The notes under the pieces were generated by a model. It had not been told where the DNA came from. It made no database searches and saw only the letters and a program-made list of their open reading frames with translations. A DNA stretch of 64,000 nucleotides, taken from the NCBI RefSeq assembly GCF_044792175.1, contig NZ_CP172866.1. One strand, 5' to 3'. Positions 1 through 64,000 of the stretch are shown here, one piece after another; positions within the stretch are counted from its first letter, which is position 1; every line of letters begins with the position of its first letter. A program made the position numbers and the translations under genes. This DNA comes from Corallococcus coralloides (lineage in GTDB: Bacteria; Myxococcota; Myxococcia; Myxococcales; Myxococcaceae).

Positions 1-830
1 ATCATCATCAGCACCAGCACCCCGGACAGGACGGTTTGAGAGCCGCCCACCGGGAAGTCGTAGAAGTACGCGAACAGGTATCCGCCCGCGCCCGCGATGC
101 CGCCCAGCACGGTCGCCGTGAAGAAGGTCCACGGCAGCCGCAGGTCCAGCACCAGCGCGGCGATGGCCGACAGCGTGGAGAACGCGAAGACGGGCAGGGC
201 GCCCAGGGCCCGCGCGCACACGCCCACCATGATGCCGATGGACACCATCAACACCGTGTCCAGCAGCTTCACCGGCAGCCCCTGCACGGTGGCGCCGATG
301 CGGTCGAAGCTGACGAAGGCGATGCCCCGGAACCACCACAGGTGCAGCACCATCAGCACCGCGCCGGCCACCGCCACCGCCTGGAGTTGATCCGGCGTCA
401 CCAGCACCGCGGTGCCGAAGAGGATGCCCTGGATGTCGTGCGCCTCCTGCGCGATGCGGTCGCCCACCAGGATGGCCGCGCCGCCCGCGAAGGCGAACGC
501 GCACCCCAGCAGGCTCTCCCGCGACAGCCGCAGCCGCGCGGGCTCGATCATCAGCAGCAGCGTGGCCGCGACGGACAGCACCACCGCGCCCACCAGCGGA
601 TCCACGTGCACGCCCAGGTGGATCTCCGCGAAGAAGGCCAGCGCCACGCCCAGGCCCGCGGTGTTCGTCACCGCCGCGCTGACGAACACCATGCGCCGCA
701 GCACCACGTAGACGCTGAGGAAGCCCAGCACGCACCCGGCGATGAGCGCGCAGAGGATGGGGTCGCGGAACAGCTCCCAGCCCGCCTGGAACTGTTCCCA
801 CTTCGAGGGCTCAAGCAGGGTTGTTTCCAC
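1..830 (-). CDS. ABC-3 family metal (Zn/Mn) ABC transporter permease, ZnuB/TroC-like; 3' end beyond the window
   Basis: I translated the reverse strand by hand: GTG start, then VETTLLEPSKWEQFQAGWELFRDPILCALIAGCVLGFLSVYVVLRR..., a hydrophobic polytopic ABC-3 permease. It overlaps the upstream ATPase gene by 20 nt. It is absent from the ORF track because no stop falls inside the window. Confidence 0.75.
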   Translation of the reverse strand, partial: METTLLEPSKWEQFQAGWELFRDPILCALIAGCVLGFLSVYVVLRRMVFVSAAVTNTAGLGVALAFFAEIHLGVHVDPLVGAVVLSVAATLLLMIEPARLRLSRESLLGCAFAFAGGAAILVGDRIAQEAHDIQGILFGTAVLVTPDQLQAVAVAGAVLMVLHLWWFRGIAFVSFDRIGATVQGLPVKLLDTVLMVSIGIMVGVCARALGALPVFAFSTLSAIAALVLDLRLPWTFFTATVLGGIAGAGGYLFAYFYDFPVGGSQTVLSGVLVLMM

Positions 831-1629
831 GGTGGGGTCCCTGGGGCGCGCTGTGGCAGTAATCGTCGCCGTACTGGCGGCGGAAGGCGGGGTGACAGAA
901 CACGGTGCGCGCATCGCCCATGACGAAGCAGCGGTGCTCGCGGTCCACGAAGAGGATGACGTCGGCGTGCTCGGCGGCGACGGACAGGTCGTGGCTCACC
1001 ACCACCACGCCCAGGCCCCGGTCATGCGCGAGCGCGCACAGCCGCAGCATCGTCTGCTTCTCCGCCACCGCGTCCATCGCGGCGGTGGGCTCATCCAGCA
1101 GCACCACGTCCGCCTCGGTGGCGATGACCCGCGCCAGCAGCGCGCGCTGCTTCTCGCCGCCGGACAGGTCTCGGAAGGGCCGCTTCGCGATGCCGCGCGC
1201 GCCCGCGGTGTCGAGCGCCGCCTCCACCTTCTGCCGGTCCGTCTTGCTGGGGAAGGGCCGCAGGAAGTTCCACCCGGACAGCCGTCCCCAACTGGTGAGC
1301 TCCCGCGTGTGCACGGGCAGCAGCGAGTCGATGGCGGACATCTGCGGCACGTACGCGCTGCGGATGTGCGGCGCGCCCAGGGTGATGCGGCCGGACACGG
1401 GGGGAATCAGCCCCAGGAGCGTCTTGAACCAGGTGCTCTTGCCGGAGCCGTTGCGGCCCACCACCGCCACGAACTGGTGGCGGCGCACCACCAGGTCCAT
1501 GGGCGGCAGGATGTCCTTGCCCCCGTAGCCGATGACCAACTGCTCGCACTTGAGCAGCGGCTCGCCAGGCTCCGGCACCGCGGCGCGGTGGCCCCGGTCC
1601 AGCTCCGTCTCGTGTTCACCGTGAGCCAC
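811..1629 (-). CDS. metal ABC transporter ATP-binding protein (ZnuC-like)
   Basis: 272 aa with Walker A GRNGSGKST, ABC signature LSGGEKQR and Walker B VVLLDEPTAAMD. Confidence 0.85.
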   Translation of the reverse strand: MAHGEHETELDRGHRAAVPEPGEPLLKCEQLVIGYGGKDILPPMDLVVRRHQFVAVVGRNGSGKSTWFKTLLGLIPPVSGRITLGAPHIRSAYVPQMSAIDSLLPVHTRELTSWGRLSGWNFLRPFPSKTDRQKVEAALDTAGARGIAKRPFRDLSGGEKQRALLARVIATEADVVLLDEPTAAMDAVAEKQTMLRLCALAHDRGLGVVVVSHDLSVAAEHADVILFVDREHRCFVMGDARTVFCHPAFRRQYGDDYCHSAPQGPHRGNNPA

Positions 1630-2476
1630 GGCTCACCTCCGCGGTGGGGCTCAGCGCCGCCACCTTCTCCAGGAGCGCGGCGCGCACCGCCGCGTTCTCA
1701 GGCGCGTCCAGGTCCACCACGCCGTCGGTGCCCGGCTTCGCGGCGGACCAGTCCACCGCGTCGAAGAGGGCCGGCGTCACCTCCAGCTTCAGGCCCAGCT
1801 CGACGCGCGGCGCGTTCTCCCGGTCGGACGGCACGTCCAGGTCGCCGGTGAGCACCGCCACCGGCGTGGCCTCCGCGCCCGTCACCGTCGCGGTGAAGCG
1901 GAAGGGCAGGGCGCCCGCGAAGCGCGCCGGCACGCGGCCATCCCGCACGCTGCCCGTCATCTGCAGGCCCGTGACGGCCCAGCGCCCCCGGGACAGCGTC
2001 GTCTTGCCCAGCGCGCACGCGGGCTCGCAGGTGAGGCCGCGGGTCGCGGGCGCCAGCAGGTCCAGCTCCGCGTCCACCGGCAGGTTGGCCACGGTGACGG
2101 TGGTGCTGCCACCGCCGCCCAGCTCCGCCTGGATGTCCTCGTAGTCCACGAGCGCCCCGGAGTCGCTGTGGCAGTGCCCGTTGTGGCACAGCGAGTAGCC
2201 CGGCGGCGGAGAGGACGGGTCGAACGTCGTGCTGCCTCCGCCCCCGGAGCTGGCCAGCAGGTCGATGCTGCCCAGGCTCACCGCGCCGGTGTCCATGCGC
2301 AACTGGAAGTCGGACGCGAGCGCCTGGTAGCCGTCGCCCGCGTCGCGGCCGGACACCGGCGTGTACGCGGCCTGGACGGAGGGCTCCAGCACCGCGAAGC
2401 CCTCGCCCGCGTCGAACGCGCACCCGGACACGAGCGCGACGGGAAGCAACCACGCCTTGATGGGAAAGCGCTTCAT
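1616..2476 (-). CDS. lipoprotein with Cys/His cluster flanked by Gly-rich linkers, embedded in the metal-uptake operon
   Basis: Signal peptide with lipobox LVSGC. Motif SLCHNGHCHSDSG sits between two SSGGGGSTT / GGGGSTT segments. It lies between the ZnuA-like and ZnuC-like genes on the same strand with overlapping ends. Confidence 0.6.
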   Translation of the reverse strand: MKRFPIKAWLLPVALVSGCAFDAGEGFAVLEPSVQAAYTPVSGRDAGDGYQALASDFQLRMDTGAVSLGSIDLLASSGGGGSTTFDPSSPPPGYSLCHNGHCHSDSGALVDYEDIQAELGGGGSTTVTVANLPVDAELDLLAPATRGLTCEPACALGKTTLSRGRWAVTGLQMTGSVRDGRVPARFAGALPFRFTATVTGAEATPVAVLTGDLDVPSDRENAPRVELGLKLEVTPALFDAVDWSAAKPGTDGVVDLDAPENAAVRAALLEKVAALSPTAEVSRGSR

Positions 2477-2480
2477 GGCG

Positions 2481-3404
2481 TCATTCCCCCTTCCCGGCGA
2501 GGCCCTGCTCCAGCCGGCCCACCATCAGCTCCAGGCGCTGCACGTACGTCTGGCCGGAGCGGAAGTCGGTGCCGCCCGGCAGCGTGACGAGCGCGGCGGG
2601 GATCTTCGACGCCACGAGCTTCGCGATGTTGTCCGGGTAGTAGTCCTCCTTGAGCACCAGCTTCACCTTGTTGGCCTTGCCCTGCCCCAGCACCTGCGCG
2701 ACGTGGGACGGGTTCGGCGGGATGCCCGGCTTGGGCTCCAGGAAGGCGATGGTCTTGAAGCCCAGCCAGTCCTGCAGGTACGCCGTCGTGCGGTGGTACG
2801 CGATGACGGGCACGCCCTTGAACCCCGCGAGCCGCTTCTCCCAGCCCGCCTGCGCCGCCTGCAGCTCCTGCGTGAACTTCGCGAGGTTGGCCTTGTAGGC
2901 CGCGGCGTTCTTCGCATCCAACTGCGACATGCGCGCTTCGATGGCCGCCGCGACCTTCAGGGCCTGCCGCGGGTCATAGAGGTAGTGCGGGTTGCCGCCG
3001 GGGTGCACGTCGCCCTGGCTGCGGTCCACCTGCCCGGCGGGGACCTCCTGGAGGCTCACGAACCGCGACGCGTCCAGGTAGCCCGGGTTGCCGGACTGGA
3101 TGCGGCTGTTGCGCGCGCCCAACTGGAGCGTGGGCAGCCAGCCGATCTCCAGGTCCAGTCCCGCGGCGATGAGCAGGTCCGCGCGGTTGAGCGCGAGCGC
3201 CAGGTTCGGCTTGGCGTCCACGAAGTGCGGGTCCTGCGTGGGCAGCGCGAGCGCGGTGACGTCCACCTTGTCCCCGCCCACGGTCCTGGCCAGCGCGGCC
3301 AGGTCCGGGAGGGTGGCGACGACCTTCAGGTCCGCGCGAGCGGGGACGGCGGTGAGGCTGACGACGGCGGCGCACAGGGCCGCGAACAGGCGAAGGGAAC
3401 GCAT
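2481..3404 (-). CDS. periplasmic metal-binding protein, ZnuA/TroA (cluster 9 SBP) family
   Basis: Signal peptide MRSLRLFAALCAAVVSLTAVPARA. Conserved HPGGNPHYLYDP metal-site motif and typical SBP length. The start is taken at the second Met of the ORF. Confidence 0.8.
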   Translation of the reverse strand: MRSLRLFAALCAAVVSLTAVPARADLKVVATLPDLAALARTVGGDKVDVTALALPTQDPHFVDAKPNLALALNRADLLIAAGLDLEIGWLPTLQLGARNSRIQSGNPGYLDASRFVSLQEVPAGQVDRSQGDVHPGGNPHYLYDPRQALKVAAAIEARMSQLDAKNAAAYKANLAKFTQELQAAQAGWEKRLAGFKGVPVIAYHRTTAYLQDWLGFKTIAFLEPKPGIPPNPSHVAQVLGQGKANKVKLVLKEDYYPDNIAKLVASKIPAALVTLPGGTDFRSGQTYVQRLELMVGRLEQGLAGKGE

Positions 3405-3426
3405 GGGAGGGCTCCGGAAGAAGGGG

Positions 3427-4764
3427 TCAGAACGCATGGGCACCGTGGGCGCCGGTCACGACTTCAAGGGCGAGGAAGGCCGAGTAGTCCGGCGACTCGC
3501 GCCAGCCCACGCGGTCCGTGGCGGCCTGCAGGCGCAGGCGGGAGAACTCCGTGGGCCAGAACGTCACCGACGCGGTGATGCGCTGGCGGTCGGAGATCCA
3601 CTCGGGGTCGAGCGGATCATTCGCCACGCGGCCCTCCAGCGTCTTCGCGGCCGAGCCGAACTCGTAGCGCAGGCCCGTGGCCCAGCGGTTGGAGAAGCGC
3701 CACACCGTCTGCGCGTAGCCACCCCAGTCGGACAGCACGTCCTCCGGCACCTGCCTGCGGCGGTAGAGCACCTCCGCCTGGAGCACCAGTTGCTGCGAAC
3801 TCTGGGACGTGATGGGCCGGAACTTCAGGTACACGTCCGTGCCGTAGATGCTGGTGTGGTTGCGGTAGCCCGTGGCGTTGGGACCCGTGGCGGCGGACAG
3901 GCCCCAGAGCAGCGACAGGTCGTCCGACAGCGGGAAGAACTGCTTCACCGCGCCGGTGAGCTGGAAGTCCAGCGGGGACAGCACGCGCTCGGCGGCGGCG
4001 CCGAAGAAGCTGCGCGCGGTGGCCTCGCCCGTCGCGTCGGTGGCGCTGCCAATCACCTCCACGTACCAGGGCAGCGGCGTGAGCCACGAGCCCTCCACGC
4101 CCAGGCCCCGGTTTCCCTCCGCGCCGAAGTAGCGGCTCATGATGAAGGGCTGATCCACGAAGTCCCACGCGTGCGGGTGCGTGGCGTTGATCCGCCCGAA
4201 GCGGGTGAGGAACTGGCCCGCGCGCACCTGGAGGTTGGCGGGCAGGTCCAACGTGGTGACGTACGCCTCTTCAATCTCCACGCCGAACTGGCTGAAGACG
4301 AGGTTGCTGTCGAAGCGGAAGTACGGGTCCACCACGGAGCCGATGGACAGCTCCAACTGCTGGAGGTTGAAGCCGTTCTTCGTCGGGTCGTGCGCGCCGC
4401 CCTGCAGGGGCTCCTTGTTGGAGAAGGCCGCCAGGGCCATGTCCAGGATGAAGCTCAGGTTGAGGAAGTTGGTGCCGCCGGAGATGGCGTTGGGCAGCTT
4501 CAGCGGCGTCACGCCGGAGTCGTTCGTCGCGGTGGGCGACGCCGGGGACGTGTCGCCGGAGGGACGCGCGCGCGTGCTCGTGTCCGTGCCCAGCGCCTTT
4601 TCAATCTCCTCCATCTCCTCCGGGCTCAGCGCCGGAGTGTCCTCCGAGGCGGGCGGGGACTCGGTTGCGGGTGGGGTCTGCTGGGCCCACGCGGCGCTCG
4701 CGGACAACTGCGCGGCGAGCACGACGGCGAGGGCGCGGGGATTCCTGCGCGGAAGGGGGGACAC
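3427..4764 (-). CDS. outer-membrane beta-barrel protein (porin O/P-like), probably metal-regulated
   Basis: GTG start with a GGAGGAG RBS. Signal peptide ...ALAVVLAAQLSASAAWAQQ, alternating amphipathic beta-strand pattern, C-terminal GAHGAHAF ending in Phe. It sits directly upstream of the ZnuA-like gene on the same strand. Confidence 0.6.
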   Translation of the reverse strand: MSPLPRRNPRALAVVLAAQLSASAAWAQQTPPATESPPASEDTPALSPEEMEEIEKALGTDTSTRARPSGDTSPASPTATNDSGVTPLKLPNAISGGTNFLNLSFILDMALAAFSNKEPLQGGAHDPTKNGFNLQQLELSIGSVVDPYFRFDSNLVFSQFGVEIEEAYVTTLDLPANLQVRAGQFLTRFGRINATHPHAWDFVDQPFIMSRYFGAEGNRGLGVEGSWLTPLPWYVEVIGSATDATGEATARSFFGAAAERVLSPLDFQLTGAVKQFFPLSDDLSLLWGLSAATGPNATGYRNHTSIYGTDVYLKFRPITSQSSQQLVLQAEVLYRRRQVPEDVLSDWGGYAQTVWRFSNRWATGLRYEFGSAAKTLEGRVANDPLDPEWISDRQRITASVTFWPTEFSRLRLQAATDRVGWRESPDYSAFLALEVVTGAHGAHAF

Positions 4765-4867
4765 GGATGTTTGCTCCTCGGAACCGGCCGGCCGTGGAGC
4801 ACGCGCGTGCGCGCCCCACGACGAGCTGTCGACCTGATGACCTGCTTCACGGACACGACACGCGGGA

Positions 4868-5287
4868 CTACGCGTGCGTCGGAGGCGAGGCCTTGGGCGC
4901 GGTGTCGAGGACGGCGAGCGGCGCGAAGGAGCGGGGCGGCGCGGTGGCCGGGTGGTTGCTCTCCACGCACGCCGAAGCGGCGGGGACGTCCGAGCCCGGG
5001 AGGGCCCCCACCTGCGGGGCGGCCGTGAGCAGCGGGCACGTCTCGTGGTTGAGGCCCGTCGCGTCCGCCACGGCGGGCGGGACGGAGGCGACGACGGGGG
5101 CGCGCTCGGAGAAGCGGGACAGCGCGGGGTTCGCGCGCCGCGCGTCCTCCTCGAACGTCTGGTGCTGCGGACAGAACCGGTGCGCGTGCTGCTCCACGTG
5201 CAGCGCCAGACCCAGCGGCTGGGCACCCCAGAGCGCGACGAGCAGCATCGCGGTGAGGCGGGCAAGGGTGTGGGCGCGCGAGAGCAT
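4868..5287 (-). CDS. small secreted His-rich protein (hypothetical, possible periplasmic metal-binding)
   Basis: Signal peptide MLSRAHTLARLTAMLLVALWGAQP followed by HVEQHAHRFCPQHQ. It is the first gene of the leftward operon. Confidence 0.4.
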   Translation of the reverse strand: MLSRAHTLARLTAMLLVALWGAQPLGLALHVEQHAHRFCPQHQTFEEDARRANPALSRFSERAPVVASVPPAVADATGLNHETCPLLTAAPQVGALPGSDVPAASACVESNHPATAPPRSFAPLAVLDTAPKASPPTHA

Positions 5288-5613
5288 CTGAGGGTCCAGG
5301 CTGGCTTACTGTCGGCCCCCGGGAGTGTCAAGGCAGGCAGAGCATCCATCCGTCTCCCGGTGCTCCCGGGCACGGACGGATGGAGCGGTGCGGCGATTCA
5401 ACGCCGCGGGCGAGCCCCGCCACGACACGATGACCAGGGAACGTTGTTTTCATTCCGGACGTCCCTCCTGGCCGCATCGGTTAGGTTGGGTGGACCACCG
5501 CCACGCCCCACCGCGCCAGGAGTCGCGCCGCCCGTGCCTTCCTCCCGTTCCCGTCGCCGCGCCCCCGCCGCCAAGGCCCCGGCCCCTCGCGCCGTGCGCC
5601 CCGACCCCGCCGC

Positions 5614-6184
5614 CATGGCCCGGGCGGTCCGCGACTTCCTCACCGCCGCGGGGCTCGACCTCCAGGACGTGAACCTGGTGGACACGCCCACGCGCGTGGC
5701 CGACGTGTGGGCGAACGGCTTTCTCGACGGCTACGGCCGCACCCCGGAAGAGGCGCTCGGGAAGACCTACCCCGCGCCCGCGGACTCGTCCGGCGAGCTG
5801 GTCGTGGTGACGGACCTGCGCTTCCACTCCATGTGCCCGCACCACCTCCTGCCCTTCACCGGCCGCGCCCACGTGGCCTACGTGCCGGGTTCGCGCGTGG
5901 TGGGCTTCGGGCGCATCGGCGCGCTGGTGGACCTCTTCGCCCACCGGCTCATCCTCCAGGAGGACCTGGCTCGGCAGGTGGCGCGCTCGCTCGCCCGCGT
6001 GCTCGGCAGCCCCGCCACCGCCTGCATCTTGGAGGCGGAGCAGGCGTGCCTGCGGCTGAGGGCCGACCACCAGCGCGACGCCGTCACCCACGCGGAGGCC
6101 TATGAAGGGCGCCTGCGCCGCGACGGCCCCCTGCGCCGCGAGCTGTGGGCCCGCCTGGGCGCCCGTCCGGGGACAGGCCGATGA
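5614..6184 (+). CDS. folE: GTP cyclohydrolase I (type I FolE)
   Basis: FolE core motifs including SMCPHHLLPF (equivalent to CEHH) and VTDLRFHS. ATG at 5614; an upstream in-frame GTG is possible. The stop overlaps the next gene's start (ATGA). Confidence 0.8.
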
Positions 6185-7608
6185 ACCCCGCCGCCCAGAC
6201 CTTCGAGCGGGTGGCGCCCGAGCGCGTGGCGAAGGTGCTGGCGGCCCTGGCGGACGTGCTCTCCCAGGGCCAGGTGAAGCGCGACGAGGCCACGCTCGAC
6301 GCCTACGCGCGCGACGAGTCCGACAGCGGCGTCTACCGGCCGGACGCCGTCCTCCTGCCGGAGTCCACCGCGCAGGTGTCCGCCATCTTCAAGGCGTGCC
6401 AGGCGCACGGCGTGCCCTTCACCCCCTGCGGCGCGCGCAGCGGCAAGAGCGGCGGCTCGCTGCCCCTCAAGGGCGGCATGGCGGTGAGCCTGGAGCGCAT
6501 GAACCGCATCCGCTCCATCTCCCGCGAGGACCTCACCGCGGTGGTGGAACCCGGCGTGGTGACGGGCGACCTGATGAAGGCGGTGGAGGCGCAAGGGCTC
6601 TTCTACCCGCCGGATCCGAACTCCTGGGAGTTCTGCACGCTGGGCGGCAACGTGGCGGAGAACGCCGGCGGCCCGCGCGCCCTGAAGTACGGCGTCACGC
6701 GCGACTACGTCATCGGTCTGGAGTGGGTGATGCCGGACGGCGAGGTGCTGCGCGTGGGCCGGCGCACCATCAAGGGCGTGGCCGGCTACGACCTGGTGGG
6801 CCTCTTCGTGGGCTCCGAGGGCACGCTCGGCGTGGCCACCGAAGTCACGGTGCAACTCATTCCCTTGCCGCGTCAGGTGATGACCGCGCTGGTGGTGTTC
6901 CCGTCCGTGCTGGACGCGGCGAAGGGCGTCTCCGCGGTGCTCGCCGCGGGCCTGCTGCCGCGCTGCCTGGAGCTCATCGACGAGGTCGCCGTCCAGGCCA
7001 TCGTGCACCGGGGCAGCTTCCAGTTCCCCCCGGGCGCGGGCGCCGCCCTCATCGCCGAGGTCGACGGCAACACCTCCGAGGGCGTGCTCGCGGAGCTCCA
7101 ACTGTTGGGGGACCTCTGCGAGCGCCACGGGGCCACCCAGACCCTGGTGGCCCAGGACGACAGCCAGCGCGAGAAGCTGTGGGCGGCGCGGCGGGTGATC
7201 TCGCCGGCGCTGCGCGCGCTCAAGCCGGCGAAGATCTCCGAGGACATCGTGGTCCCCCGCTCGAAAATTCCCGAGATCATCGAGCGGCTGAAGAAGATGG
7301 GCGAGGAGCTGGGGCTCACCGTGGCCACCTACGGCCACGCGGGCGACGGCAACCTGCACGCCAACATCCTGTACGAAGGTCCCAGCCAGCGCCCCCTCGT
7401 CGATGAGGCGCTGCGCCGCATGTTGATGCTCACCGTGGAGCTGGGCGGCACCATCACCGGCGAGCACGGCGTGGGGCACGCGAAGCGGGAATATCTGGCG
7501 CTGGAGCAGGCGCCCGCGCTGCTGGAGCTGCAGCGGCGCTTGAAGGCCTTTTTCGATCCATCAGGCCTGCTCAACCCCGAGAAAATCTTCCCCGCGCTCA
7601 AGCGTTGA
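6181..7608 (+). CDS. FAD-linked oxidase (GlcD / D-lactate dehydrogenase family)
   Basis: 476 aa with an FAD-binding PCMH domain (GGNVAENAGGPRALKYG) and a C-terminal oxidase domain (GEHGVGHAKREYL). Confidence 0.8.
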   Translation: MNPAAQTFERVAPERVAKVLAALADVLSQGQVKRDEATLDAYARDESDSGVYRPDAVLLPESTAQVSAIFKACQAHGVPFTPCGARSGKSGGSLPLKGGMAVSLERMNRIRSISREDLTAVVEPGVVTGDLMKAVEAQGLFYPPDPNSWEFCTLGGNVAENAGGPRALKYGVTRDYVIGLEWVMPDGEVLRVGRRTIKGVAGYDLVGLFVGSEGTLGVATEVTVQLIPLPRQVMTALVVFPSVLDAAKGVSAVLAAGLLPRCLELIDEVAVQAIVHRGSFQFPPGAGAALIAEVDGNTSEGVLAELQLLGDLCERHGATQTLVAQDDSQREKLWAARRVISPALRALKPAKISEDIVVPRSKIPEIIERLKKMGEELGLTVATYGHAGDGNLHANILYEGPSQRPLVDEALRRMLMLTVELGGTITGEHGVGHAKREYLALEQAPALLELQRRLKAFFDPSGLLNPEKIFPALKR

Positions 7609-7838
7609 AGACTTCGTGACCGGAAACGTAGGTGCTGTCCCACCCGTCGCGTCGCGCGCCTCCAAGGGCCCGGAAGTGCGAGCGCGTGATGGGCTTTTGA
7701 CAAGGGTAAGAGGGGGAAATGCCCTTCTTGGAAGGAATGAGAAACCCTTTCCGCCGTTGCGCGTCCTAGTGACAGGTGGACGCGGTTCGTCGGGGGATTC
7801 ATCGCGTCCGGCAGTTACGAACGGAAGGACGGGAAATC

Positions 7839-8579
7839 ATGGCCAACTCGACGAAGTACGCGGCAGAGGGCCTTTCGCATTACCTGCGTCACCTGGGCGG
7901 GCACCAGCAGCTCACGCGTGAGCAGGAGTACGAGCTGGCCCGCCAGGCCCGCAAGGGTGACGAGAGCGCCCGACAGACGCTCGCCAGCTCCAACCTCGCT
8001 TTCGTGGTCGCCGTGGCGAAGAAGTTCGCCAACCGCGGGGCCCGCCTGGACGACCTCATCCAGGAAGGCAACGTCGGCCTCATGAAGGCCATCGAGCACT
8101 TCGACCCGAAGAAGAACGTGCGCTTCGCCACCTATGCCGTGTGGTGGATCCGCGCCTACATCACCCGCTACCTGAAGGACAACCGCAGCCAGGTGCGCGG
8201 CGGCGAGGCGGAGCGCGGCAGCATGGTGGACTTCTCGCTGGACGCCACCATCGACGAGGAGGGCGAGACGACCTTCCTCGACCGGCTGGAGGACGGCGGT
8301 CCCTCCCCGCAGGAGTCGTTCCTCTCCCGCGAGCAGGACACCGAAATCCAGGACGCGCTGGCCAAGGTGCGCAAGCGCATTGGCGACCTGGGCTGGGACA
8401 TCCTCCAGGAGCGCCTCACGCAGGACAAGCCGCTGACGCTGGAGGAGCTGGGCCAGCGCTGGGGCGTGTCGCGCGAGCGCGTGCGCCAGGTGGAGCTGAA
8501 GACGAAGAACTTCCTGGAGCGCTACCTCATCGCCTTCAACGAGAACGAGGAGCACACCGCCACGGCCGACGCGGCCTGA
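7839..8579 (+). CDS. RNA polymerase sigma-70 family factor, RpoH-like (group 3)
   Basis: Region 2 (FATYAVWWIRAYITRY) and region 4 (LEELGQRWGVSRERVRQVE). ATG at 7839 is preceded by GGAAGGACGGGAAATC. Confidence 0.8.
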   Translation: MANSTKYAAEGLSHYLRHLGGHQQLTREQEYELARQARKGDESARQTLASSNLAFVVAVAKKFANRGARLDDLIQEGNVGLMKAIEHFDPKKNVRFATYAVWWIRAYITRYLKDNRSQVRGGEAERGSMVDFSLDATIDEEGETTFLDRLEDGGPSPQESFLSREQDTEIQDALAKVRKRIGDLGWDILQERLTQDKPLTLEELGQRWGVSRERVRQVELKTKNFLERYLIAFNENEEHTATADAA

Positions 8580-8614
8580 AGCGGACGGGCGCAAGCAGCT
8601 TCTGTCGCATCGCT

Positions 8615-8666
8615 GACGGGACCTGGCGGGGTGTTCGCACCTTGCCGGTCCCGTCTTCTTTTTTGC
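8615..8666 (+). terminator. rho-independent terminator after the sigma factor gene
   Basis: Hairpin GACGGGACC...GGTCCCGTC followed by TTCTTTTTTG. Confidence 0.7.
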
Positions 8667-8725
8667 CGCGCTGCGTCTGGCGCGTTCGGTTGATGGTAGG
8701 CGAGCGTGCGTGCTAAGGCTTTTCG

Positions 8726-9466
8726 ATGCGCTTGAAATTGCTTGCCCTTTGGGTGCTTTGGGCCGTCCCGGCACACGCCGCGGATCCCGCGCTGCTCGAC
8801 CAACTCGACGCGTTGTACGCGAAGCGCGGTGACGCCGAGTCCGTGAAGGCGCTGGACACGCAGGTGTCCGAGGCGCTCAAGGCCGCGCCGGACGACTTCG
8901 ACCTGGCGTGGCGCAAGGCCCGCATCCTCCAGTGGCAGGCGGACGGCGCCACGGAGAAGAAGCTGAAGATGGTCCTGGGCAAGCAGACCTGGGAGGCCGG
9001 CGACAAGGCGGCGAAGCTCCAGCCGGCGCGCGTGGAGGGGTACTACTTCGCCGCTTGTGGCATCGGCTCCTACTCGCAGGCCGTGGGCATCATGAAGGCG
9101 CTGGGCGACGGGCTGGAGGGCAAGTTCAACGAGCGCCTGGACACCGCGCTGAAGCTCGACGCCACGTACGAGTACGGCGGTCCCTGGGTCGTGAAGGGGC
9201 GTTATTTCTATGAGTTGCCCTGGCCCAAGCGGGACCTGGGCAAGTCCGCCGAGTACTACCAGAAGGCCATCGCCAAGTTTCCGCAGTCGCTGCGCGCGCA
9301 CTACTACCTGGCCGAGACGTTGCTGAAGGACGGCAAGGCGAAGGAGGCGAGCGCGGCCATCGAGAAGGTCAAGCAGGGAAGCACCGCGTACAACCCCGCG
9401 GAGGGGCAGCGCGTGCAGCAGTGGGCCAAGAAGGTGGATGCCGACATCCAGGAGGAGCTCAAGTGA
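8726..9466 (+). CDS. secreted TPR-like repeat protein (hypothetical)
   Basis: Signal peptide MRLKLLALWVLWAVPAHA and helical repeat character. Confidence 0.65.
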   Translation: MRLKLLALWVLWAVPAHAADPALLDQLDALYAKRGDAESVKALDTQVSEALKAAPDDFDLAWRKARILQWQADGATEKKLKMVLGKQTWEAGDKAAKLQPARVEGYYFAACGIGSYSQAVGIMKALGDGLEGKFNERLDTALKLDATYEYGGPWVVKGRYFYELPWPKRDLGKSAEYYQKAIAKFPQSLRAHYYLAETLLKDGKAKEASAAIEKVKQGSTAYNPAEGQRVQQWAKKVDADIQEELK

Positions 9467-11331
9467 GGGCAGAGAGTCAGGTCACGACGGCTCCCGCGGC
9501 GGGCGGGACGCAGGAGCAGAACCTCGTCCAGTTGCTCGTTCAGCGGGCCCAGAACGCCTCCAAGGTAGGCGTGACGCACAAGAAGGACGGGCGCTGGCAG
9601 GACGTCACGTTCGCGCAGGTGCTGGAGGACGTGAAGGCGCAGGCGGCGGGCCTCATCGCCCAGGGCGTCCAGCCCGGGGACCGGGTCGCCATCTTCGCCA
9701 ACACCAGCTTGCAGTGGATCATCGCGGACCTGGCCATCAGCGCGGCCCAGGCCATCACGGTGCCCATCTATGGCTCCAACACGCCGGATGAGTGCCGCTA
9801 CGTCCTGAACCACTCGGAGACGAAGCTGCTGCTCGTCGACAACGACGAGAAGGACGCCAAGCAGGCGGGCCGCCTGTCGCGCGTGCGCTCCAAGCTGGCG
9901 GACATCCCCTCGCTGCAGAAGATCATCGTCTTCGAGGGCCCGGTCTCCGGCGACAAGGAGATGTCGCTCGCGGACATGGTGGCCTCCGGCAAGGGGCAGC
10001 CCCAGGCCGCCGAGTCCGCGTTCGCCGAGCGCGTGGCGCAGGTGAAGTCGGACGACACCAACCTGCTCGTCTACACCTCCGGCACCACGGGCGACCCCAA
10101 GGGCGTCATCCTCACCCACGGCAACTGGGCCTATGAAGCGAAGGCCACCCAGGCCATGGGCATGATGAAGCCGGAGGACTCCGTCATGCTGTTCCTGCCC
10201 CTGGCGCACGTGTTCGCCCAGGTGGTGAAGGCCGCGTGGCTGTCCATGGGCTTCCGGCTGATCATCGCGGAGTCGGTGGACAAGCTGCTCGCGAACCTGG
10301 CGGAGACGCGCCCCACGGTGCTGCCGTCCGTGCCGCGCGTGTTCGAGAAGGTCTACAACAACGTCGTGGCCAACGGCTCCGCCGCGCCCGGCGTGAAGGG
10401 CAAGCTCTTCAAGTGGGCCTTCGGCCTCTTCGACGAGTACGCCGAGGCCAAGGGCCAGGGGCGCGAGTACGACACGCTGATGTTCAGCCTGGCGAAGAAG
10501 CTCGTGTTCTCCAAGGTGCGCAAGACGCTCGACGAGAAGCTTGGCGGCAACATGCGCATCTTCATCTCCGGTGGCGCGCCGCTGTCCCGGAAGATCGCCT
10601 ACTTCTTCGACCTGCTGGAGCTCAAGGTCCTGGAGGGCTACGGCCTCACGGAGACGAGCGCTCCGTGCAACGCCAACCGGGTGGAGAAGATCAAGATCGG
10701 CACCGTGGGCCCGCCGGTCCCGGGCACGGAGATCAAGATCGCCGCGGATGGTGAGATCCTCGTGCGTGGCCCCTGCGTGATGAAGGGCTACTACAAGAAC
10801 CCCGCCGCCACCGCGGAGGTGCTGGAGCCGGACGGCTGGTTCCACACCGGCGACATCGGCGAGGTGGACTCCGACAACTACCTGCGCATCACCGACCGCA
10901 AGAAGGACATCATCGTCACCGCGGGCGGCAAGAACGTGGCGCCGCAGAACATCGAGAACACGCTCAAGACCTTCCCGCTCATCAGCCAGGCCATGGTGTA
11001 CGGCGACAAGCGCCCGTTCCTCGTGGCGCTGATCACCGTCTCCGAGGAGCCGGCGCGCAAGCTGCTGGAGGAGAAGGGCATCGCGGTGGGCACCTACGCG
11101 CAGAACTCCCAGCGGCCGGAGATCAAGGCGGCCGTCGAGGAGATCATCAAGAAGGTGAACGCGGAGATCCCCCCGTACTCCAGCATCAAGAAGATCGCGG
11201 TGATGGACGCGGACTTCACGCAGGAGACCGGTGAGCTCACGCCCACCCTCAAGGTGAAGCGCAAGGTCGCCAGCCAGAAGTACATCAAGACCATCGACGC
11301 CATGTACGAAGGCGCCAAGGTCATGGACTGA
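9463..11331 (+). CDS. fadD: long-chain fatty acid--CoA ligase (AMP-binding, FadD type)
   Basis: AMP-binding motif YTSGTTGDPKGV and GYGLTETS. GTG start at 9463 behind GGAGGAG, overlapping the previous stop. Confidence 0.8.
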   Translation: MRAESQVTTAPAAGGTQEQNLVQLLVQRAQNASKVGVTHKKDGRWQDVTFAQVLEDVKAQAAGLIAQGVQPGDRVAIFANTSLQWIIADLAISAAQAITVPIYGSNTPDECRYVLNHSETKLLLVDNDEKDAKQAGRLSRVRSKLADIPSLQKIIVFEGPVSGDKEMSLADMVASGKGQPQAAESAFAERVAQVKSDDTNLLVYTSGTTGDPKGVILTHGNWAYEAKATQAMGMMKPEDSVMLFLPLAHVFAQVVKAAWLSMGFRLIIAESVDKLLANLAETRPTVLPSVPRVFEKVYNNVVANGSAAPGVKGKLFKWAFGLFDEYAEAKGQGREYDTLMFSLAKKLVFSKVRKTLDEKLGGNMRIFISGGAPLSRKIAYFFDLLELKVLEGYGLTETSAPCNANRVEKIKIGTVGPPVPGTEIKIAADGEILVRGPCVMKGYYKNPAATAEVLEPDGWFHTGDIGEVDSDNYLRITDRKKDIIVTAGGKNVAPQNIENTLKTFPLISQAMVYGDKRPFLVALITVSEEPARKLLEEKGIAVGTYAQNSQRPEIKAAVEEIIKKVNAEIPPYSSIKKIAVMDADFTQETGELTPTLKVKRKVASQKYIKTIDAMYEGAKVMD

Positions 11332-11461
11332 CGCACCAAAGCCCGACGCCCGTCCCTGGCCGCTTGAGAGCGAGCAGGGTACGGGCGTCACGGGTGAACG
11401 TTCAGGGATGTTGTGACGTCAGGGGCGGGGCCTTCCCGGGCCCACCCGGACGGACCCGCAC

Positions 11462-11698
11462 TCAGGCGTGGGAGCTGGGCGACTTCGCGGCGACGTCCTT
11501 GTCCACGGTGGTGGACGCGGACAGCGTGCCGGGCTTCTTCTCGGAAGCGTCGTCCTTGTCCTCGTCGCTGGAGAAGCCGCGCTTGAAGTTGCGGAGCGCG
11601 CTGCCCAGGGACGAGCCGAGCTGCGGCAACCGCGAGCCGCCGAACAGCAGCAGCAGCGCCGCGAAAATCAGAAGAATCTCAGGAAGCTTCAATCCCAT
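11462..11698 (-). CDS. tatA: twin-arginine translocase subunit TatA/E
   Basis: MGLKLPEILLIFAALLLLFGGSRLPQLGSSLGSALRNFKRG followed by an acidic tail. The start is taken at the second Met. Confidence 0.8.
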   Translation of the reverse strand: MGLKLPEILLIFAALLLLFGGSRLPQLGSSLGSALRNFKRGFSSDEDKDDASEKKPGTLSASTTVDKDVAAKSPSSHA

Positions 11699-11776
11699 GG
11701 CTTCGCTCCTCACGAAATGCGTGGGGGAGCATACCGGTGGGAGGTGGGTCGCGCTAGCAACTCCAGCGGCCGGGGC

Positions 11777-12826
11777 TCATGCCTGCCAGCCCGCTGGCTG
11801 CCCGAGTTCCTCTGGCAGCGATAAGGGCAGCGTAAGGAAGAGGGTGGTGCCGCCCGCGTCCACCCGGCCACCCACCTGGCCGCCATGGGCCTCCACCTCC
11901 TGCCGGGCCAGGAAGACGCGCAGCGGATCCTCCAGCTTTCGCTCGCGGAAGGCCCGCGCCTCGCACTGGAAGACAGCGTCGATGTCCTCTTCCGGAACGG
12001 CCGCGCCCTCGCGGCGCACCTCCACCCGCACCTGGGGCCCCAGGCGCTCGGCGCGCACGTGGAGCGCCTCGCCCGGCTGCGCGCGCGCCAGCAGGTGGTG
12101 CACGAAGGCCTCCACCGCGTGCTGGATGCGGCCCGCGTCCACCGTCACGTCGGGCAGCTCCGGCAGCGCGTCCAGCACCAGCCCCACGTTGGCGGCGGAC
12201 GCCGCGGCGCGCGTGCGCTCCACCGCGGCATCCAGGATGGGCAGCAGCGGCTGCCGCTCCCGCTCACACGCGAGCGCGCCCAGGTCCGCGCGGCTGGAGT
12301 CGAAGAAGTCCTGGGCGAAGGAGAGCGCCCGGTCCGCGTTGCGCAGGATGGTCTCCAGCCCGCGCTGCGCCTTGGGCTCCAGCGGGATGCGCCCGTTGAG
12401 CAGCAGGGCCGCGTACGAGCGGATGTTGGCCAGCGACCCGCGCAGGTCGTGCGACGCGAGCGACAGGAAGCGCACGCGGTCCGCCACGCGCTCGCCCGGC
12501 GGTGAAGCCTGGGACACCTGGGGTGAACCCTGCTCCAGACTCCAGGGCACCGGCAGCGCCCAGACCAGGCGTCCGCCGTCCTCCAGCGGCTCCTCGCCCA
12601 CCAGCAGGACGCGCTCCTGGCGCTCCCACAGGTTGCGCTCGCCGTCCTTGCGGCGGAAGCCCGCGGCGGCCATCAGCCCGTCGATGCCCGTCGCGGTGGG
12701 CGCGGGGGGCAGGGCCTCCAGCCCCAGGTAGTCCAGGAGCAGGGGGCCGAGCAGGCGGGGTGTCCCCTGCCGCGGCAGCAGCGCGAGCCCCGGCGCGGCT
12801 TCGTTGCCTCCAGGCGTCTCCCCCAT
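11777..12826 (-). CDS. sensor histidine kinase (cytoplasmic, N-terminal sensory domain)
   Basis: H-box LSLASHDLRGSL and a C-terminal HATPase_c domain. The start is set at the internal Met (MGETPGG...) because the upstream part of the ORF overlaps the divergent response-regulator gene. Confidence 0.7.
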   Translation of the reverse strand: MGETPGGNEAAPGLALLPRQGTPRLLGPLLLDYLGLEALPPAPTATGIDGLMAAAGFRRKDGERNLWERQERVLLVGEEPLEDGGRLVWALPVPWSLEQGSPQVSQASPPGERVADRVRFLSLASHDLRGSLANIRSYAALLLNGRIPLEPKAQRGLETILRNADRALSFAQDFFDSSRADLGALACERERQPLLPILDAAVERTRAAASAANVGLVLDALPELPDVTVDAGRIQHAVEAFVHHLLARAQPGEALHVRAERLGPQVRVEVRREGAAVPEEDIDAVFQCEARAFRERKLEDPLRVFLARQEVEAHGGQVGGRVDAGGTTLFLTLPLSLPEELGQPAGWQA

Positions 12827-13033
12827 CCACGTCACGCGGGCCTCCCTGGCCGTGCCTCGAATCAACGGAAGGGTGGGCAGTGACTGTCGGTTTTGCAACG
12901 GGCTCCGGCTCCGTCCGCGGGCCCCTTGATTTCTTGCACCCGGGGGGCCAGTGATGGTGGAAGATCGACCTCCGGTAGCGGCATCGAGGAGACACCTCTG
13001 ACCTCGCTCAACGCACAGCATGCTGATGCACCC

Positions 13034-13408
13034 GTGGTGCTCGTCGTGGACGACGATCCCGACATCCTTGAAGCGCTCTCGGAGATCCTGGAGGCCGAGG
13101 GCTTCGAGATCCGCCGTGCCCGCAACGGCAAGGAGGCCCTGGAGCGCCTGGAACCGGACCCTCCGCACCTCATCCTCCTGGACCTGATGATGCCGGTGAT
13201 GGACGGCTGGGAGTTCGCCCAGCGCATGCGCCAGAAGCCGGCCTTCGCGGGCATCCCCATCATCGTCCTCAGCGCGGATCGCAACGTCGGCAGCAAGGCG
13301 AAGGACATCGGCGCCATGGGCCACCTGGCCAAGCCCTTCGAGCTCAACGACCTGCTGTCGATGGTGCGACAGTCCCTCGGCCCCTCGGCGGACACGTCGC
13401 GCGTCTGA
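13034..13408 (+). CDS. single-domain response regulator (CheY-like receiver)
   Basis: VLVVDDDPDILEAL...LILLDLMMPVMDGWEF...KPF. The start is uncertain: the in-frame start could lie anywhere from the TTG at 12893 to the GTG at 13034. Confidence 0.7.
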   Translation: MVLVVDDDPDILEALSEILEAEGFEIRRARNGKEALERLEPDPPHLILLDLMMPVMDGWEFAQRMRQKPAFAGIPIIVLSADRNVGSKAKDIGAMGHLAKPFELNDLLSMVRQSLGPSADTSRV

Positions 13409-13504
13409 GCACGCCCCCCGTGGCCGTGCTTGACCGGGGCCGTGGCGCGCCACTACGGTCCGCGCAGGCTTGATTCACCAATCAACGCTAAAAAGGAGCG
13501 AGTC

Positions 13505-13834
13505 ATGGCGAGCGCGAAGGACATCATCGAGACGCAGATTCCCGAGAAGCTTCAGGCGAAGCCGGAGCTGGCGAAGGACATCAACGCCATCATCCACTTC
13601 GACGTCTCCGGTGAGGGCGGCGGCAAGTGGACGCTGGACACCACCAAGCCGGACGGCTGGGTGTCCGAGGGTCTCAACGGCGCGTCGAAGATGACGGTCA
13701 CCGTCAGCAACGACGACTTCGTGAAGATCCGCGAGGGCAAGCTGAACCCGCAGATGGCCGCCATGCAGGGCAAGCTCAAGTTCAAGCCGATGGACATGGG
13801 CCTCGCCATGAAGCTGGCGAAGCTGCTGGCCTGA
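13505..13834 (+). CDS. SCP-2 sterol/lipid-transfer domain protein
   Basis: 109 aa with the SCP2 pattern ...IHFDVSGEGGGKWTLD...KLKFKPMDMGLAMKL. ATG at 13505. A GC hairpin (13858-13891) follows. Confidence 0.7.
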   Translation: MASAKDIIETQIPEKLQAKPELAKDINAIIHFDVSGEGGGKWTLDTTKPDGWVSEGLNGASKMTVTVSNDDFVKIREGKLNPQMAAMQGKLKFKPMDMGLAMKLAKLLA

Positions 13835-13926
13835 GCCTCTGAGTCTCGTGTCGTACCGACGGCGCGTCACCCCTGGCGGGGACGCGCCGTCTGCATGTCT
13901 CCACCTCCCCCCTGGAGCCCCGTTTC

Positions 13927-15105
13927 ATGCCTGAGCCGTCTGCCCCCCTCGCGGGCCTGCGGGTGTTGGACCTGTCACGCCTGCTGCCCGGCCCGTACGC
14001 GACGCTGGTGCTCGCGGACCTGGGCGCCACCGTGGACACGGTGGAGGACCCGGACGTGGGGGACGCCACCCGCCACATGCCGCCGCACCGTGACGGAGAG
14101 GGCGCGCTCTACTACGGGCTGCACCGCAACAAGCGCTCGCTCGCGCTGAACCTCAAGACGCCCGAGGGGCGTGACGCGCTCCTGCGCCTCGTGGCCCGCT
14201 ACGACGTGCTGGTGGAGAGCTTCCGCCCCGGCGTCATGGACAAGCTGGGCGTGGGCGAGGCGGTGCTGCGCCAGAAGAACCCGCGGCTCATCTACTGCGC
14301 CATCTCAGGCTACGGCCAGACGGGGCCGGACCGGCTCAAGGCGGGGCACGACCTCAACTACGTGGCCCGCGCGGGCCTGCTGGGCTACGGCGGCGAAGCC
14401 GGCGGCGCGCCCGCGTTCCCGGGCGTGCAGATGGCGGACATCGGCGGGGGCAGCCTCTTCGCGCTGGTGGGCATCCTGGCCGCGCTGCACGAGCGCCAGC
14501 GCACCGGCGTGGGCCGCTTCGTGGACGTGTCCATGACGGACGGCGCGCTCGCCTTCCTCCACCTGCACCTGGCCTCGCGCCTGTTCATGGGGCAGGAGGG
14601 CACGCCGCTCCAGCGAGGGAGCGAGCCGCTCAACGGCGGCTACCCCAGCTATGGCCTGTACCGCACCGCGGACGACCGCTGGCTCGCGGTGGGCGCGCTG
14701 GAGCCCAAGTTCTTCGGCGCACTCTGCGCGAAGCTGAGCCGCCCGGAGCTGCTGGATGACGCGTACTCAGGGGGCGAGGACGGCGCGCGCGTGAAGGCGG
14801 AGCTCGCCCGCATCCTCGCGAGCCAGCCCCTTGCGCACTGGCGCGAGCAGCTCTCCGGCCCGGAGTTCTGCGTGGAGCCGGTGGCGGAGGGCGACGAGGT
14901 GCTCGCGGATCCGCAACTGCGCGCGCGCGGCCTCTTCGTGGACGCGGACGATGCGCAGCGCGGCATCCGCGTGACACACCTGCTCACGCCGCTGCGCATG
15001 GGCGACGTCGCACTGCGTCCACCGCCCACGCTGGGACAGCACTCACGCGTCATCCTGGAAGACGCGGGTTTCACGGCCGAGGAAATCTCGCGCCTGCTTG
15101 CATGA
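13927..15105 (+). CDS. family III CoA-transferase (CaiB/BaiF; alpha-methylacyl-CoA racemase-like)
   Basis: LRVLDLSRLLPGPYATLVLADLGA N-terminus, a conserved Asp region, and about 392 aa in length. Confidence 0.8.
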   Translation: MPEPSAPLAGLRVLDLSRLLPGPYATLVLADLGATVDTVEDPDVGDATRHMPPHRDGEGALYYGLHRNKRSLALNLKTPEGRDALLRLVARYDVLVESFRPGVMDKLGVGEAVLRQKNPRLIYCAISGYGQTGPDRLKAGHDLNYVARAGLLGYGGEAGGAPAFPGVQMADIGGGSLFALVGILAALHERQRTGVGRFVDVSMTDGALAFLHLHLASRLFMGQEGTPLQRGSEPLNGGYPSYGLYRTADDRWLAVGALEPKFFGALCAKLSRPELLDDAYSGGEDGARVKAELARILASQPLAHWREQLSGPEFCVEPVAEGDEVLADPQLRARGLFVDADDAQRGIRVTHLLTPLRMGDVALRPPPTLGQHSRVILEDAGFTAEEISRLLA

Positions 15106-15169
15106 ACAACGCGTGAAACGAACCCAGGAGGGCGGGTTCGCACGCGGATCCAAAGTGACCCGTTGCTGA

Positions 15170-15232
15170 TTGACAGCTCCGGGGCCACAGTTAGATCTTT
15201 CCTGTTTTCTGACTGGAAAATCGACTTTCAAG
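15170..15232 (+). promoter_or_regulatory. candidate sigma-70-like promoter plus imperfect palindromic operator upstream of the ACP operon
   Basis: TTGACA (15170-15175), a 17-nt spacer, then TAGATC (15193-15198). Imperfect inverted repeat CTGGAAAATCGACTTTCAAG (15213-15232). The intergenic region is AT-richer than its surroundings. Confidence 0.35.
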
Positions 15233-15253
15233 CCCTGGGAAGGAAGGTCCCCC

Positions 15254-15550
15254 GTGCCCGACGCGCAGGAGCTCGAGTCATACATCCGCCGGAAGTTCGC
15301 AGAAAACGTGGGTCTCACGGAGGAGGAGTTGTTCGCCGAGGATCTCTCGCTCGCGGCGCTGATCACGCGCTCCGAGCGCATGACCAACAGCGTGGACCTG
15401 ATGGAGGCCTTTGCCCGCACGTCCAACGGGCTGCGCAAGGATTTTGGACTGCGGGTCCGCCTGCCGGCACTGTCCCTGGATACACCGGTGTCGCAGGTCC
15501 TGGCGGTCTTCATGGGTGAAGTCACGAACCCGGAGCGGAAGTCGGCATGA
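15254..15550 (+). CDS. stand-alone acyl carrier protein-like (ACP/PCP fold)
   Basis: 98 aa. GTG start behind GGAAGGAAGG. Carrier-protein core LSLAALITRSERMTNSVDLMEAF, with a Ser in an ADSLD-like context. Overlaps the next gene (ATGA). Confidence 0.6.
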   Translation: MPDAQELESYIRRKFAENVGLTEEELFAEDLSLAALITRSERMTNSVDLMEAFARTSNGLRKDFGLRVRLPALSLDTPVSQVLAVFMGEVTNPERKSA

Positions 15551-16506
15551 GCGTCCTGGCGCGCAGCCTCGAACACGAAGAAGCGACCGGCGTCCCCTCC
15601 AAGGCTCCTCCGGGCGAAGGCCGCCCGGCCATCCTGGCGGAGCTGTACGAAGCGCTCACCCAGCGGGGCATGTCGCTGGTGGACGTCACCTGGGAGCAGC
15701 AGCGCCTGCACGAGTCGCGGCGCTGGAGCGTGGTGGAGATGCTCTCCCACGTGGACTCCACACAGGTGGGTGAAGCCGACCGGCACCTGGTGTGGAACGC
15801 GGGGCGGGCGGAGCTGACGACGAAGCCGGGCGCGGACCGGCTGGAGCGGCTGGCGGACGGAGAGTGCCGCCGGTGGCAGGAGAAGAACCCCACCGTCGCC
15901 GCCATCATGCAGGCGTGCGGCACGTGGAGCCGCTACTGGAACGAGGAGGAGGCGCACCACGAGACGGCGTTCAACCGCCTGTCCTCGGTGCTGAAGCTGG
16001 AGCCCGTCAGCGACGCCACCTTCATCGAGTTCCGCAAGGTCTTCCCCGACGACGACATGCTGCGCACGCTCACGCTGCTGGCCATCTCCGAGGTGGTGGC
16101 GGCGGTGGACTACGGCCAGTGCTCGCAGAGGGTCCAGGACCCGGGCCTGCGCGCGCTGTTCAAGCAGGTGGCCGCGGACGAAGTGCAGCACATGAACTAC
16201 TTCATCGCCTTCGCCAAGGCGCTGGTGGACAGCGGCGCCTACAAGGCCAAGGAGGCGTTCGCGGTGGCGCACCTGTTCCTGCGCGACGGCGGCGAGGTGC
16301 ACGGCAGCAAGCGCGAGCGCGTGGAGAGCCGCGACACCCACGTCAACTGGTGGGATCAGTTGGAGCACCGCGAGGGCTTCTACGCGCCGGACGCGCTGCG
16401 CAAGAAGGAGCAGCTCATCTTCCACGCCCTCAAGCGCATCACCGGCATCACGGTGGCGTCGCGCGAGGAGGTGGAGGACACCTGGATGGACCTCGTCGGG
16501 TGCTGA
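15547..16506 (+). CDS. ferritin-like di-iron carboxylate enzyme (acyl-ACP desaturase / AurF-like oxygenase superfamily)
   Basis: 319 aa with two E-x-x-H motifs, WNEEEAHHETAF and ADEVQHMNYFIAF, plus additional conserved Glu (ISEVVAAVDYG). Soluble, no TM segments. Confidence 0.55.
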   Translation: MSVLARSLEHEEATGVPSKAPPGEGRPAILAELYEALTQRGMSLVDVTWEQQRLHESRRWSVVEMLSHVDSTQVGEADRHLVWNAGRAELTTKPGADRLERLADGECRRWQEKNPTVAAIMQACGTWSRYWNEEEAHHETAFNRLSSVLKLEPVSDATFIEFRKVFPDDDMLRTLTLLAISEVVAAVDYGQCSQRVQDPGLRALFKQVAADEVQHMNYFIAFAKALVDSGAYKAKEAFAVAHLFLRDGGEVHGSKRERVESRDTHVNWWDQLEHREGFYAPDALRKKEQLIFHALKRITGITVASREEVEDTWMDLVGC

Positions 16507-16871
16507 TGGGCCTGGGCCACGACCTCCAGGCCATCTCGGAGCTGGAGGCCGCGCGGGCCCTGCGGGAGCCGGACGTCTTCTTCACCGCCGCGGAGCTCGC
16601 CCACTTCGAGCGCGCGGCGGATCCGCTGCAGAGCCTGGCGGCGGGCTTCAGCGCGAAGGAGGCCCTCTTCAAGGCGCTGCCCGCGGTCGCCGGCTGGTTC
16701 TGGACGGACGCGGAGCTCGTCCACGACGCCCGGCACGCGCCGCGCTTCCGGTTTCACGGCACGCTCGCGGCGCACCTGGCGCGCGAGGCCCTGCAGGTCG
16801 CTGTCTCGCTGTCACATAGCGGAGGGTTCGTCTCGACGGTGGTCATCGTGACGCGCGCTCCGTCTCCCTGA
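16506..16871 (+). CDS. holo-ACP synthase (AcpS-type 4'-phosphopantetheinyl transferase), operon-dedicated copy
   Basis: 121 aa with MGLGHDLQAISE... and FSAKEALFKAL motifs. The ATG overlaps the previous stop by 1 nt. Confidence 0.7.
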   Translation: MGLGHDLQAISELEAARALREPDVFFTAAELAHFERAADPLQSLAAGFSAKEALFKALPAVAGWFWTDAELVHDARHAPRFRFHGTLAAHLAREALQVAVSLSHSGGFVSTVVIVTRAPSP

Positions 16872-16910
16872 AGTCGCTGTCCCCCCCGGCAGCCAGAAGG
16901 ACATCCCCCC

Positions 16911-17357
16911 GTGCACTTCGAAGAGTCGTCCCTGACGCTGCGCGTGCGCCCCAACGACCTGGACACCCTGGGGCACGTGAACAACGCCACCACGCTGGAG
17001 TACCTGGAGGCCGGCCGTTGGGCCTGGCTGGAGCGGCAGGGGCTGACGCGCGGGGGGACGGTGGTGGCCGTGGTGTCGCGCGTGGAGGTGGACTACCGCC
17101 GCGAGATTCCCCCGGGCGACGTGGTGGTGCACACGGAGCTGGAGTCACCCGCGGCGGACGAGCTGGAGGAGGACGGCCTCAACTACCGCGCGCGCTTCCG
17201 GCAGCGCGTGTTCCTGGCGGCGGACGGGCCGGTGGCGGTGGAGGCGCTGGTGAGCGTGGCCTTCCTGAACGCGCGGGAGCGGTCGCTCGCGTCGCTGCAG
17301 CAGTTCCTGGCCGCCGCGCGCGCCCCGGCGGCCCCCGTGGAGGATCCGCGCCCATGA
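16911..17357 (+). CDS. hotdog-fold acyl-CoA/ACP thioesterase (4HBT/YbgC-like)
   Basis: 148 aa containing LDTLGHVNNATTLEYLEAGRWAWL. GTG start. Confidence 0.7.
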   Translation: MHFEESSLTLRVRPNDLDTLGHVNNATTLEYLEAGRWAWLERQGLTRGGTVVAVVSRVEVDYRREIPPGDVVVHTELESPAADELEEDGLNYRARFRQRVFLAADGPVAVEALVSVAFLNARERSLASLQQFLAAARAPAAPVEDPRP

Positions 17358-18271
17358 GCACGAACGCGAAGCCGGAGCTCGCGTCCCTGGAGTTCTGGGT
17401 GCCCACGTCCCAGGAGCACGCGCTGCACGTCGTGGAGGCGCGCCTGTCCGGGACACGGGACTCCGCGCCCGGCGTGCTCTTCGTGCCGGGGCTGTTCTCC
17501 GACGGCCGCTTCTTCCTGGGCGCGCAGGGTGACGGGGCCGCGCGCACGTTCGTGGACGCGGGCTGCGTGGCCTACGTCGCGTCCCTGCGCGGGCACGGCA
17601 AGAGCCGCTGGCCCGCGAAGCGCGCGTACGACTGGAGCTTCGACACGTACGTGCGCCACGACATCCCGGACCTGGTGCGGGCCGTGCGCGCGCGGCACAC
17701 CGGGCCGCTGTTCCTGCTGGCCCACAGCATGGCGGGCTACGCGGCGCTGGCGGCCCTGGGGGTGGACCCCTCGCTCCAGGCCGCGGTGTCTGGCGTGTGC
17801 ACGCTGTCCTCGGCGGTGAACGACTACAGCGACGGCGGGTTCAAGAAGCGCTTCCAACTGGGCTTCTCGGCCGCGCTGGCGGGGCTGCTGGGGCGCTTCC
17901 CGGCGAAGGCGCTGAAGCAGGGGCCCTGGGACGAACCGGCGGGCGTGATGCGGCAGTTCACGGACTGGGCGCCCACGGGCGCGTTCCGCAGCGCGGACGG
18001 CGCGACGAACTACTGGAGCGCGCTGCGCGACGTGACGCTGCCGGTGTTCGCGGGCGTGGGCGCGGCGGACCTGTTCCATGCGTCACCGATGCGCGTGGAG
18101 AAGCTGGTGGCCCACCTGGGCGGCACCCGCAAGGAGCTGGCCGTGCTGGGGCGCGCGCAGGGGCTGAGCTGGGACGCGGGCCACTTCGACGTGGTGCGCG
18201 GAGAGCGCGCCCGCGCGGAGGTGCTGCCCCGTGTGCTCGCGTGGATGCGCCAGGTGGCGCCCGCGCACTGA
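17354..18271 (+). CDS. alpha/beta-fold hydrolase
   Basis: 305 aa with nucleophile elbow AHSMAGY (GxSxG) and a GHGKS motif. The start overlaps the previous stop (ATGA). Confidence 0.7.
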   Translation: MSTNAKPELASLEFWVPTSQEHALHVVEARLSGTRDSAPGVLFVPGLFSDGRFFLGAQGDGAARTFVDAGCVAYVASLRGHGKSRWPAKRAYDWSFDTYVRHDIPDLVRAVRARHTGPLFLLAHSMAGYAALAALGVDPSLQAAVSGVCTLSSAVNDYSDGGFKKRFQLGFSAALAGLLGRFPAKALKQGPWDEPAGVMRQFTDWAPTGAFRSADGATNYWSALRDVTLPVFAGVGAADLFHASPMRVEKLVAHLGGTRKELAVLGRAQGLSWDAGHFDVVRGERARAEVLPRVLAWMRQVAPAH

Positions 18272-18296
18272 AGAACCCGGAGGGGAGGCTTTTCAC

Positions 18297-20048
18297 ATGC
18301 TCGACATCATCCAGCGGTTGGAGGCGGTGGACCCGCGGCGCGGCCTGTTTCTCTACGACGACTTCGTCGGGCCGCCGGAGTTCGTGCCCTACCGGGAGTT
18401 CGCCTCCCGGGTGGCCGGGGCGGCGGAGCACTTCCGCGCGCGCGGCGTGGCGCCGGGCACGCGCGTGGTGCTGCCCTTCGAGACCTCCTCGTCCGTCATC
18501 TTCGCCTTCCTGGCGCTGATGGAGCTGGGCGCGGTGCCCCTGTCCGTGAAGCCGTACATCCTGAGCACGCCGAAGGGGCCCTACCGGGAGTTCCTCGGGC
18601 GCATCCGCGAGCGCTACGGCGCGCAGCTCGTGCTGGACGTGTCCAGCCTGGCCGGCCTGGAGCTGCCCCTGGAGCGCCTGCCGCCGCCGCCCGCGGGCGC
18701 GAAGCGTCCGGGAGCGAAGCTGCGCGAGGTGGCGCCGGAGGAGCTGGCGTTCGTGCAGTTCTCGTCGGGGTCCACGTCGTTCCCCAAGGGCGTGCCCATC
18801 ACCCACGAGAACCTGGCCGCGAACCTGCGGATGATCATCCGGCACGACGGCCGCACGGCCGAGGACCGGGTGACGAGCTGGCTGCCGCTCTACCACGACA
18901 TGGGGCTCATCGGCGGGCTGCTCACCTGCATCACGGTGGGCAATGACCTGCTGCTGTCCCAGCCCGCGTCGTTCCTGATGGACCCGCTGGGCTGGCTGGA
19001 GCTCATCTCCTCCGAGAAGGTGATGGGCTCCGTCATCCCCAACTTCGCCATCGACTACGCGCTCAAGTCGCTCAAGTCGGCGGACGCGGAAGATTTGAAG
19101 CGGCTGGACCTGTCGCGCGTGCAGAGCATCTACCTGGGCAGCGAGCCCATCAACATCCCCAACCTGGAGCAGTTCCTGGAGATCCTCGCCCCGTGCGGCC
19201 TGCGGCGCGACGTGTTCATGCCCTGCTACGGCATGGCGGAGACGGTGCTGATGGTCGCGAGCGTGCCGCCGCGCCAGACGGTGCGCGTCATCACCGCGCC
19301 CAACGGCCAGCCGGCCATCTCCGTGGGCCGCCCGCTGACGGAGTTCGAGGTGCGGCTGCGCGCCGAGGACGGCCGGCCGTGCGGCGAGGGCGAGATGGGG
19401 GAAATCGAGCTGCGCGGCGGCAGCCTGGCGCCGTCGTACTTCCTGGATGACCGGCCCCTGCGCGGCGAGGACGGCTTCTACGCCACGGGCGACCTGGGCT
19501 TCCTGAAGGAGGGCGAGCTCTTCATCACCGGGCGCATCAACGACCGCATCAAGGTGAACGGCCAGAGCTTCTTCTCCGCGGACTTCGAGCAGGCCGTGGA
19601 GCGGCTGGCCTTCATCCGCCCGGGGCGCACCGCCGTCATCCAGGTGAAGGGGCGCCTCGTGGTGCTGGCGGAGGTGAACCACCCGTCCGCGCTGGAGCGC
19701 CTGGAGGCCAGCCGCAAGCAGGTCTGTCAGTCGGTGCTGGAGACGGTGGGCGTGACGCTCGCGCAGGAGGACGTCCTCTTCATCCGCTACGGCCAGCTCC
19801 AGAAGACGAGCAGCGGCAAGCTCCAGCGCCGCGCCATCACGGAGGCCTACGAGCAGGGCCGCATCCGCACCGTGACGCCCATGGAGCTGAGGGCGGACCT
19901 GCTCCAGATGCGCGCGCAGCGGCTCGTGCTGGGCTCCGTGATGGTCGCGCGGCAGCGGGGCCGGCGGTGGATGGCCTCCGGGAAGGCGGCGCTCACCGCG
20001 GGCCTCCAGCGGCTCAAGCCTGGGGGCCGGCGTCAGGACGGGCCCTGA
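18297..20048 (+). CDS. fatty acyl-AMP ligase (FAAL) / acyl-ACP synthetase-like adenylating enzyme
   Basis: 583 aa with AMP-binding motifs FSSGSTSFPKGV and YGMAETVL. ATG behind GGAGGGGAGG. The FAAL assignment (rather than CoA ligase) is inferred from the co-operonic ACP and PPTase. Confidence 0.65.
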   Translation: MLDIIQRLEAVDPRRGLFLYDDFVGPPEFVPYREFASRVAGAAEHFRARGVAPGTRVVLPFETSSSVIFAFLALMELGAVPLSVKPYILSTPKGPYREFLGRIRERYGAQLVLDVSSLAGLELPLERLPPPPAGAKRPGAKLREVAPEELAFVQFSSGSTSFPKGVPITHENLAANLRMIIRHDGRTAEDRVTSWLPLYHDMGLIGGLLTCITVGNDLLLSQPASFLMDPLGWLELISSEKVMGSVIPNFAIDYALKSLKSADAEDLKRLDLSRVQSIYLGSEPINIPNLEQFLEILAPCGLRRDVFMPCYGMAETVLMVASVPPRQTVRVITAPNGQPAISVGRPLTEFEVRLRAEDGRPCGEGEMGEIELRGGSLAPSYFLDDRPLRGEDGFYATGDLGFLKEGELFITGRINDRIKVNGQSFFSADFEQAVERLAFIRPGRTAVIQVKGRLVVLAEVNHPSALERLEASRKQVCQSVLETVGVTLAQEDVLFIRYGQLQKTSSGKLQRRAITEAYEQGRIRTVTPMELRADLLQMRAQRLVLGSVMVARQRGRRWMASGKAALTAGLQRLKPGGRRQDGP

Positions 20049-20057
20049 GCCCGGGGC

Positions 20058-21161
20058 TCAACGGGCCTTCGTGGAGGCCCACAGGTCCCACCCGCGCGCC
20101 GCGTGGCACGCATCGCCCACCAGGTCCAGGGCGAGCTGGGGCTGCGTCCTGGCCAGCGCCTCCGTGTCGCGGAAGGCGCCCGTGGCCTCCAGCCTCAGCG
20201 TGGCGTGCTCCAGCGCGGCCTTCGCCTCCGCCACCGCCCGGGCCTGCGCGGGCGTGGGCTTCCAGCCCGTCTCGTCCCGGTAGCGCCCCAGCGCCTCCAG
20301 GAAGTGGCCGTGGAACTTCACCATCTGCACCAGCACCGGGACGCGGTACGCGGGCGCGGCGGTGAGGGCGGCCTCGTACTGCTTCGCCTCCGAGCCCTGC
20401 CGGTACACCAGCACGTCCACCTGCGCGTCCAGCCGCGCGCCCCAGGCCTTGCGCACGGCGGGGAAGCGCGCCCAGCCCGCGACGGCCTGGAAGAAGTGGA
20501 GCCCTCCACACGGGTGCGCGTAGATGCCCTGCCTGTTCTTGGGCACCTGGGGGAGGCCCGCCTTCATGCCCCGCATCAGCTCCGCGTTCGCGGACTCCAG
20601 CGTGGCGAGCGCGGCGTCCATCACCGCGTCCATGCGCACCGTCTCACCCGCGCCGTTGACGAACGCGCCCCCGGGCTCCAGCACGTGGGACAGCGCGTCC
20701 AGCGCCCACGCTCCGTCCGGCGAGGTGGCGAGCGCGGGGCGGAAGTCGTGCTGGAGCGACGCCACCAGCTCCCGCAGCGTCACCTTTCCCCACGCGGTGG
20801 GGAACGCCTGCGAGCGCGGGTAGCCCGCGAGCAGGAACGTCTTCACCTGGAGCGCCGGGTGGGGCTCCACGGGCGTGCCGTCCGGGGTGAAGGCGTCGAA
20901 GAAGTAGCGGGCCGCGCCCCCCGCGTCGGGGGCGTCCCGGCGCAGGAACCCCGCGACGATGGCGTCCGAGGCCGGGCGGCCGTCCCGCGCGCGGAACGCC
21001 TTCCCGTCCAGGTCCATGCCGTGCGCGAGCGCCCAGGGCCTGGAGGGATCCGCCGCGTGCGCGCGGCACTGCGTATGGAGCACCGCGGGCGCGGAAGGAG
21101 GGGAGGGCGGGGGCGCGGCGCTCAGGCCGAGCCCGAGCAGGGCCACGAAGGAGGGGAGCAT
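20058..21161 (-). CDS. secreted hypothetical protein
   Basis: Signal peptide MLPSFVALLGLGLSAAPPPS; no motif I recognised. Convergent with the FAAL gene. Confidence 0.5.
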   Translation of the reverse strand: MLPSFVALLGLGLSAAPPPSPPSAPAVLHTQCRAHAADPSRPWALAHGMDLDGKAFRARDGRPASDAIVAGFLRRDAPDAGGAARYFFDAFTPDGTPVEPHPALQVKTFLLAGYPRSQAFPTAWGKVTLRELVASLQHDFRPALATSPDGAWALDALSHVLEPGGAFVNGAGETVRMDAVMDAALATLESANAELMRGMKAGLPQVPKNRQGIYAHPCGGLHFFQAVAGWARFPAVRKAWGARLDAQVDVLVYRQGSEAKQYEAALTAAPAYRVPVLVQMVKFHGHFLEALGRYRDETGWKPTPAQARAVAEAKAALEHATLRLEATGAFRDTEALARTQPQLALDLVGDACHAARGWDLWASTKAR

Positions 21162-21213
21162 GGGCGCGGGCAGTGTCGCAGCCCGCGCCCGTCCACGCAC
21201 CTGGGAGCCGTCC

Positions 21214-21756
21214 TCAGCGCGGCGGGGCGCTGGCCTTCATGCGGGCGAGCATCCGCTCGATGATGCCGAACAGCGCCTCGCGGTCCTCCTCGGGAAGCAG
21301 GCCCATCAACCGGCGGATGCCCGCGTCCGTCATCAACTGGATGACCTTGTAGATTTCACAGCCCCGGTCGGTGAGCTTCGCGGTGACGGCGCGGCGGTCC
21401 TCCGCGTCCCGGCCGCGCTCCACCATGCCCATGTCCTCCAGGCGGTCCACCACGCCGGTGATGGTCTTCTTGGTGATGCCGATGCGCTGGGCCAGCACCC
21501 CGACCTGGGTGGGGCCGTCCATGCCCAGCCACCCCAGCGCGTGCACCTGGGTGGGGGTCAGCCGCATGTCGTCGCAGAGGCTCGCCAGCGGGTCCCTCAG
21601 GGAGCGGAAGTGGGCCAGCTCCCGGATGAGCCCCATGAAGCGGCGCGAGTCCGGCGTGGACTGGTCCCCCTCCTGGAGCAGGCGCTCCATCATGGCCTTC
21701 TCGTCGGCGGCTTCGTCCTTCCCCTCGGAGCGCGCGTCCGGCTCCGAGGGCGGCAT
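21214..21756 (-). CDS. MarR family transcriptional regulator
   Basis: Winged-helix region LTPTQVHALGWLGMDGPTQVGVLAQRIGITKKTITGVVDRLE. It is the last gene of the efflux operon. Confidence 0.75.
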   Translation of the reverse strand: MPPSEPDARSEGKDEAADEKAMMERLLQEGDQSTPDSRRFMGLIRELAHFRSLRDPLASLCDDMRLTPTQVHALGWLGMDGPTQVGVLAQRIGITKKTITGVVDRLEDMGMVERGRDAEDRRAVTAKLTDRGCEIYKVIQLMTDAGIRRLMGLLPEEDREALFGIIERMLARMKASAPPR

Positions 21757-21776
21757 GATGGAGGTGGGGCGGCGCA

Positions 21777-24926
<3,150 letters not shown>

Positions 24927-24964
24927 TCAGGTACCCAGGAAAGAAGAGGGGAGGGCAGGGACCG

Positions 24965-26065
24965 CTACTGCGCGACGCGCACGGCGGTCCCCTCCTTGAC
25001 GTCCAGCGAGGCGTCGGCGAGCACGCGCTCCTCCGCCGTCAGGCCCTGCAGCACCTTCACGTAGCCCGGCAGCACGCGCTGCACGCGCACGTCGCGCTTG
25101 CGCACGGTGCCGTCCTGCACCACCCACACGAAGCCGTCCTGGCCCTTGCTGCTGACGGCCTGCGCCGGCAGGAACAGGCCGTTGCCCGCGTCACCCGCGG
25201 CCTTGGAGAAGTCCATCTCCACCAGCGCGCCGGGGCGCAGCGGGTGGTCCGTCTTGCCCGTCACGTCCGCCAGCACCTCCACGGTGCGGCTCTGCGCGTC
25301 GATGACGGCGCCCACGTTGGCCACCTTCGCCTCGAAGCGCATGCCGCTGGGGTTCACGGTGCCCGGCGTCACCGTGCCCGGCGTCACGTTGTCGATGACG
25401 GACTCCGGCACCATCATCCGGATCTCCAGCCCGTCCGTGTCCACGATGGAGAACACCGGCGTGGAGGGCGTCATCGCCACGGAGTCACCCACGTTCTTGT
25501 TGCGCGCGGTGATGATGCCGTTGAAGGGCGCCACGATGTTGTGGTCGCGCAGGTTCTCCAGCGCCAGCCGGTAGGCCGCGCCCGCCTGGGCCGCCTGGGC
25601 CGCGGCCTGCTTCTGGCCAATCTCCACCTGCTCCAGCGCGTTGGCCGCGACACCGCCGGACTCGGCGACCTTGCGGGTGCGCTCCAGGTTGCTGGTGGCC
25701 AACTGCAGCGCGGCCTCCGCCATGTCCTTGGCCGCCTTCGCCTGGTCCACCGCGATGGCCACGTTGGACGTGTCCAACTGCGCCAGCACGTCGCCCTTCT
25801 TCACCTTGTCGCCCACCCGGACGTTCACCTTCGCGAGCGTGCCCGTCGCCTGGGGACCCAGGACGGCCTCCTGCTTGGAGCGGACCTGCCCCGTCACGCG
25901 CGTCACGTTCTGCTCCAGCTCCGTGGCCGGGGTGATGGCCTTGACGCCCAGCGCGTTGGAGCCTTCCTGCTGCGCCGGAAGCTGCGCCTTCTCCGCGCCC
26001 GCCTTCGAGCACCCCGCCGTCGACACCGCCACGGCCACCACGGCAGCCAAGATTCGCTGATTCAC
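24965..26065 (-). CDS. RND efflux membrane-fusion protein (HlyD family), lipoprotein
   Basis: Lipobox STAGC. Coiled-coil and beta-barrel MFP pattern. Contains a tandem TPGTVTPGTV. Confidence 0.85.
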   Translation of the reverse strand: MNQRILAAVVAVAVSTAGCSKAGAEKAQLPAQQEGSNALGVKAITPATELEQNVTRVTGQVRSKQEAVLGPQATGTLAKVNVRVGDKVKKGDVLAQLDTSNVAIAVDQAKAAKDMAEAALQLATSNLERTRKVAESGGVAANALEQVEIGQKQAAAQAAQAGAAYRLALENLRDHNIVAPFNGIITARNKNVGDSVAMTPSTPVFSIVDTDGLEIRMMVPESVIDNVTPGTVTPGTVNPSGMRFEAKVANVGAVIDAQSRTVEVLADVTGKTDHPLRPGALVEMDFSKAAGDAGNGLFLPAQAVSSKGQDGFVWVVQDGTVRKRDVRVQRVLPGYVKVLQGLTAEERVLADASLDVKEGTAVRVAQ

Positions 26066-26397
26066 GCGTCCGAACTCCTGCCGGGTCGCCGGCGGGACAC
26101 CCGCCCTGGCACCTGCTCCGGCTAATTCTTTGTGGGCTAGAAATTACCGACGCTCGATTATCTGTCAAGAGGATACTCCGGAGTGCGGACTATCCACTCC
26201 CCAGTCATCCTGCGGGGTTGGCTGCTTGCCCTGCCGAGCTTCAGACTTCTTCACAACACCGGTGCCGGCGCGCTGCGTCACCAGGAAGGCGGGCGCCGGG
26301 CGGGGTGGGGACGGGGCGCGTCGCTTGTGGCTGACGCCGGGGGCCTGTTATTGACTCGCGAATCAACCCACAGCGGGACAACCCCCGAGGACTCGCG

Positions 26398-27537
26398 ATG
26401 CTCAACCCGTTCACCGAGGACCACGAAGCGTTTCGCAGGTCGGTGCGCGCCTTCGTGGAGAAGGAGATGGCGCCCTACGGTCTGGAGTGGGACCGGGCGG
26501 GCATCTTCCCGAAGGAGCTGTTCAAGAAGTGCGGCGAGCTGGGCTTTTTGGGCATCAACCACGACCCGAAGTTCGGCGGCAGCGGCCTGGACTACTGGTA
26601 CGTGACGGCGTTCGCGGAGGAGCTGTCGCGCAGCCGCAACGCGGGCGTGAACATGGCGCTGCTGGTGCAGAGCCAGATGGCCACGCCCATCATCAACGAA
26701 ATCGGCACGGACGAGCAGAAGCGCGAGTTCCTGGAGCCCGCGCTCAAGGGCGAGCGCATCGCGGCGCTGGGCGTGAGCGAGCCGGGGTGCGGCTCCGACG
26801 TGGCGAGCATCAAGACGACGGCGCGCCGGGACGGCGACGACTACGTCATCAACGGCTCCAAGATGTGGATCACCAACGGCACGCGCGCGGACTTCATCAC
26901 GCTGGCGGTGCGCACGGGGGAGCAGGGCTACGGCGGCATCTCGCTGGTGACGTTCCCCACGGACGTGAAGGGGTTCGGCGTCTCCAAGAAGCTGGACAAG
27001 ATTGGAAACCTGTCCTCGGACACGGCCATCCTCTACTTCGAGGACTGCCGCATCCCCGCGCGCTACGTGCTGGGCGAGGAGAACGCGGGCTTCTACCACA
27101 TCATGACCAACTTCCAGGGTGAGCGCCTGGTGGGCGCCATCACCACGGTGGGCGGCATGGACCGGATGCTGGAGGACGCGCTCCAGTACGGCAACGAGCG
27201 CGAGGCGTTCGGCCGGCCGCTCATCAAGTTCCAGGTGTGGCGCCACAAGTTCGTGGAGCACCTGACGGCGGTGGAGGCGGCGCGGCGGCTCAACTACTAC
27301 GCGGTGGACCTCTACGACCGGAAGGAGAACCCGGTGAAGGAGATCTCCATGGCGAAGCTGTTCGCCGGAGACCTGGCCCAGCGCGTGGCCTACGACTGCC
27401 AGCAGTTCTTCGGCGGCATGGGCTACATCGAGGAGACGCCCATCGCGCGCATGTGGCGCGACGTGCGGCTCATCACCATCGGTGGCGGCACGTCCGAGGT
27501 GATGAAGGAGATCATCTCCAAGCTGTACGGCTTCTAG
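26398..27537 (+). CDS. acyl-CoA dehydrogenase
   Basis: ACAD motifs [18 protein letters not shown] and [11 protein letters not shown]; 379 aa. Confidence 0.9.
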
Positions 27538-27825
27538 CTACTTCCTGCCGAAGAGGGCCTCCGCGGCGCTGAGCATCGCGTCGCGGGAGTCCTTCTGGTG
27601 CAGGCCGCCTTCGCCCAACTGGAAGAGTTCGCAGAAGTTGGCCTCGTCCTTGTCTCGGGGCACCTCCGCGAAGGGCTCCTTGCAGGCCTTGGCCACGGAC
27701 TCGTCGAAGTGCCGGCAGTTGCGGCACGAGCGCAGGTCCTCCTCGCAGCCGGGACACGTGTCGCGGCGGCCCACCTGGTTGGCGATGATGTCGAGCGTGC
27801 GTCCGCAGTGCGCGCAGCCGGGCAT
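27538..27825 (-). CDS. small Cys-rich zinc-ribbon-like protein (hypothetical)
   Basis: 95 aa carrying CAHC, CPGC and CRNC pairs. Convergent with and abutting the acyl-CoA dehydrogenase stop. Confidence 0.45.
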   Translation of the reverse strand: MPGCAHCGRTLDIIANQVGRRDTCPGCEEDLRSCRNCRHFDESVAKACKEPFAEVPRDKDEANFCELFQLGEGGLHQKDSRDAMLSAAEALFGRK

Positions 27826-27876
27826 GGCGGTCCTCCCCGTCAGACGGTGACGGAGGGCATCCTGCCAGAGTCCCGG

Positions 27877-28284
27877 CTAACGCTGGACGCTGGGCGCGAA
27901 CGCCGGGGCGGGCAGGGAGGAGGCCTCCTGGGGCCGGCGCAGCTCGCCGGTGGCGTCCAGGAGCTGATCATCCAGCCGCTTGAGGAGGAAGAGGACGTAG
28001 GCGGACAGGGCGGACAGGACGGCGGCCATGATGCCCAGCAGCATGCCGCGCTGCCAGCGGTGGGCCTGCTCCATCACCCCACGGCGCTCCTTGAAGGTCT
28101 TCAACTGGGCGTCCACGGAGCTGCCGTCCAGCTTCTGGGCGAAGTCGGAGGCCTGGGCGCTGCCCCGGGCCATCAGCCAGCGCCCCTCCGCCTGCAGGGC
28201 CTCGGCGCGTGCGTAGCAGAACGCCGCCCCACCCGCGAAGAGCAGGGAGATGCACAAGGCCGCTGTCACGCTCCGGGTGCCCAT
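27877..28284 (-). CDS. small membrane protein (hypothetical, 2 TM)
   Basis: N-terminal and internal hydrophobic helices; no motif I recognised. Confidence 0.4.
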   Translation of the reverse strand: MGTRSVTAALCISLLFAGGAAFCYARAEALQAEGRWLMARGSAQASDFAQKLDGSSVDAQLKTFKERRGVMEQAHRWQRGMLLGIMAAVLSALSAYVLFLLKRLDDQLLDATGELRRPQEASSLPAPAFAPSVQR

Positions 28285-28386
28285 GCCACCAACCCTCCGG
28301 CGAAGTCCGTGGGCGCGGCCAGCCGACAGGCCGCGACTGCTCCGGCTTTCCGAAGACAGTAGCGGATGCTAGGGACGGCTTCTGAC

Positions 28387-29007
28387 ATGGGCAAGCCCTA
28401 CCGTCCTAAAGACCACTATTTCCAGAAAGCCAAGCAAGAGGGACTGCGAGCGCGTTCCGCGTTCAAGGTCGATGAGATCCTCAAGCGCTTCCCCGGGTCC
28501 GTGAAGAAGGGCGCGGCGGTGCTGGATCTGGGCGCGGCGCCGGGCGGGTTCCTCCAGATATTGGCGGACGCGGTGGGGATGAATGGGCGCGTCATCGGCG
28601 TGGACATCGTCGCCATCCGGCCGTTCACCCAGAAGTGGGTGACGACGGCGGTGCTGGACGTGCTCGCGGACGACTTCGACGCGAAGCTGGCCGCGATGTA
28701 CGACGGTCCCTTCGACGCGGTCATCTCCGACATGGCGCCCAAGACGTCCGGCATCAAGGGCACGGACGAGGCGCGCAGCCTGCGGCTCGCGGGCAAGGCG
28801 CTGGAGGTGGCCGCCACGCGCGGCAGGCCCGGCGGCACGTTCGTGGCCAAGGTCTTCATGGGCGGCGACTTCGAGGCCTTCCGTGACGAGGTGCGCCAGC
28901 ACTTCGAGGAGGTGAAGATCGTCCGTCCGGAGGCCACGCGCGGCGCCAGCATGGAGGTCTACGTGGTGGGGCTGCGGCGCCGGGCTCCGGCGCCAGCGGC
29001 GTCCTGA
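28387..29007 (+). CDS. rlmE: 23S rRNA (uridine2552-2'-O)-methyltransferase RlmE/FtsJ
   Basis: SAM-binding LDLGAAPGGF and the FtsJ core. The start is taken at MGKPYRP. Confidence 0.85.
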   Translation: MGKPYRPKDHYFQKAKQEGLRARSAFKVDEILKRFPGSVKKGAAVLDLGAAPGGFLQILADAVGMNGRVIGVDIVAIRPFTQKWVTTAVLDVLADDFDAKLAAMYDGPFDAVISDMAPKTSGIKGTDEARSLRLAGKALEVAATRGRPGGTFVAKVFMGGDFEAFRDEVRQHFEEVKIVRPEATRGASMEVYVVGLRRRAPAPAAS

Positions 29008-29058
29008 AACAGCGAAGGGAACGCCAGGGACGCGGGCGGCGTCTAGAGTGCCGCCCCT

Positions 29059-32000
29059 ATGGCTTCTCCACCACGCTCGCGTCCCGCCGCCGTCGTCCTG
29101 TGTCTGCTGTCCCTCGCGCTGTCCTCCGTGTCCGTGGCCGCCCCCGCGAAGGGGCCCCCGACGTGGAAGGCCATCGACGCGCTCGTCGAGGACGACAAGG
29201 TGGAGTCCGCCGCGCAGGGGGCCGAGGCCCGGCTCGCCGCGGCGAAGGCCCAGGGTGACGCCGACGAGTGGACGCGCGCGCTGGTGCGCACGGTGCAACT
29301 GCGCACGCGGCTGCATGGCTATGAGACGACGGTGCGCTTCCTGCGTGAACAGCCCTGGCCGGAGGGGCTGCGGCAGCAGGCCACGCTCCACCTGTTCTAC
29401 GCGGCGGTGCTCGCGAACTACCAGCAGTCGTACAGCTATGAGATTGGCCAGCGCGAGCAGGTGGTGTCCTCCGGGCCGGTGGACCTGAAGGCGTGGACGA
29501 AGGATCAGATTTCAGCGGAGATCCAGCGCACCTACGCCGCCGTCTGGGAGTCGCGGCAGAAGTTCGGCACGGAGCCCGTGAAGGGGCTGTCCGAGTACAT
29601 CCAGCCCAACACCTATCCGGACGGCATCCGGTCCACGGTGCGCGACGCGGTGACGTACCTGTGGGTGGACTCGCTGGACGACACGGACCTGTGGCGCCCG
29701 GAGCAGGAGCAGGGCGTGTACCGGCTGGACCTGGGCGCGCTGCTGGAGGGCACGCCGAAGGTGGAGCTGAAGGACCCGTCCGTGCATCCGCTGCTGAAGG
29801 TGGCGGCGGTGCTGGGGGACCTGGAGGCGTGGCACCTGGCGGCGGGCCGGCGCGAGGCGGCGCTGGAGGCGCGGCTGCGGCGCTACGCGGCGATGGAGGC
29901 GTCGTTCACCGAGGCCGCGGACAAGCGGCGCATCCGTGAGCACCTGGCCGCGCACCTGAAGGGCTTCCGGGACGTGCCGTGGTGGTCCAAGGGGCAGTTC
30001 GAGCTGGCGGCGCTGGAGCAGCAGGCGGGCCGCGCCATCACCGCGCATGCCCTGGCGAAGGCGGGCGCGGAGGCGTGGCCGAAGTCGGTGGGCGGCATGC
30101 AGTGCGCGGCGCTGGTGGGGAGCCTGGAGGCGCCGGAGCTGTACGCGACCGGGATGCAGGTGGACGGGCCGGGCAAGCGCTCCATCCTGGTGGGCCACCG
30201 CAACGTGGGCGCGGTGTACTTCCGGGCGTACGCGCTGGACGTGGAGGCGCGGCTCGCGAAGCCCGACGAGGACCTGTCGCTGTTCCCCTCCACCGCGGAG
30301 ATGCTGCGCATGGTGGCGTCTCGCAAGCCGGACGCCGCGTGGAGCACGGCGCTGCCGCCCACGCCGGACTTCCAGCGGCACCAGACGTTCGTGACCCCGC
30401 CCGCGCTCAAGCCGGGCGCATACGTCATCGCCCTGTCCACGCGCGAGGACTTCGCGAAGAAGAACAGCCGGATCCTCTCCCTGCCGATGTCCGTGTCGCC
30501 CTGGGCGGTGACGGTGCGCAAGGCGAACCCCAACCAGGCGGAGGTCCACGTGGTGGACGGGGCCACGGGGGCGGGCGCCGCGAACGTGGAGGTGCGGCTG
30601 GTGACGTCGGACTACCGCACCCGCCGCTTCGGGGTCACCAGCCGCCGCACGGACGCGAACGGCGACCTGCTGGTCACGGGCTCGGACGCCAACCGCTACG
30701 AGGACATGCAGTTGGTGGTGGGCCGGGGCAAGGGCGTGATGGTGGTCCCGGGGTCGATGTACCTGTCCTCCGCCCATGAGCCGTCCCTGGATGACCAGAC
30801 GCTCATCTACACGGACCGCGCCGTCTACCGTCCCATGCAGAAGCTGCTGTGGAAGGTGGTGGCCTACCGTCCGGAGGTGGCGTCCAAGCGCTACCGCGTC
30901 CTGCCGGACTCGCCGGTGACGGTGACGCTCGTGGACCCCAACGGCCAGGAGGTGTCCAAGCGCGAGGCCCGCACCAACACGTTCGGGTCGGTGGCGGGTG
31001 AGTTCGACATCCCCTCGGGGCGGCCGCTGGGCCAGTGGACGGTGCGCACCCGCCCCAACGGCTACGCGAACGTGCGAGTGGAGGAGTACAAGCGGCCCAC
31101 CTTCGAGGTGACGCTGAAGGACGCGCCGGAGGCCCTGCGGCTCAACCGGCGCGCGACGTTCAAGGGCGAGGCCCGCTACTACTTCGGCCTGCCGGTGACG
31201 CGCGGCGCGGTGAAGTGGCGCGTGTCGCGCGAGCCGGTGCTGCCGCGCTGGTGGTTCTGGGAGCGCATCCCGGCCACCACGGACCTGGTGGCCTCCGGGA
31301 CGGCCACGGTGGGGGAGGACGGCGGCTTCACCGTGGCGTTCACCCCGGAAGCGGACGAGCGGCTCGCGAAGGCGCAGGGCATGTCGTGGCGCTACCGCGT
31401 GGAGGCGGACCTGACGGACGAGGGCGGTGAGACGCGCTCCGCGAGCCGCGCCTTCCGCCTGGGCTTCGTGTCGGTGGAGGGCCGCGTGGACTCCGACGTG
31501 GGCTTCGTCCGCGAGGACTTCCCGTCGGAGGTGCGGCTCGTCCGCTCGAACCTGGATGGCGCGCCGCAGGCCGGACCGGGCCGCTGGCGGCTCATCGCCC
31601 TGAAGGCTCCGGGCCGTCCGCTGATGCCGTCGGAGGTCCCGGTGGACAGGCCCAAGCCCCTGGACGCGGACGCGCAGTCGCTCAAGGAGACCTCCCCCAC
31701 GCCGGGGGATTCGCTCAAGGCGCGCTGGGACACGAGCTACGACGTGGAGCAGACGCTGCAGCGCTGGGACGACGGCGCGGAGGTGGCGCAGGCTGCGGTG
31801 ACGCATGGCGCGGACGGGGTGGCCACCGTGAAGCTGCCGGCGCTGCGCGCGGGGGCGTACCGCCTGCGCTACGAGACGACGGATCCGTTCGGTCAGAAGG
31901 CCACCGCGCAGCGGGACTTCGTGGTGGCGGGAGCCCGGGCTCCGGCGGGGCTGCCCGCGGTGCTGGCGGCGGAGCGCGCCTCCGTGCGCGTGGGCGAGGT

Positions 32001-35000
32001 GGCCCGGCTGATGGTGGCCTCCGGCTTCGAGGGCCAGCCGCTGATGCTGGACGTGTACCAGGGGCGCCAGCGCGTCGAGCACCGTCAGTTGACGGCGGGG
32101 CAGGGGCGCGCGGTGGTGGAGCTGCCGGTGACGGAGTCCCTGCGCGGCGGCTTCACGGTGGTGCTCACGATGGTGCGCGACTGGCAGTCGCTGAGCTTCC
32201 AGCAGACGGTGGCCGTGCCCTTCGACGACAAGGAGCTGAGCCTGGAGTTCGCCACGTTCCGGGACACGCTGCGGCCCGGCGCGAAGGAGACCTTCCGCGT
32301 GACGGTGAAGGGGCCCCAGGGCGCGAAGCTGGAGGCGGGGGCCGCGGAGCTGCTCGCGTACATGTACGATCAGTCGCTGAACGTCTTCGGCCCGCACACG
32401 CCGCCGCAGGTGGCGCAGTTGTATCCGCAGCAGACCGTCTACGTGGACATCCGGGCGTCCGGTGGCGTCTTCGGCGCGGACTGGCTCTTCGACGAGCTGG
32501 TCCGGGACGGACCCGACGCGCCGGACCTCAGCGCCGACACGCTCAGGTTCGGGGAGGGCTACGGGCTGGGCGGTCCGGGCTACCGCAACTACTACGGCGG
32601 AGTGGGCCGCCGCATGCGCGCCACGGCCGCGAAGCCCGGGGGCATCCAGCCGGAGGCGGACGCCGCGCCGCCGCCTCCTCCGCCCGCGCCCGCGCCGTCC
32701 ATGGCCTCCGCGCCGAAGGAGGGCCGGGTGCTGGAGCAGAAGCGGCGTGAGATCATCCAGATCATCAAGGGGGCGCCCGGCGCACCGGAGCCGGGGGAAG
32801 GGTCGGAGGAGCCGCTGCGCTCGAACTTCGCGGAGACGGCGTTCTGGATTCCGCAAATGCTCACCGGGCCGGACGGGGCCGCGGTGCTGGAGTTCACGGT
32901 GCCGGACTCGGTGACGGCGTGGGACGTCTGGGTGCACGCGCTCACGCGGGATCTGCGCGGGGGCTCCACGCAGCGCGCCACCCGCAGCGTGAAGGAGCTG
33001 ATGGTGCGCCCCTACCTGCCGCGCTTCCTGCGCGAGGGTGACCGGGCGGAGCTGGAGGTCGTGGTGAACAACGCGGGGACCCAGCCGCAGCAGGGCCAGC
33101 TCACGCTCGACATCGTGGATCCGGACACGCAGAAGAGCCTGCTCGCGGACTTCGGCGTGAAGACGGCCTCTCAGGCCTTCACGGTGGCGGCGGGGAAGGG
33201 CACGCACCTGCGCTTCCCCATCACCACGCCCGCGCGGGTGGGGCCGGTGGCCTTCCGCGTGGTCGCGAAGACGGGCGCGTTCAGCGACGGCGAGCTGCGG
33301 CCCCTGCCGGTGCTGCCCGGCCGCATGCACCTGTCGCAGTCGCGCTTCGCCATGCTGAACAACCAGGACCGCCGGACGCTGACGTTCGAGGACCTGAAGA
33401 AGTCGGACGACCCCACCCGCGTGAACGAGCAGCTCGTCGTGACGGTGGACGCGCAGCTCTTCTACTCCGTGCTCCAGGCGCTGCCGTACCTGGTGGACTA
33501 CCCCTATGAGTGCACGGAGCAGACCCTCAACCGCTTCGTGTCCACGGGCATCGTCTCCAGCCTCTTCGACAAGTATCCGGCCGTGGCGAAGGTGGCCAAG
33601 GACCTGAGCCAGCGGACCACGCGCTTCGAGACCTTCGACGACGCGGACCCCAACCGGAAGATGGCGCTGGAGGAGACGCCCTGGCTCAACGAGGCGAAGG
33701 GCGGGACGGGCAACGACGAGGCGCTCCTGCGCGTGCTGGATCCGAAGGTGGCCCAGGCCCAGCGCATGTCGTCGCAGCAGAAGCTGCGCAAGGCGCAGAA
33801 CGCGGACGGCGGCTTCCCCTGGTGGCCGGGCGGCCCGTCGTCGCCGTACATGACGCTCTACATCCTGCACGGCCTGTCGCGCGCCATGGAGCACGGCGTG
33901 GAGGTGTCGCCCTCCATGACGGAGCCCGCGTGGGGCTACCTGGCGAAGCACTTCCGGGACGACTACGCGAACCGGCTGATGAAGAAGGACCTGGGCTGGG
34001 AGTTCCTCACGTTCCTCAACTTCGTGGCGTCGGCGTACCCGGACGCGCGCTACACGGGCGAGGCGCTCACGGCGGCCGAGCGGCAGCGGATGCTCGAGTT
34101 CTCCTTCAAGCACTGGAAGCAGCACTCGCCGTACCTCAAGGGGTACCTGGCGCTCACGCTGAACCGGTCGAAGCGCACGAAGGACGCGCAGAAGGTCTGG
34201 GACAGCGTGATGGACTCCGCGAAGACGTCACAGGACCTGGGCACGTACTGGGCGCCGGAGGACCGCGGCTGGCTCTGGTACAACGACTCCACGGAGACGC
34301 ACGCCTTCGCGCTGCGCACGCTGTCGGAGCTGCGCCCGAAGGACCCCCGCCGCGCGGGCCTGGTGCAGTACCTGCTGCTCGACAAGAAGGTGAACCACTG
34401 GAAGTCCACCCGCGCCACGGCGGAGGCGCTCTACGCGATGGTGAACTACATGGAGGCGGAGGGCTCGCTGGCCGCGCGCGAGGAGCTGAAGGTGACGGTG
34501 GGCTCCAAGGCGGTGGCCCTGAGCTTCTCGCCGGACGTGTACACGGGGAAGAAGAACCAGATCGTCGTCCCCGGTCCGGAGGTGAACGCGAGCACGGCGA
34601 CCACGGTGGTGGAGAAGACGACGCCGGGCTTCGCCATCGCGTCCGCCACGTGGCACTTCTCCACGGAGCAGCTCCCCAAGGAGGAGCGCGGCGACTTCTT
34701 CCAGGTGTCGCGCCGCTACTTCGTGCGCCTCCGCGAAGGCAACCAGACGCTGCTGCGCCCCCTGTCGGACGGCGCGAGGCTGCGGCCCGGCGACGAGGTG
34801 GAGGTGCAGTTGTCGCTGCGCACGAAGCACGCCGCGGAGTACGTGCACCTGAGGGACCCCCGCGCCGCGGGCCTGGAGCCGGAGAACGCGCAGTCCCGCC
34901 ACAAGTGGGACCTGGGCATCGTCTGGTACGAGGAGACGCGCGACTCGGGGACGAACTTCTTCTTCGAGTCGCTGCCGGCCGGTGAGTACACCTTCAAGTA

Positions 35001-35124
35001 CCGGCTGCGCGCGAACATGGCGGGGACGTTCCGCGTGGGCCCGGCGACGGTGCAGTCCGTGTACGCGCCGGAGTTCACCGCCTACTCCACGGGCGCGGTG
35101 CTCACCGTGGACAAGGCACAGTAG
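29059..35124 (+). CDS. bacterial alpha-2-macroglobulin family protein with thioester motif
   Basis: 2021 aa. Signal peptide. CTEQ thioester motif (VDYPYECTEQTLNRF). Multiple MG/Ig-like domains. Confidence 0.85.
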   Translation: MASPPRSRPAAVVLCLLSLALSSVSVAAPAKGPPTWKAIDALVEDDKVESAAQGAEARLAAAKAQGDADEWTRALVRTVQLRTRLHGYETTVRFLREQPWPEGLRQQATLHLFYAAVLANYQQSYSYEIGQREQVVSSGPVDLKAWTKDQISAEIQRTYAAVWESRQKFGTEPVKGLSEYIQPNTYPDGIRSTVRDAVTYLWVDSLDDTDLWRPEQEQGVYRLDLGALLEGTPKVELKDPSVHPLLKVAAVLGDLEAWHLAAGRREAALEARLRRYAAMEASFTEAADKRRIREHLAAHLKGFRDVPWWSKGQFELAALEQQAGRAITAHALAKAGAEAWPKSVGGMQCAALVGSLEAPELYATGMQVDGPGKRSILVGHRNVGAVYFRAYALDVEARLAKPDEDLSLFPSTAEMLRMVASRKPDAAWSTALPPTPDFQRHQTFVTPPALKPGAYVIALSTREDFAKKNSRILSLPMSVSPWAVTVRKANPNQAEVHVVDGATGAGAANVEVRLVTSDYRTRRFGVTSRRTDANGDLLVTGSDANRYEDMQLVVGRGKGVMVVPGSMYLSSAHEPSLDDQTLIYTDRAVYRPMQKLLWKVVAYRPEVASKRYRVLPDSPVTVTLVDPNGQEVSKREARTNTFGSVAGEFDIPSGRPLGQWTVRTRPNGYANVRVEEYKRPTFEVTLKDAPEALRLNRRATFKGEARYYFGLPVTRGAVKWRVSREPVLPRWWFWERIPATTDLVASGTATVGEDGGFTVAFTPEADERLAKAQGMSWRYRVEADLTDEGGETRSASRAFRLGFVSVEGRVDSDVGFVREDFPSEVRLVRSNLDGAPQAGPGRWRLIALKAPGRPLMPSEVPVDRPKPLDADAQSLKETSPTPGDSLKARWDTSYDVEQTLQRWDDGAEVAQAAVTHGADGVATVKLPALRAGAYRLRYETTDPFGQKATAQRDFVVAGARAPAGLPAVLAAERASVRVGEVARLMVASGFEGQPLMLDVYQGRQRVEHRQLTAGQGRAVVELPVTESLRGGFTVVLTMVRDWQSLSFQQTVAVPFDDKELSLEFATFRDTLRPGAKETFRVTVKGPQGAKLEAGAAELLAYMYDQSLNVFGPHTPPQVAQLYPQQTVYVDIRASGGVFGADWLFDELVRDGPDAPDLSADTLRFGEGYGLGGPGYRNYYGGVGRRMRATAAKPGGIQPEADAAPPPPPPAPAPSMASAPKEGRVLEQKRREIIQIIKGAPGAPEPGEGSEEPLRSNFAETAFWIPQMLTGPDGAAVLEFTVPDSVTAWDVWVHALTRDLRGGSTQRATRSVKELMVRPYLPRFLREGDRAELEVVVNNAGTQPQQGQLTLDIVDPDTQKSLLADFGVKTASQAFTVAAGKGTHLRFPITTPARVGPVAFRVVAKTGAFSDGELRPLPVLPGRMHLSQSRFAMLNNQDRRTLTFEDLKKSDDPTRVNEQLVVTVDAQLFYSVLQALPYLVDYPYECTEQTLNRFVSTGIVSSLFDKYPAVAKVAKDLSQRTTRFETFDDADPNRKMALEETPWLNEAKGGTGNDEALLRVLDPKVAQAQRMSSQQKLRKAQNADGGFPWWPGGPSSPYMTLYILHGLSRAMEHGVEVSPSMTEPAWGYLAKHFRDDYANRLMKKDLGWEFLTFLNFVASAYPDARYTGEALTAAERQRMLEFSFKHWKQHSPYLKGYLALTLNRSKRTKDAQKVWDSVMDSAKTSQDLGTYWAPEDRGWLWYNDSTETHAFALRTLSELRPKDPRRAGLVQYLLLDKKVNHWKSTRATAEALYAMVNYMEAEGSLAAREELKVTVGSKAVALSFSPDVYTGKKNQIVVPGPEVNASTATTVVEKTTPGFAIASATWHFSTEQLPKEERGDFFQVSRRYFVRLREGNQTLLRPLSDGARLRPGDEVEVQLSLRTKHAAEYVHLRDPRAAGLEPENAQSRHKWDLGIVWYEETRDSGTNFFFESLPAGEYTFKYRLRANMAGTFRVGPATVQSVYAPEFTAYSTGAVLTVDKAQ

Positions 35125-35172
35125 GCCCCGGCGGGGCAGGGGGCCGGCGTCCTTCGTGGCGCCGGTCCGCAG

Positions 35173-36339
35173 CTACTCCGCGCAGGTGGCGGCTTCGTCG
35201 GTGGGGTGCAGCGTGGCGATGCCGTAGGTGCCGTTGCGCGTGCCGCACCAGATGCGCCAGTTGCCGCCGCCCACGTCCGGCGCCGAGTACACGCCGCCCT
35301 CCTTCTTCGCCCCGCCGCGCGCACAGCAGCGCGCGAACGCCCGGGTCCCGATGGCGGCGATGGAGACCGCGTCCTGCGACGTGGAGAAGCCGCCCGTGCG
35401 CTTCACGCCGCAGGACCACGGGGACAGCCCCTTGAAGCGGATGAGGTACTGCTCGCCGCGCACGGCGTCCTCGCCCCGGGCCGGGCCCTGGTAGCAGACC
35501 TTGCCTTCCGCCTCGAGCTGCGCGTAGCGGGGCAGGAAGTGCAGGCCGCCAATCGGGCCGCGCTGCCAGTCATCCCCGCAGAAGACATGCGTGAACGCGT
35601 TGCGCGGGCCGGTGCTCACCCACAGGCTCGTGAGCCATTCGATGTTCGCCTGCCGCGAGCCGGGACGCCCCGCCGCGGACAGCGCGCGCTGCACCCGCGC
35701 GTCGTCGTAGTGCTTCGCGAAGAAGCGCTGCACGTCCCCGGCGCTCACGCTCGCGTCGGGGCGCGCGGGGCACAGGTCCAGCACCTCGCGGTCCAGCGCG
35801 GACAGCGCCGGGGCCTTGGCGAAGAGGGGCGGTTGATCACACGTGCTCGCGCAGGCCGCCATGTCGCCCGGAGCCGCGGCGCGACTCGCCGGTGCGCGCA
35901 CCGCCACGGTGACCTCTTCCGTGTCGTCCGGCTCCGCAGGGGGCGCACCCGCACCGGCTCCGCTCCCGATGGGCTTCGCCTCCGCGAGGGCCCCGCCGCC
36001 GCCGCGCGACACCTGCTGCTGGCGCGTGTTCGCATGGTCCGCGCGCACGAGCGCGTCCGTGTCCGGCGCCTTCTGGACGGCCTCCGTGGGCGTGCCATCG
36101 CAGAGCACCCAGCCCTCGGCCCCGGGCCCCTGGAGCTTGCACCACGCGCGGTCGGGGCCGCCCTTCTTCACGAGCGGATAGGACACGCCCGGCTGCACGG
36201 AGAAGACGACCTTGGAGGACTGGGGCTGGTCCACCGCGTCCACGGCCTCTTCGGTGACGAAGACGCCGCTCCCCGCGAAGGCGACGGGGGCGGTGGAGAG
36301 GGCCAGGAAGAAGCAGGCGAGCGACCCGGAGAGGCGCAT
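35173..36339 (-). CDS. secreted protein with N-terminal SH3b-like region and C-terminal EndoU-like (XendoU/PP11 family) ribonuclease domain
   Basis: Signal peptide MRLSGSLACFFLALSTAPVAFAG. The C-terminal NAFTHVFCGDDWQRGPIGGLHFLPRY aligns with the EndoU signature GFEHVFxGE...G(F)HNWxxF. Downstream Lys-containing segments are present. Confidence 0.5.
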   Translation of the reverse strand: MRLSGSLACFFLALSTAPVAFAGSGVFVTEEAVDAVDQPQSSKVVFSVQPGVSYPLVKKGGPDRAWCKLQGPGAEGWVLCDGTPTEAVQKAPDTDALVRADHANTRQQQVSRGGGGALAEAKPIGSGAGAGAPPAEPDDTEEVTVAVRAPASRAAAPGDMAACASTCDQPPLFAKAPALSALDREVLDLCPARPDASVSAGDVQRFFAKHYDDARVQRALSAAGRPGSRQANIEWLTSLWVSTGPRNAFTHVFCGDDWQRGPIGGLHFLPRYAQLEAEGKVCYQGPARGEDAVRGEQYLIRFKGLSPWSCGVKRTGGFSTSQDAVSIAAIGTRAFARCCARGGAKKEGGVYSAPDVGGGNWRIWCGTRNGTYGIATLHPTDEAATCAE

Positions 36340-36425
36340 GGTGGGCCGGACTCTAACAGGGGCGCCCCAAGCCCGCTGTTCCCCGGTTGCGCCCGGCGCC
36401 GCGCCGCGAAATAAACGCGCCCGAT

Positions 36426-37250
36426 ATGAAACCGATGAATTTCCGAGGCCGCTGGGTGCTCATTACCGGCGCGTCGTCCGGCCTGGGGCTGGAGATGGCC
36501 CGCCTGCTCGCGAAGGAGCACGGCGCCCACATCATCGCCGTGGCCCGCCGCGAGGACCGGCTCGCCGCGCTGAAGGCGGAGCTGGAGTCCGCGCACGGCG
36601 TGCAGGTGCTGCCCCTCTCCGCGGACCTCACGAAGCCCGGCGACGCCGAGCGCGTCTTCGAGACCGCCACGTCCGGCCGCACCGTCGACGGCGTCATCCT
36701 CAACGCGGGCGTCACCTACTTCGGCCACGCGCTGGAGCAGCAGCCCGAGTCCTTCGACGCGCTGCTCGCCACCAACATCACCAGCGTGGTGCGCATGTCC
36801 CAGCTCTTCGGCGCGCACTTCGCGAAGCGGGGCGGGGGCGGGGCGCTGATGCTCGTCGCCAGCACCGCGGGCTTCGCGCCGCTGCCGTACCAGACGGCCT
36901 ACGCCGCGTCGAAGTCGTTCGTCATCAGCTACGGGCGGGGCCTGGCCTACGAGCTGCGCAAGGCGGGCGTGTCCGTCACCGTTTTCGCGCCCGGCGGCAT
37001 CGCCACGGAGATGCTGTCGGTGTCCGGCCTGGACCGGAAGTTCAAGGCGGGCGACGTGGGCATCATGTCCGCGGAGGCCTGCGCGCGCATTGCCGTGGAG
37101 GCGTTCGTGCACCGCCGCGAGCTCTGCGTGCCCGGCGTCCTCAACCGCTTCCTCGCGGCGATGATGAAGCTGCTGCCCCACGGCTTCATGATGGGGCGCT
37201 CGGCCGCGCTGTACGAAGGCGCGCTGCCGAAGGAGCCGCCCGCGCCCTGA
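36426..37250 (+). CDS. SDR family oxidoreductase
   Basis: Rossmann fold TGASSGLG and catalytic YxxxK (YAASK). Confidence 0.85.
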   Translation: MKPMNFRGRWVLITGASSGLGLEMARLLAKEHGAHIIAVARREDRLAALKAELESAHGVQVLPLSADLTKPGDAERVFETATSGRTVDGVILNAGVTYFGHALEQQPESFDALLATNITSVVRMSQLFGAHFAKRGGGGALMLVASTAGFAPLPYQTAYAASKSFVISYGRGLAYELRKAGVSVTVFAPGGIATEMLSVSGLDRKFKAGDVGIMSAEACARIAVEAFVHRRELCVPGVLNRFLAAMMKLLPHGFMMGRSAALYEGALPKEPPAP

Positions 37251-37281
37251 AACAGGCCCGGGCGGCGTCCGTCACGTCACG

Positions 37282-38544
37282 TCAGGACAGCTTCACCCGC
37301 GTGACCTTCAGCTTGCCCACCTGCACGGTGTACTCGCCGGCCCCCAGCTCCGCCTTGGGGTCGGTGACCTTCTCACCGTTCACCTTCACGCCGCCCTGGC
37401 CCATCATCTTTCGCGCCTCGGTGGCGGAGGCGACGAACTTCGTCTCCGGCAGCAGCTTGGTGACGAGCAGCTTCTCCGCGCCGCCAAGCGACACCTCCAC
37501 GAGCGGCAGGTCCTCCGTGGACAGCTCCTTCTTGGCGAAGCGCTTCTCGAAGTCCTCCGCCGCCTTGCGGCCGGCCTCCTCCCCCTGGAAGCGCGCGGCC
37601 ATCTCCTGCGCGAAGGCGACCTTCGCGGCCTTGGGGTGCGCCGCGCCGGACTTCGTCTGCTCCTCCAGCTCCAGCACCTGCTTGAGCGGCATGGCGGAGA
37701 GCAGCTTGTAGTACCGCCACATCAGGTCGTCCGTGATGCTCATCAACTTGCCGAAGATGCTGTCCGCCGGCTCGTCGATGCCCACGTAGTTGTCCAGGCT
37801 CTTGGACATCTTGTTGCCGGTGATGACGCCGTCCACCAGCTTCGCGTCCAGGCCCTCCAGGATGGGGCCGGTCATGATGACCTGCGGCTCCATGCCCTCT
37901 TCCTTCATCAACTGGCGGCCGACGAGCAGGTTGAAGAGCTGATCCGTCGCGCCCAGCTCCACGTCCGCCTTCAGCGCCACGGAGTCGTAGCCCTGCAGGA
38001 GCGGGTAGAGGAACTCGTGGATGGCGATGGAGGTGTTCTCCCGGTAGCGCTTCTTGAAGTCGTCGCGCTCCAGCATGCGCTGCACGGAGTAGCGCGCGGC
38101 CAGGCGGATCATCCCCTCGGTGCCCAGCGCGTCGAGCCACTCCGAGTTGAACTTCACCACCGTCTTGTCCGGGTCCAGGACCTTGAAGACCTGCTGCTTG
38201 TACGTCTCCGAGTTGACCTTCACCTGCTCGCGCGTGAGCGGAGGCCGGGCGGCGTTCTTGCCGGACGGGTCCCCGATGAGCGCGGTGAAGTCACCGATGA
38301 GGAAGACCACCGTGTGGCCGAACTCCTGGAAGCGCCGCATGCGCGTGAGCAGCAGCGTGTGGCCCAGGTGCAGGTCGGGACGGCTGGGGTCGAAGCCCGC
38401 CTTGATGATGAGGGGCTTGCCCTTGTCATACGAGCGCTGGAGCTTCTTCTTCAGGTCCTCCGGCACGTGGAGGTCCACGGTGCCGCGAGTGACTTCTTCG
38501 AACTGCTCTTCGGGGGTTGCCTTGCGCAGTGCGTCCGGGTTCAT
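37282..38544 (-). CDS. tyrS: tyrosine--tRNA ligase
   Basis: HIGH motif (LHLGH), KMSKS motif, and a C-terminal S4 domain. Confidence 0.9.
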
Positions 38545-38562
38545 GGCGCCGCGGACACTAGC

Positions 38563-38612
38563 CCAAAAAAGGCGACGGGCAGGGCGGGACTTCCGTGTCC
38601 GCCCCACCCGTG
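38563..38612 (-). terminator. rho-independent terminator (minus strand) downstream of the MTHFS gene
   Basis: Extended GC hairpin GGGCGGGAC...GTCCGCCCC, followed on the minus strand by TTTTTT (forward AAAAAA at 38565-38570). It sits between the MTHFS stop and the tyrS start. Confidence 0.6.
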
Positions 38613-38660
38613 GCTGTCACCCTGACTGTCGTCCTACGGCTCGGGGGCCGTCAGGTGTCT

Positions 38661-39290
38661 TCAGGTGTCCAGGAAGTCGAAGCTGCGGTAGAGGCCGCGC
38701 AGCGTCTGGCTCTCCGTGACGATCTGGTCCATGTCCACGTCGTCGCTCGTGGTGGGCAGCGCCTGGACGATCTGGTCGTTGAACGCGAGCCCCACGCGGC
38801 GGCTGCGCGGGCTGGCCGCCTTGAGGGTGGCGTCGTAGTAGCCACCGCCGCGCCCCAGCCGCTTGCCGTCCGGGCTGAAGCCCAGTCCGGGCACCACGAA
38901 CAGGTCGATCTGATCCACCGGAATCAGGTCCGAGGAGTTCGTGGGCTCACGGACGCCCAGGCGCCCCGGCTCCAGCTCGCTCTCCGACTTGATGGCCCGG
39001 AAGGCCAGGATGCGCCCGTGCACGTGGGACAGCGGGTAGCAGACGATCTTCTCGTCCTGCAACGCCGCGATGAGGATGTCCCGGGTGGGCACTTCGCCCC
39101 GGATGGGGGCGTAGAGCGCCACCGTCCGCGCCTTGTCGTAATAGGGCGATGCCAGGAATCGAGACTGGACCTTGAGGCCCCGCTCGTCGATGAGGTCGTT
39201 GGTCATCGCCTTGCGGCGCGCCGTCAGTTCCTCACGAAGCGTTACCTTCTTCTCCGCCGCCGCCGCCGTATCCACCGCCGTCTCGCTCAC
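38661..39290 (-). CDS. 5-formyltetrahydrofolate cyclo-ligase (MTHFS, YgfA-like)
   Basis: 209 aa with GLGFSPDGKRLGRGGGYYD. GTG start with GGAG 9 nt upstream. Confidence 0.8.
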   Translation of the reverse strand: MSETAVDTAAAAEKKVTLREELTARRKAMTNDLIDERGLKVQSRFLASPYYDKARTVALYAPIRGEVPTRDILIAALQDEKIVCYPLSHVHGRILAFRAIKSESELEPGRLGVREPTNSSDLIPVDQIDLFVVPGLGFSPDGKRLGRGGGYYDATLKAASPRSRRVGLAFNDQIVQALPTTSDDVDMDQIVTESQTLRGLYRSFDFLDT

Positions 39291-39309
39291 CGCCGCCGCT
39301 CCAAAGAAA

Positions 39310-39500
39310 GAGTCCCCCGCCGAGCCGTGTGTCCAGCGTCCATTGAACCCTTAGAAGCCAGGTGGGGACCGAAATCATGTCACCGCAGGCTTCCCTCATC
39401 CCCGGTGAAGGGGGAGGGCTTGCACATGGCGACCGAAACGGACCCCGGAATGGACGTATCGGTTCGAATTTCTGCTGGGCATCACGCACCCCGCAGGGAA
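39310..39500 (-). ncRNA. candidate 6S RNA (ssrS) upstream of the ygfA-like gene
   Basis: 190-nt non-coding stretch with lower GC and several hairpins (for example CCCTCATCCCC-GGTGAA-GGGGGAGGG), directly upstream on the same strand as the MTHFS gene. The 5' and 3' ends are partly complementary. The ssrS-ygfA linkage is a known synteny. No coding ORF here is plausible. Confidence 0.3.
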
Positions 39501-39661
39501 CAGACCTTTTACCACTCAAATCGTGCTGCAAGTCCTTAGAATTACTGGGAAAATCCCAGGGCGTTCTGGGAAAATGATAAGGATGGAGAAGCGTGCGGTC
39601 AAGCCGTCCTCGCGCGTTTACAAGCCGCCCCGTGGACTTCTATGATGCCCGGGTCCCCGAC

Positions 39662-40657
39662 ATGTCGCTCCCGACCCCAACATTGGCTCTCGCGGCGGTA
39701 GCCTGCCTCGCCTCCGGATTCGCCTGGGCGGGTCCGCAGCTCAACAGTACCTATCAGGCAGATGCCTTCGGCCCCATCGAGTTGCGCTCGGACGGGGAGC
39801 ACCTGGTCGGCACGGCGCCGGCCGGGGGGCCCTGCCAGCGCCCGGCCGCCGAGCCGATATTGACGGGGGACTTCCAGGGAAACGTCTTCCTGGGGGAGCT
39901 CACGCTCTGTCAGACGGGGGACACCTGCACCCCGTCCCGCAGCTTCCCGGTGATGCTCGTCTACAACGTGGAGGAGCGGGCGCTGGGCGGCGTGGTGAAG
40001 CTGGAGGACGACTGCGAGTCCCCGGCGCTGCCCAAGAACCGGATGCTGGTGCTCCGCGCGACGGAGCAGGGCGCGGCGCTGACGCCGGCGACGGCGCAGG
40101 CCCCCGAGCAGCGCCAGGTGCAGGCGCCCGTGCCTCCTCCGCCGTCCGGTGGGGCCGCGCAGGTGGCGGCGCAGCGCCGGCTGGAGCCCCTGGACGTGGC
40201 GGCCACCCTGAAGCTGGGGCAGTCGCTGCTGCCCAACAACCCCTTCGGGGCGTCGCAGCAGTTCCAGTTGGTGCTGTCCCAGGAGAAGGAGAAGAACAAC
40301 GCCTGGGCGCTGACGGGCATGGGCGTGGCGTACCACCTGCGCAAGCAGCAGCCGGAGGCGCTCAAGTACCTGGATCAGGCGCGCAGCGTGGGCAGCGGCG
40401 CGGCGCGGGCGGAGGCCTTCTTCTGGACCGCGTGCGTGAAGCGGGCCGCGCAGGAGTCCGCGTTCGCCCAGGCCGCGCTGAAGCGGGCGCTGCAGGAAGG
40501 CTGGTCTCCTCCGGAGGGCAACGCGCTGGTGGAGCGCGAGCTCCAGCAGTTCGCCAATGAGGGAACGTTGTACGAGGCGCTGGTGAAGCAGGCCCGCGGT
40601 CGCAAGCAGCGGGTCCAGGGCCGTGATCCACAAGGAGCTGGAAGCTCCAGCCCGTGA
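39662..40657 (+). CDS. secreted protein with C-terminal TPR-like helical region (hypothetical)
   Basis: Signal peptide MSLPTPTLALAAVACLASGFAWAG. The stop overlaps the kinase gene's start. Confidence 0.6.
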   Translation: MSLPTPTLALAAVACLASGFAWAGPQLNSTYQADAFGPIELRSDGEHLVGTAPAGGPCQRPAAEPILTGDFQGNVFLGELTLCQTGDTCTPSRSFPVMLVYNVEERALGGVVKLEDDCESPALPKNRMLVLRATEQGAALTPATAQAPEQRQVQAPVPPPPSGGAAQVAAQRRLEPLDVAATLKLGQSLLPNNPFGASQQFQLVLSQEKEKNNAWALTGMGVAYHLRKQQPEALKYLDQARSVGSGAARAEAFFWTACVKRAAQESAFAQAALKRALQEGWSPPEGNALVERELQQFANEGTLYEALVKQARGRKQRVQGRDPQGAGSSSP

Positions 40658-41646
40658 ACGCGCCGACTCCCGTGTCGAAGCCCATCCGCGTCTTCGGCAA
40701 CTACGAAATCCAATCGCTCCTGGGCAAGGGCGGTATGGCCGAGGTGTACCGCGCGCGCGTGCGCTCCGGTCCCCATGAAGGCTGGACCGTGGCGCTCAAG
40801 CGGCTGTTGCCCGCGCTCACCCGCGACCCGGCGTCGGTGGACCTCTTCCGCCGCGAGGCGCAGTTGTCCCGCCAGTTGGACCACCCGAACATCGTGAAGG
40901 TGCTGGACGCCGGGATGCTGGACGACGTGTCCTTCCTGGTGATGGACCTGGTGGACGGGCGCGACCTGGGCCACATCCTGCGCCGCTGCAAGGCGCGCGG
41001 GATTCCGCTCCCCGTCGACTTCGCGGTGTACCTGGCGAAGGTGCTGCTGGAGGCGCTCGCGTACGCGCACACCGCCACCGGCCCGGACGGCAAGCCGCTG
41101 GGCATCGTCCACTGCGACGTGTCCCCGTCCAACCTGTTCATCTCCCGCGTGGGGGAGATCAAGCTGGGCGACTTCGGCGTGTCGCGCGTGCTGGTGGACG
41201 GCAAGCTCCAGGGCGGCGAGGTGCTGGGCAAGCCGTACTACCTGTCCCCGGAGTCGCTGCAGGGCGCCGTGACGCCGGAGGCGGACCTGTGGGCCGCGAG
41301 CGTGGTGCTCTACGAGCTGCTCACGCTGGGCCGGCCCTTCGTGGGCACGACGCCGGAGGAGGTCTTCGCGGGCATCCTGTCGCGCAAGTACCGGCTCCTG
41401 CGCTCGGTGCGTCCGGACATCCCGCAGGCGCTGGACGACGTGCTGGCGCGCGCGTTCGCGGAGAACCCCGAGGACCGCTTCCCGTCCGCGGAGGAGTACG
41501 CGAAGGCGCTGTCGCCGCACTTCGACGAGCGCGTGGGGACGCCGCTGGCCATCGCGGCGGTGGTGCGCGGCCTGTTCGGCACCACGGACGAGATGCCCGC
41601 GTACCGCAGCTCGCCGTCCAACGGCCCCTCCGACGACAACGGGTAG
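40654..41646 (+). CDS. Hanks-type serine/threonine protein kinase
   Basis: Kinase subdomains GKGGMAEVYRA, HCDVSPSN, DFG and SPE. Confidence 0.85.
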   Translation: MNAPTPVSKPIRVFGNYEIQSLLGKGGMAEVYRARVRSGPHEGWTVALKRLLPALTRDPASVDLFRREAQLSRQLDHPNIVKVLDAGMLDDVSFLVMDLVDGRDLGHILRRCKARGIPLPVDFAVYLAKVLLEALAYAHTATGPDGKPLGIVHCDVSPSNLFISRVGEIKLGDFGVSRVLVDGKLQGGEVLGKPYYLSPESLQGAVTPEADLWAASVVLYELLTLGRPFVGTTPEEVFAGILSRKYRLLRSVRPDIPQALDDVLARAFAENPEDRFPSAEEYAKALSPHFDERVGTPLAIAAVVRGLFGTTDEMPAYRSSPSNGPSDDNG

Positions 41647-41754
41647 CCGGGCAGTCAGGGCCCTGGCGTGTGGGCCCCCAGCCGGTGGGGCCCGCTGCGG
41701 CGCCTGCCCCGGATGATGACCTTTCCTCCCGCGAACACGCACCGGGAGGAATTC

Positions 41755-41931
41755 ATGGCGACCGAGCGAAAGCAGCAGCAGCAGCCCGAGCAGCAGCAGC
41801 CCACCCGCGAGACGCGGCACGGCGACGAGCGGCTTCCGCCCAAGCCCGACGAGGCCAAGGAGGGGATGCCCGGCTACGGACAGCCCGACCCGGAGGTCCG
41901 CGAGAAGAACCTGCCCGACCAGAAGTGGTGA
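41755..41931 (+). CDS. small hydrophilic Gln/Glu-rich protein (hypothetical, 58 aa)
   Basis: ATG behind GGGAGGAA. Low-complexity sequence MATERKQQQQPEQQQPTRE... Confidence 0.3.
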   Translation: MATERKQQQQPEQQQPTRETRHGDERLPPKPDEAKEGMPGYGQPDPEVREKNLPDQKW

Positions 41932-41953
41932 GCGGCCCCGCGCGGCGCGGGCC

Positions 41954-43099
41954 TCAGCCTCCGAGCGCGCGCACCCGGGGCACGTGCGTGCACAGCGCGT
42001 CCACGACGCGAGCGACCTCCGTGCCGGTGGTGCCGGGGCCCAGGCTGAAGCGCAGGCTCGCGCGCGCGTCGGCGGGGGAGAGGCCCATGGCGCGCAGCAC
42101 GTGGGACGGGGACAGCGTGCCGGACGCGCAGGCCGCTCCCGACGAGACGCGGATGTCCTCCAGGTCCAGCGCCATCAGCAGCGCTTCCCCCTCCACGCCG
42201 TCGAAGCGCAGGTTGCTGGTGTTGGGCACCCGGGGCGCGCCCGCGCCGTTCACCGTGACGCCGGGCAGCCGCTGGAGCACCTGCTCCTCGAAGGTGTCGC
42301 GCAGGGCGGCGACCCTCGCGGCGGTGCCGGGCTGCTCCTCGGTGGCCAGCTCCAGGGCCAGGGCCAGGGCCTCGGCGTAGGGCACGTTCTGCGTGCCTCC
42401 GCGCCGGCCTCCCTCCTGGTGCCCGGGCGTCAGCGCCCGCACGTCCACGCCCTTGCGCACCACCAGCACGCCCACGCCCTGGGGGCCTCCGAACTTGTGC
42501 GCGGAGAGGGAGAGGAGGTCCGCGTCCACTTCGCGCAAGGTGAGCGGCACCTTGCCCGCGGCCTGCACGGCGTCCGTGTGGAAGAGGATGCCTCGTTGAC
42601 GGCACGCGCGCGCGGCCTCCGCCACCGGCTGCAGCACGCCCGTCTCGTTGTTGGCCCACATCAGCGAACACAGCGCGGTGTCCGGCGTGAGCGCCTCCAG
42701 CACGGCCTCCAGCGGGACACGGCCGTTGGCGTCGGGGGACAGCCGCACCACCTGGGCGCCGTCCTTCTCCAACTGCGTGAGCCCGCCCAGCGCGGACGGG
42801 TGCTCCACCGTGGTGGACACCACGCGGCGGCGGTCCTTCACCGGGCGGGCCGCGTACGCTCCCACCAGCGCGAGCGCGTCCGCCTCGCTGCCCGACGCGG
42901 TGAAGGTGATCTCCTTCGGCTCGCAGCCCAGGACGCGCGCCACCTTCGCTCGCGCCGCGTCCAGCCGGGCCCGGGCTTCGCGCCCGCCGCCGTGCACGCT
43001 GGACGCGTTGCCGAAGCCTCCTTGTGTGAAGGCGCGGGCGAGCAGGGCGCCCACCTCCGCGCGCACCGGCGCGGCGGCGTTGTGGTCCCAGTAGATCAC
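41954..43099 (-). CDS. cysteine desulfurase (IscS/NifS family, PLP-dependent)
   Basis: GTG start giving VIYWDHNAAAP. PLP-lysine region SLSAHKFGGPQGVGVL and C-terminal SSGAACASG. Confidence 0.85.
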   Translation of the reverse strand: MIYWDHNAAAPVRAEVGALLARAFTQGGFGNASSVHGGGREARARLDAARAKVARVLGCEPKEITFTASGSEADALALVGAYAARPVKDRRRVVSTTVEHPSALGGLTQLEKDGAQVVRLSPDANGRVPLEAVLEALTPDTALCSLMWANNETGVLQPVAEAARACRQRGILFHTDAVQAAGKVPLTLREVDADLLSLSAHKFGGPQGVGVLVVRKGVDVRALTPGHQEGGRRGGTQNVPYAEALALALELATEEQPGTAARVAALRDTFEEQVLQRLPGVTVNGAGAPRVPNTSNLRFDGVEGEALLMALDLEDIRVSSGAACASGTLSPSHVLRAMGLSPADARASLRFSLGPGTTGTEVARVVDALCTHVPRVRALGG

Positions 43100-44217
43100 G
43101 TGTCCTGCGCGGACAGCAGCGACACCGGCCGCTCCTCGGAGACACCAAAGGCTTCGAGGAAGCGCGACACCACCTCGCGCTTGAGCGCCTTGCGCTTGTT
43201 CGCGCTGCCGGACAGGGGCAGCCGCGCGCCGGCCATGCTGCCGTGGCCGCCGGACGAGCCGCCCAGGTCCTCGCACAGCTCACGGATGAGGCGGCCCGCG
43301 TTCATGCGCCGGTCCTTCACCCGCAGGCTCAGGAAGAGCTGGTTGCGGAACGTCCCGTACGCCAGGGACCACTTCATCCCCTCCAGGTACATCATCCGCT
43401 CGGCGACCTCCGCCACCAGGTCCGGGGAGTAGACCTCCTCCAGGTCGGTGATGATGGCGGTGCCGTAGACCTTCGCCTTCTCGATGGACGTGTGGAAGAG
43501 CTGGAAGAAGCGCGCCGGCAGCTCCGGGTGTTCAATCTGTCCCAGGAGCTGCTTGTCACAGCGGGGGAACAGCCACAGGTAGCTGTCCACGTCCGTCTGG
43601 GTCGTCTCACGGCCCAGGTCCCGCGTGTCCGCCTTGATGCCGTAGAAGAGCGCGGTGGCGATCTCCACGGACGGCTCCAGCCGGGCGGCCCGCAGGTACT
43701 CCACCAGCATGGTGGAGGTGGCGCCGAAGTCGCCGCCCACGTCCGCGAAGGGGGCCAGCAGGCTCTCCTCGCGCAGCGGGTGGTGGTCCACCACCAGGTC
43801 CGCGCGGTAGCGCGCCGGCAGCGAGTGGTTCCTCACCGGCGGCTGCGTGTCCACCAGACCGAAGAGGTCGTACTGGCTGAAGTCGATCTGCGACACGTGC
43901 GACACCGGCAGCCGCAGCACGCGCACGAAGGCGACGTTCTCCGCCCGGCCGATGATGCCGCCGTAGCCCACGTGGGCCTCGATGCCGGCCTTGCGCTCCA
44001 GCAGGTGGGCGAGCGACACCGCCGCCGCCATGGAGTCCGGGTCCGGGTTGTCGTGCGTGAGGATGAGCGCCCGGCGGTGCCCCTTGGCCACCTGGAGCAG
44101 GCGGGCCAGCTTGTCGGTGGCGGGCAGCTTGGCCAACCGCGCTGGCGGAGGCTCCGTGAGCTCGCTCCCGGCAGGCAACTGGGCGCGGCGGCTTTGGAGG
44201 GATGGGGTGACAGGCAT
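43096..44217 (-). CDS. DHH/DHHA1 family phosphoesterase (NrnA-like)
   Basis: DHH motif (VVDHHP), a C-terminal GGGH motif, and a 4-nt overlap with the cysteine desulfurase start. Confidence 0.8.
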   Translation of the reverse strand: MPVTPSLQSRRAQLPAGSELTEPPPARLAKLPATDKLARLLQVAKGHRRALILTHDNPDPDSMAAAVSLAHLLERKAGIEAHVGYGGIIGRAENVAFVRVLRLPVSHVSQIDFSQYDLFGLVDTQPPVRNHSLPARYRADLVVDHHPLREESLLAPFADVGGDFGATSTMLVEYLRAARLEPSVEIATALFYGIKADTRDLGRETTQTDVDSYLWLFPRCDKQLLGQIEHPELPARFFQLFHTSIEKAKVYGTAIITDLEEVYSPDLVAEVAERMMYLEGMKWSLAYGTFRNQLFLSLRVKDRRMNAGRLIRELCEDLGGSSGGHGSMAGARLPLSGSANKRKALKREVVSRFLEAFGVSEERPVSLLSAQDT

Positions 44218-44409
44218 GGGGACTCTTCTTTTACTTCCTCCGGCACAGGGATTCGAGAAGTCGGATGTTCTCCCCGTAACGTTCCGGAAAGGGTGTTTCC
44301 AACACCCCAATGGTGTCGACGTGCCGCGCGTTCTTCACGCCGCGGCGGAGGACGGGCGGGACGCCTGCCTTCTCGCCAGTCCTCCGGGAGCACGCCGCCC
44401 CGGACCGCG

Positions 44410-45249
44410 CTACTCCACCGTCTTGTACTTGCGGCCGAGGTCGCGGAAGTACTTCACGCCGTTGTCCAGCGAGTTCTCCATCGCGTCCATCAGCACCGTG
44501 CGGAACGTGGCCACGGGCGCGCGGAAGGACTCGTAGTAGCGCTGCCGGTCGATGGAGTGGATGACCGCGGGCATGTAGCCGTTGCGCAGCAGGATGAGGT
44601 TGCTGCACATGCGCCCCACCTTCCCGCTGTGCTCGGTGAAGGGGAAGATCTGCAGGAACTCGTGCTGCACCACCGCCGCCTGCTTGATGGGGTGGAACTC
44701 GCGGAACTCCGCGCTGGCGGTGTGGTCCACGAGCTTCTCCAGCCGGGCCTGGATCTTCGCGGGCTGGGTGATGTCGTGGAAGTAGGTGCGGTGCAGGGGC
44801 ATGTCCTTGCGCAGCCCCGCGCGGTCGCGCTCCTTGGCCAGCTCCTTCTCCGTGCGCTCGCGGCGCTCCATGCGCGCACGCTCGGCCAGCGCTTCCGGCG
44901 TGTTGCCCAGGAAGAGGTCGTGCATCCGCTTGATGGTGGTGAGCGTGAGCGCGGACTGCTTCTTCGCGCCCGCCGCCTCCTCGCGGATGTAGTCCGCCAC
45001 GGCCTTGTGGTTGCGGATCTCCAGCACCACCGGGATCATGGAGGCTTCGGCCGCGGTGCGCTCCGGGAAGAGCGCGGCCATCAGCTCCTGGTGCGTGTAC
45101 ACGACGCCTTCGAGCGCGGCGTCGTGGTAGATCCACGACATCTCGAAGCGGTCGAGGTACTCACGCGCAGGCGGCTTGCCCTTGTAGATCTCAAGGTACT
45201 CGCGCAACTGCTCGTTCTTCTCGTCGATGTCCTGGTAGCGTTCCTTCAC
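44410..45249 (-). CDS. Fic/Fido-fold protein with degenerate active-site motif
   Basis: 279 aa. Fic core region ...QHEFLQIFPFTEHSGKVGRMCSNLILL lines up with HPFx[DE]GNGRxxR, but the catalytic His is replaced by Phe and GNGR by HSGK. N-terminal DAALEG helix. Confidence 0.6.
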   Translation of the reverse strand: MKERYQDIDEKNEQLREYLEIYKGKPPAREYLDRFEMSWIYHDAALEGVVYTHQELMAALFPERTAAEASMIPVVLEIRNHKAVADYIREEAAGAKKQSALTLTTIKRMHDLFLGNTPEALAERARMERRERTEKELAKERDRAGLRKDMPLHRTYFHDITQPAKIQARLEKLVDHTASAEFREFHPIKQAAVVQHEFLQIFPFTEHSGKVGRMCSNLILLRNGYMPAVIHSIDRQRYYESFRAPVATFRTVLMDAMENSLDNGVKYFRDLGRKYKTVE

Positions 45250-45369
45250 GGACTGCGGCTCCTTCTCGCCCCGGCCCGCCCCGGGCGCTGGTTCCCAGAG
45301 GCTGCGCCGGGAGGTACAACGGCACGGAGAGTCTAGAAATTCCGCGCGGTTGGAACAAATAAAACCTGA

Positions 45370-46707
45370 CTACAGATTCACCAGGAACACCTCGCAGGCC
45401 TGGTCCAGCAGATCTTTTGAAAGGGCTGGCGGGATTTGCCGGTATCGGGCGGCGTCCCGGATGAGCGACACGAGGTCGCGGGGGTGGCAGGAGCGCATCT
45501 CCATGCTGCGCGGCTTGTAGTAGTGCTCCACCAGGTAGGTGATGGCCTGGTCCACGTAGGGGATGCCCGCCGCTTCGCACACCCGGCGGAAGATCTCCCG
45601 GTAGGACTCCTCATCCGGGTTGCCCACTTCGATCTTGTACTTGATGCGCCGCAGGAAGGCCTCGTCCACCAGCTCCTTGGGGTCCAGGTTGGTGGAGAAG
45701 ACGAGGAGCTGATCGAAGGGAATCTCGAACTTCTTGCCGGTGTGCAGGGTGAGGAAGTCCACCCGCTTCTCCAGGGGGACGATCCACCGGTTGAGCAGGT
45801 CCGTGGGGTGGACCTTCTGGCGGCCGAAGTCGTCGATGAGGAGCATGCCGCCGTTGGCCTTCACCTGGAACGGCGCCTCGTAGAAGCGGGTGCTCTCCGA
45901 GTAGATGAGGTCCAGGGTCTCCAGCGTCAGCTCACCGCCCACCACCACCGCGGGGCGCCGGCAGAGCGACCAGCGCTTGTCCATTTCGAAGGTCTGCCGG
46001 CGGCCGTTGGCGTCGCGGCCCACCTCCAGCGACACGGGCGTGTGGATGATGCGGTCGAAGACCTTGATGATCTGGTTGTCGATTTCCAGGCAGTGCGGGA
46101 CGAAGACCTCGCCGCCGAACATGTGGGAGATCGCCTCCGCCAGGCTCGTCTTGCCGTTGCCCGGCGGGCCGTAGAGGAAGAGGGAGCGGCCGGAGTTCAC
46201 CGCCGGGCCCAGCTTGTCCATCAGCTCCGCGGAGACGGTGAGGTGCCCCAGGGCGGCGACCAGGTCCTCCTGGCCCACGACGGGCGTCTCCTCCGTCTGG
46301 CTGCTGATGAGCGCGTTGTACTGCTCGATGGGCACGGGGGCCGGGCCCACGTAGGTGGAGCGGGTGAGGGCGTCGCGCGCGTACTCGCGGCCCTTCTCCG
46401 TGAGGGCGAACTCCACGGACGCGCGGCCAAAGCCCTTGCCGCCGCGCAGGTCCACGAGCTTCTCCGCGGCGAGGAAGTCCACCACGTGCTCCACCACGCC
46501 GGACCAGGGCAGGCACATGCTTTCGGCGATGGCCACGCCCGTGCCGGTGCCGGCGTAGTAGAGGAACTTGAGGCCCAGGTCCGCGAGCAGACCCATCCTC
46601 AATCCCGTGTCCTCCAGCGACTTCGGCTCACCCGGAGCGATGTCGAGGACGGACGGGTTCTCCAGCTTGAAGGGATTGTCTTCGTACGCGTAGCCGGCGG
46701 GAGGCAT
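45370..46707 (-). CDS. classic-clade AAA family ATPase with N-terminal winged-helix-like domain
   Basis: Walker A GPPGNGKTS, Walker B LLIDDFG, sensor-1/second-region-of-homology STNLDPKELVDEAFLRRIKYKIEV. Confidence 0.75.
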   Translation of the reverse strand: MPPAGYAYEDNPFKLENPSVLDIAPGEPKSLEDTGLRMGLLADLGLKFLYYAGTGTGVAIAESMCLPWSGVVEHVVDFLAAEKLVDLRGGKGFGRASVEFALTEKGREYARDALTRSTYVGPAPVPIEQYNALISSQTEETPVVGQEDLVAALGHLTVSAELMDKLGPAVNSGRSLFLYGPPGNGKTSLAEAISHMFGGEVFVPHCLEIDNQIIKVFDRIIHTPVSLEVGRDANGRRQTFEMDKRWSLCRRPAVVVGGELTLETLDLIYSESTRFYEAPFQVKANGGMLLIDDFGRQKVHPTDLLNRWIVPLEKRVDFLTLHTGKKFEIPFDQLLVFSTNLDPKELVDEAFLRRIKYKIEVGNPDEESYREIFRRVCEAAGIPYVDQAITYLVEHYYKPRSMEMRSCHPRDLVSLIRDAARYRQIPPALSKDLLDQACEVFLVNL

Positions 46708-46766
46708 CGGGTACGGGTTCTACCCGATTCCCCCGGCCGCCGGGACTTCGCGTCCGCGGACTGTCC

Positions 46767-47717
46767 TCAAACGTAGGTCAGCCAGTCCGCATAGCGGGCT
46801 TCCTGGCCCCGCACGACGCGGAAGTACATGTCCTGGACGAACTTGCTGATGGGGCCGGGCTTGCCGTCGCCAATCTGCCGGTTGTCCACCTCGCGCACGG
46901 GGGTGATCTCCGCGGCGGTGCCGGTGAAGAAGACCTCGTTGGCGATGTAGAGGGCGTCACGGGTGACGGTGACCTCCTCGATGGTGGTGTGGCCGGCGTC
47001 GCGCAGCAGCTTGAGCACCGTGTCGCGGGTGATGCCGTCCAGGACGGGGGAGGAGAGGGGCGGCGTCTTGATGACGCCCTTCTTGTTCACCATGAAGATG
47101 TTCTCGCCGGAGGCCTCCGCGACGAAGCCGCTGATGTCCAGGAGGATGGCCTCGTCGTAGCCGGCCATCACCGCCTCGCGCTTGGCGAGGATGGAGTTCA
47201 CGTACTGGCCGGTGATCTTCCCGCGCACCATGTTCACGTTCACGTGGTTGCGCGTGAAGGAGCTGACCTTGGCGCGGATGCCTTCCTTGATGCCCTTGTC
47301 GCCCAGGTACGCGCCCCAGTCCCAGGCGGTGATGCCCACGCGGGTGGGGTTCACCGCGCCCAGGCCCATGGCGCCGTCGCCCATGAAGGCGACCGGGCGC
47401 AGGTAGGCCCCGTTGGCGAACTGCGCCTTCTGCTTGCGCAGCAGGTCCAGCGTGGCCTCCACCAGCTCGTCCTCGGTGTAGGGCATCTGCAGCATGATGA
47501 TGTGCGCGGAGTCGAGCAGGCGGCGGATGTGCTCGCGCAGGCGGAAGACGGCGAGCCGGCCATCGTGGGTCTTGTAGGCGCGGATGCCCTCGAAGACGCC
47601 GAGGCCGTAGTGGAGGGCGTGCGTCATCACGTGCACGTTGCCCTCGTCCCATTTCATCAGCTTCCCATCGAGCCAGATGTGTTCGGCGCGCAGCACGGTG
47701 GATGAGGTCGAGCTCAT
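46767..47717 (-). CDS. ilvE: branched-chain amino acid aminotransferase
   Basis: Fold-type IV PLP enzyme; EGIRAY and other IlvE hallmarks. Confidence 0.9.
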   Translation of the reverse strand: MSSTSSTVLRAEHIWLDGKLMKWDEGNVHVMTHALHYGLGVFEGIRAYKTHDGRLAVFRLREHIRRLLDSAHIIMLQMPYTEDELVEATLDLLRKQKAQFANGAYLRPVAFMGDGAMGLGAVNPTRVGITAWDWGAYLGDKGIKEGIRAKVSSFTRNHVNVNMVRGKITGQYVNSILAKREAVMAGYDEAILLDISGFVAEASGENIFMVNKKGVIKTPPLSSPVLDGITRDTVLKLLRDAGHTTIEEVTVTRDALYIANEVFFTGTAAEITPVREVDNRQIGDGKPGPISKFVQDMYFRVVRGQEARYADWLTYV

Positions 47718-47839
47718 CGGGAAGTTCCTCTCGGGCTAGGGTGGGACGGCTTGGGCCTTGTACCCAGGCACCCTGGGGACGCAAAGCGTGAAACGCCAAC
47801 GATCGGCGTTCCACGGTCCTTCCCTCGCAGCGCCCTGCG

Positions 47840-48814
47840 TCAGGCCTGGGCGATGGTGGGCAGGTTGGCGCGGGCCTTCTCGATGTCGCCCTCGTATTTG
47901 AGGACGAGGTTGAGCGTGGCGGCGACGACGTCCGCGCTGAGCGCTTCCGCGTTGAGCAGCGCCAGGCTCTGCGCCCAGTCCAGCGTCTCGCTGATGGACG
48001 GGGCCTTCTTCAAGTCCAGCGCGCGGATGGCGGCGATGGCCTCCACCACCTGCTCGGCCAGCACCTGGGGGAGCTCCGGGAGGCGCGCCCGGACGATTCG
48101 CAGCTCGCGCTCGCGGTCCGGGAAGTCGATGTGCAGGTGCAGGCAGCGGCGCTTGAGCGCGTCCGACAGCTCGCGGGCGTTGTTGCTGGTGAGGATGACG
48201 CGCGGGATGTGCTTCGCCCGGATGGTGCCCAGCTCCGGCACCGTGACGGCGTTGTCAGACAGGACCTCCAGCAGGAAGGCCTCGAACTCCGGATCCGCCT
48301 TGTCGATTTCGTCCACCAGCAGCAGGGCGGGCGTGTCCGAGAGCTGGGCCTGGAGGATGGGGCGGGGGAGCAGGAAGCGTTCGGAGAAGAACACCGCGTC
48401 CCCGGACGCGAGCCGGTCCGCGGCCTCCGCCAGCGTGGACGTGCCCTGGGTCAGCTCGCCAATCTTGTCCTTGAGCAACTGCGTGTAGAGCAGTTGCTTG
48501 GCGTACTCCCACTCGTAGAGGGCCTTGGCCTCGTCCAGGCCCTCGTAGCACTGGAGCCGGAGGAAGGTCCGGTCCAGCGCCTGGGCCAGGGCCTTGGCCA
48601 GCTCCGTCTTGCCCACGCCGGCCGGGCCCTCCACCAGGATGGGCTTGCCCATCCGGTCCGCCAGGAACACGGCGGTGGCGATTTCAGGGGACGACAGGTA
48701 GCCCACCGCCTCCAGGCGACGCGCCGCGTCCTCCACGCTGGTGAACGAGCGGATCTCCGAGGTCAGTTGAGGGGGGCTCACGCGCGTCAACTTAACCGAC
48801 GGTTCCGTCCCCAC
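47840..48814 (-). CDS. MoxR-family AAA+ ATPase
   Basis: ILVEGPAGVGKTELAKALA Walker A, LLLVDEIDKADPE Walker B, and the MoxR sensor region. Confidence 0.8.
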   Translation of the reverse strand: MGTEPSVKLTRVSPPQLTSEIRSFTSVEDAARRLEAVGYLSSPEIATAVFLADRMGKPILVEGPAGVGKTELAKALAQALDRTFLRLQCYEGLDEAKALYEWEYAKQLLYTQLLKDKIGELTQGTSTLAEAADRLASGDAVFFSERFLLPRPILQAQLSDTPALLLVDEIDKADPEFEAFLLEVLSDNAVTVPELGTIRAKHIPRVILTSNNARELSDALKRRCLHLHIDFPDRERELRIVRARLPELPQVLAEQVVEAIAAIRALDLKKAPSISETLDWAQSLALLNAEALSADVVAATLNLVLKYEGDIEKARANLPTIAQA

Positions 48815-48971
48815 TGCGGCAAAAATGCCAGGGTTGTGGGGGCGCCGTCCGCACTCTTGAGGGCCGTGGGAGCCGTAACCCTGCGGAATCAGGGTGCGTA
48901 ATTATTTTCGCACCCTGGGCACGCACCGTGCATCCAAGTGGGCGTATCTCAGGACGACGAGGTCGCGGGTC

Positions 48972-49199
48972 ATGTGGGCGTGGCTGAAGCTGGCGATGGC
49001 GGTGCTGGTGGTGGTGATGCCGGGGGGCTTCCCCCTCGTGCTGGCGTACATCGCGACGCGGACGTTGTTGGAGCGCTGGCGGGTGGCGCAGGCGCAGGCC
49101 CGGGAAGAGGGCCGTCCGGTGTCAGTGGTGCGGGACGTGGTGGGCGCGCTGCACTTCCGGGACCTCATCCGTGAGGCGAAGGCGGCCACGGCGCTGTAA
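48972..49199 (+). CDS. small membrane protein (hypothetical)
   Basis: MWAWLKLAMAVLVVVMPGGFPLVLAYIA TM helix followed by a charged tail. Weak call. Confidence 0.3.
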   Translation: MWAWLKLAMAVLVVVMPGGFPLVLAYIATRTLLERWRVAQAQAREEGRPVSVVRDVVGALHFRDLIREAKAATAL

Positions 49200-49290
49200 C
49201 CGCTCGGCGCGGGGACGGTCTTGAGATGGACGAAGGGCCCGGCACTCCAGGGAGTGCGCGGGCCCTTGTCGTTTCCAGCGGAGGGGAAGG

Positions 49291-52200
49291 CTACTTGTCG
49301 AGCTCGTCGACGAGCGCCGTCCAGTCGTCCTCACCGGCTTCGGGGGCGGTGGGCAACTGCATCACCATGGTGCGCTCCGGGGCCTCCTCGTCCACGGGGA
49401 CGGGGGTGGGCGCCGCCTTCTTCGCGGCCGGCTTTGCGGCGGCCTTGGCCGGAGGCTTGGCGGCTGCCGGGATGACCGGGTTGGCCTGGACGGTGGCGGC
49501 CAGGTGCTCGTCCTCGGGGGCCTTGGCGCCGGCCTTCGCGGCGGGGGCGGCGGCCGCGGCGGGGGCCTTGGTCTTGTAGCGGGCCAGCTCCAGCTCGGCG
49601 ACCTTGAGCGCCTTGCTCTTCTCCTGGACGGACGTCTGGAGGCGGGCGACCTCCTGGGCCTTGATGGCCTCGCGGCGCTCGAGCTCCGCCTTCTGCTTGG
49701 CGTTGAGGTCCTCCAGCTCCTTGGCCTGACGGGCCTCCAGGTCCTTGCGCTCCTTCTGCGCCGTGGCGAGCCTGGCGGCCGCCTCGTTGGCCTTGGTCTC
49801 CGCCGCGGCGACGCGGGCGTTGAGGTCCTTCTCCGCGCGGGCGCGGGTGCTCTGGGCGTTCTCCAGCGCCAGCTCCAGGTCCTGGGCCTTCTTGGTGCGG
49901 GCCTGCAACTGGGCCTGGGCGTCCTTGAGCTTCGCCTCCGTGTCGGCGGCGAACTTCTGGGCCTCCTGGGCGAGCTGGGCGATGCGCTGCTCGGCCTTGG
50001 CGAGCTTCGCGGCCAGGTCGTCCGACTGCTTCTTCGCCTCGGCGGCGGCGGCCTGCGCCTGCTGGGCCTGCTGTTGGGCCTGGGCCTGGGCCTGCTGGAG
50101 CTGTCCGGCCAGCCCGTCGCGCTCGCTGGTGAGCTTCTTCTGCTGGTTCGCGGCCTGCTGGAGCTGTCCGTCGCGGTCCGCGATGGCCTTGCGCGCGCCG
50201 TCCAGCTCGCCGGAGACGTTGGAGAGCTGCTGGTGGAGCGCGTCCGCCTGCTTCTTCGCCTCGGCGGCCTGGTGCTCCAACTGGCCTTCCAGTTGCTTCA
50301 CCTGCTCCGTGCGGGTGGAGACCTCGCGGTTGAGCACCTCCGCCTGACGCATCTTCTCCTGCGTCACGTGCGTGAGCTTGCGGAGCGTGTCCGACAGCTC
50401 CTTGCCCTTGGTGTCGACCTCGTTCTGGAGGAGCTCCTCACGGCGCTGCGACTCGTGGGTGAGCGTCTGGAGGCGGTCCTCCAGGTGGTGCCGCGCGTCC
50501 TCCGTCTGCGCGAGCGTGGAGGACAGTTGCGTGACTTCCGACACGCGCGTGCCCAGCTCGTGCTTGGTGACGATGAGCTGCTCGGCCAGGTCCTCGCCGT
50601 TGGCCTGGGCCTCGGTGAGCTGGCGCGTGAGCTCCGCCTGGGCGCTGGCGGCGGCCTCGCGGGACTGCGCGTGGGCCTGCTCCTCGCGGGCGAGCGCGTC
50701 CTGGGTGCTGGCGAGCTGGCCCTGCGTGTCGGCCAACTGCCGCGAGGTGGCGTTCAGCTCCGCGAACAGGTTGTCGCGCTCGCCGGTGAGGGCGTTGATG
50801 CGCGCGGTGGTCTCCTCCGCGAGCGCCGCGTGGGCGGTGCGCTCCGCGTCGTAGAGCCCCTGCGTCTCGGACAGGTCCGCGCGCAACTGGCCAATCTGGC
50901 CGGTGAGGTCCTGCTCCAGCGCGTCCTTCGCCGTGTTGAGCGCCGCCAGCTCCGCGATGCGCGCGTCGCGCTCCTCGGTGGTGCGGGCGAGGAGGCCGTT
51001 GGTCTCCTGGAGGATGTCGCGCGTCTCGTTGAGCTCCGCGTCCAACTCGTCGCGGTGCGAGGTGACCTTCGCCAGGTCGGCGCGCGTCGACTCCAGGGTC
51101 TCCTGGGTCTGCGTCAGCGTCTGGCTGGTGGCCTCCAGCTCGCCGCGCGTCTCCGCGAGCGTGCCCTCGGTGCTGGAGAGCGTCGCCTGCGTCTCGGAGA
51201 GCGTGGCCTCCGTGCGCGCCAGCGTGTCCTGCGTCTGCGCGAGGGTGGATTCGGTGGTGGCCAGCGTCTGGCTGGTGGCCTCCAGCTCGCCCTGGGTGGA
51301 CGCGAGCGTCCCTTCCGTCTGCGCGAGCCTGGCCTGCGTGTCCGTCAGCGTCTGGCTGGTGGCCTCCAGCTCGCCGCGCGTCTCCGCGAGCGTGCCCTCC
51401 GTGCTGGTGAGCGTGGCCTGCGTGTCGGAGAGGCTCTGGCTGGTGGCCTCCAGCTCACCGCGCGTGGTGGAGAGCGTCTCCTCCGTCTGCGCGAGCTTGG
51501 ACTGGGTGTCCGCCAGGGTCTGGCTGGTGGCCTCCAGCTCGCCGCGCGTCTCCGCGAGCGTGCCCTCGGTGCTGGAGAGCGTCGCCTGCGTCTCGGAGAG
51601 CGTGGCCTCCGTGCGCGCCAGCGTGTCCTGCGTCTGGGCGAGCGTGGACTCGGTGGTGGCCAGCGTCTGGCTGGTGGCCTCCAGCTCGCCGCGCGTGGTG
51701 GAGAGCGTCTCCTCCGTCTGCGCCAGGCGCGTCTGCGTCTCGGAGAGCTGCTGGCTGGTGGCCTCCAGCTCGCCGCGCGTCTCGGAGAGGGTGGCCTCCG
51801 TGTTGGAGAGCGTGCCCTGCGTCTCGGAGAGCTGCTGGCTCGTCGCCTCCAGCTCGCCGCGCGTCTCCGCGAGCGTGGCCTCCGTGCCGGAGAGCGTGTT
51901 CTGCGTCTCGGAGAGCTGCTGGCTCGTGGCCTCCAGGTTGCCGGTCAGCTCGGCGATGCGGGCGTCGCGGTCGGAGACGTCGGTCTGCAGGCCCTCGATG
52001 GTGCCGTCGCGCTGGGTGACGGTGTCCTCGAGCGAGGCCACGCGCGCGGAGAGCTGCTCGCCCTGGCGCTGGGACGCGTCGAGCTGCTCGGTGAGCGCTT
52101 GAATCTGGCCGTTGAGGTCCGCCTCCAGGGCGTCCTTCGCCGCGCGCAGGTCCTCCAACTGGCTGGTGAGGTCCTGCTCCAGCGCGTCCTTGGCCTGCTG

Positions 52201-53895
52201 CAGCGCCTGGAGCTCCGCGGTCAGCTCGTTCTCGCGGTCCTCCAGGTGCGTCTTGACGGCCTCGACTTCGCCTTCCAGCTCACCGATGCGCTCGCGGTGC
52301 TGCTGGATGGTGGCGTTGAGCTCCGCCTCGCTGTTCTCGTTGCGGGCGATGGTCTCCTGCAGCTCGCGGTCGAGCGCGGAGATCTTCGCGTCCCGCTCCT
52401 CCAGGCGCTGCGTGAGGTCCGCCTCCAGGGCGTCCTTGTCCAGCCGGAGCTGGTCGCGCTCGCCGGTGACGCGCGCGATGTCGGACTCCAGGTCCGCCAC
52501 CTGCTGCGTGAGGCGCTGCTCCAGGGCGGCGCGCTCGGCGTTGAGGCGCTCAATCTCCGCGTCCGAGCGGCTGGCGTGCTCCTCCGCCGTGGTGGCCCGG
52601 GCCTCCAGGCCGCGCACGGTGGCGTCGCGCTCCTGCTCCGTCTGGGTCAGCCGCTCCTGGAGGGCCTGCAGCTCGCCGTCCAGCTCGGCGTAGCGCTGGT
52701 CGCGCTCGCTGACGGTGCGGGCCAGCTCGGACTCGAACTGATCGCCGCGCTCGCGCAACTGGAGGATGTCCGCCTCGTTGGCGCGGACGGTGTCCTGGAG
52801 CTTCTGCTCCTTGACCTCGAACTCCAGCGTGACGACGCCGAGGTGCTTCTCCAGCTTGTCGAACTCGTTGCGCCAGCTCTCCAGGTCCGCGCCGCGCCGG
52901 GCCAGCTCCTCGTCGCGGAGGTTGACCTCCTTGCGCAGGACGTTGATGTCCTTCTCCTTGGAGGCGACGACCTCGATGAGGTCCTTCTCCGAGGAGAACT
53001 TCTGGAGGAGCAGGTCGTCGACGGTGGCGCCGTGCTCGCGCTCCTTCTGGACGATGGACTGCTGCGCGTCGTTGAAGCGGCGCAGCAGGTCGTCCACCTG
53101 CATCTTCAGGCCCTGCAGCTCCACGTCCTTCTCGTGGAGGCGGTCCTCGACGGAGAGCAGCTCGCGCTCGCGGACGCTCCAGATCTCCGACAGGCGCGCG
53201 AGCTGGGCTTCGCGCGTCTTCAGCTCGTCCCGGAGGATTTGAATCTTGCCCTCGGGCGTGCCCATCAGCTCGCGGCGCGGGGGCGGGCGCTTGAGCTGAC
53301 GCGACTCCGCCAGCAGCTCCGCCTTGCGGTCCGCGATGGACGAGAAGGCCCGGTCCATGAAGGCCTTGTCCTCGTCCGTCATGGCGCTGCGGCGCTCGCG
53401 CTTGGGCAGCTTGGGCGGGGCGCCCGTGCGCACGCCGGGCATGGGCGGCGGGGCTTCACGCGGCTGGCCGGAGAGCGCGGCGTCCAGGTCCGCGTCGGAC
53501 TCGTCGGAGCCGGGCGGCACGATGCCCGCGCTCATGGAGGCCAGCTCGCCCATCTCGAACGGGATGACGAGGTAGCCGTCCGCGGCGGCCGGCGTCTCAC
53601 GGTGTTTGTTCAGACCCTCCACACCGGAGTCGGAGGAGAGCAGGAGGACCTTCAGGTTCTGGCCCCACTTGCCCTTCTTGATCTGCCCACAGAGGGCGAA
53701 GCCGGACTGGTCCGGCAGCTCCGCGCGCACGACGACGAGGTCGGGTCGGCGCTTCTCCAGCTCCCGCTGCGCGTCTGACGCAGTGGTGGCCATGGCCGTG
53801 TTGTAGCCCGCGCTCTTGAGCACGGAGGCCATGCTGAGTGCGAAGTCGTTCTGGCTTTCGACGATGAGGACGCGACGCTCCATGAAGCCCTTCAC
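49291..53895 (-). CDS. response-regulator receiver domain fused to a very long coiled-coil (AglZ/FrzS-like architecture)
   Basis: N-terminal CheY-like receiver (VLIVESQNDFALSMASVLKSAGY...) followed by about 1300 aa of heptad-repeat coiled coil and an Ala/Pro/Lys-rich tail; 1534 aa. Confidence 0.8.
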   Translation of the reverse strand: MKGFMERRVLIVESQNDFALSMASVLKSAGYNTAMATTASDAQRELEKRRPDLVVVRAELPDQSGFALCGQIKKGKWGQNLKVLLLSSDSGVEGLNKHRETPAAADGYLVIPFEMGELASMSAGIVPPGSDESDADLDAALSGQPREAPPPMPGVRTGAPPKLPKRERRSAMTDEDKAFMDRAFSSIADRKAELLAESRQLKRPPPRRELMGTPEGKIQILRDELKTREAQLARLSEIWSVRERELLSVEDRLHEKDVELQGLKMQVDDLLRRFNDAQQSIVQKEREHGATVDDLLLQKFSSEKDLIEVVASKEKDINVLRKEVNLRDEELARRGADLESWRNEFDKLEKHLGVVTLEFEVKEQKLQDTVRANEADILQLRERGDQFESELARTVSERDQRYAELDGELQALQERLTQTEQERDATVRGLEARATTAEEHASRSDAEIERLNAERAALEQRLTQQVADLESDIARVTGERDQLRLDKDALEADLTQRLEERDAKISALDRELQETIARNENSEAELNATIQQHRERIGELEGEVEAVKTHLEDRENELTAELQALQQAKDALEQDLTSQLEDLRAAKDALEADLNGQIQALTEQLDASQRQGEQLSARVASLEDTVTQRDGTIEGLQTDVSDRDARIAELTGNLEATSQQLSETQNTLSGTEATLAETRGELEATSQQLSETQGTLSNTEATLSETRGELEATSQQLSETQTRLAQTEETLSTTRGELEATSQTLATTESTLAQTQDTLARTEATLSETQATLSSTEGTLAETRGELEATSQTLADTQSKLAQTEETLSTTRGELEATSQSLSDTQATLTSTEGTLAETRGELEATSQTLTDTQARLAQTEGTLASTQGELEATSQTLATTESTLAQTQDTLARTEATLSETQATLSSTEGTLAETRGELEATSQTLTQTQETLESTRADLAKVTSHRDELDAELNETRDILQETNGLLARTTEERDARIAELAALNTAKDALEQDLTGQIGQLRADLSETQGLYDAERTAHAALAEETTARINALTGERDNLFAELNATSRQLADTQGQLASTQDALAREEQAHAQSREAAASAQAELTRQLTEAQANGEDLAEQLIVTKHELGTRVSEVTQLSSTLAQTEDARHHLEDRLQTLTHESQRREELLQNEVDTKGKELSDTLRKLTHVTQEKMRQAEVLNREVSTRTEQVKQLEGQLEHQAAEAKKQADALHQQLSNVSGELDGARKAIADRDGQLQQAANQQKKLTSERDGLAGQLQQAQAQAQQQAQQAQAAAAEAKKQSDDLAAKLAKAEQRIAQLAQEAQKFAADTEAKLKDAQAQLQARTKKAQDLELALENAQSTRARAEKDLNARVAAAETKANEAAARLATAQKERKDLEARQAKELEDLNAKQKAELERREAIKAQEVARLQTSVQEKSKALKVAELELARYKTKAPAAAAAPAAKAGAKAPEDEHLAATVQANPVIPAAAKPPAKAAAKPAAKKAAPTPVPVDEEAPERTMVMQLPTAPEAGEDDWTALVDELDK
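51090..51945 (-). repeat. intragenic tandem repeats (84-bp / 28-aa units RGELEATSQxLxxTQxxLxxTExTLxxT) with a 180-bp exact segment duplicated about 400 bp apart
   Basis: About ten 28-aa units. A 60-aa segment (RGELEATSQTLATTESTLAQTQDTLARTEATLSETQATLSSTEGTLAETRGELEATSQTL) occurs twice verbatim at nt 51513-51693 and 51114-51294. Confidence 0.8.
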
Positions 53896-53982
53896 CCAGC
53901 AAAAAGTGCAGTGAAAACCGCCACATCCTATCGGGCGGGCGCAAGGCTTGGGAAGTTTCCGAGCAGCGCTCGGTCGGCTGCC

Positions 53983-56787
53983 TCACGAGTTCTTGCCGCG
54001 AACCGCTCCCTGGCCGACAGGCGGGACCGACCCGGGGGACTCGCCTGCTTCCGGATCCCGCCCGGGGAAGTTGGTGGGCGGGGTGTGCCGGGCGAAGCGG
54101 GCGCCCTCGGGGGGACAGTACCCGTGCGCGAGCTGGGCGAACCACGGGTTGAGGGTGGAGTCGGGGGGCGCGGGCGGGGGCCCCGGGTCCTCGGCGTCCG
54201 CGGACTCCACGTCGAGCGAGTCCGCGTCCTGGACCTCGTCGGCGGCGATCTCCTCCGCCTCTTCCAGCGCCGCGCTGGCGGTGGAGGGCGTGTTCCCGGC
54301 GTCGTCGTCCAGGGACAGGGCCTCGTCGGCGGCGATCTCCTCCGGCTCATCGTCCGGGTGCGCGGCCGAGGGCTTCAGCACGGGGGGCGTGGGGATCAGC
54401 CGGGGCGGCGGTCCCTGGCGCGGAACGGGCGGCGGCGCGGCGGCGCGGGGCGGTAGCTGCGGCGGGCGGTCCGCGTCGGAGACGGAGCCACCGCGGATGG
54501 GCGGCTTGTCGGACTCCGTGAGCACGGGGGGGCGGGCGGCGGGCCGGCCTGGATCCGCGGCGAGGCCGCCACGGATGGGCGGTTTGTCCGCGTCGGCCAT
54601 GGGAGAGGGAGTGGGGAAGAGACGCGGAGGTTCAGAGGGGACCGGATCCGCTGGCCGCTGCGCACGGCCGGCGCCCGTGCTTCGCGCCCCGTTCTGCAGC
54701 GAGCGCATGGGCACGATGGGCGTGGGCGCGGGAGGCTCCTCTTCCTCACGCATGACCCCGGTCCGGCGCACGACCGGGGTGGGGGCCCGCTCCTCGTCCT
54801 CCGAGAGGGAGGGGGGACGGCGCACGATGGGCGTGGGCGCGGGAGGCTCTTCCTCGGAGGCCGGCCTGCGCACGATGGGCGTGGGCGCGGGAGGTTCTTC
54901 CTCGGAGGCGGGCCTGCGCACGACGGGCGTGGGCGCGGGAGGCTCTTCCTCGGAGGGCGGCCTGCGCACGACGGGGGTGGGGGCCGGCGTGCTCGTGTCG
55001 TCCTCCGCCACCGGCCGGCGCACCACGGCCGTCGCTCCGGCGGAGACATCCTCGGAGTCCCCGGCGTCGTCCCCACCGGCATCCTTCAAGCCGAGCGCCT
55101 TCACCAGGGGGCTCGTCACCATCTCCGTGGGGGGAGACGGCTCCGCGCCACGGCCTCCCAGTGGTTCCGGCTCCTCGGCCTTCGCGGGGGCGGAGGGCAG
55201 CGCCGTCTTCGCGGTGTCGTCGGTCGTCCTGGAGGCGGAGGCGGCCCCGGGCTCCGGCGGGGGCGTGGCTTCCCGGCTCGCGGGGGCCGGATCGGACTTG
55301 CCTGACTCGCGCAGCGGCAGGCCCATGACCATGGGCACTTCGTCCGGCCGCATGTCCGGCTCGGTCTTGACGAGCCGGGTGTCCATCCCGTCGTCCAGGG
55401 CCATGCCCATCACCACGGGCGGGTCCTCCGCCGGGACCTCCTTCGCGGGCGGCGGGGCGGCTTCGTCGGCCCCGGCCTGAGGCGCCGGCTTCGAGGGCGG
55501 CCTGGGCGCCGCGGGCTGGGACGCCTCCGGCATGCCCAGGCTCGCGAGCCGGTTCGTGGGCGTGCCCGTCATCGTGACGTCGGGCGGCTCGCTGGCGGCT
55601 TCGACCGGGACGTGGCCGCGCTTCTCCAGCAGCGAGTCATACAGGTCCAGCAACTGGCCCCGGATGAGGCCCGCGTCCAGCACCTTCTCCGCGAACGCGC
55701 GCCCGGCCTTGCCCAGCGCCACGCGGCGGGGCACGTCGCGCGCCAGGTCCAGGATGCGCTCGGAGAGGGCGCGGCTGTCGCCCGGGGGGAAGAAGACGGC
55801 CGCGTCCTTTGGAAGCAGCTCGCGGGTGACGGGCAGGTCCGCTGCGATGACCGGCCGGCCGGCGGCCAGGTACTCGGAGACCTTGGCCAGCGGTCCGCCC
55901 TGGAGCCGGTTGCGCTCCGAGTCGTCCAGCGGCAGCACGCCCACGTCCGCCAGCGCCAGCACCTTGACCAGGTCGTCGTGCGCGACGGGCGGCTGGAAGT
56001 CGACCTTCTCCTTGATGCCCAGGTCGTTGACCAGGTCCTCCAGGTGGGGCTTCCAGTCCGGATGGTGCGCGCCCACCAGCGTCAGGCGCACGTCCACCTG
56101 CTGGGACGCGAGCGCGGTGGCGCGCAGGAGGGTGGGCAGGCCCTGCCAGCCCACGTGGCTGCCCAGGTACATCATGCGCAGGGGCGAGCCGTCCGGGGCG
56201 CCGAGCACCTCCGGGTCGTACGGCTTCAGGTCCACGGGCGCGCGGATCGTGCGCAGTTGGTCCTCCGCCGCGCCCAGCCCCTGGATGTACGCGCGCGTCG
56301 TCTGCGAGCCGGTGACGACGAGGTCCGCGTTCATCAGGCAGAACAGCTCCTGGCGGCGGATCTTCGACAGGAAGCGGCGGTCCCCGTCCGTCTGCGGGTG
56401 GGTGTAGCGCAGCTCCTGGGAGGGGAAGGTCTGCGCCTCATAGATGAGGCGGTAGCCGTAGTCCGCCTTCAGCTCGCAGAGCGCGTAGCCCCCGAAGGGG
56501 TCCGTGAAGTGGGCGAGCGCGTAGTCCTCGCTCTCCAACTGGCGGCGCACGGCCCGCTCAAAGGACTGGATGCGCGACGCCAGGTCCCCGGAGCCTACCG
56601 GGACGCGGAGCAGCCGGGCGCCCTGGTACTTCTCGATATGGGAGTGGTCGGGCGTCTTCGCCGACAGCACCACCACGGAGAAGCGATCAGGCAACGCCTT
56701 CAGATACTCGGTCAGTCGGCGTGAGGAGCCAGACGGGCCGGGGATGACGTCGAAGCTGCACAGGAGAAGTCTGGGCAGGTCACTCAA
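53983..56787 (-). CDS. GT4-family glycosyltransferase with about 540-aa Pro-rich low-complexity C-terminal extension
   Basis: N-terminal about 390 aa GT-B/GT4 with the EX7E-type region GGPLAKVSEYLAAGRPVIAA. The C-terminus is disordered and Pro/Glu/Ala-rich with repeats. Confidence 0.8.
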   Translation of the reverse strand: MSDLPRLLLCSFDVIPGPSGSSRRLTEYLKALPDRFSVVVLSAKTPDHSHIEKYQGARLLRVPVGSGDLASRIQSFERAVRRQLESEDYALAHFTDPFGGYALCELKADYGYRLIYEAQTFPSQELRYTHPQTDGDRRFLSKIRRQELFCLMNADLVVTGSQTTRAYIQGLGAAEDQLRTIRAPVDLKPYDPEVLGAPDGSPLRMMYLGSHVGWQGLPTLLRATALASQQVDVRLTLVGAHHPDWKPHLEDLVNDLGIKEKVDFQPPVAHDDLVKVLALADVGVLPLDDSERNRLQGGPLAKVSEYLAAGRPVIAADLPVTRELLPKDAAVFFPPGDSRALSERILDLARDVPRRVALGKAGRAFAEKVLDAGLIRGQLLDLYDSLLEKRGHVPVEAASEPPDVTMTGTPTNRLASLGMPEASQPAAPRPPSKPAPQAGADEAAPPPAKEVPAEDPPVVMGMALDDGMDTRLVKTEPDMRPDEVPMVMGLPLRESGKSDPAPASREATPPPEPGAASASRTTDDTAKTALPSAPAKAEEPEPLGGRGAEPSPPTEMVTSPLVKALGLKDAGGDDAGDSEDVSAGATAVVRRPVAEDDTSTPAPTPVVRRPPSEEEPPAPTPVVRRPASEEEPPAPTPIVRRPASEEEPPAPTPIVRRPPSLSEDEERAPTPVVRRTGVMREEEEPPAPTPIVPMRSLQNGARSTGAGRAQRPADPVPSEPPRLFPTPSPMADADKPPIRGGLAADPGRPAARPPVLTESDKPPIRGGSVSDADRPPQLPPRAAAPPPVPRQGPPPRLIPTPPVLKPSAAHPDDEPEEIAADEALSLDDDAGNTPSTASAALEEAEEIAADEVQDADSLDVESADAEDPGPPPAPPDSTLNPWFAQLAHGYCPPEGARFARHTPPTNFPGRDPEAGESPGSVPPVGQGAVRGKNS
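54700..55030 (-). repeat. tandem repeats encoding EEPPAPTP(V/I)VRRP(A/P)SEE, about 5 copies (about 57-bp unit)
   Basis: Read from the translated GT4 tail. Two DKPPIRGG repeats lie further downstream. Confidence 0.7.
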
Positions 56788-56916
56788 GCGGTCGCAGGAT
56801 ACTTGGACAGGGGTGAGGTGTCATCGGGCGTGACGGATGAAGTAGGGGGTCGGCGGAACAACACATCCCGTGACGGATGCGTTGACCCCCTGTATGCCGC
56901 GTCATAACGAGGCGAG

Positions 56917-59406
56917 GTGTCCATGGATGAGCGGAAGGGCGTCACCGTGAGCTACCTGCGGCAGCTAGCCCGGAAATTTCTCCGGGAGGGAGCTGGCGCG
57001 TCCCGCGGGCGGGAGCTGGTCTCCACGCTGGCCGAGCGCATTCCCGCCCTGGGGCGGCTCGCGCGCATGGCCGGGCTGGCGACGTCCCGGCGCGGCTCCG
57101 GTGCCGTGCCCGGCGAGGAGCGCTCGCTGGACTCCGGCCGGGCGGACTCCCGCTCCGCGAGGAGCCCGACGCCCGAGTCCGTGCCCCTGCCTCCGTCCGA
57201 GGGTGCCGCCGCGCCGCAGGCACGAGAACTTTCCGAGGAGCCCATCACGGAGCCCAGCGGTGGCCCCAGGACGCGGCCCGCGCGCGTGGTGACGTTCCCC
57301 GCCCGCGCGAAGACGCGCCGCGACCCGGACGACGAGGACACGCAGTCCCTGGGGCCGGAGACGGCGACGCCGCGCCCGTCAGGTTCGCCCAAGGGCGAGG
57401 TGCCCGCCGCCGCGCCGCCCGCGCCCGTGAGCGAGCCGCCGCATGCCGCCGAGCCCCTGGTGGAGGGGTTCTTCGTGACGAAGATGGCGGGGGAGAAGGA
57501 GGCGCGCCGCCATCACCTCCTGGAGGAGCAGGCGCCGCGCCTTCCTCCGGCGGACGTGTCGCCCGAGCGCAACGAGCACCTGGCCATGCTTCCCCTGGAC
57601 TACCAGGACGACGCGATGGTGCTGCTCGCGAGGGATCCGCACACGCTCTTCGTCTTCTGGGACTTCAGCGCCGCGAGCCGGAGCCGGGCGCTGGACGGCC
57701 TGCCGGTGCCGCGCGCGGTGCTGAAGGTGTTCGACGGCGAGGGCGTGTCGCGCGAGGTGGACTTCGCGCTGGAGTCGCGCAGCTTCTATCTGCAGGGCAT
57801 GACGCCCGGGCGCACGTACCGGGTGGAGGCGCACTTCGTCGGTTCGGATGGCCGGTCGCGCCGCATCGGACATTCGTCCAATCGGGCCACGCTGCCGCCC
57901 GCGGGGCCGTCCGCGGACACGTCCATCCGGTTCCTGCGCATGCCGCCTCCGCCGGTGGTGGACCGCCTGCGCGAGGCCATCCCCGCGGCGGCGTCCGCGC
58001 GAGTTCCCCGGGTGGAGGAGCGCGAATACGTCACCTGGCGCCGGGTGCGGTTGCCGGGGAGCGCCGGGGTGGTGGACGAGCCGGAGGTCCACCGCGAGCG
58101 CATCGAGGACTATGTCGATGCGCCGCGCGTCCCCGGGGCCTCGGACCAGCGCTATGTGGAGGAGGAGTATCTGGAGAGCGCGCCGCGAGCGCCCGGGGCG
58201 TCGGACCAGCAGTACGCGCGCGTGGGGGAGGCGACGCTCGGTGAGGGCGCGGTGCTGGCCCCGTCTCGCGCACCCGGGGCGTCGGATCAGCGCTACCTGG
58301 CCGTGGAGCTGGCTCCGGGGGCTTCGGACCAGCGCTACGGTGGAGAGGTTGCGGGGGCCCCGTATCTGGAGGTGCCGCGCGCGCCGGGGGCTTCGGACCA
58401 GCGCTACGGTGGAGAGGTCGCGGGAGCCCCGTATCTGGAGGTGCCGCGCACGCCGGGTGCTTCGGATCAGCGGTACGGACAGTCGCTGCTGCCGGGCGGC
58501 GTTTCGGAGTACCGCTATCTGGAGGTGCCGCGTGCCCCGGGCGCTTCGGACCAGCGGTACGTGGCGGGAGGGCAGGGGACCCTGGAGGCGCCACGCGCGC
58601 CGGGGACTTCGGACCAGCGCTACCTGAGCGTGCCCCGTGCCGCGGGCGCATCGGATCAGCGGTACCTCACCGTGCCTCGCGCAGCGGGGGCGTCGGACCA
58701 GCAGTACCTCACGGTGCCGCGTGCGCCGGGCGCTTCGGACCAGCAGTACCTGAGCATGCCTCGCGCCGAGGGCGCTTCGGACCAGCAGTACCTCACCGTG
58801 CCGCGCGCGGCGGGCGCTTCGGATCAACGCTACCTGTCCGTGGATCGCGCCACGGGTGCGTCGGATCAGCAGTACATGACGGCGCCTCGGGCGGCGGGCG
58901 CTTGGGATCAGCGCTCCCCGTCCGCGGATCGTGCCGCGGGTGTGCCGGATCAAGCCGAGGCGTCACTTGCGGCCGGGTGCTCGGATGCCTGGTCTCCGGA
59001 GGGGCCGCGCTCACGGGGTGACGTGCTCGAAGCGCGTGAACTCTCGTCGTCTCGTCCCGCCGCGACCTCGGCTCCGGCGGGATCCGGTCCATCAACGCAG
59101 GGCGCGGCCTCCACGGATTCGTGGCGGCCCACGGAGCCCGAGCCTCCCAGGGACCCATGGGCCTTGAGCGTGGCGCGCGGCCCCTCCGCGTCCGAACAGC
59201 GTGCCCTCGACAAGGCCCGCGAGGCCGCCGAGGCCACGCGACGTGCCGCACCGGCCGCCGCGCCCACGAGCCCCGAGCCCGCGAAAACGGACACCGTGAC
59301 GTCCCCGCCCGCCGCGCCCACGAAGGCGGCCCAGAACCCACCGGAGCCCAAGCCCTCGGGCTCCAAGTCCTCCAAGTCCCGGCCCTCGCGCCGTGGACGG
59401 AAGTGA
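56917..59406 (+). CDS. DUF4912 domain protein with long tandem-repeat extension
   Basis: DUF4912-like core LPLDYQDDAMVLLARDPHTLFVFWDF. About 15 copies of PRAPGASDQRYL and a Pro/Ala-rich basic tail. GTG at 56917 (ATG at 56923). Confidence 0.7.
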   Translation: MSMDERKGVTVSYLRQLARKFLREGAGASRGRELVSTLAERIPALGRLARMAGLATSRRGSGAVPGEERSLDSGRADSRSARSPTPESVPLPPSEGAAAPQARELSEEPITEPSGGPRTRPARVVTFPARAKTRRDPDDEDTQSLGPETATPRPSGSPKGEVPAAAPPAPVSEPPHAAEPLVEGFFVTKMAGEKEARRHHLLEEQAPRLPPADVSPERNEHLAMLPLDYQDDAMVLLARDPHTLFVFWDFSAASRSRALDGLPVPRAVLKVFDGEGVSREVDFALESRSFYLQGMTPGRTYRVEAHFVGSDGRSRRIGHSSNRATLPPAGPSADTSIRFLRMPPPPVVDRLREAIPAAASARVPRVEEREYVTWRRVRLPGSAGVVDEPEVHRERIEDYVDAPRVPGASDQRYVEEEYLESAPRAPGASDQQYARVGEATLGEGAVLAPSRAPGASDQRYLAVELAPGASDQRYGGEVAGAPYLEVPRAPGASDQRYGGEVAGAPYLEVPRTPGASDQRYGQSLLPGGVSEYRYLEVPRAPGASDQRYVAGGQGTLEAPRAPGTSDQRYLSVPRAAGASDQRYLTVPRAAGASDQQYLTVPRAPGASDQQYLSMPRAEGASDQQYLTVPRAAGASDQRYLSVDRATGASDQQYMTAPRAAGAWDQRSPSADRAAGVPDQAEASLAAGCSDAWSPEGPRSRGDVLEARELSSSRPAATSAPAGSGPSTQGAASTDSWRPTEPEPPRDPWALSVARGPSASEQRALDKAREAAEATRRAAPAAAPTSPEPAKTDTVTSPPAAPTKAAQNPPEPKPSGSKSSKSRPSRRGRK
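58120..58945 (+). repeat. about 15 tandem 42-45-bp repeats encoding (V)PRAPGASDQ(R/Q)YL(T/S)
   Basis: Direct reading of the nucleotide and protein sequence; variable spacers between copies. Confidence 0.8.
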
Positions 59407-59432
59407 ACCCGCACGGCCTCTCCGACCGACCT

Positions 59433-61022
59433 ATGAGCCTGGGCTCCCTCGCGCTGGTCCTTCACGCGCACCTGCCGTTCGTCCGCCACCCCGAGTACGA
59501 AGACTTCCTCGAGGAGGACTGGCTCTACGAAGCCATCTCCGAGACGTACCTGCCGCTCCTGCGCGTGTTCGACAAGCTGGTCGAGGACCGCGTCCCCTTC
59601 CGGGTGACGATGACGCTCTCGCCCACGCTCGTGTCGATGCTCAACGACGACCTGCTGCGCGAGCGCTACGCCCGGCGGCTGGATTCGCTCTGCGAGCTGG
59701 GCGCCCGCGAGGTGCACCGCACCCGGGACGACCCCACCTTCCACCCGCTGGCCGTCTTCCACCGCGACCACTTCGAATCGCTGCGGCTCGCGTACCACAA
59801 CCACTACCGGCGCGACCTGGTGGCCGCGTTCCGCAGGCTCCAGGACTCCGGCCACCTGGACATCCTCACCTGCAACGCGACCCACGGCTTCCTGCCGCTC
59901 ATGCAGCAGACGCCGGAGGCCGTGCGCGCCCAGGTGACGGTCGCGGCGAACCACTACCGTCAGAACTTCGGCCGCGACCCCGCCGGCATCTGGCTGGCCG
60001 AGTGCGGCTACTACCCGGGCCTGGAGCGCATCCTCTCCGCCGAGCGCATCCGCTACTTCTTCGTGGACACGCACGCGCTCACGGACGCCACGCCCCGCCC
60101 GCTGCACGGCCCCTACGCGCCCATCTTCACGGAGCCCGGCGTGGCCGCCTTCGCTCGCGACCCGGAGAGCAGCCAGCAGGTCTGGAGCACCGAGCACGGC
60201 TACCCCGGCGACCCCGTCTACCGCGAGTTCTACCGGGACATCGGCTGGGACCTGGACCTGGACTACATCCGGCCCTTCATCCAGCCCACCGGCGACCGCA
60301 AGAACACCGGCTTCAAGTACTTCCGCATCACCGGCAAGACGAACGACAAGCAGCCCTACGACCCGGCCGCCGCCCGCGAGCGCGCCTGGGTCCACGCGGG
60401 CAACTTCCTCTTCAACCGCGAGCGCCAGTTCGAATACCTCGCGTCCCGCATGGGCGGCCGCAAGCCCGTGGTCGTCGCGCCCTATGACGCGGAGCTCTTC
60501 GGCCACTGGTGGTTCGAGGGCCCCCACTTCATCGACGCGCTCATCCGCCAGGCCGCGCGCAACCCCAGCCGCTTCACGCTCATCAGCCCGCTGGACGACC
60601 TGCGCGAGCACCCGGAGAACCAGGTGGCGACGCCGCCCCTGTCCTCGTGGGGCGCGGGCGGCTACGCGAACATGTGGCTGGATGGCACCAACGACTGGAT
60701 CTACCGGCACCTCACCCACGCGGCGCGGCAGATGGTGGAGCTGGCCCGGGACTTCCCGGACGCGCCGTCCCTCAAGCGCCGGGCGCTGAACCAGGCCGCG
60801 CGCGAGCTGCTGCTGGCGCAGGCCTCCGATTGGGCCTTCATCATGAAGACCGGCACCATGGTGGACTACGCCGTGCGCCGCACGAAGGAGCACCTGCAGC
60901 GCTTCCTGCGCCTGCACGACCAGGTGCGCGCCGGCACCGTCGACGAGTCCTGGCTGTCCCACGTCGAAGACCGCGACAACCTGTTCCCCGAGCTGGACTA
61001 CCGCGTCTACCGGCCCGGTTGA
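59433..61022 (+). CDS. glycoside hydrolase family 57 (alpha-glucan branching enzyme / amylase type)
   Basis: GH57 N-terminal motif LVLHAHLPFVRHPEYE and downstream conserved Glu/Asp regions; 529 aa. Confidence 0.8.
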   Translation: MSLGSLALVLHAHLPFVRHPEYEDFLEEDWLYEAISETYLPLLRVFDKLVEDRVPFRVTMTLSPTLVSMLNDDLLRERYARRLDSLCELGAREVHRTRDDPTFHPLAVFHRDHFESLRLAYHNHYRRDLVAAFRRLQDSGHLDILTCNATHGFLPLMQQTPEAVRAQVTVAANHYRQNFGRDPAGIWLAECGYYPGLERILSAERIRYFFVDTHALTDATPRPLHGPYAPIFTEPGVAAFARDPESSQQVWSTEHGYPGDPVYREFYRDIGWDLDLDYIRPFIQPTGDRKNTGFKYFRITGKTNDKQPYDPAAARERAWVHAGNFLFNRERQFEYLASRMGGRKPVVVAPYDAELFGHWWFEGPHFIDALIRQAARNPSRFTLISPLDDLREHPENQVATPPLSSWGAGGYANMWLDGTNDWIYRHLTHAARQMVELARDFPDAPSLKRRALNQAARELLLAQASDWAFIMKTGTMVDYAVRRTKEHLQRFLRLHDQVRAGTVDESWLSHVEDRDNLFPELDYRVYRPG

Positions 61023-61112
61023 GCGGTCCGGGAACAGGCGGCCGGGCCGGGGGTTCACCTTCCGTCACCGGCCCCTGTCGTTCCGGTTGCGGGGCTTCGT
61101 TTCCGCTTTAGG

Positions 61113-62621
61113 TTGAGGAAATCCATGACCCACACGCTCCCTCCGTTCCGTCGCAAGCTCGTGGCCGCCGTGCTGGTGCTGGCGTCGCCCACGCTCGCCC
61201 TCGCGCAGGCGCCCGCTCCCAAGCCGCCCGCGCCCCAGACGCAGCAGGCGGTCTCCGGTCAGGCCGGCAACCTCCAGCCCGCCACGCGCGAGGCCCAGTC
61301 GCTGGCCTCGCTGGCGCCCCTGGTGGAGTCGGTGAAGTCCGCGGTGGTGAACGTGGACGTGCAGGCCCGTCCCGAGATGCCGGAGGGCATGGAGGACAAC
61401 CCGCTCTTCGACCGGTTCTTCGGCGGCAACGGGCGGGACCGCCGCCGCAGCGAGCGCGAGCAGATCCGCCAGGGCGCCGGGTCCGGCTTCATCATCGACC
61501 CCAAGGGCCTGGTGCTCACCAACAACCACGTCATCGAGGACGCGGTCACCATCACCATCCGCCTGGATGACGGCCGTTCGTTCACGGGCGAGGTGGTGGG
61601 CCGCGACCCGCTCACCGACGTGGCCGTGGTGAAGATCAAGGAGAAGGTGGATCAGCTCCCCTCCGTGAAGCTGGGCGACTCCGACGCCGTGCGCGTGGGG
61701 GACTGGGTGCTGGCCATTGGCAACCCGTTCGGCCTGGCCTCCAGCGTGAGCGTGGGCATCCTGTCCGCGCGCGCCCGGGAGATTGGCGCCAGCGTGTACG
61801 ACGACTTCCTGCAGACGGACGCGGCCATCAACCCCGGCAACTCCGGAGGCCCGCTCTTCAACATGAAGGGCGAGGTGGTGGGCATCAACACCGCCATCGT
61901 CGGCGGCGGCACGGGCATCGGCTTCTCCGTGCCCAGCAACCTCATCAAGGCGCTGCTGCCGCAGTTGGAGAAGGAGGGCGCCGTCACGCGCGGCTGGCTG
62001 GGCGTGGGCATCCAGCCCCTCACGCGCGAGCTGGGCCAGGCGCTGAAGCTGTCGGTGAGCGAGGGCGCCATCCTCACGCAGATCACCCCCGACTCCCCGG
62101 CGGCGAAGGCCGGGCTCAAGCCGGACGACGTGGTGGTGGCCGTGGACGGCAAGCCGGTGCGCTCCGACAGCGAGCTCACCCGCACCGTGGCGCTCAAGAA
62201 GCCCAACAGCGTCGCCACGCTGACCCTCTACCGCGACGGCAAGAAGCAGGACGTCAAGGTGACCATGGGCACCCGGCCGGACCTGGAGGGCCTGTCCAAG
62301 AAGAAGCCGTCGGCCAACGACGAGCAGGACAGCTCGCGCCGCGTGGGCGTGTCCCTGCAGGACCTGGACGCCCGCACGGCGTCCCAGGCCGGCTTCACCG
62401 AGCGCGCCGGAGCGCTGATCACCGACATCGTCCCGGGCTCGCCCGCGGACCGCGCGCAGTTGACGCCGGGCATGCTGGTGGTGGAGGCGAATAAGAAGCC
62501 CATCGCGAGCGCGAAGGAGCTGGCCTCGGCCATCCGCGCCGCGCCCAAGGGCAGCACGCTGCTGTTGCGCGTGGCCGGCCCCGGCGGCGGGCGCCTGCTG
62601 CGCGCGCTGACCGTGCCCTGA
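61113..62621 (+). CDS. periplasmic serine endoprotease HtrA/DegP family (trypsin-like plus 2 PDZ)
   Basis: Signal peptide; catalytic triad context HVIED / D..VVKI / GNSGGPL; two PDZ domains. Confidence 0.9.
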   Translation: MRKSMTHTLPPFRRKLVAAVLVLASPTLALAQAPAPKPPAPQTQQAVSGQAGNLQPATREAQSLASLAPLVESVKSAVVNVDVQARPEMPEGMEDNPLFDRFFGGNGRDRRRSEREQIRQGAGSGFIIDPKGLVLTNNHVIEDAVTITIRLDDGRSFTGEVVGRDPLTDVAVVKIKEKVDQLPSVKLGDSDAVRVGDWVLAIGNPFGLASSVSVGILSARAREIGASVYDDFLQTDAAINPGNSGGPLFNMKGEVVGINTAIVGGGTGIGFSVPSNLIKALLPQLEKEGAVTRGWLGVGIQPLTRELGQALKLSVSEGAILTQITPDSPAAKAGLKPDDVVVAVDGKPVRSDSELTRTVALKKPNSVATLTLYRDGKKQDVKVTMGTRPDLEGLSKKKPSANDEQDSSRRVGVSLQDLDARTASQAGFTERAGALITDIVPGSPADRAQLTPGMLVVEANKKPIASAKELASAIRAAPKGSTLLLRVAGPGGGRLLRALTVP

Positions 62622-62684
62622 GCCGGCGCGGCGGGGCCCGGGGATTCACGTCAACGGCTTGCACACGGGGGTGGACGAACGTCG

Positions 62685-63278
62685 ATGAGCGTCAACTACG
62701 TCTCGTTGGGTGACAGCACGGCGGTGGGGGTGGGGGCGTCGCAGGGCGGGGGCTATCCCGACCGGCTCGCCTCCCGCCTCCGGAAGGACGGCCTCCCCGT
62801 GGGCCATACCAACCTGGGGCAGAGCGGCGCGCGCGTGCGCGACGTCGTCAACAACGCCCTCAAGCGCGTCATCGCGTCGCAGCCCACGCTCATCACCCTG
62901 GGCGTGGGCACCAACGACATCTGGCGCGGCACCGAGGTGACGGAGTTCCAGGACGACCTGGACCGCATCGCCCGGCGGCTGAAGCAGACCGGCGCGTCCA
63001 TGGTGGTGGTGAACATCGCGGACATGGCGCTCGCGCCCGTCGCGAAGATGGTGCCCAGCGCGCTGTACGAAGGGCGCATCGAGCCGTTCAACGACGCCAT
63101 CGCCTCCGTGGCCCGCGCGCACGGGCTCCATCTGGTGGACCTGTTCACCGCCAGCCGGGAGATGATCCCCCGGCGTCCGGACTTCTTCTGCGGCGATGGC
63201 TTCCACCCGTCCGCGGAGGGCTACGAGGAGTGGGCGGACCTGATGCTCCCCGTGGTCCGCACGCTCGTGCGGCGGTAG
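62685..63278 (+). CDS. SGNH/GDSL hydrolase family protein
   Basis: Block I SLGDSTAVG, a GxND block (GVGTNDIW), and DGFHP catalytic His. Confidence 0.8.
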   Translation: MSVNYVSLGDSTAVGVGASQGGGYPDRLASRLRKDGLPVGHTNLGQSGARVRDVVNNALKRVIASQPTLITLGVGTNDIWRGTEVTEFQDDLDRIARRLKQTGASMVVVNIADMALAPVAKMVPSALYEGRIEPFNDAIASVARAHGLHLVDLFTASREMIPRRPDFFCGDGFHPSAEGYEEWADLMLPVVRTLVRR

Positions 63279-63316
63279 GCCCCGGCCCGGAAGGCGCGGG
63301 GCAGGGCGCCCCGCGC

Positions 63317-64000
63317 TCAGGCCTTCGCGATGCCCGAGGGTGGGGGCGGGGTGGAGGGGGCGTCCGCGGGCGGCGCGCCGATGCTGCGCTCGCGGCCCGG
63401 GTGGACCTCCATGCCGGGCTCGAACGCCGTCACGCGGTTGCGGCCCGTGCGCTTGCTGCAATAGAGCGCCGAGTCCGCGCAGTCCACCAGCGTGTCCTGC
63501 GACGTCGCGTCCGTGGGGAAGTGCGCGACGCCGATGGACACCGTGACGTGGCCCCCGGGCAGCCCCGGACGGCTGAGCGTGACGGCGTCCGCCACCGCGC
63601 GGCGCAGCGTCTCCGCCACCTCCACCGCCGTGGCCTTGGACACCTGCGGCAGGAGCAGCACGAACTCCTCGCCGCCGTAGCGCCCCAGCGTGTCCACCTT
63701 GCGCGCGCGGGTGCGCAACACGTCGGAGACCCGGCGCAGCGTCTCGTCCCCGGCGCGGTGTCCGGCCAGGTCGTTGAGCCGCTTGAAGTGGTCCACGTCC
63801 ACCATCAGCAGCGCCAACGGCACGCCGAAGCGCTGGGCCCGCGCCAGCTCCAGGTCCAACCGCTGGAAGAGGTGGCGGCGGTTGGGCACGCCCGTGAGCG
63901 CGTCCGTCAGCGTGAGCTTCACCGTCTCCGCGTGCAGGCGCGCGTTCGTCACCGCCGTCGCGGCCTGGTCCGCCACCGCGGTGAAGAGCTCGATCTCCTC
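63317..64000 (-). CDS. GGDEF-domain diguanylate cyclase (5' part outside the window; upstream sensory domain likely)
   Basis: RYGGEEFVLLLP active-site motif, plus the DVDHFKRLND and LTGVPNRR motifs. The ORF continues past the window end. Confidence 0.85.
   Translation of the reverse strand, partial: EEIELFTAVADQAATAVTNARLHAETVKLTLTDALTGVPNRRHLFQRLDLELARAQRFGVPLALLMVDVDHFKRLNDLAGHRAGDETLRRVSDVLRTRARKVDTLGRYGGEEFVLLLPQVSKATAVEVAETLRRAVADAVTLSRPGLPGGHVTVSIGVAHFPTDATSQDTLVDCADSALYCSKRTGRNRVTAFEPGMEVHPGRERSIGAPPADAPSTPPPPSGIAKA

Follow-up and report, generated by a model that had tools for sequence, protein, structure and literature searches.

Background

In the JamA/JamB/JamC system and in the bacterial polyyne cassettes, a dedicated acyl carrier protein (ACP) receives its fatty acid from a stand-alone adenylating enzyme, and an O2-dependent di-iron desaturation takes place on the ACP-tethered chain (PMC11837247; PMC9828172). 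The six-gene cassette that we analysed lies in a 64-kb stretch of Corallococcus coralloides DNA (the window) and resembles these systems in its adenylating loader, its dedicated carrier and the predicted oxidation of a tethered chain; the polyyne systems also release their product by a thioesterase. However, Jam and the polyyne systems rely on integral-membrane histidine-box desaturases (PF00487) and canonical ACPs, and Jam also feeds a PKS/NRPS, whereas the cassette here has a soluble four-helix-bundle di-iron protein, a highly divergent carrier and a built-in PPTase. No PKS or NRPS is present, an absence that an earlier note on this DNA had reported for the vicinity and that holds across the whole 64-kb window.

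CylC, a soluble dimetal-carboxylate enzyme with only distant similarity to the desaturases, functionalises an acyl-ACP at an unactivated carbon (PMC8406957). The set CylA/CylB/CylC, from cylindrocyclophane-type pathways, combines a FAAL, a free-standing ACP and this soluble enzyme, a trio that the cassette here resembles in its FAAL-like ligase, its carrier and its soluble di-iron protein. In contrast, CylC homologues are mainly cyanobacterial and lie in PKS-containing clusters, while our cassette forms a unit by itself and has an AcpS and a hotdog thioesterase in addition. The PF03405 desaturases (castor delta-9, DesA1/DesA2) share with the cassette's di-iron protein the fold class, the two E...ExxH ligand sets and, as predicted here, an ACP-tethered substrate, but their carrier is the housekeeping ACP of fatty-acid synthesis, where our cassette is predicted to have a private one that a ligase charges.

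The isonitrile-lipopeptide core (ScoB-E / Rv0097-Rv0100) joins a dedicated ACP, the insertion-less FAAL FadD10, a hotdog protein and an iron oxidase, which act on an acyl chain of short or medium length while it is tethered. Its oxidase is an Fe/2-oxoglutarate enzyme, its hotdog protein adds glycine and does not hydrolyse, and an NRPS completes the pathway. The cassette here differs in lacking an NRPS and in its thioesterase, for which the PDB search gave no Rv0098-like match.

An uncharacterised Pseudomonas cassette (L076) carries the same set of functions: a di-iron protein, a 4HBT protein, a PF00550 ACP, a DIP2-like AMP-binding enzyme and a 4HBT_2 protein. Its di-iron protein is 26% identical to ours with all ligands aligned, and the ligases are 29% identical. 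It differs in its canonical ACP, its two hotdog proteins, the absence of AcpS and of the alpha/beta hydrolase, its longer di-iron protein (393 aa) and its longer ligase insertion region. This cassette independently supports the module logic of the six genes. The earlier note knew of no characterised operon of this composition, and the literature searched gave no characterised equivalent either. FAAL/ACP/oxidase tailoring cassettes are already known as a kind, and the one here is a variation on them; it is a good lead for genome mining and brings no new principle.

Organization of the locus

Six ORFs occupy the + strand from 15254 to 20048, and neighbouring genes either overlap or lie 22-39 nt apart. 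The three overlaps described by the earlier note were all found again in the ORF list and by reading the junctions base by base: an ATGA at 15547 between the carrier and di-iron genes, a one-base overlap (TGATG) at 16506 between the di-iron and AcpS genes, and a second ATGA at 17354 between the thioesterase and hydrolase genes. The AcpS gene ends at 16871, 39 nt before the thioesterase GTG at 16911, and the hydrolase gene ends at 18271, 22 nt before the ligase ATG at 18294. Every non-overlapping start has a purine-rich, RBS-like run ahead of it. This translational coupling and the synteny across phyla argue for co-transcription of the six genes.

The start of the first gene had been placed near 15106 or 15170 and has to be moved. 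The most likely start, judged from the sequence, is the GTG at 15254, preceded by GGAAGGAAGG; other Corallococcus species have an ATG at exactly this position. The intergenic region ahead of it measures 148 nt. The hairpin said to close the upstream CoA-transferase gene does follow its stop directly (CGAACCC, an 8-nt loop and GGGTTCG at 15119-15140 on the + strand). It lacks a T-tract, was not called by a terminator scan and is only partly kept among Corallococcus species; it may be a terminator or insulator that forms the left edge of the cassette. The proposed AT-richer promoter region stood in part. The leader at 15150-15253 is AT-richer and contains, on the + strand, a TTGACA (15170-15175) that is invariant amid divergent flanks in nine Corallococcus and Citreicoccus loci, but a sigma-70 promoter scan of the leader did not call a full consensus. 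The TTGACA is likely the -35 box of a promoter belonging to the cassette. The neighbouring SCP2, CoA-transferase, MarR and RND genes fall outside the unit, and the cassette itself contains neither an exporter nor a ferredoxin or reductase gene.

Distribution

The cassette was found in 66 of about 185,000 species genomes, in Myxococcota, Actinomycetota, Acidobacteriota and Pseudomonadota, and also on a Nostoc contig, so that it spans at least five bacterial phyla. The order is kept throughout as carrier, di-iron protein, (AcpS), thioesterase, (hydrolase), ligase, and its recurrence in 66 species genomes of several phyla is far beyond chance. The core consists of the carrier, the di-iron protein, the thioesterase (found in essentially every locus) and the ligase. 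Two parts are optional: AcpS is present in 46 of 66 loci (about 30% are without it), and the hydrolase in 37 of 66, with many Kitasatospora and Frankia loci among those that lack it. Myxococcus stipitatus has an identical neighbourhood from which exactly the cassette block is missing, which marks the cassette as an autonomous unit.

The carrier and its loading enzyme

The first ORF (15254-15550, + strand) encodes a divergent stand-alone carrier protein of 98 aa. Its predicted phosphopantetheine site, Ser46, is invariant within an N-S-V-D-L-M-E motif and lies at the N-terminus of helix II in a predicted carrier fold, in agreement with the ACP-like identity first proposed. Neither the PP-binding HMM nor any other HMM tried recognised the ORF, a PDB profile search and an hhalign comparison with two ACPs did not identify it as a carrier either, and the Foldseek E-values of its model are weak. 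The canonical PF00550 ACP in the analogous Pseudomonas cassette independently supports its role as a carrier.

The last ORF (18294-20048, + strand) encodes an adenylating enzyme of 584 aa, the proposed carrier loader. It matches Pfam AMP-binding (E = 1e-49) and has a DIP2-like C-terminal domain; the core motifs and K509 are invariant across the family. The best NCBIfam models are those of FAALs and long-chain ligases, each under its own cut-off, and the top PDB matches are FAALs (7r7e, 3pbk, 3kxw and FadD23/32). The FAAL-specific insertion is absent, both in the alignment to 3pbk and McyG and in the spacing within the homologues: the insertion region aligns without gaps to McyG and is about 18 aa shorter than that of 3pbk, and the distance from YGMAE to TGDLG is 80-82 aa in all 59 of the 59 cassette homologues. 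Because of this absence we call the enzyme FAAL-like and not a canonical FAAL, which trims the earlier assignment while its Pfam match, conserved core and closest relatives stand. By sequence comparison the ligase is closest to ACP-loading enzymes, namely FAAL domains and McyG.

The di-iron oxidase

The proposed tailoring enzyme (15547-16506, + strand; 319 aa) is predicted to be a soluble di-iron (dimetal-carboxylate) oxidase, and its sequence belongs to a family that stands by itself, with the acyl-ACP desaturases as its neighbours. Its six ligand residues (E89, E135, H138, E182, E212 and H215) do not vary across 66 sequences. The protein scores 18.2 bits against Pfam FA_desaturase_2, under the threshold of 22.7, and its top PDB sequence match is DesA2 (E = 5e-3). 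In Foldseek, its AF2 model (pLDDT 84) is best matched by the castor, ivy and Thunbergia acyl-ACP desaturases (E about 1e-3), followed by R2lox and DesA2; identity to the plant and mycobacterial acyl-ACP desaturases is only 12-17%. A search of 1.84 billion representatives returned 42 matches, of which the remote ones are all FA_desaturase_2. An identity as ferritin or rubrerythrin was ruled out by this fold and by these relatives, which bears out the desaturase-like reading. Because the Pfam score is sub-threshold and the TM-score is only about 0.48, the protein lies outside strict FA_desaturase_2 and may catalyse a reaction other than desaturation.

The accessory and release enzymes

The three remaining genes carry the identities first given to them, with Pfam matches and conserved catalytic residues in each. 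The dedicated AcpS-type 4'-phosphopantetheinyl transferase (16506-16871, + strand; 121 aa) matches Pfam ACPS (E = 1.4e-10), exceeds the cut-off of TIGR00556, has Streptomyces coelicolor AcpS (2jbz) as its top PDB match and keeps D6, E52 and K56 invariant. The YbgC/FadM-like 4HBT_2 thioesterase of hotdog fold (16911-17357, + strand; 148 aa; Pfam E = 8.6e-16), the proposed release step, has an invariant D16-x-D18-x-x-G-H-V-N motif and matches hotdog thioesterases in the PDB, among them E. coli YbaW/FadM (1njk). Dehydratase or adduct-forming roles are also possible for hotdog proteins. The alpha/beta-fold hydrolase (17354-18271, + strand; 305 aa) matches Hydrolase_4 (E = 4e-11) and Abhydrolase_1, with H124-S125-M-x-G128, D239 and H277 invariant; it may be an editing or releasing esterase, or an acyltransferase.

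Proposed pathway and alternative readings

We lean towards a self-contained, horizontally mobile cassette that tailors an acyl chain tethered to its private carrier, and we hold this reading to be somewhat better than evenly probable. It rests on domain identities, catalytic residues, folds, coupling, synteny and the presence or absence of the whole block, while the identity of the acid, the order of the steps, the type of oxidation, the source of the electrons and the export are proposed. AcpS would convert the carrier to its holo form at Ser46. The substrate of the FAAL-like enzyme would be a free carboxylic acid, with a medium- or long-chain fatty acid as the likeliest one; the enzyme would adenylate it and pass the acyl group to the carrier thiol and not to CoA. 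The di-iron enzyme, using O2 and electrons that a host ferredoxin probably supplies from outside the cassette, would oxidise an unactivated C-H of the tethered chain; desaturation is our default guess, and the data fit hydroxylation or a different di-iron reaction just as well. The hotdog thioesterase would then hydrolyse the thioester to free the product, and the hydrolase, where present, would edit mis-loaded carrier or hand the acyl group to another acceptor. In actinomycetes, a neighbouring MFS transporter would probably carry the product out of the cell. A di-iron protein that is not of ferritin type and a carrier that keeps its predicted Ser are both consistent with this load-oxidise-release scheme, which the earlier note had put forward.

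The same architecture could serve a non-fatty substrate, with an aryl, phenylpropanoid, amino or other small acid loaded onto the carrier and the di-iron enzyme hydroxylating or epoxidising it (PaaA/BoxB-like, on CoA thioesters) or N-oxygenating it (AurF/CmlI-type). McyG activates and loads phenylpropanoids, and such a substrate is possible because our ligase lacks the insertion and aligns gap-free to McyG. A weak AurF match in one remote relative (P0240) and a P450 inserted beside the cassette in some Streptomyces point the same way. However, the di-iron protein has its best matches, by fold and by sequence, in acyl-ACP desaturases and in R2lox, which binds fatty acids; AurF, PaaA and BoxB are not among them. 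The top full-length matches of the ligase are long-chain FAALs, and the Nostoc cassette is followed, two genes after its ligase, by a membrane fatty-acid desaturase, a hint that the substrate is a lipid. We consider this reading unlikely.

Just as unlikely, in our estimate, is a role in primary lipid remodelling, in which free fatty acids would be re-activated on the private carrier, aerobically desaturated and returned to the membrane-lipid pool, with the hydrolase as acyltransferase and no secreted specialised metabolite. Every part is a lipid-type enzyme, the cassette occurs in aerobic soil bacteria whose lipids are complex, and the Corallococcus cassette lacks an exporter of its own. Against this, the cassette is very patchily spread, being absent from sister genera and close to transposases or an integrase in some loci, which fits accessory metabolism; the thioesterase, which would release a free acid, is universal, whereas the possible acyltransferase is optional. 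An MFS transporter adjoins the cassette in all three annotated actinomycete loci, and 21 actinobacterial loci have MFS-like ORFs upstream.

Less probable still is a di-iron chemistry other than that of a desaturase, such as CylC-like halogenation, oxidative decarboxylation to a terminal alkene, acetylenation or epoxidation, yielding a halogenated or otherwise unusual lipid. The di-iron family stands apart from the true desaturases and is under unusual constraint, with 79 positions unchanged across 66 sequences, and in CylA/CylB/CylC a FAAL and an ACP accompany a dimetal-carboxylate halogenase of low desaturase similarity (PMC8406957). Nothing links our family directly to CylC, however, which was compared by its published description; the CylC similarity network in that paper consists mostly of cyanobacteria with a few proteobacteria, and the paper never mentions actinobacteria (PMC8406957). 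Chance adjacency or decay of genes that do not act together is strongly disfavoured and highly improbable, given the overlapping stop and start codons, the cross-phylum synteny, the family-wide conservation of every catalytic residue and a block that is gained or lost as a whole.

Organization of the gene block

Six genes lie on the plus strand within 15254-20048 and encode, in order, a predicted carrier protein (15254-15550), a soluble, desaturase-like di-iron protein of an uncharacterised family (15547-16506), an AcpS-type PPTase (16506-16871), a hotdog thioesterase (16911-17357), an alpha/beta hydrolase (17354-18271) and a FAAL-like adenylating enzyme (18294-20048). An earlier note, made before any database search, had described them as translationally coupled genes of a fatty-acid activation and tailoring operon, and as far as computation goes this overall interpretation is supported. 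Read base by base, the junctions show ATGA overlaps between the carrier and di-iron genes (at 15547) and between the thioesterase and hydrolase genes (at 17354), and a TGATG overlap between the di-iron and AcpS genes (at 16506). The remaining gaps, given in that note as 40 nt or less, measure 39 nt from AcpS to the GTG at 16911 and 22 nt from the hydrolase to the ligase ATG at 18294. In both cases a purine-rich stretch resembling an RBS comes before the start codon. The carrier reading frame most likely begins at GTG 15254, downstream of GGAAGGAAGG; other Corallococcus species have an ATG at the aligned position.

The claim of a hairpin and a promoter region upstream holds in part. A hairpin (15119-15140) is present immediately past the stop codon that ends the CoA-transferase gene upstream, but it is without a T-tract and was not called in a scan for intrinsic terminators. 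Similarly, a sigma-70 consensus scan found no full promoter upstream of the cassette, but a TTGACA at 15170-15175, in the 148-nt leader, is invariant across Corallococcus and Citreicoccus among divergent surrounding bases and may represent the cassette's own -35 box. No riboswitch or leader was found in these 148 nt by Rfam, whose sole match in the whole window is a 6S RNA elsewhere, and a search around 15000-20200 for repeats at the boundaries or scars of an insertion gave just chance matches inside GC-rich coding sequence (the G+C content of the window is about 70%). On the other side, a gene for a 380-aa protein (20058-21200, minus strand) is convergent with the cassette, with 9 nt between the stop codons; it has no Pfam or NCBIfam match and is conserved across Myxococcaceae and Archangiaceae.

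Two orphan protein families

The overall logic of the cassette is familiar, and it includes two orphan protein families. Judged by profile scores, the di-iron oxidase is no strict member of FA_desaturase_2 (PF03405), which it matches with 18.2 bits, below the gathering threshold of 22.7; a few actinobacterial homologues have a precomputed PF03405 match, marked weak where graded. Among PDB sequences its best match is DesA2 of M. tuberculosis, with which its second half aligns. A structural model (pLDDT 84) retrieves the acyl-ACP desaturases of castor, ivy and Thunbergia as top Foldseek matches (probability 1.0, E about 1e-3, TM about 0.48), followed by R2lox, DesA2 and RNR R2, with R2lox and RNR R2 scoring nearly as high. 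We considered whether the protein could be a non-enzymatic ferritin or rubrerythrin, a possibility raised with the original enzyme assignment and rejected here: the match to the Rubrerythrin HMM is also below threshold and spans the ExxH helices only, and no ferritin is among the top folds.

Two E...ExxH sets of putative ligands (E89, E135-x-x-H138, E182 and E212-x-x-H215) do not vary across 66 sequences, and neither do 73 further positions. Searched with a profile, 1.84 billion representatives yielded only 42 matches and about four full-length clusters; the remote matches belong to FA_desaturase_2, in some cases with a ferredoxin domain fused on. The few matches and the many invariant positions indicate a small, isolated and very constrained family bordering on the soluble desaturases. 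The exact sequence of the protein in the window is not on record. An acyl-ACP-desaturase-like protein, BolL, occurs in the bolagladin cluster, where a biosynthetic role has been proposed and is unproven; such proteins thus exist in other bacterial clusters too.

The 98-aa carrier is assigned by fold and motif and not by HMM. It has no Pfam or NCBIfam match and no PDB match by sequence or by profile, and hhalign comparisons with E. coli AcpP and with a Pseudomonas ACP gave nothing. Of the 100 homologues found, a few are labelled 'Carrier domain-containing protein' in UniRef. The motif N45-S46-V-D-L-M-E-A-F-A is invariant; it is similar to D-S-L-D of ACPs, except that Asn replaces the Asp usually found before the Ser. 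In the AlphaFold2 model (pLDDT 87) the protein forms a small bundle of helices consistent with a four-helix carrier fold. Ser46 opens the long helix 46-64, which places a conserved Ser at the N-terminal end of helix II, as in motifs of the (D/G)-x-D-S-L type. The suggestion that this ORF carries a modifiable Ser in a carrier fold is thereby borne out in the model, and we regard the protein as a predicted carrier with Ser46 as the putative 4'-phosphopantetheine site. If so, it would represent a carrier subfamily missed by present HMMs, and BGC-mining tools relying on PF00550 would overlook such cassettes.

Predicted loading and release enzymes

The remaining four proteins have recognizable relatives. 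The AcpS-type PPTase (PF01648) has the features of its family: a Pfam ACPS match (E = 1.4e-10), a TIGR00556 score of 46.4 above the cut-off of 45.35, a size of about 120 aa, S. coelicolor AcpS as best PDB match, and invariant D6, E52 and K56, in agreement with the dedicated AcpS originally proposed. The other two assignments from the first reading, a hotdog thioesterase and an alpha/beta hydrolase, stand as well. The thioesterase is YbgC/FadM-like (PF13279; 4HBT_2, E = 8.6e-16) with an invariant D16-x-D18-x-x-G-H-V-N motif that holds the N-terminal catalytic Asp, and the hydrolase (Hydrolase_4, E = 4e-11) has a triad of S125 (in H-S-M-x-G), D239 and H277 invariant in 38 sequences.

The ligase had been put forward as a FAAL, and this needs qualification. 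Its AMP-binding domain (E = 1e-49) is followed by a DIP2-like C-terminal domain, the adenylate-forming motifs A3, A5, A7, A8 and A10 are invariant, and its top PDB matches and best NCBIfam relatives are FAALs; but it reaches 260.9 bits against the NCBIfam FAAL model PRK09192, below the cut-off of 600, and the insertion of about 20 aa that is a defining feature of FAALs (PMC11837247) is missing. At that site it falls some 17-18 residues short of 7r7e and 3pbk, it aligns gap-free to McyG across the region, and the spacing from YGMAE to TGDLG is a uniform 80-82 aa in 59 cassette homologues. By these alignments the enzyme is not a canonical FAAL but FAAL-like, failing one defining feature. That it transfers the acyl group to holo-ACP and not to CoA is something we infer solely from context, the adjacent carrier and PPTase.

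Distribution and gene transfer

Scanning one genome per species in 185,579 species, we found 66 loci. Those in Myxococcota belong to Corallococcus, Citreicoccus, Hyalangium, Nannocystaceae, Sorangium and Polyangiaceae MAGs, and those in Actinomycetota to Streptomyces, Kitasatospora, Frankia, Catellatospora, Saccharothrix, Solwaraspora and Actinocrinis; Pyrinomonadaceae, Gallionellaceae and Thiohalocapsa contribute one locus apiece, and a copy in Nostoc was found separately. In tblastn searches with the six proteins (coverage of at least 75%; contig ends explain some shortfalls), the carrier is present in 65 of the 66 loci, the thioesterase in 61, the ligase in 59, the AcpS in 46 and the hydrolase in 37. 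The gene order is carrier, di-iron enzyme, (AcpS), thioesterase, (hydrolase), ligase, except that the ligase lies upstream in three deep-branching loci.

The loci nearest to the window are those of Corallococcus species, with 90-96% protein identity. Between Corallococcus and Streptomyces the oxidase is about 70% identical and the other parts 60-75%, values above the 59% shared with another Myxococcaceae genome. A crude neighbour-joining tree groups the Actinomycetota in a single clade, whose sister clade comprises Myxococcaceae, Archangiaceae and Nannocystaceae, and the deeper branches are Polyangiaceae, acidobacterial and proteobacterial. The identities across phyla, together with this branching pattern, indicate transfer of the cassette between phyla. 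Mobility markers accompany the cassette in two cases: transposases in Solwaraspora, and the integrase and transposase fragment of the Nostoc locus described below.

The clearest case is Myxococcus stipitatus DSM 14675 (L077, CP004025.1, 8001-10299), which presents the empty site corresponding to window positions 13927-21200: the six genes are missing, and the CoA-transferase gene abuts, and slightly overlaps, the gene for the ~380-aa hypothetical protein. Shared with the window are the neighbouring genes for an FAD oxidase, a sigma factor, a TPR protein, an acyl-CoA synthetase, TatA, a histidine kinase, a response regulator, SCP2, the CoA-transferase, the ~380-aa hypothetical protein, MarR, RND, MFP and an acyl-CoA dehydrogenase. 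This implies that gain or loss affected the block as a whole and that its lipid-flavoured neighbours lie outside it. We therefore do not count SCP2, CoA-transferase, MarR or RND as cassette parts; they are syntenic within Myxococcaceae only, and in M. stipitatus, which lacks the cassette, they are retained. The analysis thus shows which parts make up the cassette, that each of them is equipped for catalysis and that the block is a unit.

Other genes accompany the cassette elsewhere. In actinomycetes an MFS transporter adjoins it, and in some Streptomyces also a P450. In Streptomyces sp. ME19-01-6 (L073, 1-9586) both lie directly upstream on the same strand, and farther upstream a divergent second small cluster encodes an AMP-binding enzyme, ThiS, two acyl-CoA-dehydrogenase-like proteins and a PP-binding ACP. 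Kitasatospora sp. NBC_01266 (L002, 3822-5039) has a bacterial nitric-oxide synthase gene about 3 kb upstream, separated from the cassette by a 277-aa ORF without a Pfam match and an MFS transporter. A Nannocystaceae MAG (L003, 2662-6331 and 12724-16489) carries radical-SAM genes on both cassette flanks, with an HxsD-family gene on one and, on the other, a radical-SAM protein fused to a methyltransferase domain. In Nostoc sp. WHI (L075, WBKM01000065.1, 3978-11652) the cassette is followed by a 289-aa ORF without a Pfam match and then by a membrane FA_desaturase (PF00487), with a phage-type integrase upstream and a transposase fragment downstream; this is the only locus with a PF00487 protein near the cassette.

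Proposed function and comparison with known systems

On balance we consider it probable, with moderate confidence, that the cassette loads a carboxylic acid onto its own carrier, oxidises it there and releases it. AcpS would prime Ser46 of the carrier, and the ligase would adenylate a free acid and load it. The di-iron enzyme would then oxidise the tethered chain with O2 and a host reductant, after which the hotdog enzyme would hydrolyse the thioester and the hydrolase, where present, would edit or transfer the acyl group. The product would be exported, in actinomycetes by the MFS transporter. The type of oxidation, the electron donor and what becomes of the product are inferred, as is the class of substrate.

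We favour a fatty acid as the probable substrate, since the nearest relatives of ligase and oxidase are FAALs and desaturases and since in Nostoc a membrane desaturase is encoded two genes beyond the ligase, on its downstream side. Oxygenase chemistry on a non-fatty substrate is unlikely given the same relatives; what speaks for it is the ligase without the FAAL insertion. We likewise doubt that the cassette serves primary lipid remodelling. CylC-type dimetal-carboxylate halogenases (PMC8406957) were compared with the oxidase by literature description alone; CylC-like or other unusual di-iron chemistry, for which the isolation of the family leaves room, is less probable still. Chance adjacency of the six genes is scarcely credible in view of the order kept across phyla.

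The scheme of loading, oxidation and release has parallels. The isonitrile-lipopeptide core follows the same FAAL/ACP/oxidase tailoring logic. This logic is also shared by the Jam/polyyne cassettes (PMC11837247) and CylABC. The window cassette differs from known tailoring cassettes in its soluble, desaturase-like oxidase from an uncharacterised family, a carrier invisible to HMMs, a PPTase of its own, a ligase without the FAAL insertion and the lack of an assembly line; as had been noted from the sequence, no PKS or NRPS is present in the 64-kb window. Jam/polyyne systems use a membrane histidine-box desaturase (PF00487), a family that is not represented in the window cassette. The statement that no operon of this composition has been characterised holds for the full-text literature searched, in which we found no published equivalent and in which CylC and BolL come nearest; most subscription journals are outside this coverage, and a prior description is possible.

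A similar set of genes surrounds a distant homologue in Pseudomonas. The di-iron protein P0265 (393 aa) is 26% identical to the oxidase of the window, with all ligand motifs aligned. On a Pseudomonas metagenome contig (L076, 7001-11245; protein WP_175554134.1) the di-iron gene is followed in turn by genes for a 4HBT protein, a canonical PF00550 ACP, a DIP2-like AMP-binding enzyme that shares 29% identity with the ligase of the window, and a 4HBT_2 protein. An equal functional set with a recognisable ACP supports both the logic of the module and the carrier assignment. Immediately upstream there is another 4HBT_2 gene, and on the downstream side an ABC transporter; this cassette too is apparently uncharacterised.

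If the proposed scheme is correct, the cassette is a portable unit of four to six genes that makes one modified acid without a fatty-acid synthase, PKS or NRPS, and its self-sufficiency should make heterologous expression easy. A soluble desaturase-like di-iron enzyme would join the oxidases that work on carrier-tethered chains, and soluble enzymes are more easily engineered than the membrane desaturases of Jam/polyyne systems. The oxidase identity of about 70% between Myxococcota and Actinomycetota suggests one specific product under strong selection. More speculatively, and as an idea we would hold only tentatively, the isolated and constrained di-iron family might perform a transformation new to soluble desaturase-like enzymes, on a substrate held by a new carrier class, giving one specific small lipid (possibly a diffusible signal or allelochemical), with the block spread by horizontal transfer among bacteria of complex development (myxobacteria, streptomycetes, Frankia, Nostoc) and a parallel version in Pseudomonas. 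The cassette is well defined, widespread, uncharacterised and experimentally tractable.

Other features of the window

Three further features lie outside the cassette. A 2021-aa bacterial alpha-2-macroglobulin with MG2, A2M, bait-region and bMG10 domains is encoded at 29059-35124 (plus strand). The 6S/SsrS RNA gene (39310-39502, minus strand) matches Rfam RF00013 over its full length with 68.3 bits. A 1534-aa protein (49291-53895, minus strand) combines an N-terminal response-regulator receiver domain with a long crescentin-like coiled-coil region, and its gene coincides with a strongly negative AT skew of -0.36 to -0.47 over 49-53 kb.

Follow-up and report, generated by a model that had tools for sequence, protein, structure and literature searches.

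A 64,000-nucleotide stretch of Corallococcus coralloides DNA (hereafter, the window) carries on its plus strand a gene for a predicted soluble di-iron carboxylate protein, embedded in a compact cassette together with genes for an atypical acyl-carrier-like protein, an AcpS-type phosphopantetheinyl transferase (holo-ACP synthase), a hotdog-fold thioesterase, an α/β-hydrolase and a FAAL (fatty acyl-AMP ligase). The genes, the sequence motifs and the probable metal ligands are listed in Table 1.

Table 1. Genes and sequence features at the locus (nucleotide positions in the window)
Feature	Position	Strand	Length or residues	Remarks
Response regulator	12893-13408	+		Myxococcaceae-specific context, outside the conserved cassette
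SCP2 lipid-carrier protein	13430-13834	+		Myxococcaceae-specific context, outside the conserved cassette
Family III CoA-transferase	13927-15105	+		Myxococcaceae-specific context, outside the conserved cassette
Atypical acyl-carrier-like protein	15254-15550	+	98 aa	GTG start, GGAAGG ribosome-binding site
Putative phosphopantetheine-attachment site	15389-15391	+	Ser46	Within the invariant NSVDLMEAFA motif
Di-iron carboxylate protein	15547-16506	+	319 aa	Probable soluble two-iron enzyme (from sequence and model)
Probable ligand codon	15811-15813	+	E89
Motif WNEEEAHHETAF	15937-15972	+	aa 131-142	First ExxH (E135/H138); WxxEExxH form
Probable ligand codon	15949-15951	+	E135
Probable ligand codon	15958-15960	+	H138
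Probable ligand codon	16090-16092	+	E182
Motif ADEVQHMNYFIAF	16174-16212	+	aa 210-222	Second ExxH (E212/H215); AADExxH form
Probable ligand codon	16180-16182	+	E212
Probable ligand codon	16189-16191	+	H215
AcpS-type phosphopantetheinyl transferase	16506-16871	+	121 aa	PF01648, TIGR00556
Hotdog-fold thioesterase (4HBT_2, YbgC/FadM-like)	16911-17357	+	148 aa	PF13279, 8.6e-16
α/β-Hydrolase	17354-18271	+	305 aa	Pfam Hydrolase_4/Abhydrolase_1; optional cassette member
FAAL	18297-20048	+	583 aa	From ATG 18297; GGAGGGGAGG ribosome-binding site
Unknown 380-aa protein	20058-21200	-	380 aa	Myxococcaceae-specific context
MarR regulator	21214-21777	-		Myxococcaceae-specific context
RND pump AcrB	21777-24926	-		Myxococcaceae-specific context
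Membrane-fusion protein	24965-26143	-		Myxococcaceae-specific context

The carrier-like protein and the other cassette genes

The stop codon of the carrier-like gene overlaps the start of the di-iron gene (ATGA), and the stop of the latter overlaps the ATG of the AcpS gene (TGATG), so that these three genes are translationally coupled; the ATG of the α/β-hydrolase gene similarly overlaps the thioesterase stop (ATGA). A promoter and terminator scan of positions 13300-21400 yielded nothing above the shuffled expectation, and the base composition of the cassette does not depart from that of its flanks. The genes on either side belong to a lineage-specific context: those upstream (12893-15105, plus strand) are conserved only in 16-18 myxobacterial loci, and those downstream (20058-26143, minus strand), which possibly make up an export system, in 10-16 myxobacterial loci only.

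The initial annotation placed an ACP, an AcpS and a FAAL in the same operon as the di-iron protein, and profile and PDB comparisons bear this out for the last two. AcpS scores 41.6 bits against PF01648 (cut-off 25 bits; 1.4e-10) and 46.4 against TIGR00556 (cut-off 45.35). The product of the FAAL gene, the longest ORF of which starts at GTG 18231, matches PF00501 (1.6e-49) and PF23024 (2.5e-11). In the PDB it matches FAALs best without exception (3pbk, 3kxw and FadD23/32/28, E 1e-58 to 1e-30), and the top 18 consist mostly of named FAALs or FAAL-type loading domains, including McyG, with the best acyl-CoA ligase (3g7s) at 1e-22. The top NCBIfam matches are FAAL models as well, all below their cut-offs. 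These sequence comparisons support assignment to the FAAL class, with acyl-CoA ligases as more distant relatives. The PDB matches of the thioesterase are hotdog thioesterases (2fuj, 2cye and 1njk).

The presumed ACP is there in the form of the 98-aa protein, although it matches no PP-binding HMM. Sequence homology to ACPs was not found by any of four approaches: with four orthologues as queries, the Pfam and NCBIfam searches, PP-binding (PF00550) included, gave no match up to E<=10, a PDB sequence search gave none, and hhalign against two genuine PP-binding ACPs of sister cassettes was negative (probability <1%). The structural model points the other way. In the AlphaFold2 prediction (pLDDT 87.7), the protein adopts a four-helix carrier fold in which Ser46 is the first residue of helix 46-64, that is, lies at the N-terminus of helix II within a (D/N)S(L/V)D motif; the surrounding NSVDLMEAFA (including N45-S46-V-D-L-M-E) is invariant in 27 homologues. 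The top Foldseek matches of this model in the PDB are almost all ACPs or DltC, polyketide synthase (PKS) ACPs included, although the matches are weak (E 0.2-2, TM 0.5-0.6), and two homologues are labelled 'Carrier domain-containing protein' in UniRef. The predicted fold, the motif and the gene context support the view that the 98-aa protein is a highly atypical acyl carrier.

The di-iron protein: ligands and family assignment

The ORF at 15547-16506 translates without interruption into the 319-aa protein quoted in the initial annotation, and its GC content at the three codon positions (0.69, 0.43 and 0.95) is typical of genes in a window of 70% GC, which confirms that the gene is real. Both ExxH motifs initially claimed are present in this protein. 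The first, WNEEEAHHETAF, has the WxxEExxH form found in acyl-ACP desaturases and aligns with WTAEEHLH of Mycobacterium tuberculosis DesA2; the second, ADEVQHMNYFIAF, aligns with ARDEVRHEEF of the same enzyme. The pair by itself is weak evidence because composition alone predicts about 1.2 ExxH per protein. The signal above chance is the conservation of E89, E135, H138, E182, E212 and H215 in 80-81 of the 82 orthologous ORFs, which come from six phyla. The additional conserved Glu residues mentioned in the initial annotation thereby turn out to belong to a full 2-His/4-carboxylate set (2 His/4 Glu), and the incomplete ligands of a non-catalytic ferritin or DUF protein, which it had named as the finding that would overturn its proposal, were not encountered.

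The proposed ligand geometry is based on helix register and alignment. Five of the six residues, all except E89, align to the corresponding ligand positions of DesA2, and the helix registers of the AlphaFold2 model suggest that E89 pairs with E135 and E182 with E212. E89 is also kept, along with its TTxPG neighbourhood, in the nearest sister family. E106 is disfavoured as the first Glu ligand: it is located 4 residues from a helix end, as against 20 residues into the next helix for E135, and falls in a gap relative to the sister family. H137 is rejected as a ligand, being replaced by F in 17 and by Y in 3 orthologues. Position 134 is E in 80 of the 82 (E134-E135-x-x-H138), and position 208 is V or I, so that a third ligand His is missing.

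The maximum 19-residue Kyte-Doolittle hydropathy of 1.29 and a GRAVY of -0.44 leave no transmembrane helix to be expected, in agreement with the initial exclusion of FADS- and JamB-type membrane desaturases. The orthologues share 55-93% identity across the cassette loci and form a tight, isolated clade with invariant motifs of its own, WEQQRLHESRRWS and NAGRAELTTKPG in the N-terminal part and THVNWWD and ALKRITGI in the C-terminal part. The protein is a member of a small, uncharacterised family.

With regard to the wider affinities of this family, the initial annotation considered acyl-ACP desaturases and AurF-type N-oxygenases and proposed an HMM comparison, which has favoured the former. The top match is PF03405 (FA_desaturase_2), at 18.2 bits and E 0.0012, below the gathering score of 22.7 and covering only the central model positions 96-221 of 325; the same model picks up every one of 20 family members at E<=0.01, the lowest E being 4.6e-06, and some orthologues are precomputed as PF03405 matches under the NCBI name acyl-ACP desaturase. 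The closest PDB sequence match is DesA2, at an identity to solved desaturases of about 12-17%. The four-helix bundle with its paired (D/E)ExxH motifs and two additional Glu, and the soluble, large R2/desaturase-type ferritin-like fold predicted by the model, are all features of acyl-ACP desaturases, although the whole protein stays under the Pfam threshold. The model-based fold search does not separate desaturase, R2, R2lox and ADO.

The only other Pfam match is Rubrerythrin, also sub-threshold, and identification as AurF, ADO, R2 or rubrerythrin by HMM is accordingly rejected. AurF-type N-oxygenases are further disfavoured since PF11583 gave no match even at E<=10 and this family has Val/Ile where HxxDExxH has its third His. 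The Ribonuc_red_sm model gave no match either, and the NCBIfam search returned only a meaningless match to EncB (E 0.13). Membership among the small ADO/BioE-like di-iron oxygenases is not indicated, given 319 aa versus about 200-230 aa and a negative ADO model.

Distribution of the cassette and related systems

Copies of the cassette occur at 85 loci, distributed over Myxococcota, Actinomycetota, Cyanobacteria, Beta- and Gammaproteobacteria and Acidobacteriota. The di-iron gene is accompanied by the carrier-like gene in 83 of the 85, by the thioesterase in 82, by the FAAL in 81 and by AcpS in 66, with AcpS not detected in the other 19. The α/β-hydrolase is present in 41/85 loci and, in Actinomycetota, is mutually exclusive with a crotonase gene. 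No further gene family is common to the cassette loci across phyla, and none of the cassette genes encodes a ferredoxin or reductase. The initial argument from the operon for an oxidase directed at acyl-ACP is considerably strengthened by this retention of carrier, di-iron protein, AcpS, thioesterase and FAAL across six phyla. A NO synthase beside the Kitasatospora cassette was rejected as a nitration partner, as it occurs at 1 locus only.

A role of the cassette as part of a PKS/NRPS cluster is rejected as well. The remaining genes of the window are housekeeping or regulatory, and the flanks of the cassette in Nostoc, Oscillatoria and Gallionellaceae consist of housekeeping genes (MurD, GlyS, RsmD and peptidases in the cyanobacterial and Gallionellaceae loci). 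The best explanation is a self-contained, horizontally spread cassette of five to six genes. No description of it was found in the literature searched, in which subscription journals are thinly covered.

Several characterized and uncharacterized systems resemble the cassette in part. With the soluble acyl-ACP desaturases (PF03405), such as the castor Δ9 stearoyl-ACP desaturase and M. tuberculosis DesA1/DesA2, the di-iron protein aligns over the central half of the model only, and its family stands apart from them by its terminal motifs and isolated clade; furthermore, instead of relying on the housekeeping ACP, the cassette brings an atypical carrier of its own, along with AcpS and FAAL. JamA/JamB/JamC and the bacterial polyyne cassettes likewise combine a stand-alone FAAL, an ACP, desaturase(s) and a thioesterase to produce a modified fatty acid while it is bound to a carrier (PMC11837247, PMC8406139, PMC9828172), but their desaturases are integral-membrane, FADS-type proteins (PF00487), whereas the protein described here is soluble, ferritin-like and lacks transmembrane segments. 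The nearest outgroup di-iron proteins also adjoin genuine PP-binding ACP and FAAL genes. The closest of these, an uncharacterised 393-aa 'ferritin-like' protein of Pseudomonas (P0252, locus L086; hhalign probability 97.6%, 29% identity over 173 columns), has kept the TTxPG motif as well as the full set of six proposed ligands, and its gene is flanked by 4HBT, PP-binding ACP, FAAL and 4HBT_2 genes. That cassette differs in the longer protein, the canonical PP-binding ACP, the lack of AcpS and the gene order.

Proposed pathway, alternatives and implications

The reality of the gene, the ligand set, the fold class and the composition and conservation of the cassette were obtained by computation. 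How the substrate is loaded, where the electrons come from, what reaction takes place and how the product is released and exported are parts of a scheme that we infer, as follows. The cassette AcpS would attach a phosphopantetheine arm at Ser46 of the 98-aa protein, and the FAAL would adenylate a free fatty acid and transfer it to this arm. The acyl-carrier thioester so formed would be bound by the soluble di-iron protein, which has E89, E135/H138, E182 and E212/H215 as its proposed ligands and would oxidise the acyl chain with O2; a ferredoxin or reductase of the host would supply the two electrons. As the initial annotation already stated, the sequence does not reveal the type of reaction; judging by the nearest family, desaturation would be the most likely outcome, followed by hydroxylation. 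The hotdog thioesterase may then hydrolyse the modified acyl-carrier to a free product, on which the α/β-hydrolase or crotonase could perform a further step in many lineages. Export of the product is probable, in actinomycetes through an MFS transporter and in the present case through the RND pump encoded next to the cassette. There is precedent for such substrates: CylC and NocO are di-iron enzymes that act on FAAL-loaded acyl-ACPs (PMC12101540, PMC8406957), and the substrate of BioE is acyl-ACP or acyl-CoA (PMC12704756). We estimate at about 65% the probability that the di-iron protein is an O2-dependent oxidase of a FAAL-loaded acyl-carrier thioester, the product of which is released by the thioesterase.

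The CylA/CylB/CylC and NocO pathways share the logic of a FAAL that loads a fatty acid on a dedicated ACP, where a ferritin-like di-iron enzyme functionalises it (PMC8406957, PMC12101540), and some of the genomes with the cassette are cyanobacterial, so that a CylC/NocO-type di-metal halogenase, which would chlorinate the acyl chain on its carrier at an unactivated carbon, has to be considered; the Thiohalocapsa locus even has a nearby flavin oxidoreductase with a weak Trp_halogenase match. The motifs nevertheless make this highly improbable. These halogenases are marked by conserved QExxH and HxxDExxH, 3 His/3 Glu and an open halide site (PMC12101540), in place of which the alignment of the di-iron family has EExxH and (V/I)AADExxH with all four carboxylates kept, besides the negative AurF model; hence the rejection of a CylC-type enzyme. 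The cassette also differs from those cyanobacterial natural-product pathways in its position outside PKS/NRPS clusters, in its own AcpS and thioesterase, and in its occurrence mostly outside cyanobacteria. Oxidative C-C cleavage or loss of one carbon, in the manner of ADO or of BioE, which turns acyl-ACP into pimeloyl-ACP and a shorter acid, appears unlikely; its product would be a hydrocarbon, a dicarboxylic acid or an acid of reduced chain length. BioE, the ferritin-like enzyme of biotin synthesis, is indeed a 2 His/4 Glu di-iron enzyme for long-chain acyl-ACP or acyl-CoA (PMC12704756), but it resembles ADO and has a much lower mass (about 47-50 kDa for the native dimer), being about 100 residues shorter than the present protein, with the first ligands 27 residues apart (E26/E53) rather than 46 (PMC12704756). 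The gene for BioE shares a biotin operon with that for BioL; sequence similarity to it was undetected, ADO or BioE-like models gave no sequence match, ADO structures appear only among the lower fold matches, and neither biotin genes nor an acyl-ACP reductase occur in the window or the loci inspected.

Finally, instead of oxidising acyl chains, the di-iron protein might bind a ligand or serve as a scaffold in the manner of R2lox, or be an enzyme for a non-lipid substrate, with the 98-aa protein as a partner subunit and not a carrier. R2lox structures tie with its top fold neighbours, with no R2lox match by sequence or HMM and a negative Ribonuc_red_sm model. A dedicated AcpS and a FAAL would be hard to understand if there were no carrier, the model of the 98-aa protein retrieves ACPs almost exclusively and places its invariant Ser at the canonical position, and in sister cassettes this role falls to genuine PP-binding ACPs, which makes this explanation quite improbable.

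Selective functionalisation of C-H bonds at unactivated fatty-acyl carbons is hard chemistry. To our knowledge, a new reaction has so far come with each new soluble di-iron family whose substrates are acyl chains bound to a carrier, as in the desaturases, the CylC halogenases and BioE cleavage. As a probable oxidase of carrier-bound acyl chains, the present family offers practical assets: it is soluble and small, and the loader, the carrier, the activator and the release enzyme come in one compact operon. Given these properties and the 55-93% identity across six phyla, direct reconstitution should work, either in vitro or by expression in another host. A carrier protein that is missed by the standard PP-binding models also matters for genome-mining tools built on such models.

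The cassette product could be a widespread exported lipid. A bolder proposal, which we advance tentatively and with the odds against it, is that the cassette, working on its own non-canonical carrier, makes one conserved exported lipid by a di-iron reaction other than ordinary desaturation or hydroxylation, such as formation of a terminal alkene or alkyne, epoxidation, chain cleavage or another rearrangement. Such a lipid would be a signal or defence molecule common to distant bacteria that exchanged the cassette, namely, myxobacteria, Streptomyces/Kitasatospora/Frankia, Nostoc and some proteobacteria. If that proposal is true, the di-iron protein would be the founder of a family of ferritin-like oxidases with a new function, and a new family of carrier proteins would begin with the 98-aa protein.

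Organization of the cassette

The di-iron ORF in a mechanical ORF listing encodes a protein of 319 aa, identical to the one quoted in the initial annotation. Its codon-position GC (0.69/0.43/0.95, in a window of 70.5% GC) is the mark of a real gene in the host genome, and no ORF overlapping it passed the codon-position filter. The cassette genes are closely packed, all on the + strand. To assess their conservation, neighbours from the window were compared by tblastn with 85 loci, counting matches next to the di-iron gene with order and strand preserved (Table). The best solved relatives of the cassette FAAL are themselves FAALs (E. coli 3pbk, Legionella 3kxw, FadD23/32/28 and McyG), whereas acyl-CoA ligases score far lower.

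Table. Features in the window and conservation of the cassette neighbours
Feature	Position	Strand	Observations	Loci (tblastn)
Unmatched ORF	11364-12731	+	overlaps the kinase ORF on the opposite strand; no domain match	
Histidine kinase ORF	11777-13453	-	HisKA and HATPase_c domains	
Response regulator	12893-13408	+	start overlapped by the kinase ORF	
98-aa carrier-like protein	15254-15550	+	GTG start behind GGAAGG; stop overlaps the di-iron ATG (ATGA)	83/85
Di-iron protein	15547-16506	+	319 aa	
Di-iron/AcpS junction	16506	+	di-iron stop overlaps the AcpS ATG (TGATG)	
AcpS	16506-16871	+	PF01648, 1.4e-10; TIGR00556 above cut-off; 39 nt to thioesterase	66/85
4HBT_2 hotdog thioesterase	16911-17357	+	stop overlaps the hydrolase ATG (ATGA)	82/85
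α/β-hydrolase	17354-18271	+	ATG start at 17354	41/85
FAAL	18297-20048	+	most likely start, ATG 18297 behind GGAGGGGAGG	81/85
380-aa ORF	20058-21200	-	high GC3; no Pfam or NCBIfam match	

Elsewhere in the window, the unmatched ORF opposite the histidine kinase is probably a shadow ORF, and the overlap of the kinase with the response regulator makes the start or extent of one of them doubtful. The regions 29047-35124 and 49291-56820 contain large genes unrelated to the cassette, encoding a 2025-aa bacterial alpha-2-macroglobulin, a 1563-aa response-regulator/coiled-coil (crescentin-like) protein and a 945-aa glycosyltransferase.

A soluble, probable desaturase-like oxidase and a putative divergent carrier

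With a peak 19-residue hydropathy of 1.29 and a GRAVY of -0.44, the di-iron protein is soluble and lacks transmembrane helices, as initially annotated. Both ExxH motifs were located (residues 131-142, WNEEEAHHETAF; residues 210-222, ADEVQHMNYFIAF). Composition alone predicts one ExxH in this protein, so the motifs need backing from conservation, and in the alignment this backing is strong: E89, E135, H138, E182, E212 and H215 are each retained in 80-81 of 82 orthologous ORFs. The one or two exceptional ORFs, which are deviant or gapped at most other conserved positions too, were probably mis-selected. These residues point to a classical 2-His/4-carboxylate site. The all-helical AlphaFold2 model (mean pLDDT 76.8) has long helices spanning 115-148, 171-195 and 199-229. 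Its helix registers would pair E182, 13 residues before its helix end, with E212, 13 after the next helix start, and E89, about 21 residues short of the point where the kinked helix 76-110 ends, with E135, 20 residues into the helix that starts at 115. In the nearest sister family, too, E89 and the TTxPG motif behind it are kept. E106 is disfavoured as a ligand, as it misfits the helix geometry and is gapped in the alignment to that family; H137 is rejected, being replaced by Phe or Tyr in 20 orthologues.

The only Pfam models to match the di-iron protein, both below their cut-offs, were FA_desaturase_2 (18.2 bits against 22.7, central part of the model only) and Rubrerythrin (19.2 against 22.8); NCBIfam gave no useful match. 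Although the window protein remains below the cut-off, FA_desaturase_2 is the top family in the profile comparison, matched at E<=0.01 by 20 of 20 aligned family members. The best solved sequence relative, M. tuberculosis DesA2 (E 0.006 with the single sequence, 0.004 with the family profile), aligns across the first ExxH, the third Glu and the second ExxH. A Foldseek search of the PDB with the model retrieved R2lox, acyl-ACP desaturases and ADO at E ~1e-2. Judging from the model, the fold class is that of the large R2/desaturase-type ferritin-like oxidases, with no single one of these three families favoured by structure; sequence comparisons weakly but consistently place the protein toward the desaturases.

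The ACP, AcpS and FAAL described initially as co-operonic are all present, but the ACP is atypical. Neither the 98-aa protein nor three orthologues matched any Pfam or NCBIfam model at E<=10; a PDB sequence search with it found no match, and hhalign showed no similarity between its family profile and genuine PP-binding ACPs from two sister cassettes. Its AlphaFold2 model is helical and confident (pLDDT 87.7), and its Foldseek matches, though weak (E 0.2-2, TM 0.5-0.6), are almost all to ACPs, DltC or PKS ACPs. The motif N45-S46-V-D-L-M-E-A-F-A is invariant, and Ser46 opens the second long helix of the model, the predicted position of the canonical phosphopantetheine site. Two homologues are named 'Carrier domain-containing protein' in UniRef. 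Given this fold, motif and the accompanying dedicated AcpS and FAAL, rather than sequence homology, we accept the protein as a putative divergent carrier. Genome-mining pipelines requiring a PP-binding match would overlook it.

Distribution and lineage-specific additions

The di-iron family is tight, isolated and widely transferred. A word-indexed search yielded 295 relatives. None of the best 120 falls below 67% identity, and these include proteins from Streptomyces, Kitasatospora, Frankia and Nannocystaceae. In an exhaustive search of 1.84 billion representatives, just 29 clusters reached E<=1e-3, few being full-length. Among 185,579 species (one genome per species), 83 relatives with 54-93% identity occur in Myxococcota, Actinomycetota, Cyanobacteria, Beta- and Gammaproteobacteria and Acidobacteriota, the closest (92-93%) being from Corallococcus. 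When the ORFs surrounding the di-iron gene were clustered all against all, no further family common to several phyla emerged. Housekeeping genes flank the cassette in Nostoc, Oscillatoria and one Gallionellaceae genome, and the remainder of the window is housekeeping or regulatory; the cassette is therefore self-contained, outside any PKS/NRPS cluster.

In Myxococcaceae, the cassette is preceded by a FadD-like ligase, a response regulator, SCP2 and a CoA-transferase and followed by an unknown 380-aa protein, MarR and an RND pump; conservation of the 380-aa ORF directly behind FAAL, on the opposite strand, is limited to 16 myxobacterial loci. In Actinomycetota, an MFS transporter is immediately upstream in 22 loci. 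Here the hydrolase occupies the place between the thioesterase and FAAL genes, and a crotonase/ECH gene the one behind FAAL; actinobacterial loci (L025-L057) carry only the hydrolase (15), only the crotonase (13) or neither (2), never both, a strict alternation suggesting that the accessory steps are interchangeable. A divergently transcribed set (L003/L026:1321-4462 and equivalents in 15 actinobacterial loci) accompanies the cassette in many genomes of Streptomyces and Kitasatospora and encodes a 597-aa AMP-binding enzyme, a small ThiS-like protein and an unknown 286-aa protein, together with a long acyl-CoA-dehydrogenase-like protein in the two inspected loci (weak tblastn matches elsewhere). 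In Kitasatospora sp. NBC_01266, a nitric-oxide synthase gene (L002:3822-5039) lies ~4 kb from the cassette on its upstream side; found in no other cassette locus, it is probably a coincidence.

Predicted chemistry and related systems

The best-supported scheme joins an observed, conserved parts list to predicted chemistry. FAAL would attach a free fatty acid to the holo-carrier; the di-iron site would oxidise the tethered chain in an O2-dependent reaction, drawing electrons from a ferredoxin system of the host (the cassette encodes none); the hotdog thioesterase would release the product by hydrolysis, the α/β-hydrolase or crotonase providing optional extra processing; and the product would be exported. 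The nearest outgroups also lie near carrier or FAAL genes. A Pseudomonas 393-aa di-iron protein from a metagenome contig (L086:8001-12245; hhalign probability 97.6% against the family) occurs in the order DiFe-4HBT-ACP-FAAL-4HBT_2, and a 421-aa protein (L087:3553-8981) in the order ACP-FA_desaturase_2-FAAL-DiFe-membrane desaturase. Both cassettes, apparently uncharacterised, have a PP-binding ACP and are analogous to that of the window but differ in gene order; a 338-aa outgroup protein lies inside a type-II-PKS-like cluster with an ACP. This context supports the view that this branch of the ferritin-like superfamily as a whole works on carrier-tethered acyl chains.

Family proximity makes desaturation the most likely outcome, with hydroxylation, epoxidation and chain cleavage as possible others; BioE is a ferritin-like di-iron enzyme that acts on acyl thioesters and is able to cleave C-C bonds (PMC12704756). 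The cassette shares its logic with CylA/B/C (PMC8406957), in which CylC is a 3-His halogenase, whereas the oxidase here is soluble and desaturase-like. Halogenation is unlikely because the QExxH and HxxDExxH signature of the CylC/NocO halogenases, with its open coordination site (PMC12101540), is absent from the di-iron family. The logic of the cassette is likewise shared with JamA/B/C and the polyyne cassettes (PMC11837247, PMC8406139), the oxidase of which is of the membrane FADS type. The present cassette further differs in its non-canonical carrier, in having its own AcpS and thioesterase, and in standing alone. A full-text literature search of incomplete coverage found no description of it, which is absence of evidence only. 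Conceptually the cassette is no surprise, but as a clean system that can be reconstituted it is a target for finding enzymes and products.

Follow-up and report, generated by a model that had tools for sequence, protein, structure and literature searches.

The bacterial EndoU nucleases that have been studied experimentally are all short-form toxins with immunity partners, among them CdiA-CT of STECO31 (5hkq), CdiA-CT of GN05224, MafB and BC_0920, which belong to the PF14436 profile. Each of these toxins is the C-terminal tip of a large delivery protein, as in the CDI, T7SS and Maf systems, and is encoded next to its immunity gene (PMC9990079, PMC3113570). The long form, with its extended helical N-terminal region, has been regarded as an invention of eukaryotes that goes with control by calcium, and Malard et al. 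(2025) describe this extension as a eukaryote-specific calcium sensor (PMC11961692). In human EndoU (hEndoU) the essential side-chain calcium ligands are E217 and E284 at site 1 and D179 and D315 at site 3 (PMC11961692). Signal peptides and disulfide-rich modules are common in the EndoU proteins of animals, some of which are secreted (PMC11961692, PMC7904951). The nidovirus NendoU (coronavirus Nsp15, arterivirus Nsp11) has a short extension and different N-terminal domains, resides in replicase polyproteins, assembles into hexamers or dimers and is cytoplasmic (PMC11961692). Sec-secreted bacterial EndoUs were predicted by Zhang, Iyer and Aravind in 2011, who found some bacterial versions to be closer to the eukaryotic ones, laid emphasis on Wolbachia and other intracellular symbionts and pathogens, and suggested a role in manipulating the host (PMC3113570). 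A two-term search of the text of that paper met 'Myxococcus' only in the list of species abbreviations, and our literature searches found no study linking EndoU with myxobacteria.

We analysed a stretch of 64,000 nucleotides from Corallococcus coralloides (contig NZ_CP172866.1; hereafter the window), which has a G+C content of about 70% and carries a gene, here called endoU, whose product has, after a signal peptide with an AxA site, a small SH3-like beta domain that a disordered linker connects to an EndoU domain of 228 residues (Table 1). A total of 162 homologs of this product were found. The EndoU domain annotation already exists on orthologs in NCBI, among them an 'EndoU domain-containing protein' of Corallococcus exiguus with 94% identity. 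A tblastn search returned no endoU paralogs within the window, and in scans for promoters, terminators and RNA folds near the gene nothing exceeded the expectation from shuffled sequences (fold z-score -0.5).

Table 1. Coordinates of endoU, of the parts of its product and of other features in the window
Feature	Position	Strand	Basis or remark
endoU, whole gene, 388 codons plus stop	35173..36339	-	ORF listing
Signal peptide, residues 1-22 (MRLSGSLACFFLALSTAPVAFA/GSG), type I AxA cleavage site, without lipobox	36274..36339	-	heuristic
SH3-like beta domain, residues 25-80, conserved C67/C80	36100..36267	-	
Variable linker, residues 81-160, mostly predicted disordered	35860..36099	-	pLDDT, homolog alignment
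EndoU N-terminal helical extension, residues 161-245 (C163, C167, PPLF, C190, D195, H210, W235, W240)	35605..35859	-	
EndoU catalytic core, residues 246-388	35176..35604	-	PF14436 match to residues 246-338; fold match to hEndoU, XendoU, Nsp15, CdiA-CT
His-hairpin motif NAFTHVFCGDDWQRGPIGGLHFLPRY with H251 (35587-35589), D256 and H267 (35539-35541)	35524..35601	-	translation
K313 codon, third member of the catalytic triad	35401..35403	-	aligns with XendoU K224
T376-L377-H378 (ATLHP), equivalent of XendoU T278/Y280	35206..35214	-	hmmalign mapping
Span from C167 (35839-35841) to C282 (35494-35496), predicted disulfide pair	35494..35841	-	Cys covariation
Alpha-2-macroglobulin (A2M) gene, 2021 aa	29059..35124	+	convergent with endoU, 48 bp gap
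SDR gene	36387..37250	+	divergent from endoU
tyrS	37282..38607	-	
5-Formyltetrahydrofolate (FTHF) cyclo-ligase gene	38661..39290	-	
Gene for a predicted secreted protein, 354 aa, no Pfam match	39593..40657	+	4-bp overlap with the start of the next gene
Ser/Thr protein kinase (STK) gene	40654..41646	+	
Gene for a protein of 1534 aa with an N-terminal response-regulator receiver domain, then a very long coiled coil	49291..53895	-	weak Crescentin-rod match
RND efflux pump gene (AcrB family, 1049 aa), adjoining a membrane-fusion (HlyD-type) gene, upstream of an acyl-CoA dehydrogenase gene	21777..26065	-	ordinary context

The initial annotation had assigned the C-terminal region to EndoU from the motif formed by residues 247-272 of the translation, and both the profile searches and the predicted fold bear this assignment out. 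The match to PF14436 (EndoU_bacteria) has an E-value of 5.9e-07 and, at 30.4 bits, exceeds the curated cutoff of 25.3. The Pfam model that had been named was, however, PF09412, which has no match to the Corallococcus protein at E<=10 and appears only on some orthologs, with precomputed matches on P0110, P0111, P0112 (listed as weak) and P0114. When the Corallococcus protein and 63 distant relatives were scanned together, PF14436 was found in 61 of the 64 sequences and PF09412 in 19, and no NCBIfam model matches the protein. Against PDB sequences, phmmer with the protein alone gave nothing meaningful and a myxobacteria-only profile reached a sub-threshold match to Nsp15 (E 1.4), a significant match on this side needing a broader profile or hhalign. 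The broad profile, made of the Corallococcus protein and 63 distant homologs taken from a representative search of 1.8 billion proteins, matches hEndoU with an E-value of 3.4e-18 and XendoU with 2.8e-15, and hhalign paired the myxobacterial family profile with XendoU-type proteins at 98.7% probability (E 2.8e-16) over 210 columns, covering residues 161-381.

An AlphaFold2 model, for which 33 aligned homologs served as input (A1; mean pLDDT 78.8), gave the same answer. Its scores were 17.9 against human EndoU (9ftw, 195 residues aligned), 16.0 against XendoU (2c1w, 193), 12.2 against MERS Nsp15 (5yvd, 153) and 8.8 against a CdiA-CT EndoU toxin (5hkq, 117), while Foldseek ranked XendoU first (E 4e-06, 227 columns). 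By profile, catalytic triad and fold, the C-terminal domain belongs to the EndoU superfamily (Pfam clan CL0695), although its sequence identity to the eukaryotic enzymes (human ENDOU 9ftw, Xenopus XendoU 2c1w, PF09412) is only 17-21%. Within this domain the model places four helices in residues 181-240, followed by a beta-rich core up to residue 388 with pLDDT of 85-97. The linker has block-mean pLDDT values of 32-69, falling below 50 in residues 82-92 and 114-157, with a single predicted helix (residues 94-113), and its length ranges among homologs from about 10 to more than 100 residues. Residues 25-80 fold with high confidence (pLDDT 92-96) into six beta strands forming an SH3-like barrel. 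The SH3b-like N-terminal segment proposed earlier is thus there as a fold, but not as a profile match, since neither SH3_3 nor a related Pfam model was detected, PF14436 being the sole Pfam family at E<=10; some orthologs are named 'SH3 domain-containing protein' in UniRef. Eukaryotic EndoU carries somatomedin B as its N-terminal module, in contrast to the SH3-like domain found here.

The signal peptide that the initial annotation had placed before the EndoU domain was recovered in a heuristic scan of 33 homologs, which have a basic n-region followed by a hydrophobic core (maximum Kyte-Doolittle 10-residue mean of 2.2-3.3) and Ala at position -3 in 27/33 and at -1 in 30/33. This conserved n-h-c pattern with its AxA site heuristically predicts a secretory protein handled by Sec and SPase I. 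A lipoprotein was considered and rejected because there is no conserved lipobox; Cys9 in 'SLAC' lies too near the N-terminus for this role and lacks conservation across the aligned family. Beyond the signal peptide, the protein has 12 Cys conserved in 117-121 of 121 homologs, with 10 invariant Cys in the C-terminal domain and 2 in the SH3-like domain, and such a number of conserved Cys fits an oxidising compartment.

Conservation of the active site was counted in the same 121 homologs, and its residues were mapped onto XendoU and hEndoU with hmmalign. H251 corresponds to XendoU H162 and hEndoU H285, D256 to E167 and E290, and H267 to H178 and H300, respectively. At K313, T376 and H378, all with XendoU equivalents (Table 1), hEndoU is unaligned; its triad lysine has been published as K343. 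The His-His-Lys spacings of 16 and 46 residues are the same as in XendoU. H267 and K313 are invariant (121/121), D256 is present in 119/121, position 376 carries Thr or Ser in all 121, and position 378 either Tyr (89 homologs) or His (32). The first His, H251, is retained in 114/121 homologs and replaced by Tyr in 5 (Stigmatella clade) and by Arg and Gln in one homolog each; both motif His are invariant in the distant set of 64 sequences. The two catalytic His recognised in the initial annotation therefore do align with the His pair of XendoU, hEndoU and Nsp15, and their conservation in orthologs, set beforehand as a test, held, but with the exception of the first His in 7/121. In these H251-substituted homologs, of which P0082, P0084, P0085, P0087 and P0089 are the Tyr-bearing Stigmatella-clade orthologs, H267, K313 and all Cys are invariant. 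They may be inactive or mechanistically altered variants, and their existence would fit poorly with a purely catalytic role for the family.

In contrast to the short-form bacterial toxins, the Corallococcus protein has a long N-terminal extension, as seen in the reach of the hhalign alignment, in the four helices and in the 195 residues superposed on 9ftw compared with 117 on the short toxin. The acidic calcium ligands that hEndoU uses at sites 1 and 3 appear, from the alignments, mostly not to be kept. E284 corresponds to T250 (Thr in 121/121) and D315 to C282 (Cys in 121/121), D179 falls in an alignment gap beside C167, and E217 maps to D195 with hhalign or to A196 with hmmalign. Calcium regulation of the hEndoU type was therefore rejected as the default, because the residues equivalent to E284 and D315 are not acidic.

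Where eukaryotic EndoU has calcium ligands, the Corallococcus protein has instead a co-varying Cys pair at the site-3 junction, formed by C282 and C167, the latter also Cys in 121/121. A looser scan of 47 distant homologs found Cys at both positions in 17 and at neither in 29, with one single-Cys exception in which the motif was probably mis-anchored (Fisher p 6.6e-12, without correction for phylogeny), and a tighter motif scan of 46 distant homologs gave both Cys in 17, neither in 29 and never one alone. These counts were anchored on the motif (the Cys just before PFFD/PPLF), the PFFD region being misaligned in the MAFFT alignment (A2). On a rough neighbour-joining tree of the 46 homologs the pair was gained or lost in a coupled manner at least 4 times, with no single-Cys intermediate. 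From this covariation and the position of C282 in the D315 column we infer a C167-C282 disulfide, which would hold extension and core together at the point where hEndoU has its calcium site 3.

To place the gene in its genomic context, we scanned one genome per species, which yielded 71 loci. All come from Myxococcota, save unclassified 'Proteobacteria' or 'delta proteobacterium' labels and one Comamonas label, and endoU is single-copy in all genomes but one metagenome-assembled genome (MAG). The order STK, secreted protein, FTHF ligase, tyrS, endoU, A2M is kept in Corallococcus, Myxococcus, Pyxidicoccus and Hyalangium and largely in Archangium, where the flank of several loci contains no A2M gene. 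An SDR gene between tyrS and endoU is confined to Corallococcus loci; in most genera outside Corallococcus, tyrS lies directly upstream on the same strand, at about 150 bp. Identity of the EndoU protein declines gradually from 90% to 50% across Myxococcaceae and Archangiaceae, following the genus groupings. In deeper myxobacterial clades the neighbours are unrelated (for example Lhr helicase and MGS, or Wzy_C and AstB) and the tyrS linkage is missing. Full-length relatives with 22-26% identity that likewise have a signal peptide, a small N-domain and a long EndoU occur in Hyphomicrobiaceae/Filomicrobium and Insolitispirillum, where they sit among housekeeping genes such as proS-lolC/E-lolD-endoU-dnaE. 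Compared with the secreted EndoUs highlighted by Zhang et al. (2011), the Corallococcus family is distinguished by its free-living hosts, Myxococcota and Proteobacteria, and by its SH3-like domain.

Some observations made along these loci stand on their own. The locus labelled 'Comamonas sp. KCTC 72670' (L051, BNCN01000003.1) shows the full myxococcal synteny, with identities of 65% for EndoU, 85% for TyrRS and 86% for FTHF ligase, and looks like a mislabelled or contaminated Myxococcus genome. The MAG MFD04428.bin.1.147 is the only scanned genome with two EndoU-family loci (L068 and L070), on two contigs, which may reflect a duplication or a mixed bin. The gene pair for the 354-aa secreted protein and the kinase stays adjacent across genera, the secreted protein evolving rapidly and having only 27-35% identity outside Corallococcus. 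The A2M protein contains MG2, bait-region, A2M and bMG10 domains and a CTEQ thioester motif, and its gene adjoins endoU in most Myxococcaceae and some Archangiaceae loci, so that two 'eukaryote-like' exported proteins are encoded as neighbours. Functional coupling of the two is not favoured, because the genes are transcribed towards each other and are no longer neighbours in deeper clades or in several Archangium loci. Farther along the window, the ORF for the receiver and coiled-coil protein overlaps a strong AT skew (-0.46) at 50-52 kb, and we take its product to resemble the Myxococcus motility proteins AglZ and FrzS.

The absence of toxin-system features extends well beyond the window. The gaps flanking endoU are 48 bp and about 47-86 bp, too short to leave room for an adjacent immunity gene, and no polymorphic-toxin delivery domain is present, as only the signal peptide, the 56-residue SH3-like domain and the linker precede the nuclease. 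Neither a delivery domain nor a conserved small downstream ORF was seen in any of the loci examined, that is, the window and about 70 related loci, which agrees with the earlier description of a stand-alone protein and extends it to the family. The sole immunity-like candidate observed was a 189-aa ORF without Pfam match in a deep-clade locus (L073, 5675..6244, + strand), which lies 117 bp downstream of the EndoU gene on the same strand and is not conserved among the other loci. Whereas polymorphic toxin systems (CDI, Rhs, Maf, LXG) come as polymorphic cassettes, the Corallococcus gene is syntenic and has no delivery domain, immunity gene or strain polymorphism, and it is not a member of that class. 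Given its single copy, its synteny and the lack of a delivery domain and of a conserved small ORF, endoU behaves like a vertically inherited core gene, a conserved gene of housekeeping style and not a toxin cassette.

Taken together, the domain layout and fold, the conserved active site, the covariation of the Cys pair, the synteny and the lack of toxin-system features point to a Sec-exported, disulfide-rich, long-form (XendoU-type) EndoU endoribonuclease that would act outside the cytoplasm, a reading to which we give a probability of roughly 0.6. According to this proposal, the precursor would be exported through Sec, cut after A22 and folded oxidatively, giving a mature protein in which the SH3-like domain is joined by the flexible linker to a 228-residue nuclease composed of the four-helix extension and the beta-sheet core. 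Catalysis would be of the acid-base type known from RNase A: H251 and H267 would form the His pair, K313 would stabilise the transition state, T376 and His/Tyr378 would line the pocket, and the products, probably cut at uridines, would have 2',3'-cyclic phosphate ends. The substrate could be RNA in the periplasm or in the medium, for instance RNA leaked from lysed cells, which the enzyme would turn over or scavenge; candidate roles are thus the scavenging of RNA from lysed prey or kin, RNA turnover in the envelope, or something else. The SH3-like domain probably tethers the enzyme to a cell-envelope polymer, and C167-C282 would pin the helical extension onto the core where human EndoU uses a calcium ion. 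The producer would be protected by compartment and by a folding process requiring up to six disulfides: no immunity protein would be needed, because the precursor would be exported unfolded and these disulfides could not form in the reducing cytoplasm.

Another reading is a secreted antibacterial or predatory toxin, leaving the cell by T2SS, in vesicles or by lysis, entering prey and destroying its RNA, with its immunity encoded elsewhere in the genome or unneeded. We regard this as unlikely. The predatory idea is not specifically supported, because apparently non-predatory Alphaproteobacteria (Hyphomicrobiaceae, Insolitispirillum) share the architecture and keep the gene among housekeeping genes; neither of these groups is known for predation. 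A location inside the cell, in a cytoplasmic RNA-processing enzyme tied to tyrS whose hydrophobic N-terminus is not a cleaved signal peptide, would agree with the position of tyrS about 150 bp upstream on the same strand in most genera, as well as with the processing of snoRNA inside the cell by eukaryotic XendoU (PMC3113570) and with the tRNase activity of CdiA-CT STECO31 (PMC9990079). It is opposed, however, by the conserved n-h-c/AxA signal peptide, by twelve invariant Cys typical of oxidising compartments, by the divergent SDR gene that splits tyrS from endoU in Corallococcus and by the lack of tyrS linkage in deeper clades, and it seems to us highly improbable.

The substitutions of H251 raise a further possibility, namely that the protein is mainly a non-catalytic envelope protein that binds RNA or another ligand, a pseudo-enzyme or nearly so that retains the EndoU fold. 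Tyr, Arg or Gln replaces this His in 7/121 otherwise well-conserved homologs, the hEndoU H285A mutant is inactive (PMC11961692), and the hEndoU calcium ligands E284 and D315 have become Thr and Cys. Against this stand the intact triad, T376 and D256 (the E290 equivalent) in the Corallococcus protein and in 114/121 homologs, and the invariance of both His in the 64 distant relatives. Loss of the calcium site need not mean inactivity either, because the bacterial EndoU toxins work without metals (PMC11961692). We therefore judge a pseudo-enzyme to be quite improbable for the Corallococcus protein, and return to the exported endoribonuclease as the preferred reading.

The family that combines an SH3-like domain with a long-form EndoU appears to be undescribed, as do its extension and the two Cys at the junction of the calcium site. 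A conserved, exported, immunity-free long-form EndoU in Myxococcota and Proteobacteria means that the extension regarded as eukaryotic exists in bacteria, and that a disulfide may stand in for calcium site 3 is a concrete structural hypothesis. More tentatively, and with odds that we place somewhat below even, the family could be the bacterial counterpart, possibly near the ancestor, of the full eukaryotic XendoU domain, with the disulfide staple C167-C282 at the place where eukaryotes evolved their calcium switch (D179/D315). If this is true, eukaryotic calcium regulation would have arisen by the replacement of a covalent staple of exported bacterial enzymes, and these enzymes would constitute an unrecognised bacterial class of housekeeping, immunity-free exported EndoU RNases. 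The family would offer a bacterial system in which to study how producers of EndoU remain safe from it and where the eukaryotic enzymes originate, and for the myxobacteria themselves it may point to an unstudied extracytoplasmic RNase.

Follow-up and report, generated by a model that had tools for sequence, protein, structure and literature searches.

An RF00013-type 6S RNA gene (ssrS) upstream of ygfA in Corallococcus coralloides

Introduction

6S RNA, a well-known small RNA, restrains RNA polymerase by mimicry of an open promoter, and ygfA immediately downstream is typical of proteobacterial ssrS genes, although not obligatory. A 6S RNA is expected in myxobacteria, in which starvation control of housekeeping transcription is relevant to development; a full-text literature search found no open-access paper devoted to myxobacterial 6S RNA. 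Linkage of ssrS to ygfA has been reported for alpha- and gamma-proteobacteria, as well as for some beta- and delta-proteobacteria (PMC9130861; PMC4064990).

In a 64,000-nucleotide stretch of the C. coralloides genome (contig NZ_CP172866.1; hereafter, the window), an earlier note, made from the sequence alone, had marked about 300 bp upstream of a ygfA-like gene, on the same minus strand, as a candidate 6S RNA gene. Is this region ssrS, or is it a structured leader of ygfA or the coding sequence of a small protein, and how would its transcript begin and end?

Results

A full-length 6S RNA match upstream of ygfA

The whole 64 kb window was scanned with Infernal against Rfam 15 at the gathering threshold. 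The sole match at this level was RF00013 (6S/SsrS RNA), located at 39310-39502 on the minus strand, with a score of 68.3 bits against a gathering score of 46.4 and an E value of 2.3e-11. The match extends over model positions 1-187 of 187, and thus over the full length of the model. This is the check that the earlier note had proposed, and it was positive; the core range given there, 39310-39500, departs from the Rfam match by no more than 2 bases, so that the gene had been recognized from the raw sequence with an accuracy of two bases. In a search for competing Rfam families across 38500-39750 at E values up to 10, only chance-level matches were observed, all of 18 bits or less. The features of the RNA, numbered with nt 1 at window position 39502, are as follows.

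39310-39502, minus strand: 6S RNA (ssrS), 193 nt, as delimited by Rfam (RF00013, fold z = -3.3, covariation)
39474-39501, minus strand: closing stem, 5' strand (nt 2-29), with its partner at 39312-39337 (fold; columns 27/193 and 28/192 compensatory)
39312-39337, minus strand: closing stem, 3' strand (nt 166-191) (fold, covariation)
nt 34-42 with nt 153-161, minus strand: P2 helix, AUU-CGAACC with GGGUUCAAU (fold, Rfam alignment)
39447-39460, minus strand: central bubble, 5' strand (nt 43-56, GAUACGUCCAUUCC) (Rfam alignment; near-invariant in Myxococcaceae)
39351-39364, minus strand: central bubble, 3' strand (nt 139-152, CACCUGGCUUCUAA) (Rfam alignment)
39365-39446, minus strand: terminal stem-loop (nt 57-138) (helices 5 to 8 with compensatory changes)

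The rod fold and its covariation

The minimum free energy (MFE) of the 193-nt RNA was -89.5 kcal/mol, which was below the values of all 200 dinucleotide shuffles, and the rod was kept as a module inside the predicted 280-nt precursor. The two complementary pairs of segments listed in the earlier note, GUGCGUG/CACACG and GCCCAGC/GCUGG, both lie within the MFE fold. The central bubble is bordered by G-C pairs on both sides, CC(41-42)/GG(154-155) and GGGG(57-60)/CCCC(135-138). The open-bubble form lies 5.5 kcal/mol above the MFE. The P2 helix is present in the single-sequence MFE structure, and the form with a collapse helix, described below, is the RNAalifold consensus.

Twenty myxobacterial orthologues were aligned by MAFFT with no structure reference. 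RNAalifold recovered the rod from this alignment, with 95.4% of the cells paired. In the consensus, 16 pairs were changed on both sides, compared to 7.5 +/- 1.6 in column shuffles, and none of the 500 shuffles reached 16; when the partners were slid by 1-3 columns, only 3-8 compensatory pairs were seen. As the RNAalifold structure was derived from the same sequences, the Rfam consensus structure, taken from the cmscan alignment, was mapped onto the alignment as an independent check. The Rfam-derived structure gave 81% paired cells and 10 compensatory pairs, compared to 40-52% and 4-7, respectively, for the slid controls. The covariation analysis that had been called for was therefore positive. 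The compensatory changes are located in the inner closing stem and the terminal stem, and include CG to GC in 7 sequences at alignment columns 28/192; the GCCCAGC/GCUGG helix, proposed beforehand as part of the closing stem, covaries by this CG to GC change in 7 sequences.

On both sides of the bubble, the adjoining helices are near-invariant in sequence, and covariation is therefore uninformative there. Likewise, the P2 helix with the open bubble and the collapse helix both lie in invariant sequence, so that covariation cannot choose between them; the one compensatory change seen in P2 comes from the Anaeromyxobacter sequence only. In the Rfam alignment of 39310-39502, 8 of the 50 pairs are non-canonical, which reflects an imperfect register of the terminal stem and not absent helices.

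Conservation of the ssrS-ygfA arrangement

A YgfA protein search of a species-level genome collection yielded 78 loci, the closest of which were from Corallococcus species (96-97% amino acid identity), and 40 of the 78 were scanned with Rfam. RF00013 matched in 36 of these 40 loci. In all 33 Myxococcota loci scanned, which came from Corallococcus, Myxococcus, Pyxidicoccus, Archangium, Cystobacter, Hyalangium, Vitiosangium, Citreicoccus, Anaeromyxobacter and many metagenome-assembled genomes (MAGs), the match was directly upstream of ygfA on the same strand, scored 51-89 bits, and ended 20-60 nt before ygfA. The linkage was also seen in three of the six alphaproteobacterial loci. The synteny on which the earlier note had relied thus holds throughout the Myxococcota loci scanned (33/33), and the gene order of a divergent signal-peptide gene, ssrS, ygfA and tyrS is found Myxococcaceae-wide.

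In a census of sequence motifs, both 6S end motifs were present in 64 of the 78 ygfA loci. One 3' motif match, in L072, was false and was rejected: it lies inside ygfA, and the correct 3' end according to Rfam is at position 2466 of that locus.

The full-length RF00013 match, the covariation and the synteny together bear out the original 6S RNA call. As far as they can be tested in sequence, all of the defining features of the 6S family are present in 39310-39502. We are nearly certain that this segment of the minus strand is ssrS and that it encodes a 6S RNA, with a rod and a bubble, which would release the polymerase through pRNA synthesis as in the family.

A conserved promoter and a variable leader

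39574-39602, minus strand: sigma-70-type ssrS promoter, with TTGACC (39602-39597), a 17-nt spacer and TATCAT (39579-39574) (consensus scan)
39503-39567, minus strand: 5' leader of about 65 nt, predicted for the primary transcript and presumably processed off

The promoter consensus scan returned two sites, compared to 0.1 expected. The start predicted for the ssrS promoter is at about A39567. The promoter motif with its 17-bp spacer was present in 64 of 69 related loci, and three Anaeromyxobacter loci carry TTGACA, 17 bases and TAGGAT. The spacing between the -10 element and the 6S 5' end ranged from 21 to 84 nt across the loci, with a mode of 71, and the leader sequence was poorly conserved, except for AAGG(G/U)C immediately ahead of the 6S RNA. 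Since both the length and the sequence of the leader vary, 5' processing is suggested, as for the E. coli precursors, and the leader is likely to be removed in this way.

A second, proximal promoter candidate (TTGCAG ... TGGTAAAAG), immediately ahead of the 6S 5' end, was rejected, as its spacing is wrong and the region is unconserved. Within the leader, a hairpin, CCUGGG-AUU-UUCCCAG, is predicted at 39541-39563 on the minus strand, and leaders from several genera also contain CCCAG/CCUGGG motifs; this hairpin may be a processing determinant.

Two departures were seen among the MAGs. For the Myxococcaceae MAG PMG_225 (L009:2180-2290), the 6S gene is present without the conserved promoter and leader, and the divergent promoter runs almost straight into the 6S 5' end, which reflects either a genuine deletion or an error of assembly. 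For a clade of Myxococcaceae MAGs (L053-L066, e.g., L054:2256-2459), the 204-nt 6S RNA has about 13 nt inserted into its terminal stem, the -10 element is TATTGT, and the leader is short, the -10 element being separated from the start of the 6S RNA by about 40 nt.

The U-tract at the junction with ygfA

39303-39311, minus strand: U-rich tract UCUUUCUUU, right after the closing stem (conserved in all Myxococcota loci)
38661-39290, minus strand: ygfA/fau homologue, 5-formyltetrahydrofolate cyclo-ligase (PF01812, 133 bits)

The Pfam match agrees with the earlier identification of the downstream gene, and tyrS comes next, as had also been stated. The ygfA homologue starts with a GTG at 39290, 19 nt past the 6S 3' end, and the U-tract is followed in order by a GGAG ribosome site (39302-39299) and the GTG. 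In the 10 nt after GGGGGAC, 5-9 T (mean, 6.9) were found in all of the approximately 64 Myxococcota loci, in genomes of about 68% GC, whereas a U-tract after the closing stem was absent in all three alphaproteobacterial loci. Folding revealed no local terminator hairpin between 6S and ygfA (z = +0.3).

A tentative explanation, which we consider possible but rather doubtful, is that the Myxococcota 6S rod acts as a leaky intrinsic terminator, composed of the GC-rich closing stem, the U-tract and the upstream AAGG element. Besides the position of the tract directly after the GGGGGAC stem end and its restriction to the Myxococcota loci in this comparison, the A-rich AAGG element ahead of the 5' strand is consistent with such a function, and the closing stem is the only local hairpin that abuts the tract. 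However, the loop of such a terminator would be about 170 nt, far from a canonical one, and the tract overlaps the translation-initiation region of ygfA, for which it could be conserved instead. In addition, E. coli has a U-rich stretch, UUCUUAUCU, 3 nt past the 6S 3' end, and yet its termination is Rho-dependent: according to PMC3299989, citing Chae et al., transcription terminates inside ygfA in a Rho-dependent manner, and the 3' end is then trimmed. The U-tract could alternatively be a processing site or a ygfA translation signal. If the leaky terminator were real, the 6S 3' end would arise directly, with no need for Rho or trimming, and read-through into ygfA, the ribosome-binding site of which begins within about 10 nt of the tract, would be metered and the expression of ygfA limited.

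The same junction would fit, at first sight, a structured 5' UTR that controls ygfA in cis, for instance as an attenuator or a folate-related riboswitch, and is not released as a free RNA: the stretch is directly upstream of ygfA and co-oriented with it, no separate terminator hairpin lies between them, and a U-rich tract follows the stem. We regard this as highly improbable. At E values up to 10, riboswitch and leader families all scored 18 bits or less, whereas the 6S model matches end to end, and since no competing family exceeds 18 bits in 38500-39750, the riboswitch or leader reading is without support. Moreover, the invariant CCGAU template region is specific to 6S RNA, and E. coli, with the same arrangement, yields a free 6S RNA (PMC3299989).

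Base composition and reading frames of the stretch

The GC content is 0.52-0.61 across 39350-39650, compared to 0.65-0.80 in the flanks, in agreement with the lower GC content noticed at the outset. The view that the stretch holds no credible ORF also stands, as the ORFs that cross it are spurious long frames typical of high-GC DNA; a 314-aa ORF on the plus strand, for example, is antisense to ygfA. We give almost no credence to the encoding of a small protein, for which ORFs of 99 aa (39232-39531, minus strand) and 71 aa (39362-39577, plus strand) are available, because the 99-aa ORF overlaps ygfA out of frame, the orthologues of the stretch differ by indels of 1, 2, 4, 5 and 13 nt, which are not multiples of three, the substitutions are compensatory for base pairing and not codon-periodic, and long spurious ORFs are common on both strands throughout the high-GC window.

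The pRNA template region and in-silico refolding

Returning to the 6S RNA, the CCGAU template motif is near-invariant across the Myxococcaceae and aligns with CCGAU(44) of E. coli, and the segment GAACCGAUAC aligns with E. coli GAGCCGAUAU. In E. coli, pRNA synthesis starts at U44 of the CCGAU motif. The homologous residue, U45 (window 39458), is the predicted pRNA start here. The predicted pRNA would be 5'-AUCGGUUCGAAUUUC..., with the 5' beginning 5'-AUCGGUUCG..., and its first five bases, AUCGG, are identical to those of the E. coli pRNA. The predicted pRNA 15-mer is identical in 15 of the 19 distinct orthologues.

When nt 31-45 were blocked in silico to mimic the pRNA hybrid, the cost of refolding was low, about 2 kcal/mol, owing to new pairing of GUCCAU (nt 48-53) with AUGGAC (nt 161-166) and to a small hairpin in the 3' bubble. 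Folding of the orthologues showed that the GUCCAU/AUGGAC refolding recurs in most genera. A helix formed on collapse of the central bubble has been described for the B. subtilis 6S-1 and A. aeolicus 6S RNAs, whereas gamma-proteobacterial 6S RNAs carry a 9-bp 3'-bubble hairpin, unlike the collapse-helix type (PMC8876501).

A proposed course of transcription and release

Polymerase binding, pRNA synthesis, processing and growth-phase accumulation are what we infer from the 6S family as a whole, and the following scheme is accordingly one by analogy. Transcription would proceed from the conserved housekeeping-sigma promoter through a leader of about 65 nt and run on into ygfA, and the mature RNA, about 190-200 nt, would presumably be cut from this transcript, as in E. 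coli. The central bubble of the rod would mimic an open promoter and occupy the active site of the primary-sigma RNA polymerase, thereby damping housekeeping transcription during starvation or stationary phase. Once nucleotides are available again, the 5' bubble strand would serve the polymerase as a template, from about U45, for a short pRNA, the synthesis of which would unzip the helix adjoining the bubble. The freed 3' strand, AUGGAC, would then re-pair with the distal 5' bubble strand, GUCCAU, to form the collapse helix, and the polymerase would be released.

Comparison with other 6S-type RNAs

The E. coli 6S sequence used as a reference is 100% identical to the annotated ssrS and was matched in 5,426 of 5,426 E. 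coli genomes; RefSeq lists the E. coli counterpart as an ssrS ncRNA, which lies 20 nt before fau/ygfA. The two RNAs are alike in length (193 nt here and 184 nt in E. coli), in the succession of closing stem, P2 helix, central bubble and terminal stem along the rod, in the CCGAU pRNA start motif with its five identical pRNA bases, in the 5-formyl-THF cyclo-ligase gene on the same strand 19-20 nt downstream, and in the sigma-70-type promoter with a 5' leader. They differ in that the upstream neighbor is the divergent signal-peptide gene here and zapA in E. coli, and in that a single conserved promoter, 21-84 nt upstream, is evident here. In addition, the closing stem is longer and more GC-rich here, with the GCCCAGC/GCUGGAC helix in the place of an internal loop of the Rfam consensus, the hairpin predicted in the 3' bubble has only 4 bp instead of the 9 bp in E. 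coli, and the U-tract after the stem is stronger.

The predicted GUCCAU/AUGGAC collapse-helix release and the small 3'-bubble hairpin resemble those of B. subtilis 6S-1 and A. aeolicus 6S RNA (PMC8876501), whereas the genomic context is different, as 6S-1 lacks this kind of linkage to ygfA, and sequence similarity is low. The Ms1 RNA of Actinobacteria is also rod-like, of similar size and bound to RNA polymerase (PMC9130861). In contrast to 6S RNA, however, Ms1 binds the core polymerase, not the holoenzyme, lacks the 6S bubble and template features, and forms a separate family found in Actinobacteria only, whereas the RNA described here matches RF00013 itself.

Overall, this ssrS is an ordinary representative of its RNA family, and both the family and the genomic context are known. 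It is detectable by Rfam-based annotation at default thresholds and in this sense is already known; the biology adds nothing to the output of such pipelines, and no new principle is involved. What is gained for the window is a clean annotation of the promoter, leader, 6S RNA, ygfA and terminator. As to how 6S RNA is made in a lineage of high GC content, the conserved U-tract and the variable leader are minor points of detail.

End of the transcription unit and neighboring genes

38565-38611, minus strand: intrinsic-terminator-like hairpin and U6, end of the ssrS-ygfA unit (folding: -36.1 kcal/mol, z = -2.96)

The terminator that the earlier note had placed at 38563-38612, before tyrS, was confirmed as a 13-bp GC-rich hairpin (38575-38611) followed by UCGCC and U6 (38565-38570). 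A simple terminator scan of 38400-39800 returned 0 sites and missed this one because of the 5-nt spacer between the hairpin and U6. The U6 run ends only about 20 nt before the ATG of tyrS (38544), which leaves no room for a tyrS promoter between them; tyrS may be transcribed by read-through or from a promoter within ygfA. Outside Corallococcus, many genera carry an extra 850 bp or so between ygfA and tyrS, which is probably another gene; it is absent in Corallococcus and some others. In one alphaproteobacterial MAG, a two-piece (permuted) tmRNA gene (L074:3877-4318; RF01849, 200 bits) was found about 830 bp downstream of ygfA.

On the other side of ssrS, a second sigma-70-type promoter (TTTACA, 18 bases, TATGAT; 39617-39646, plus strand) stands back-to-back with the ssrS promoter and is conserved across genera. 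It drives the gene at 39662-40657 (plus strand), which encodes a signal-peptide protein without a Pfam match. Since no more than 16 nt separate the -10 element of the divergent promoter from the ATG, the mRNA would have almost no leader. The next gene, for a Ser/Thr protein kinase (PF00069; 40654-41646, plus strand), shares 4 nt at its start with the stop of the signal-peptide gene (40654-40657), suggesting translational coupling of the two genes in one operon.
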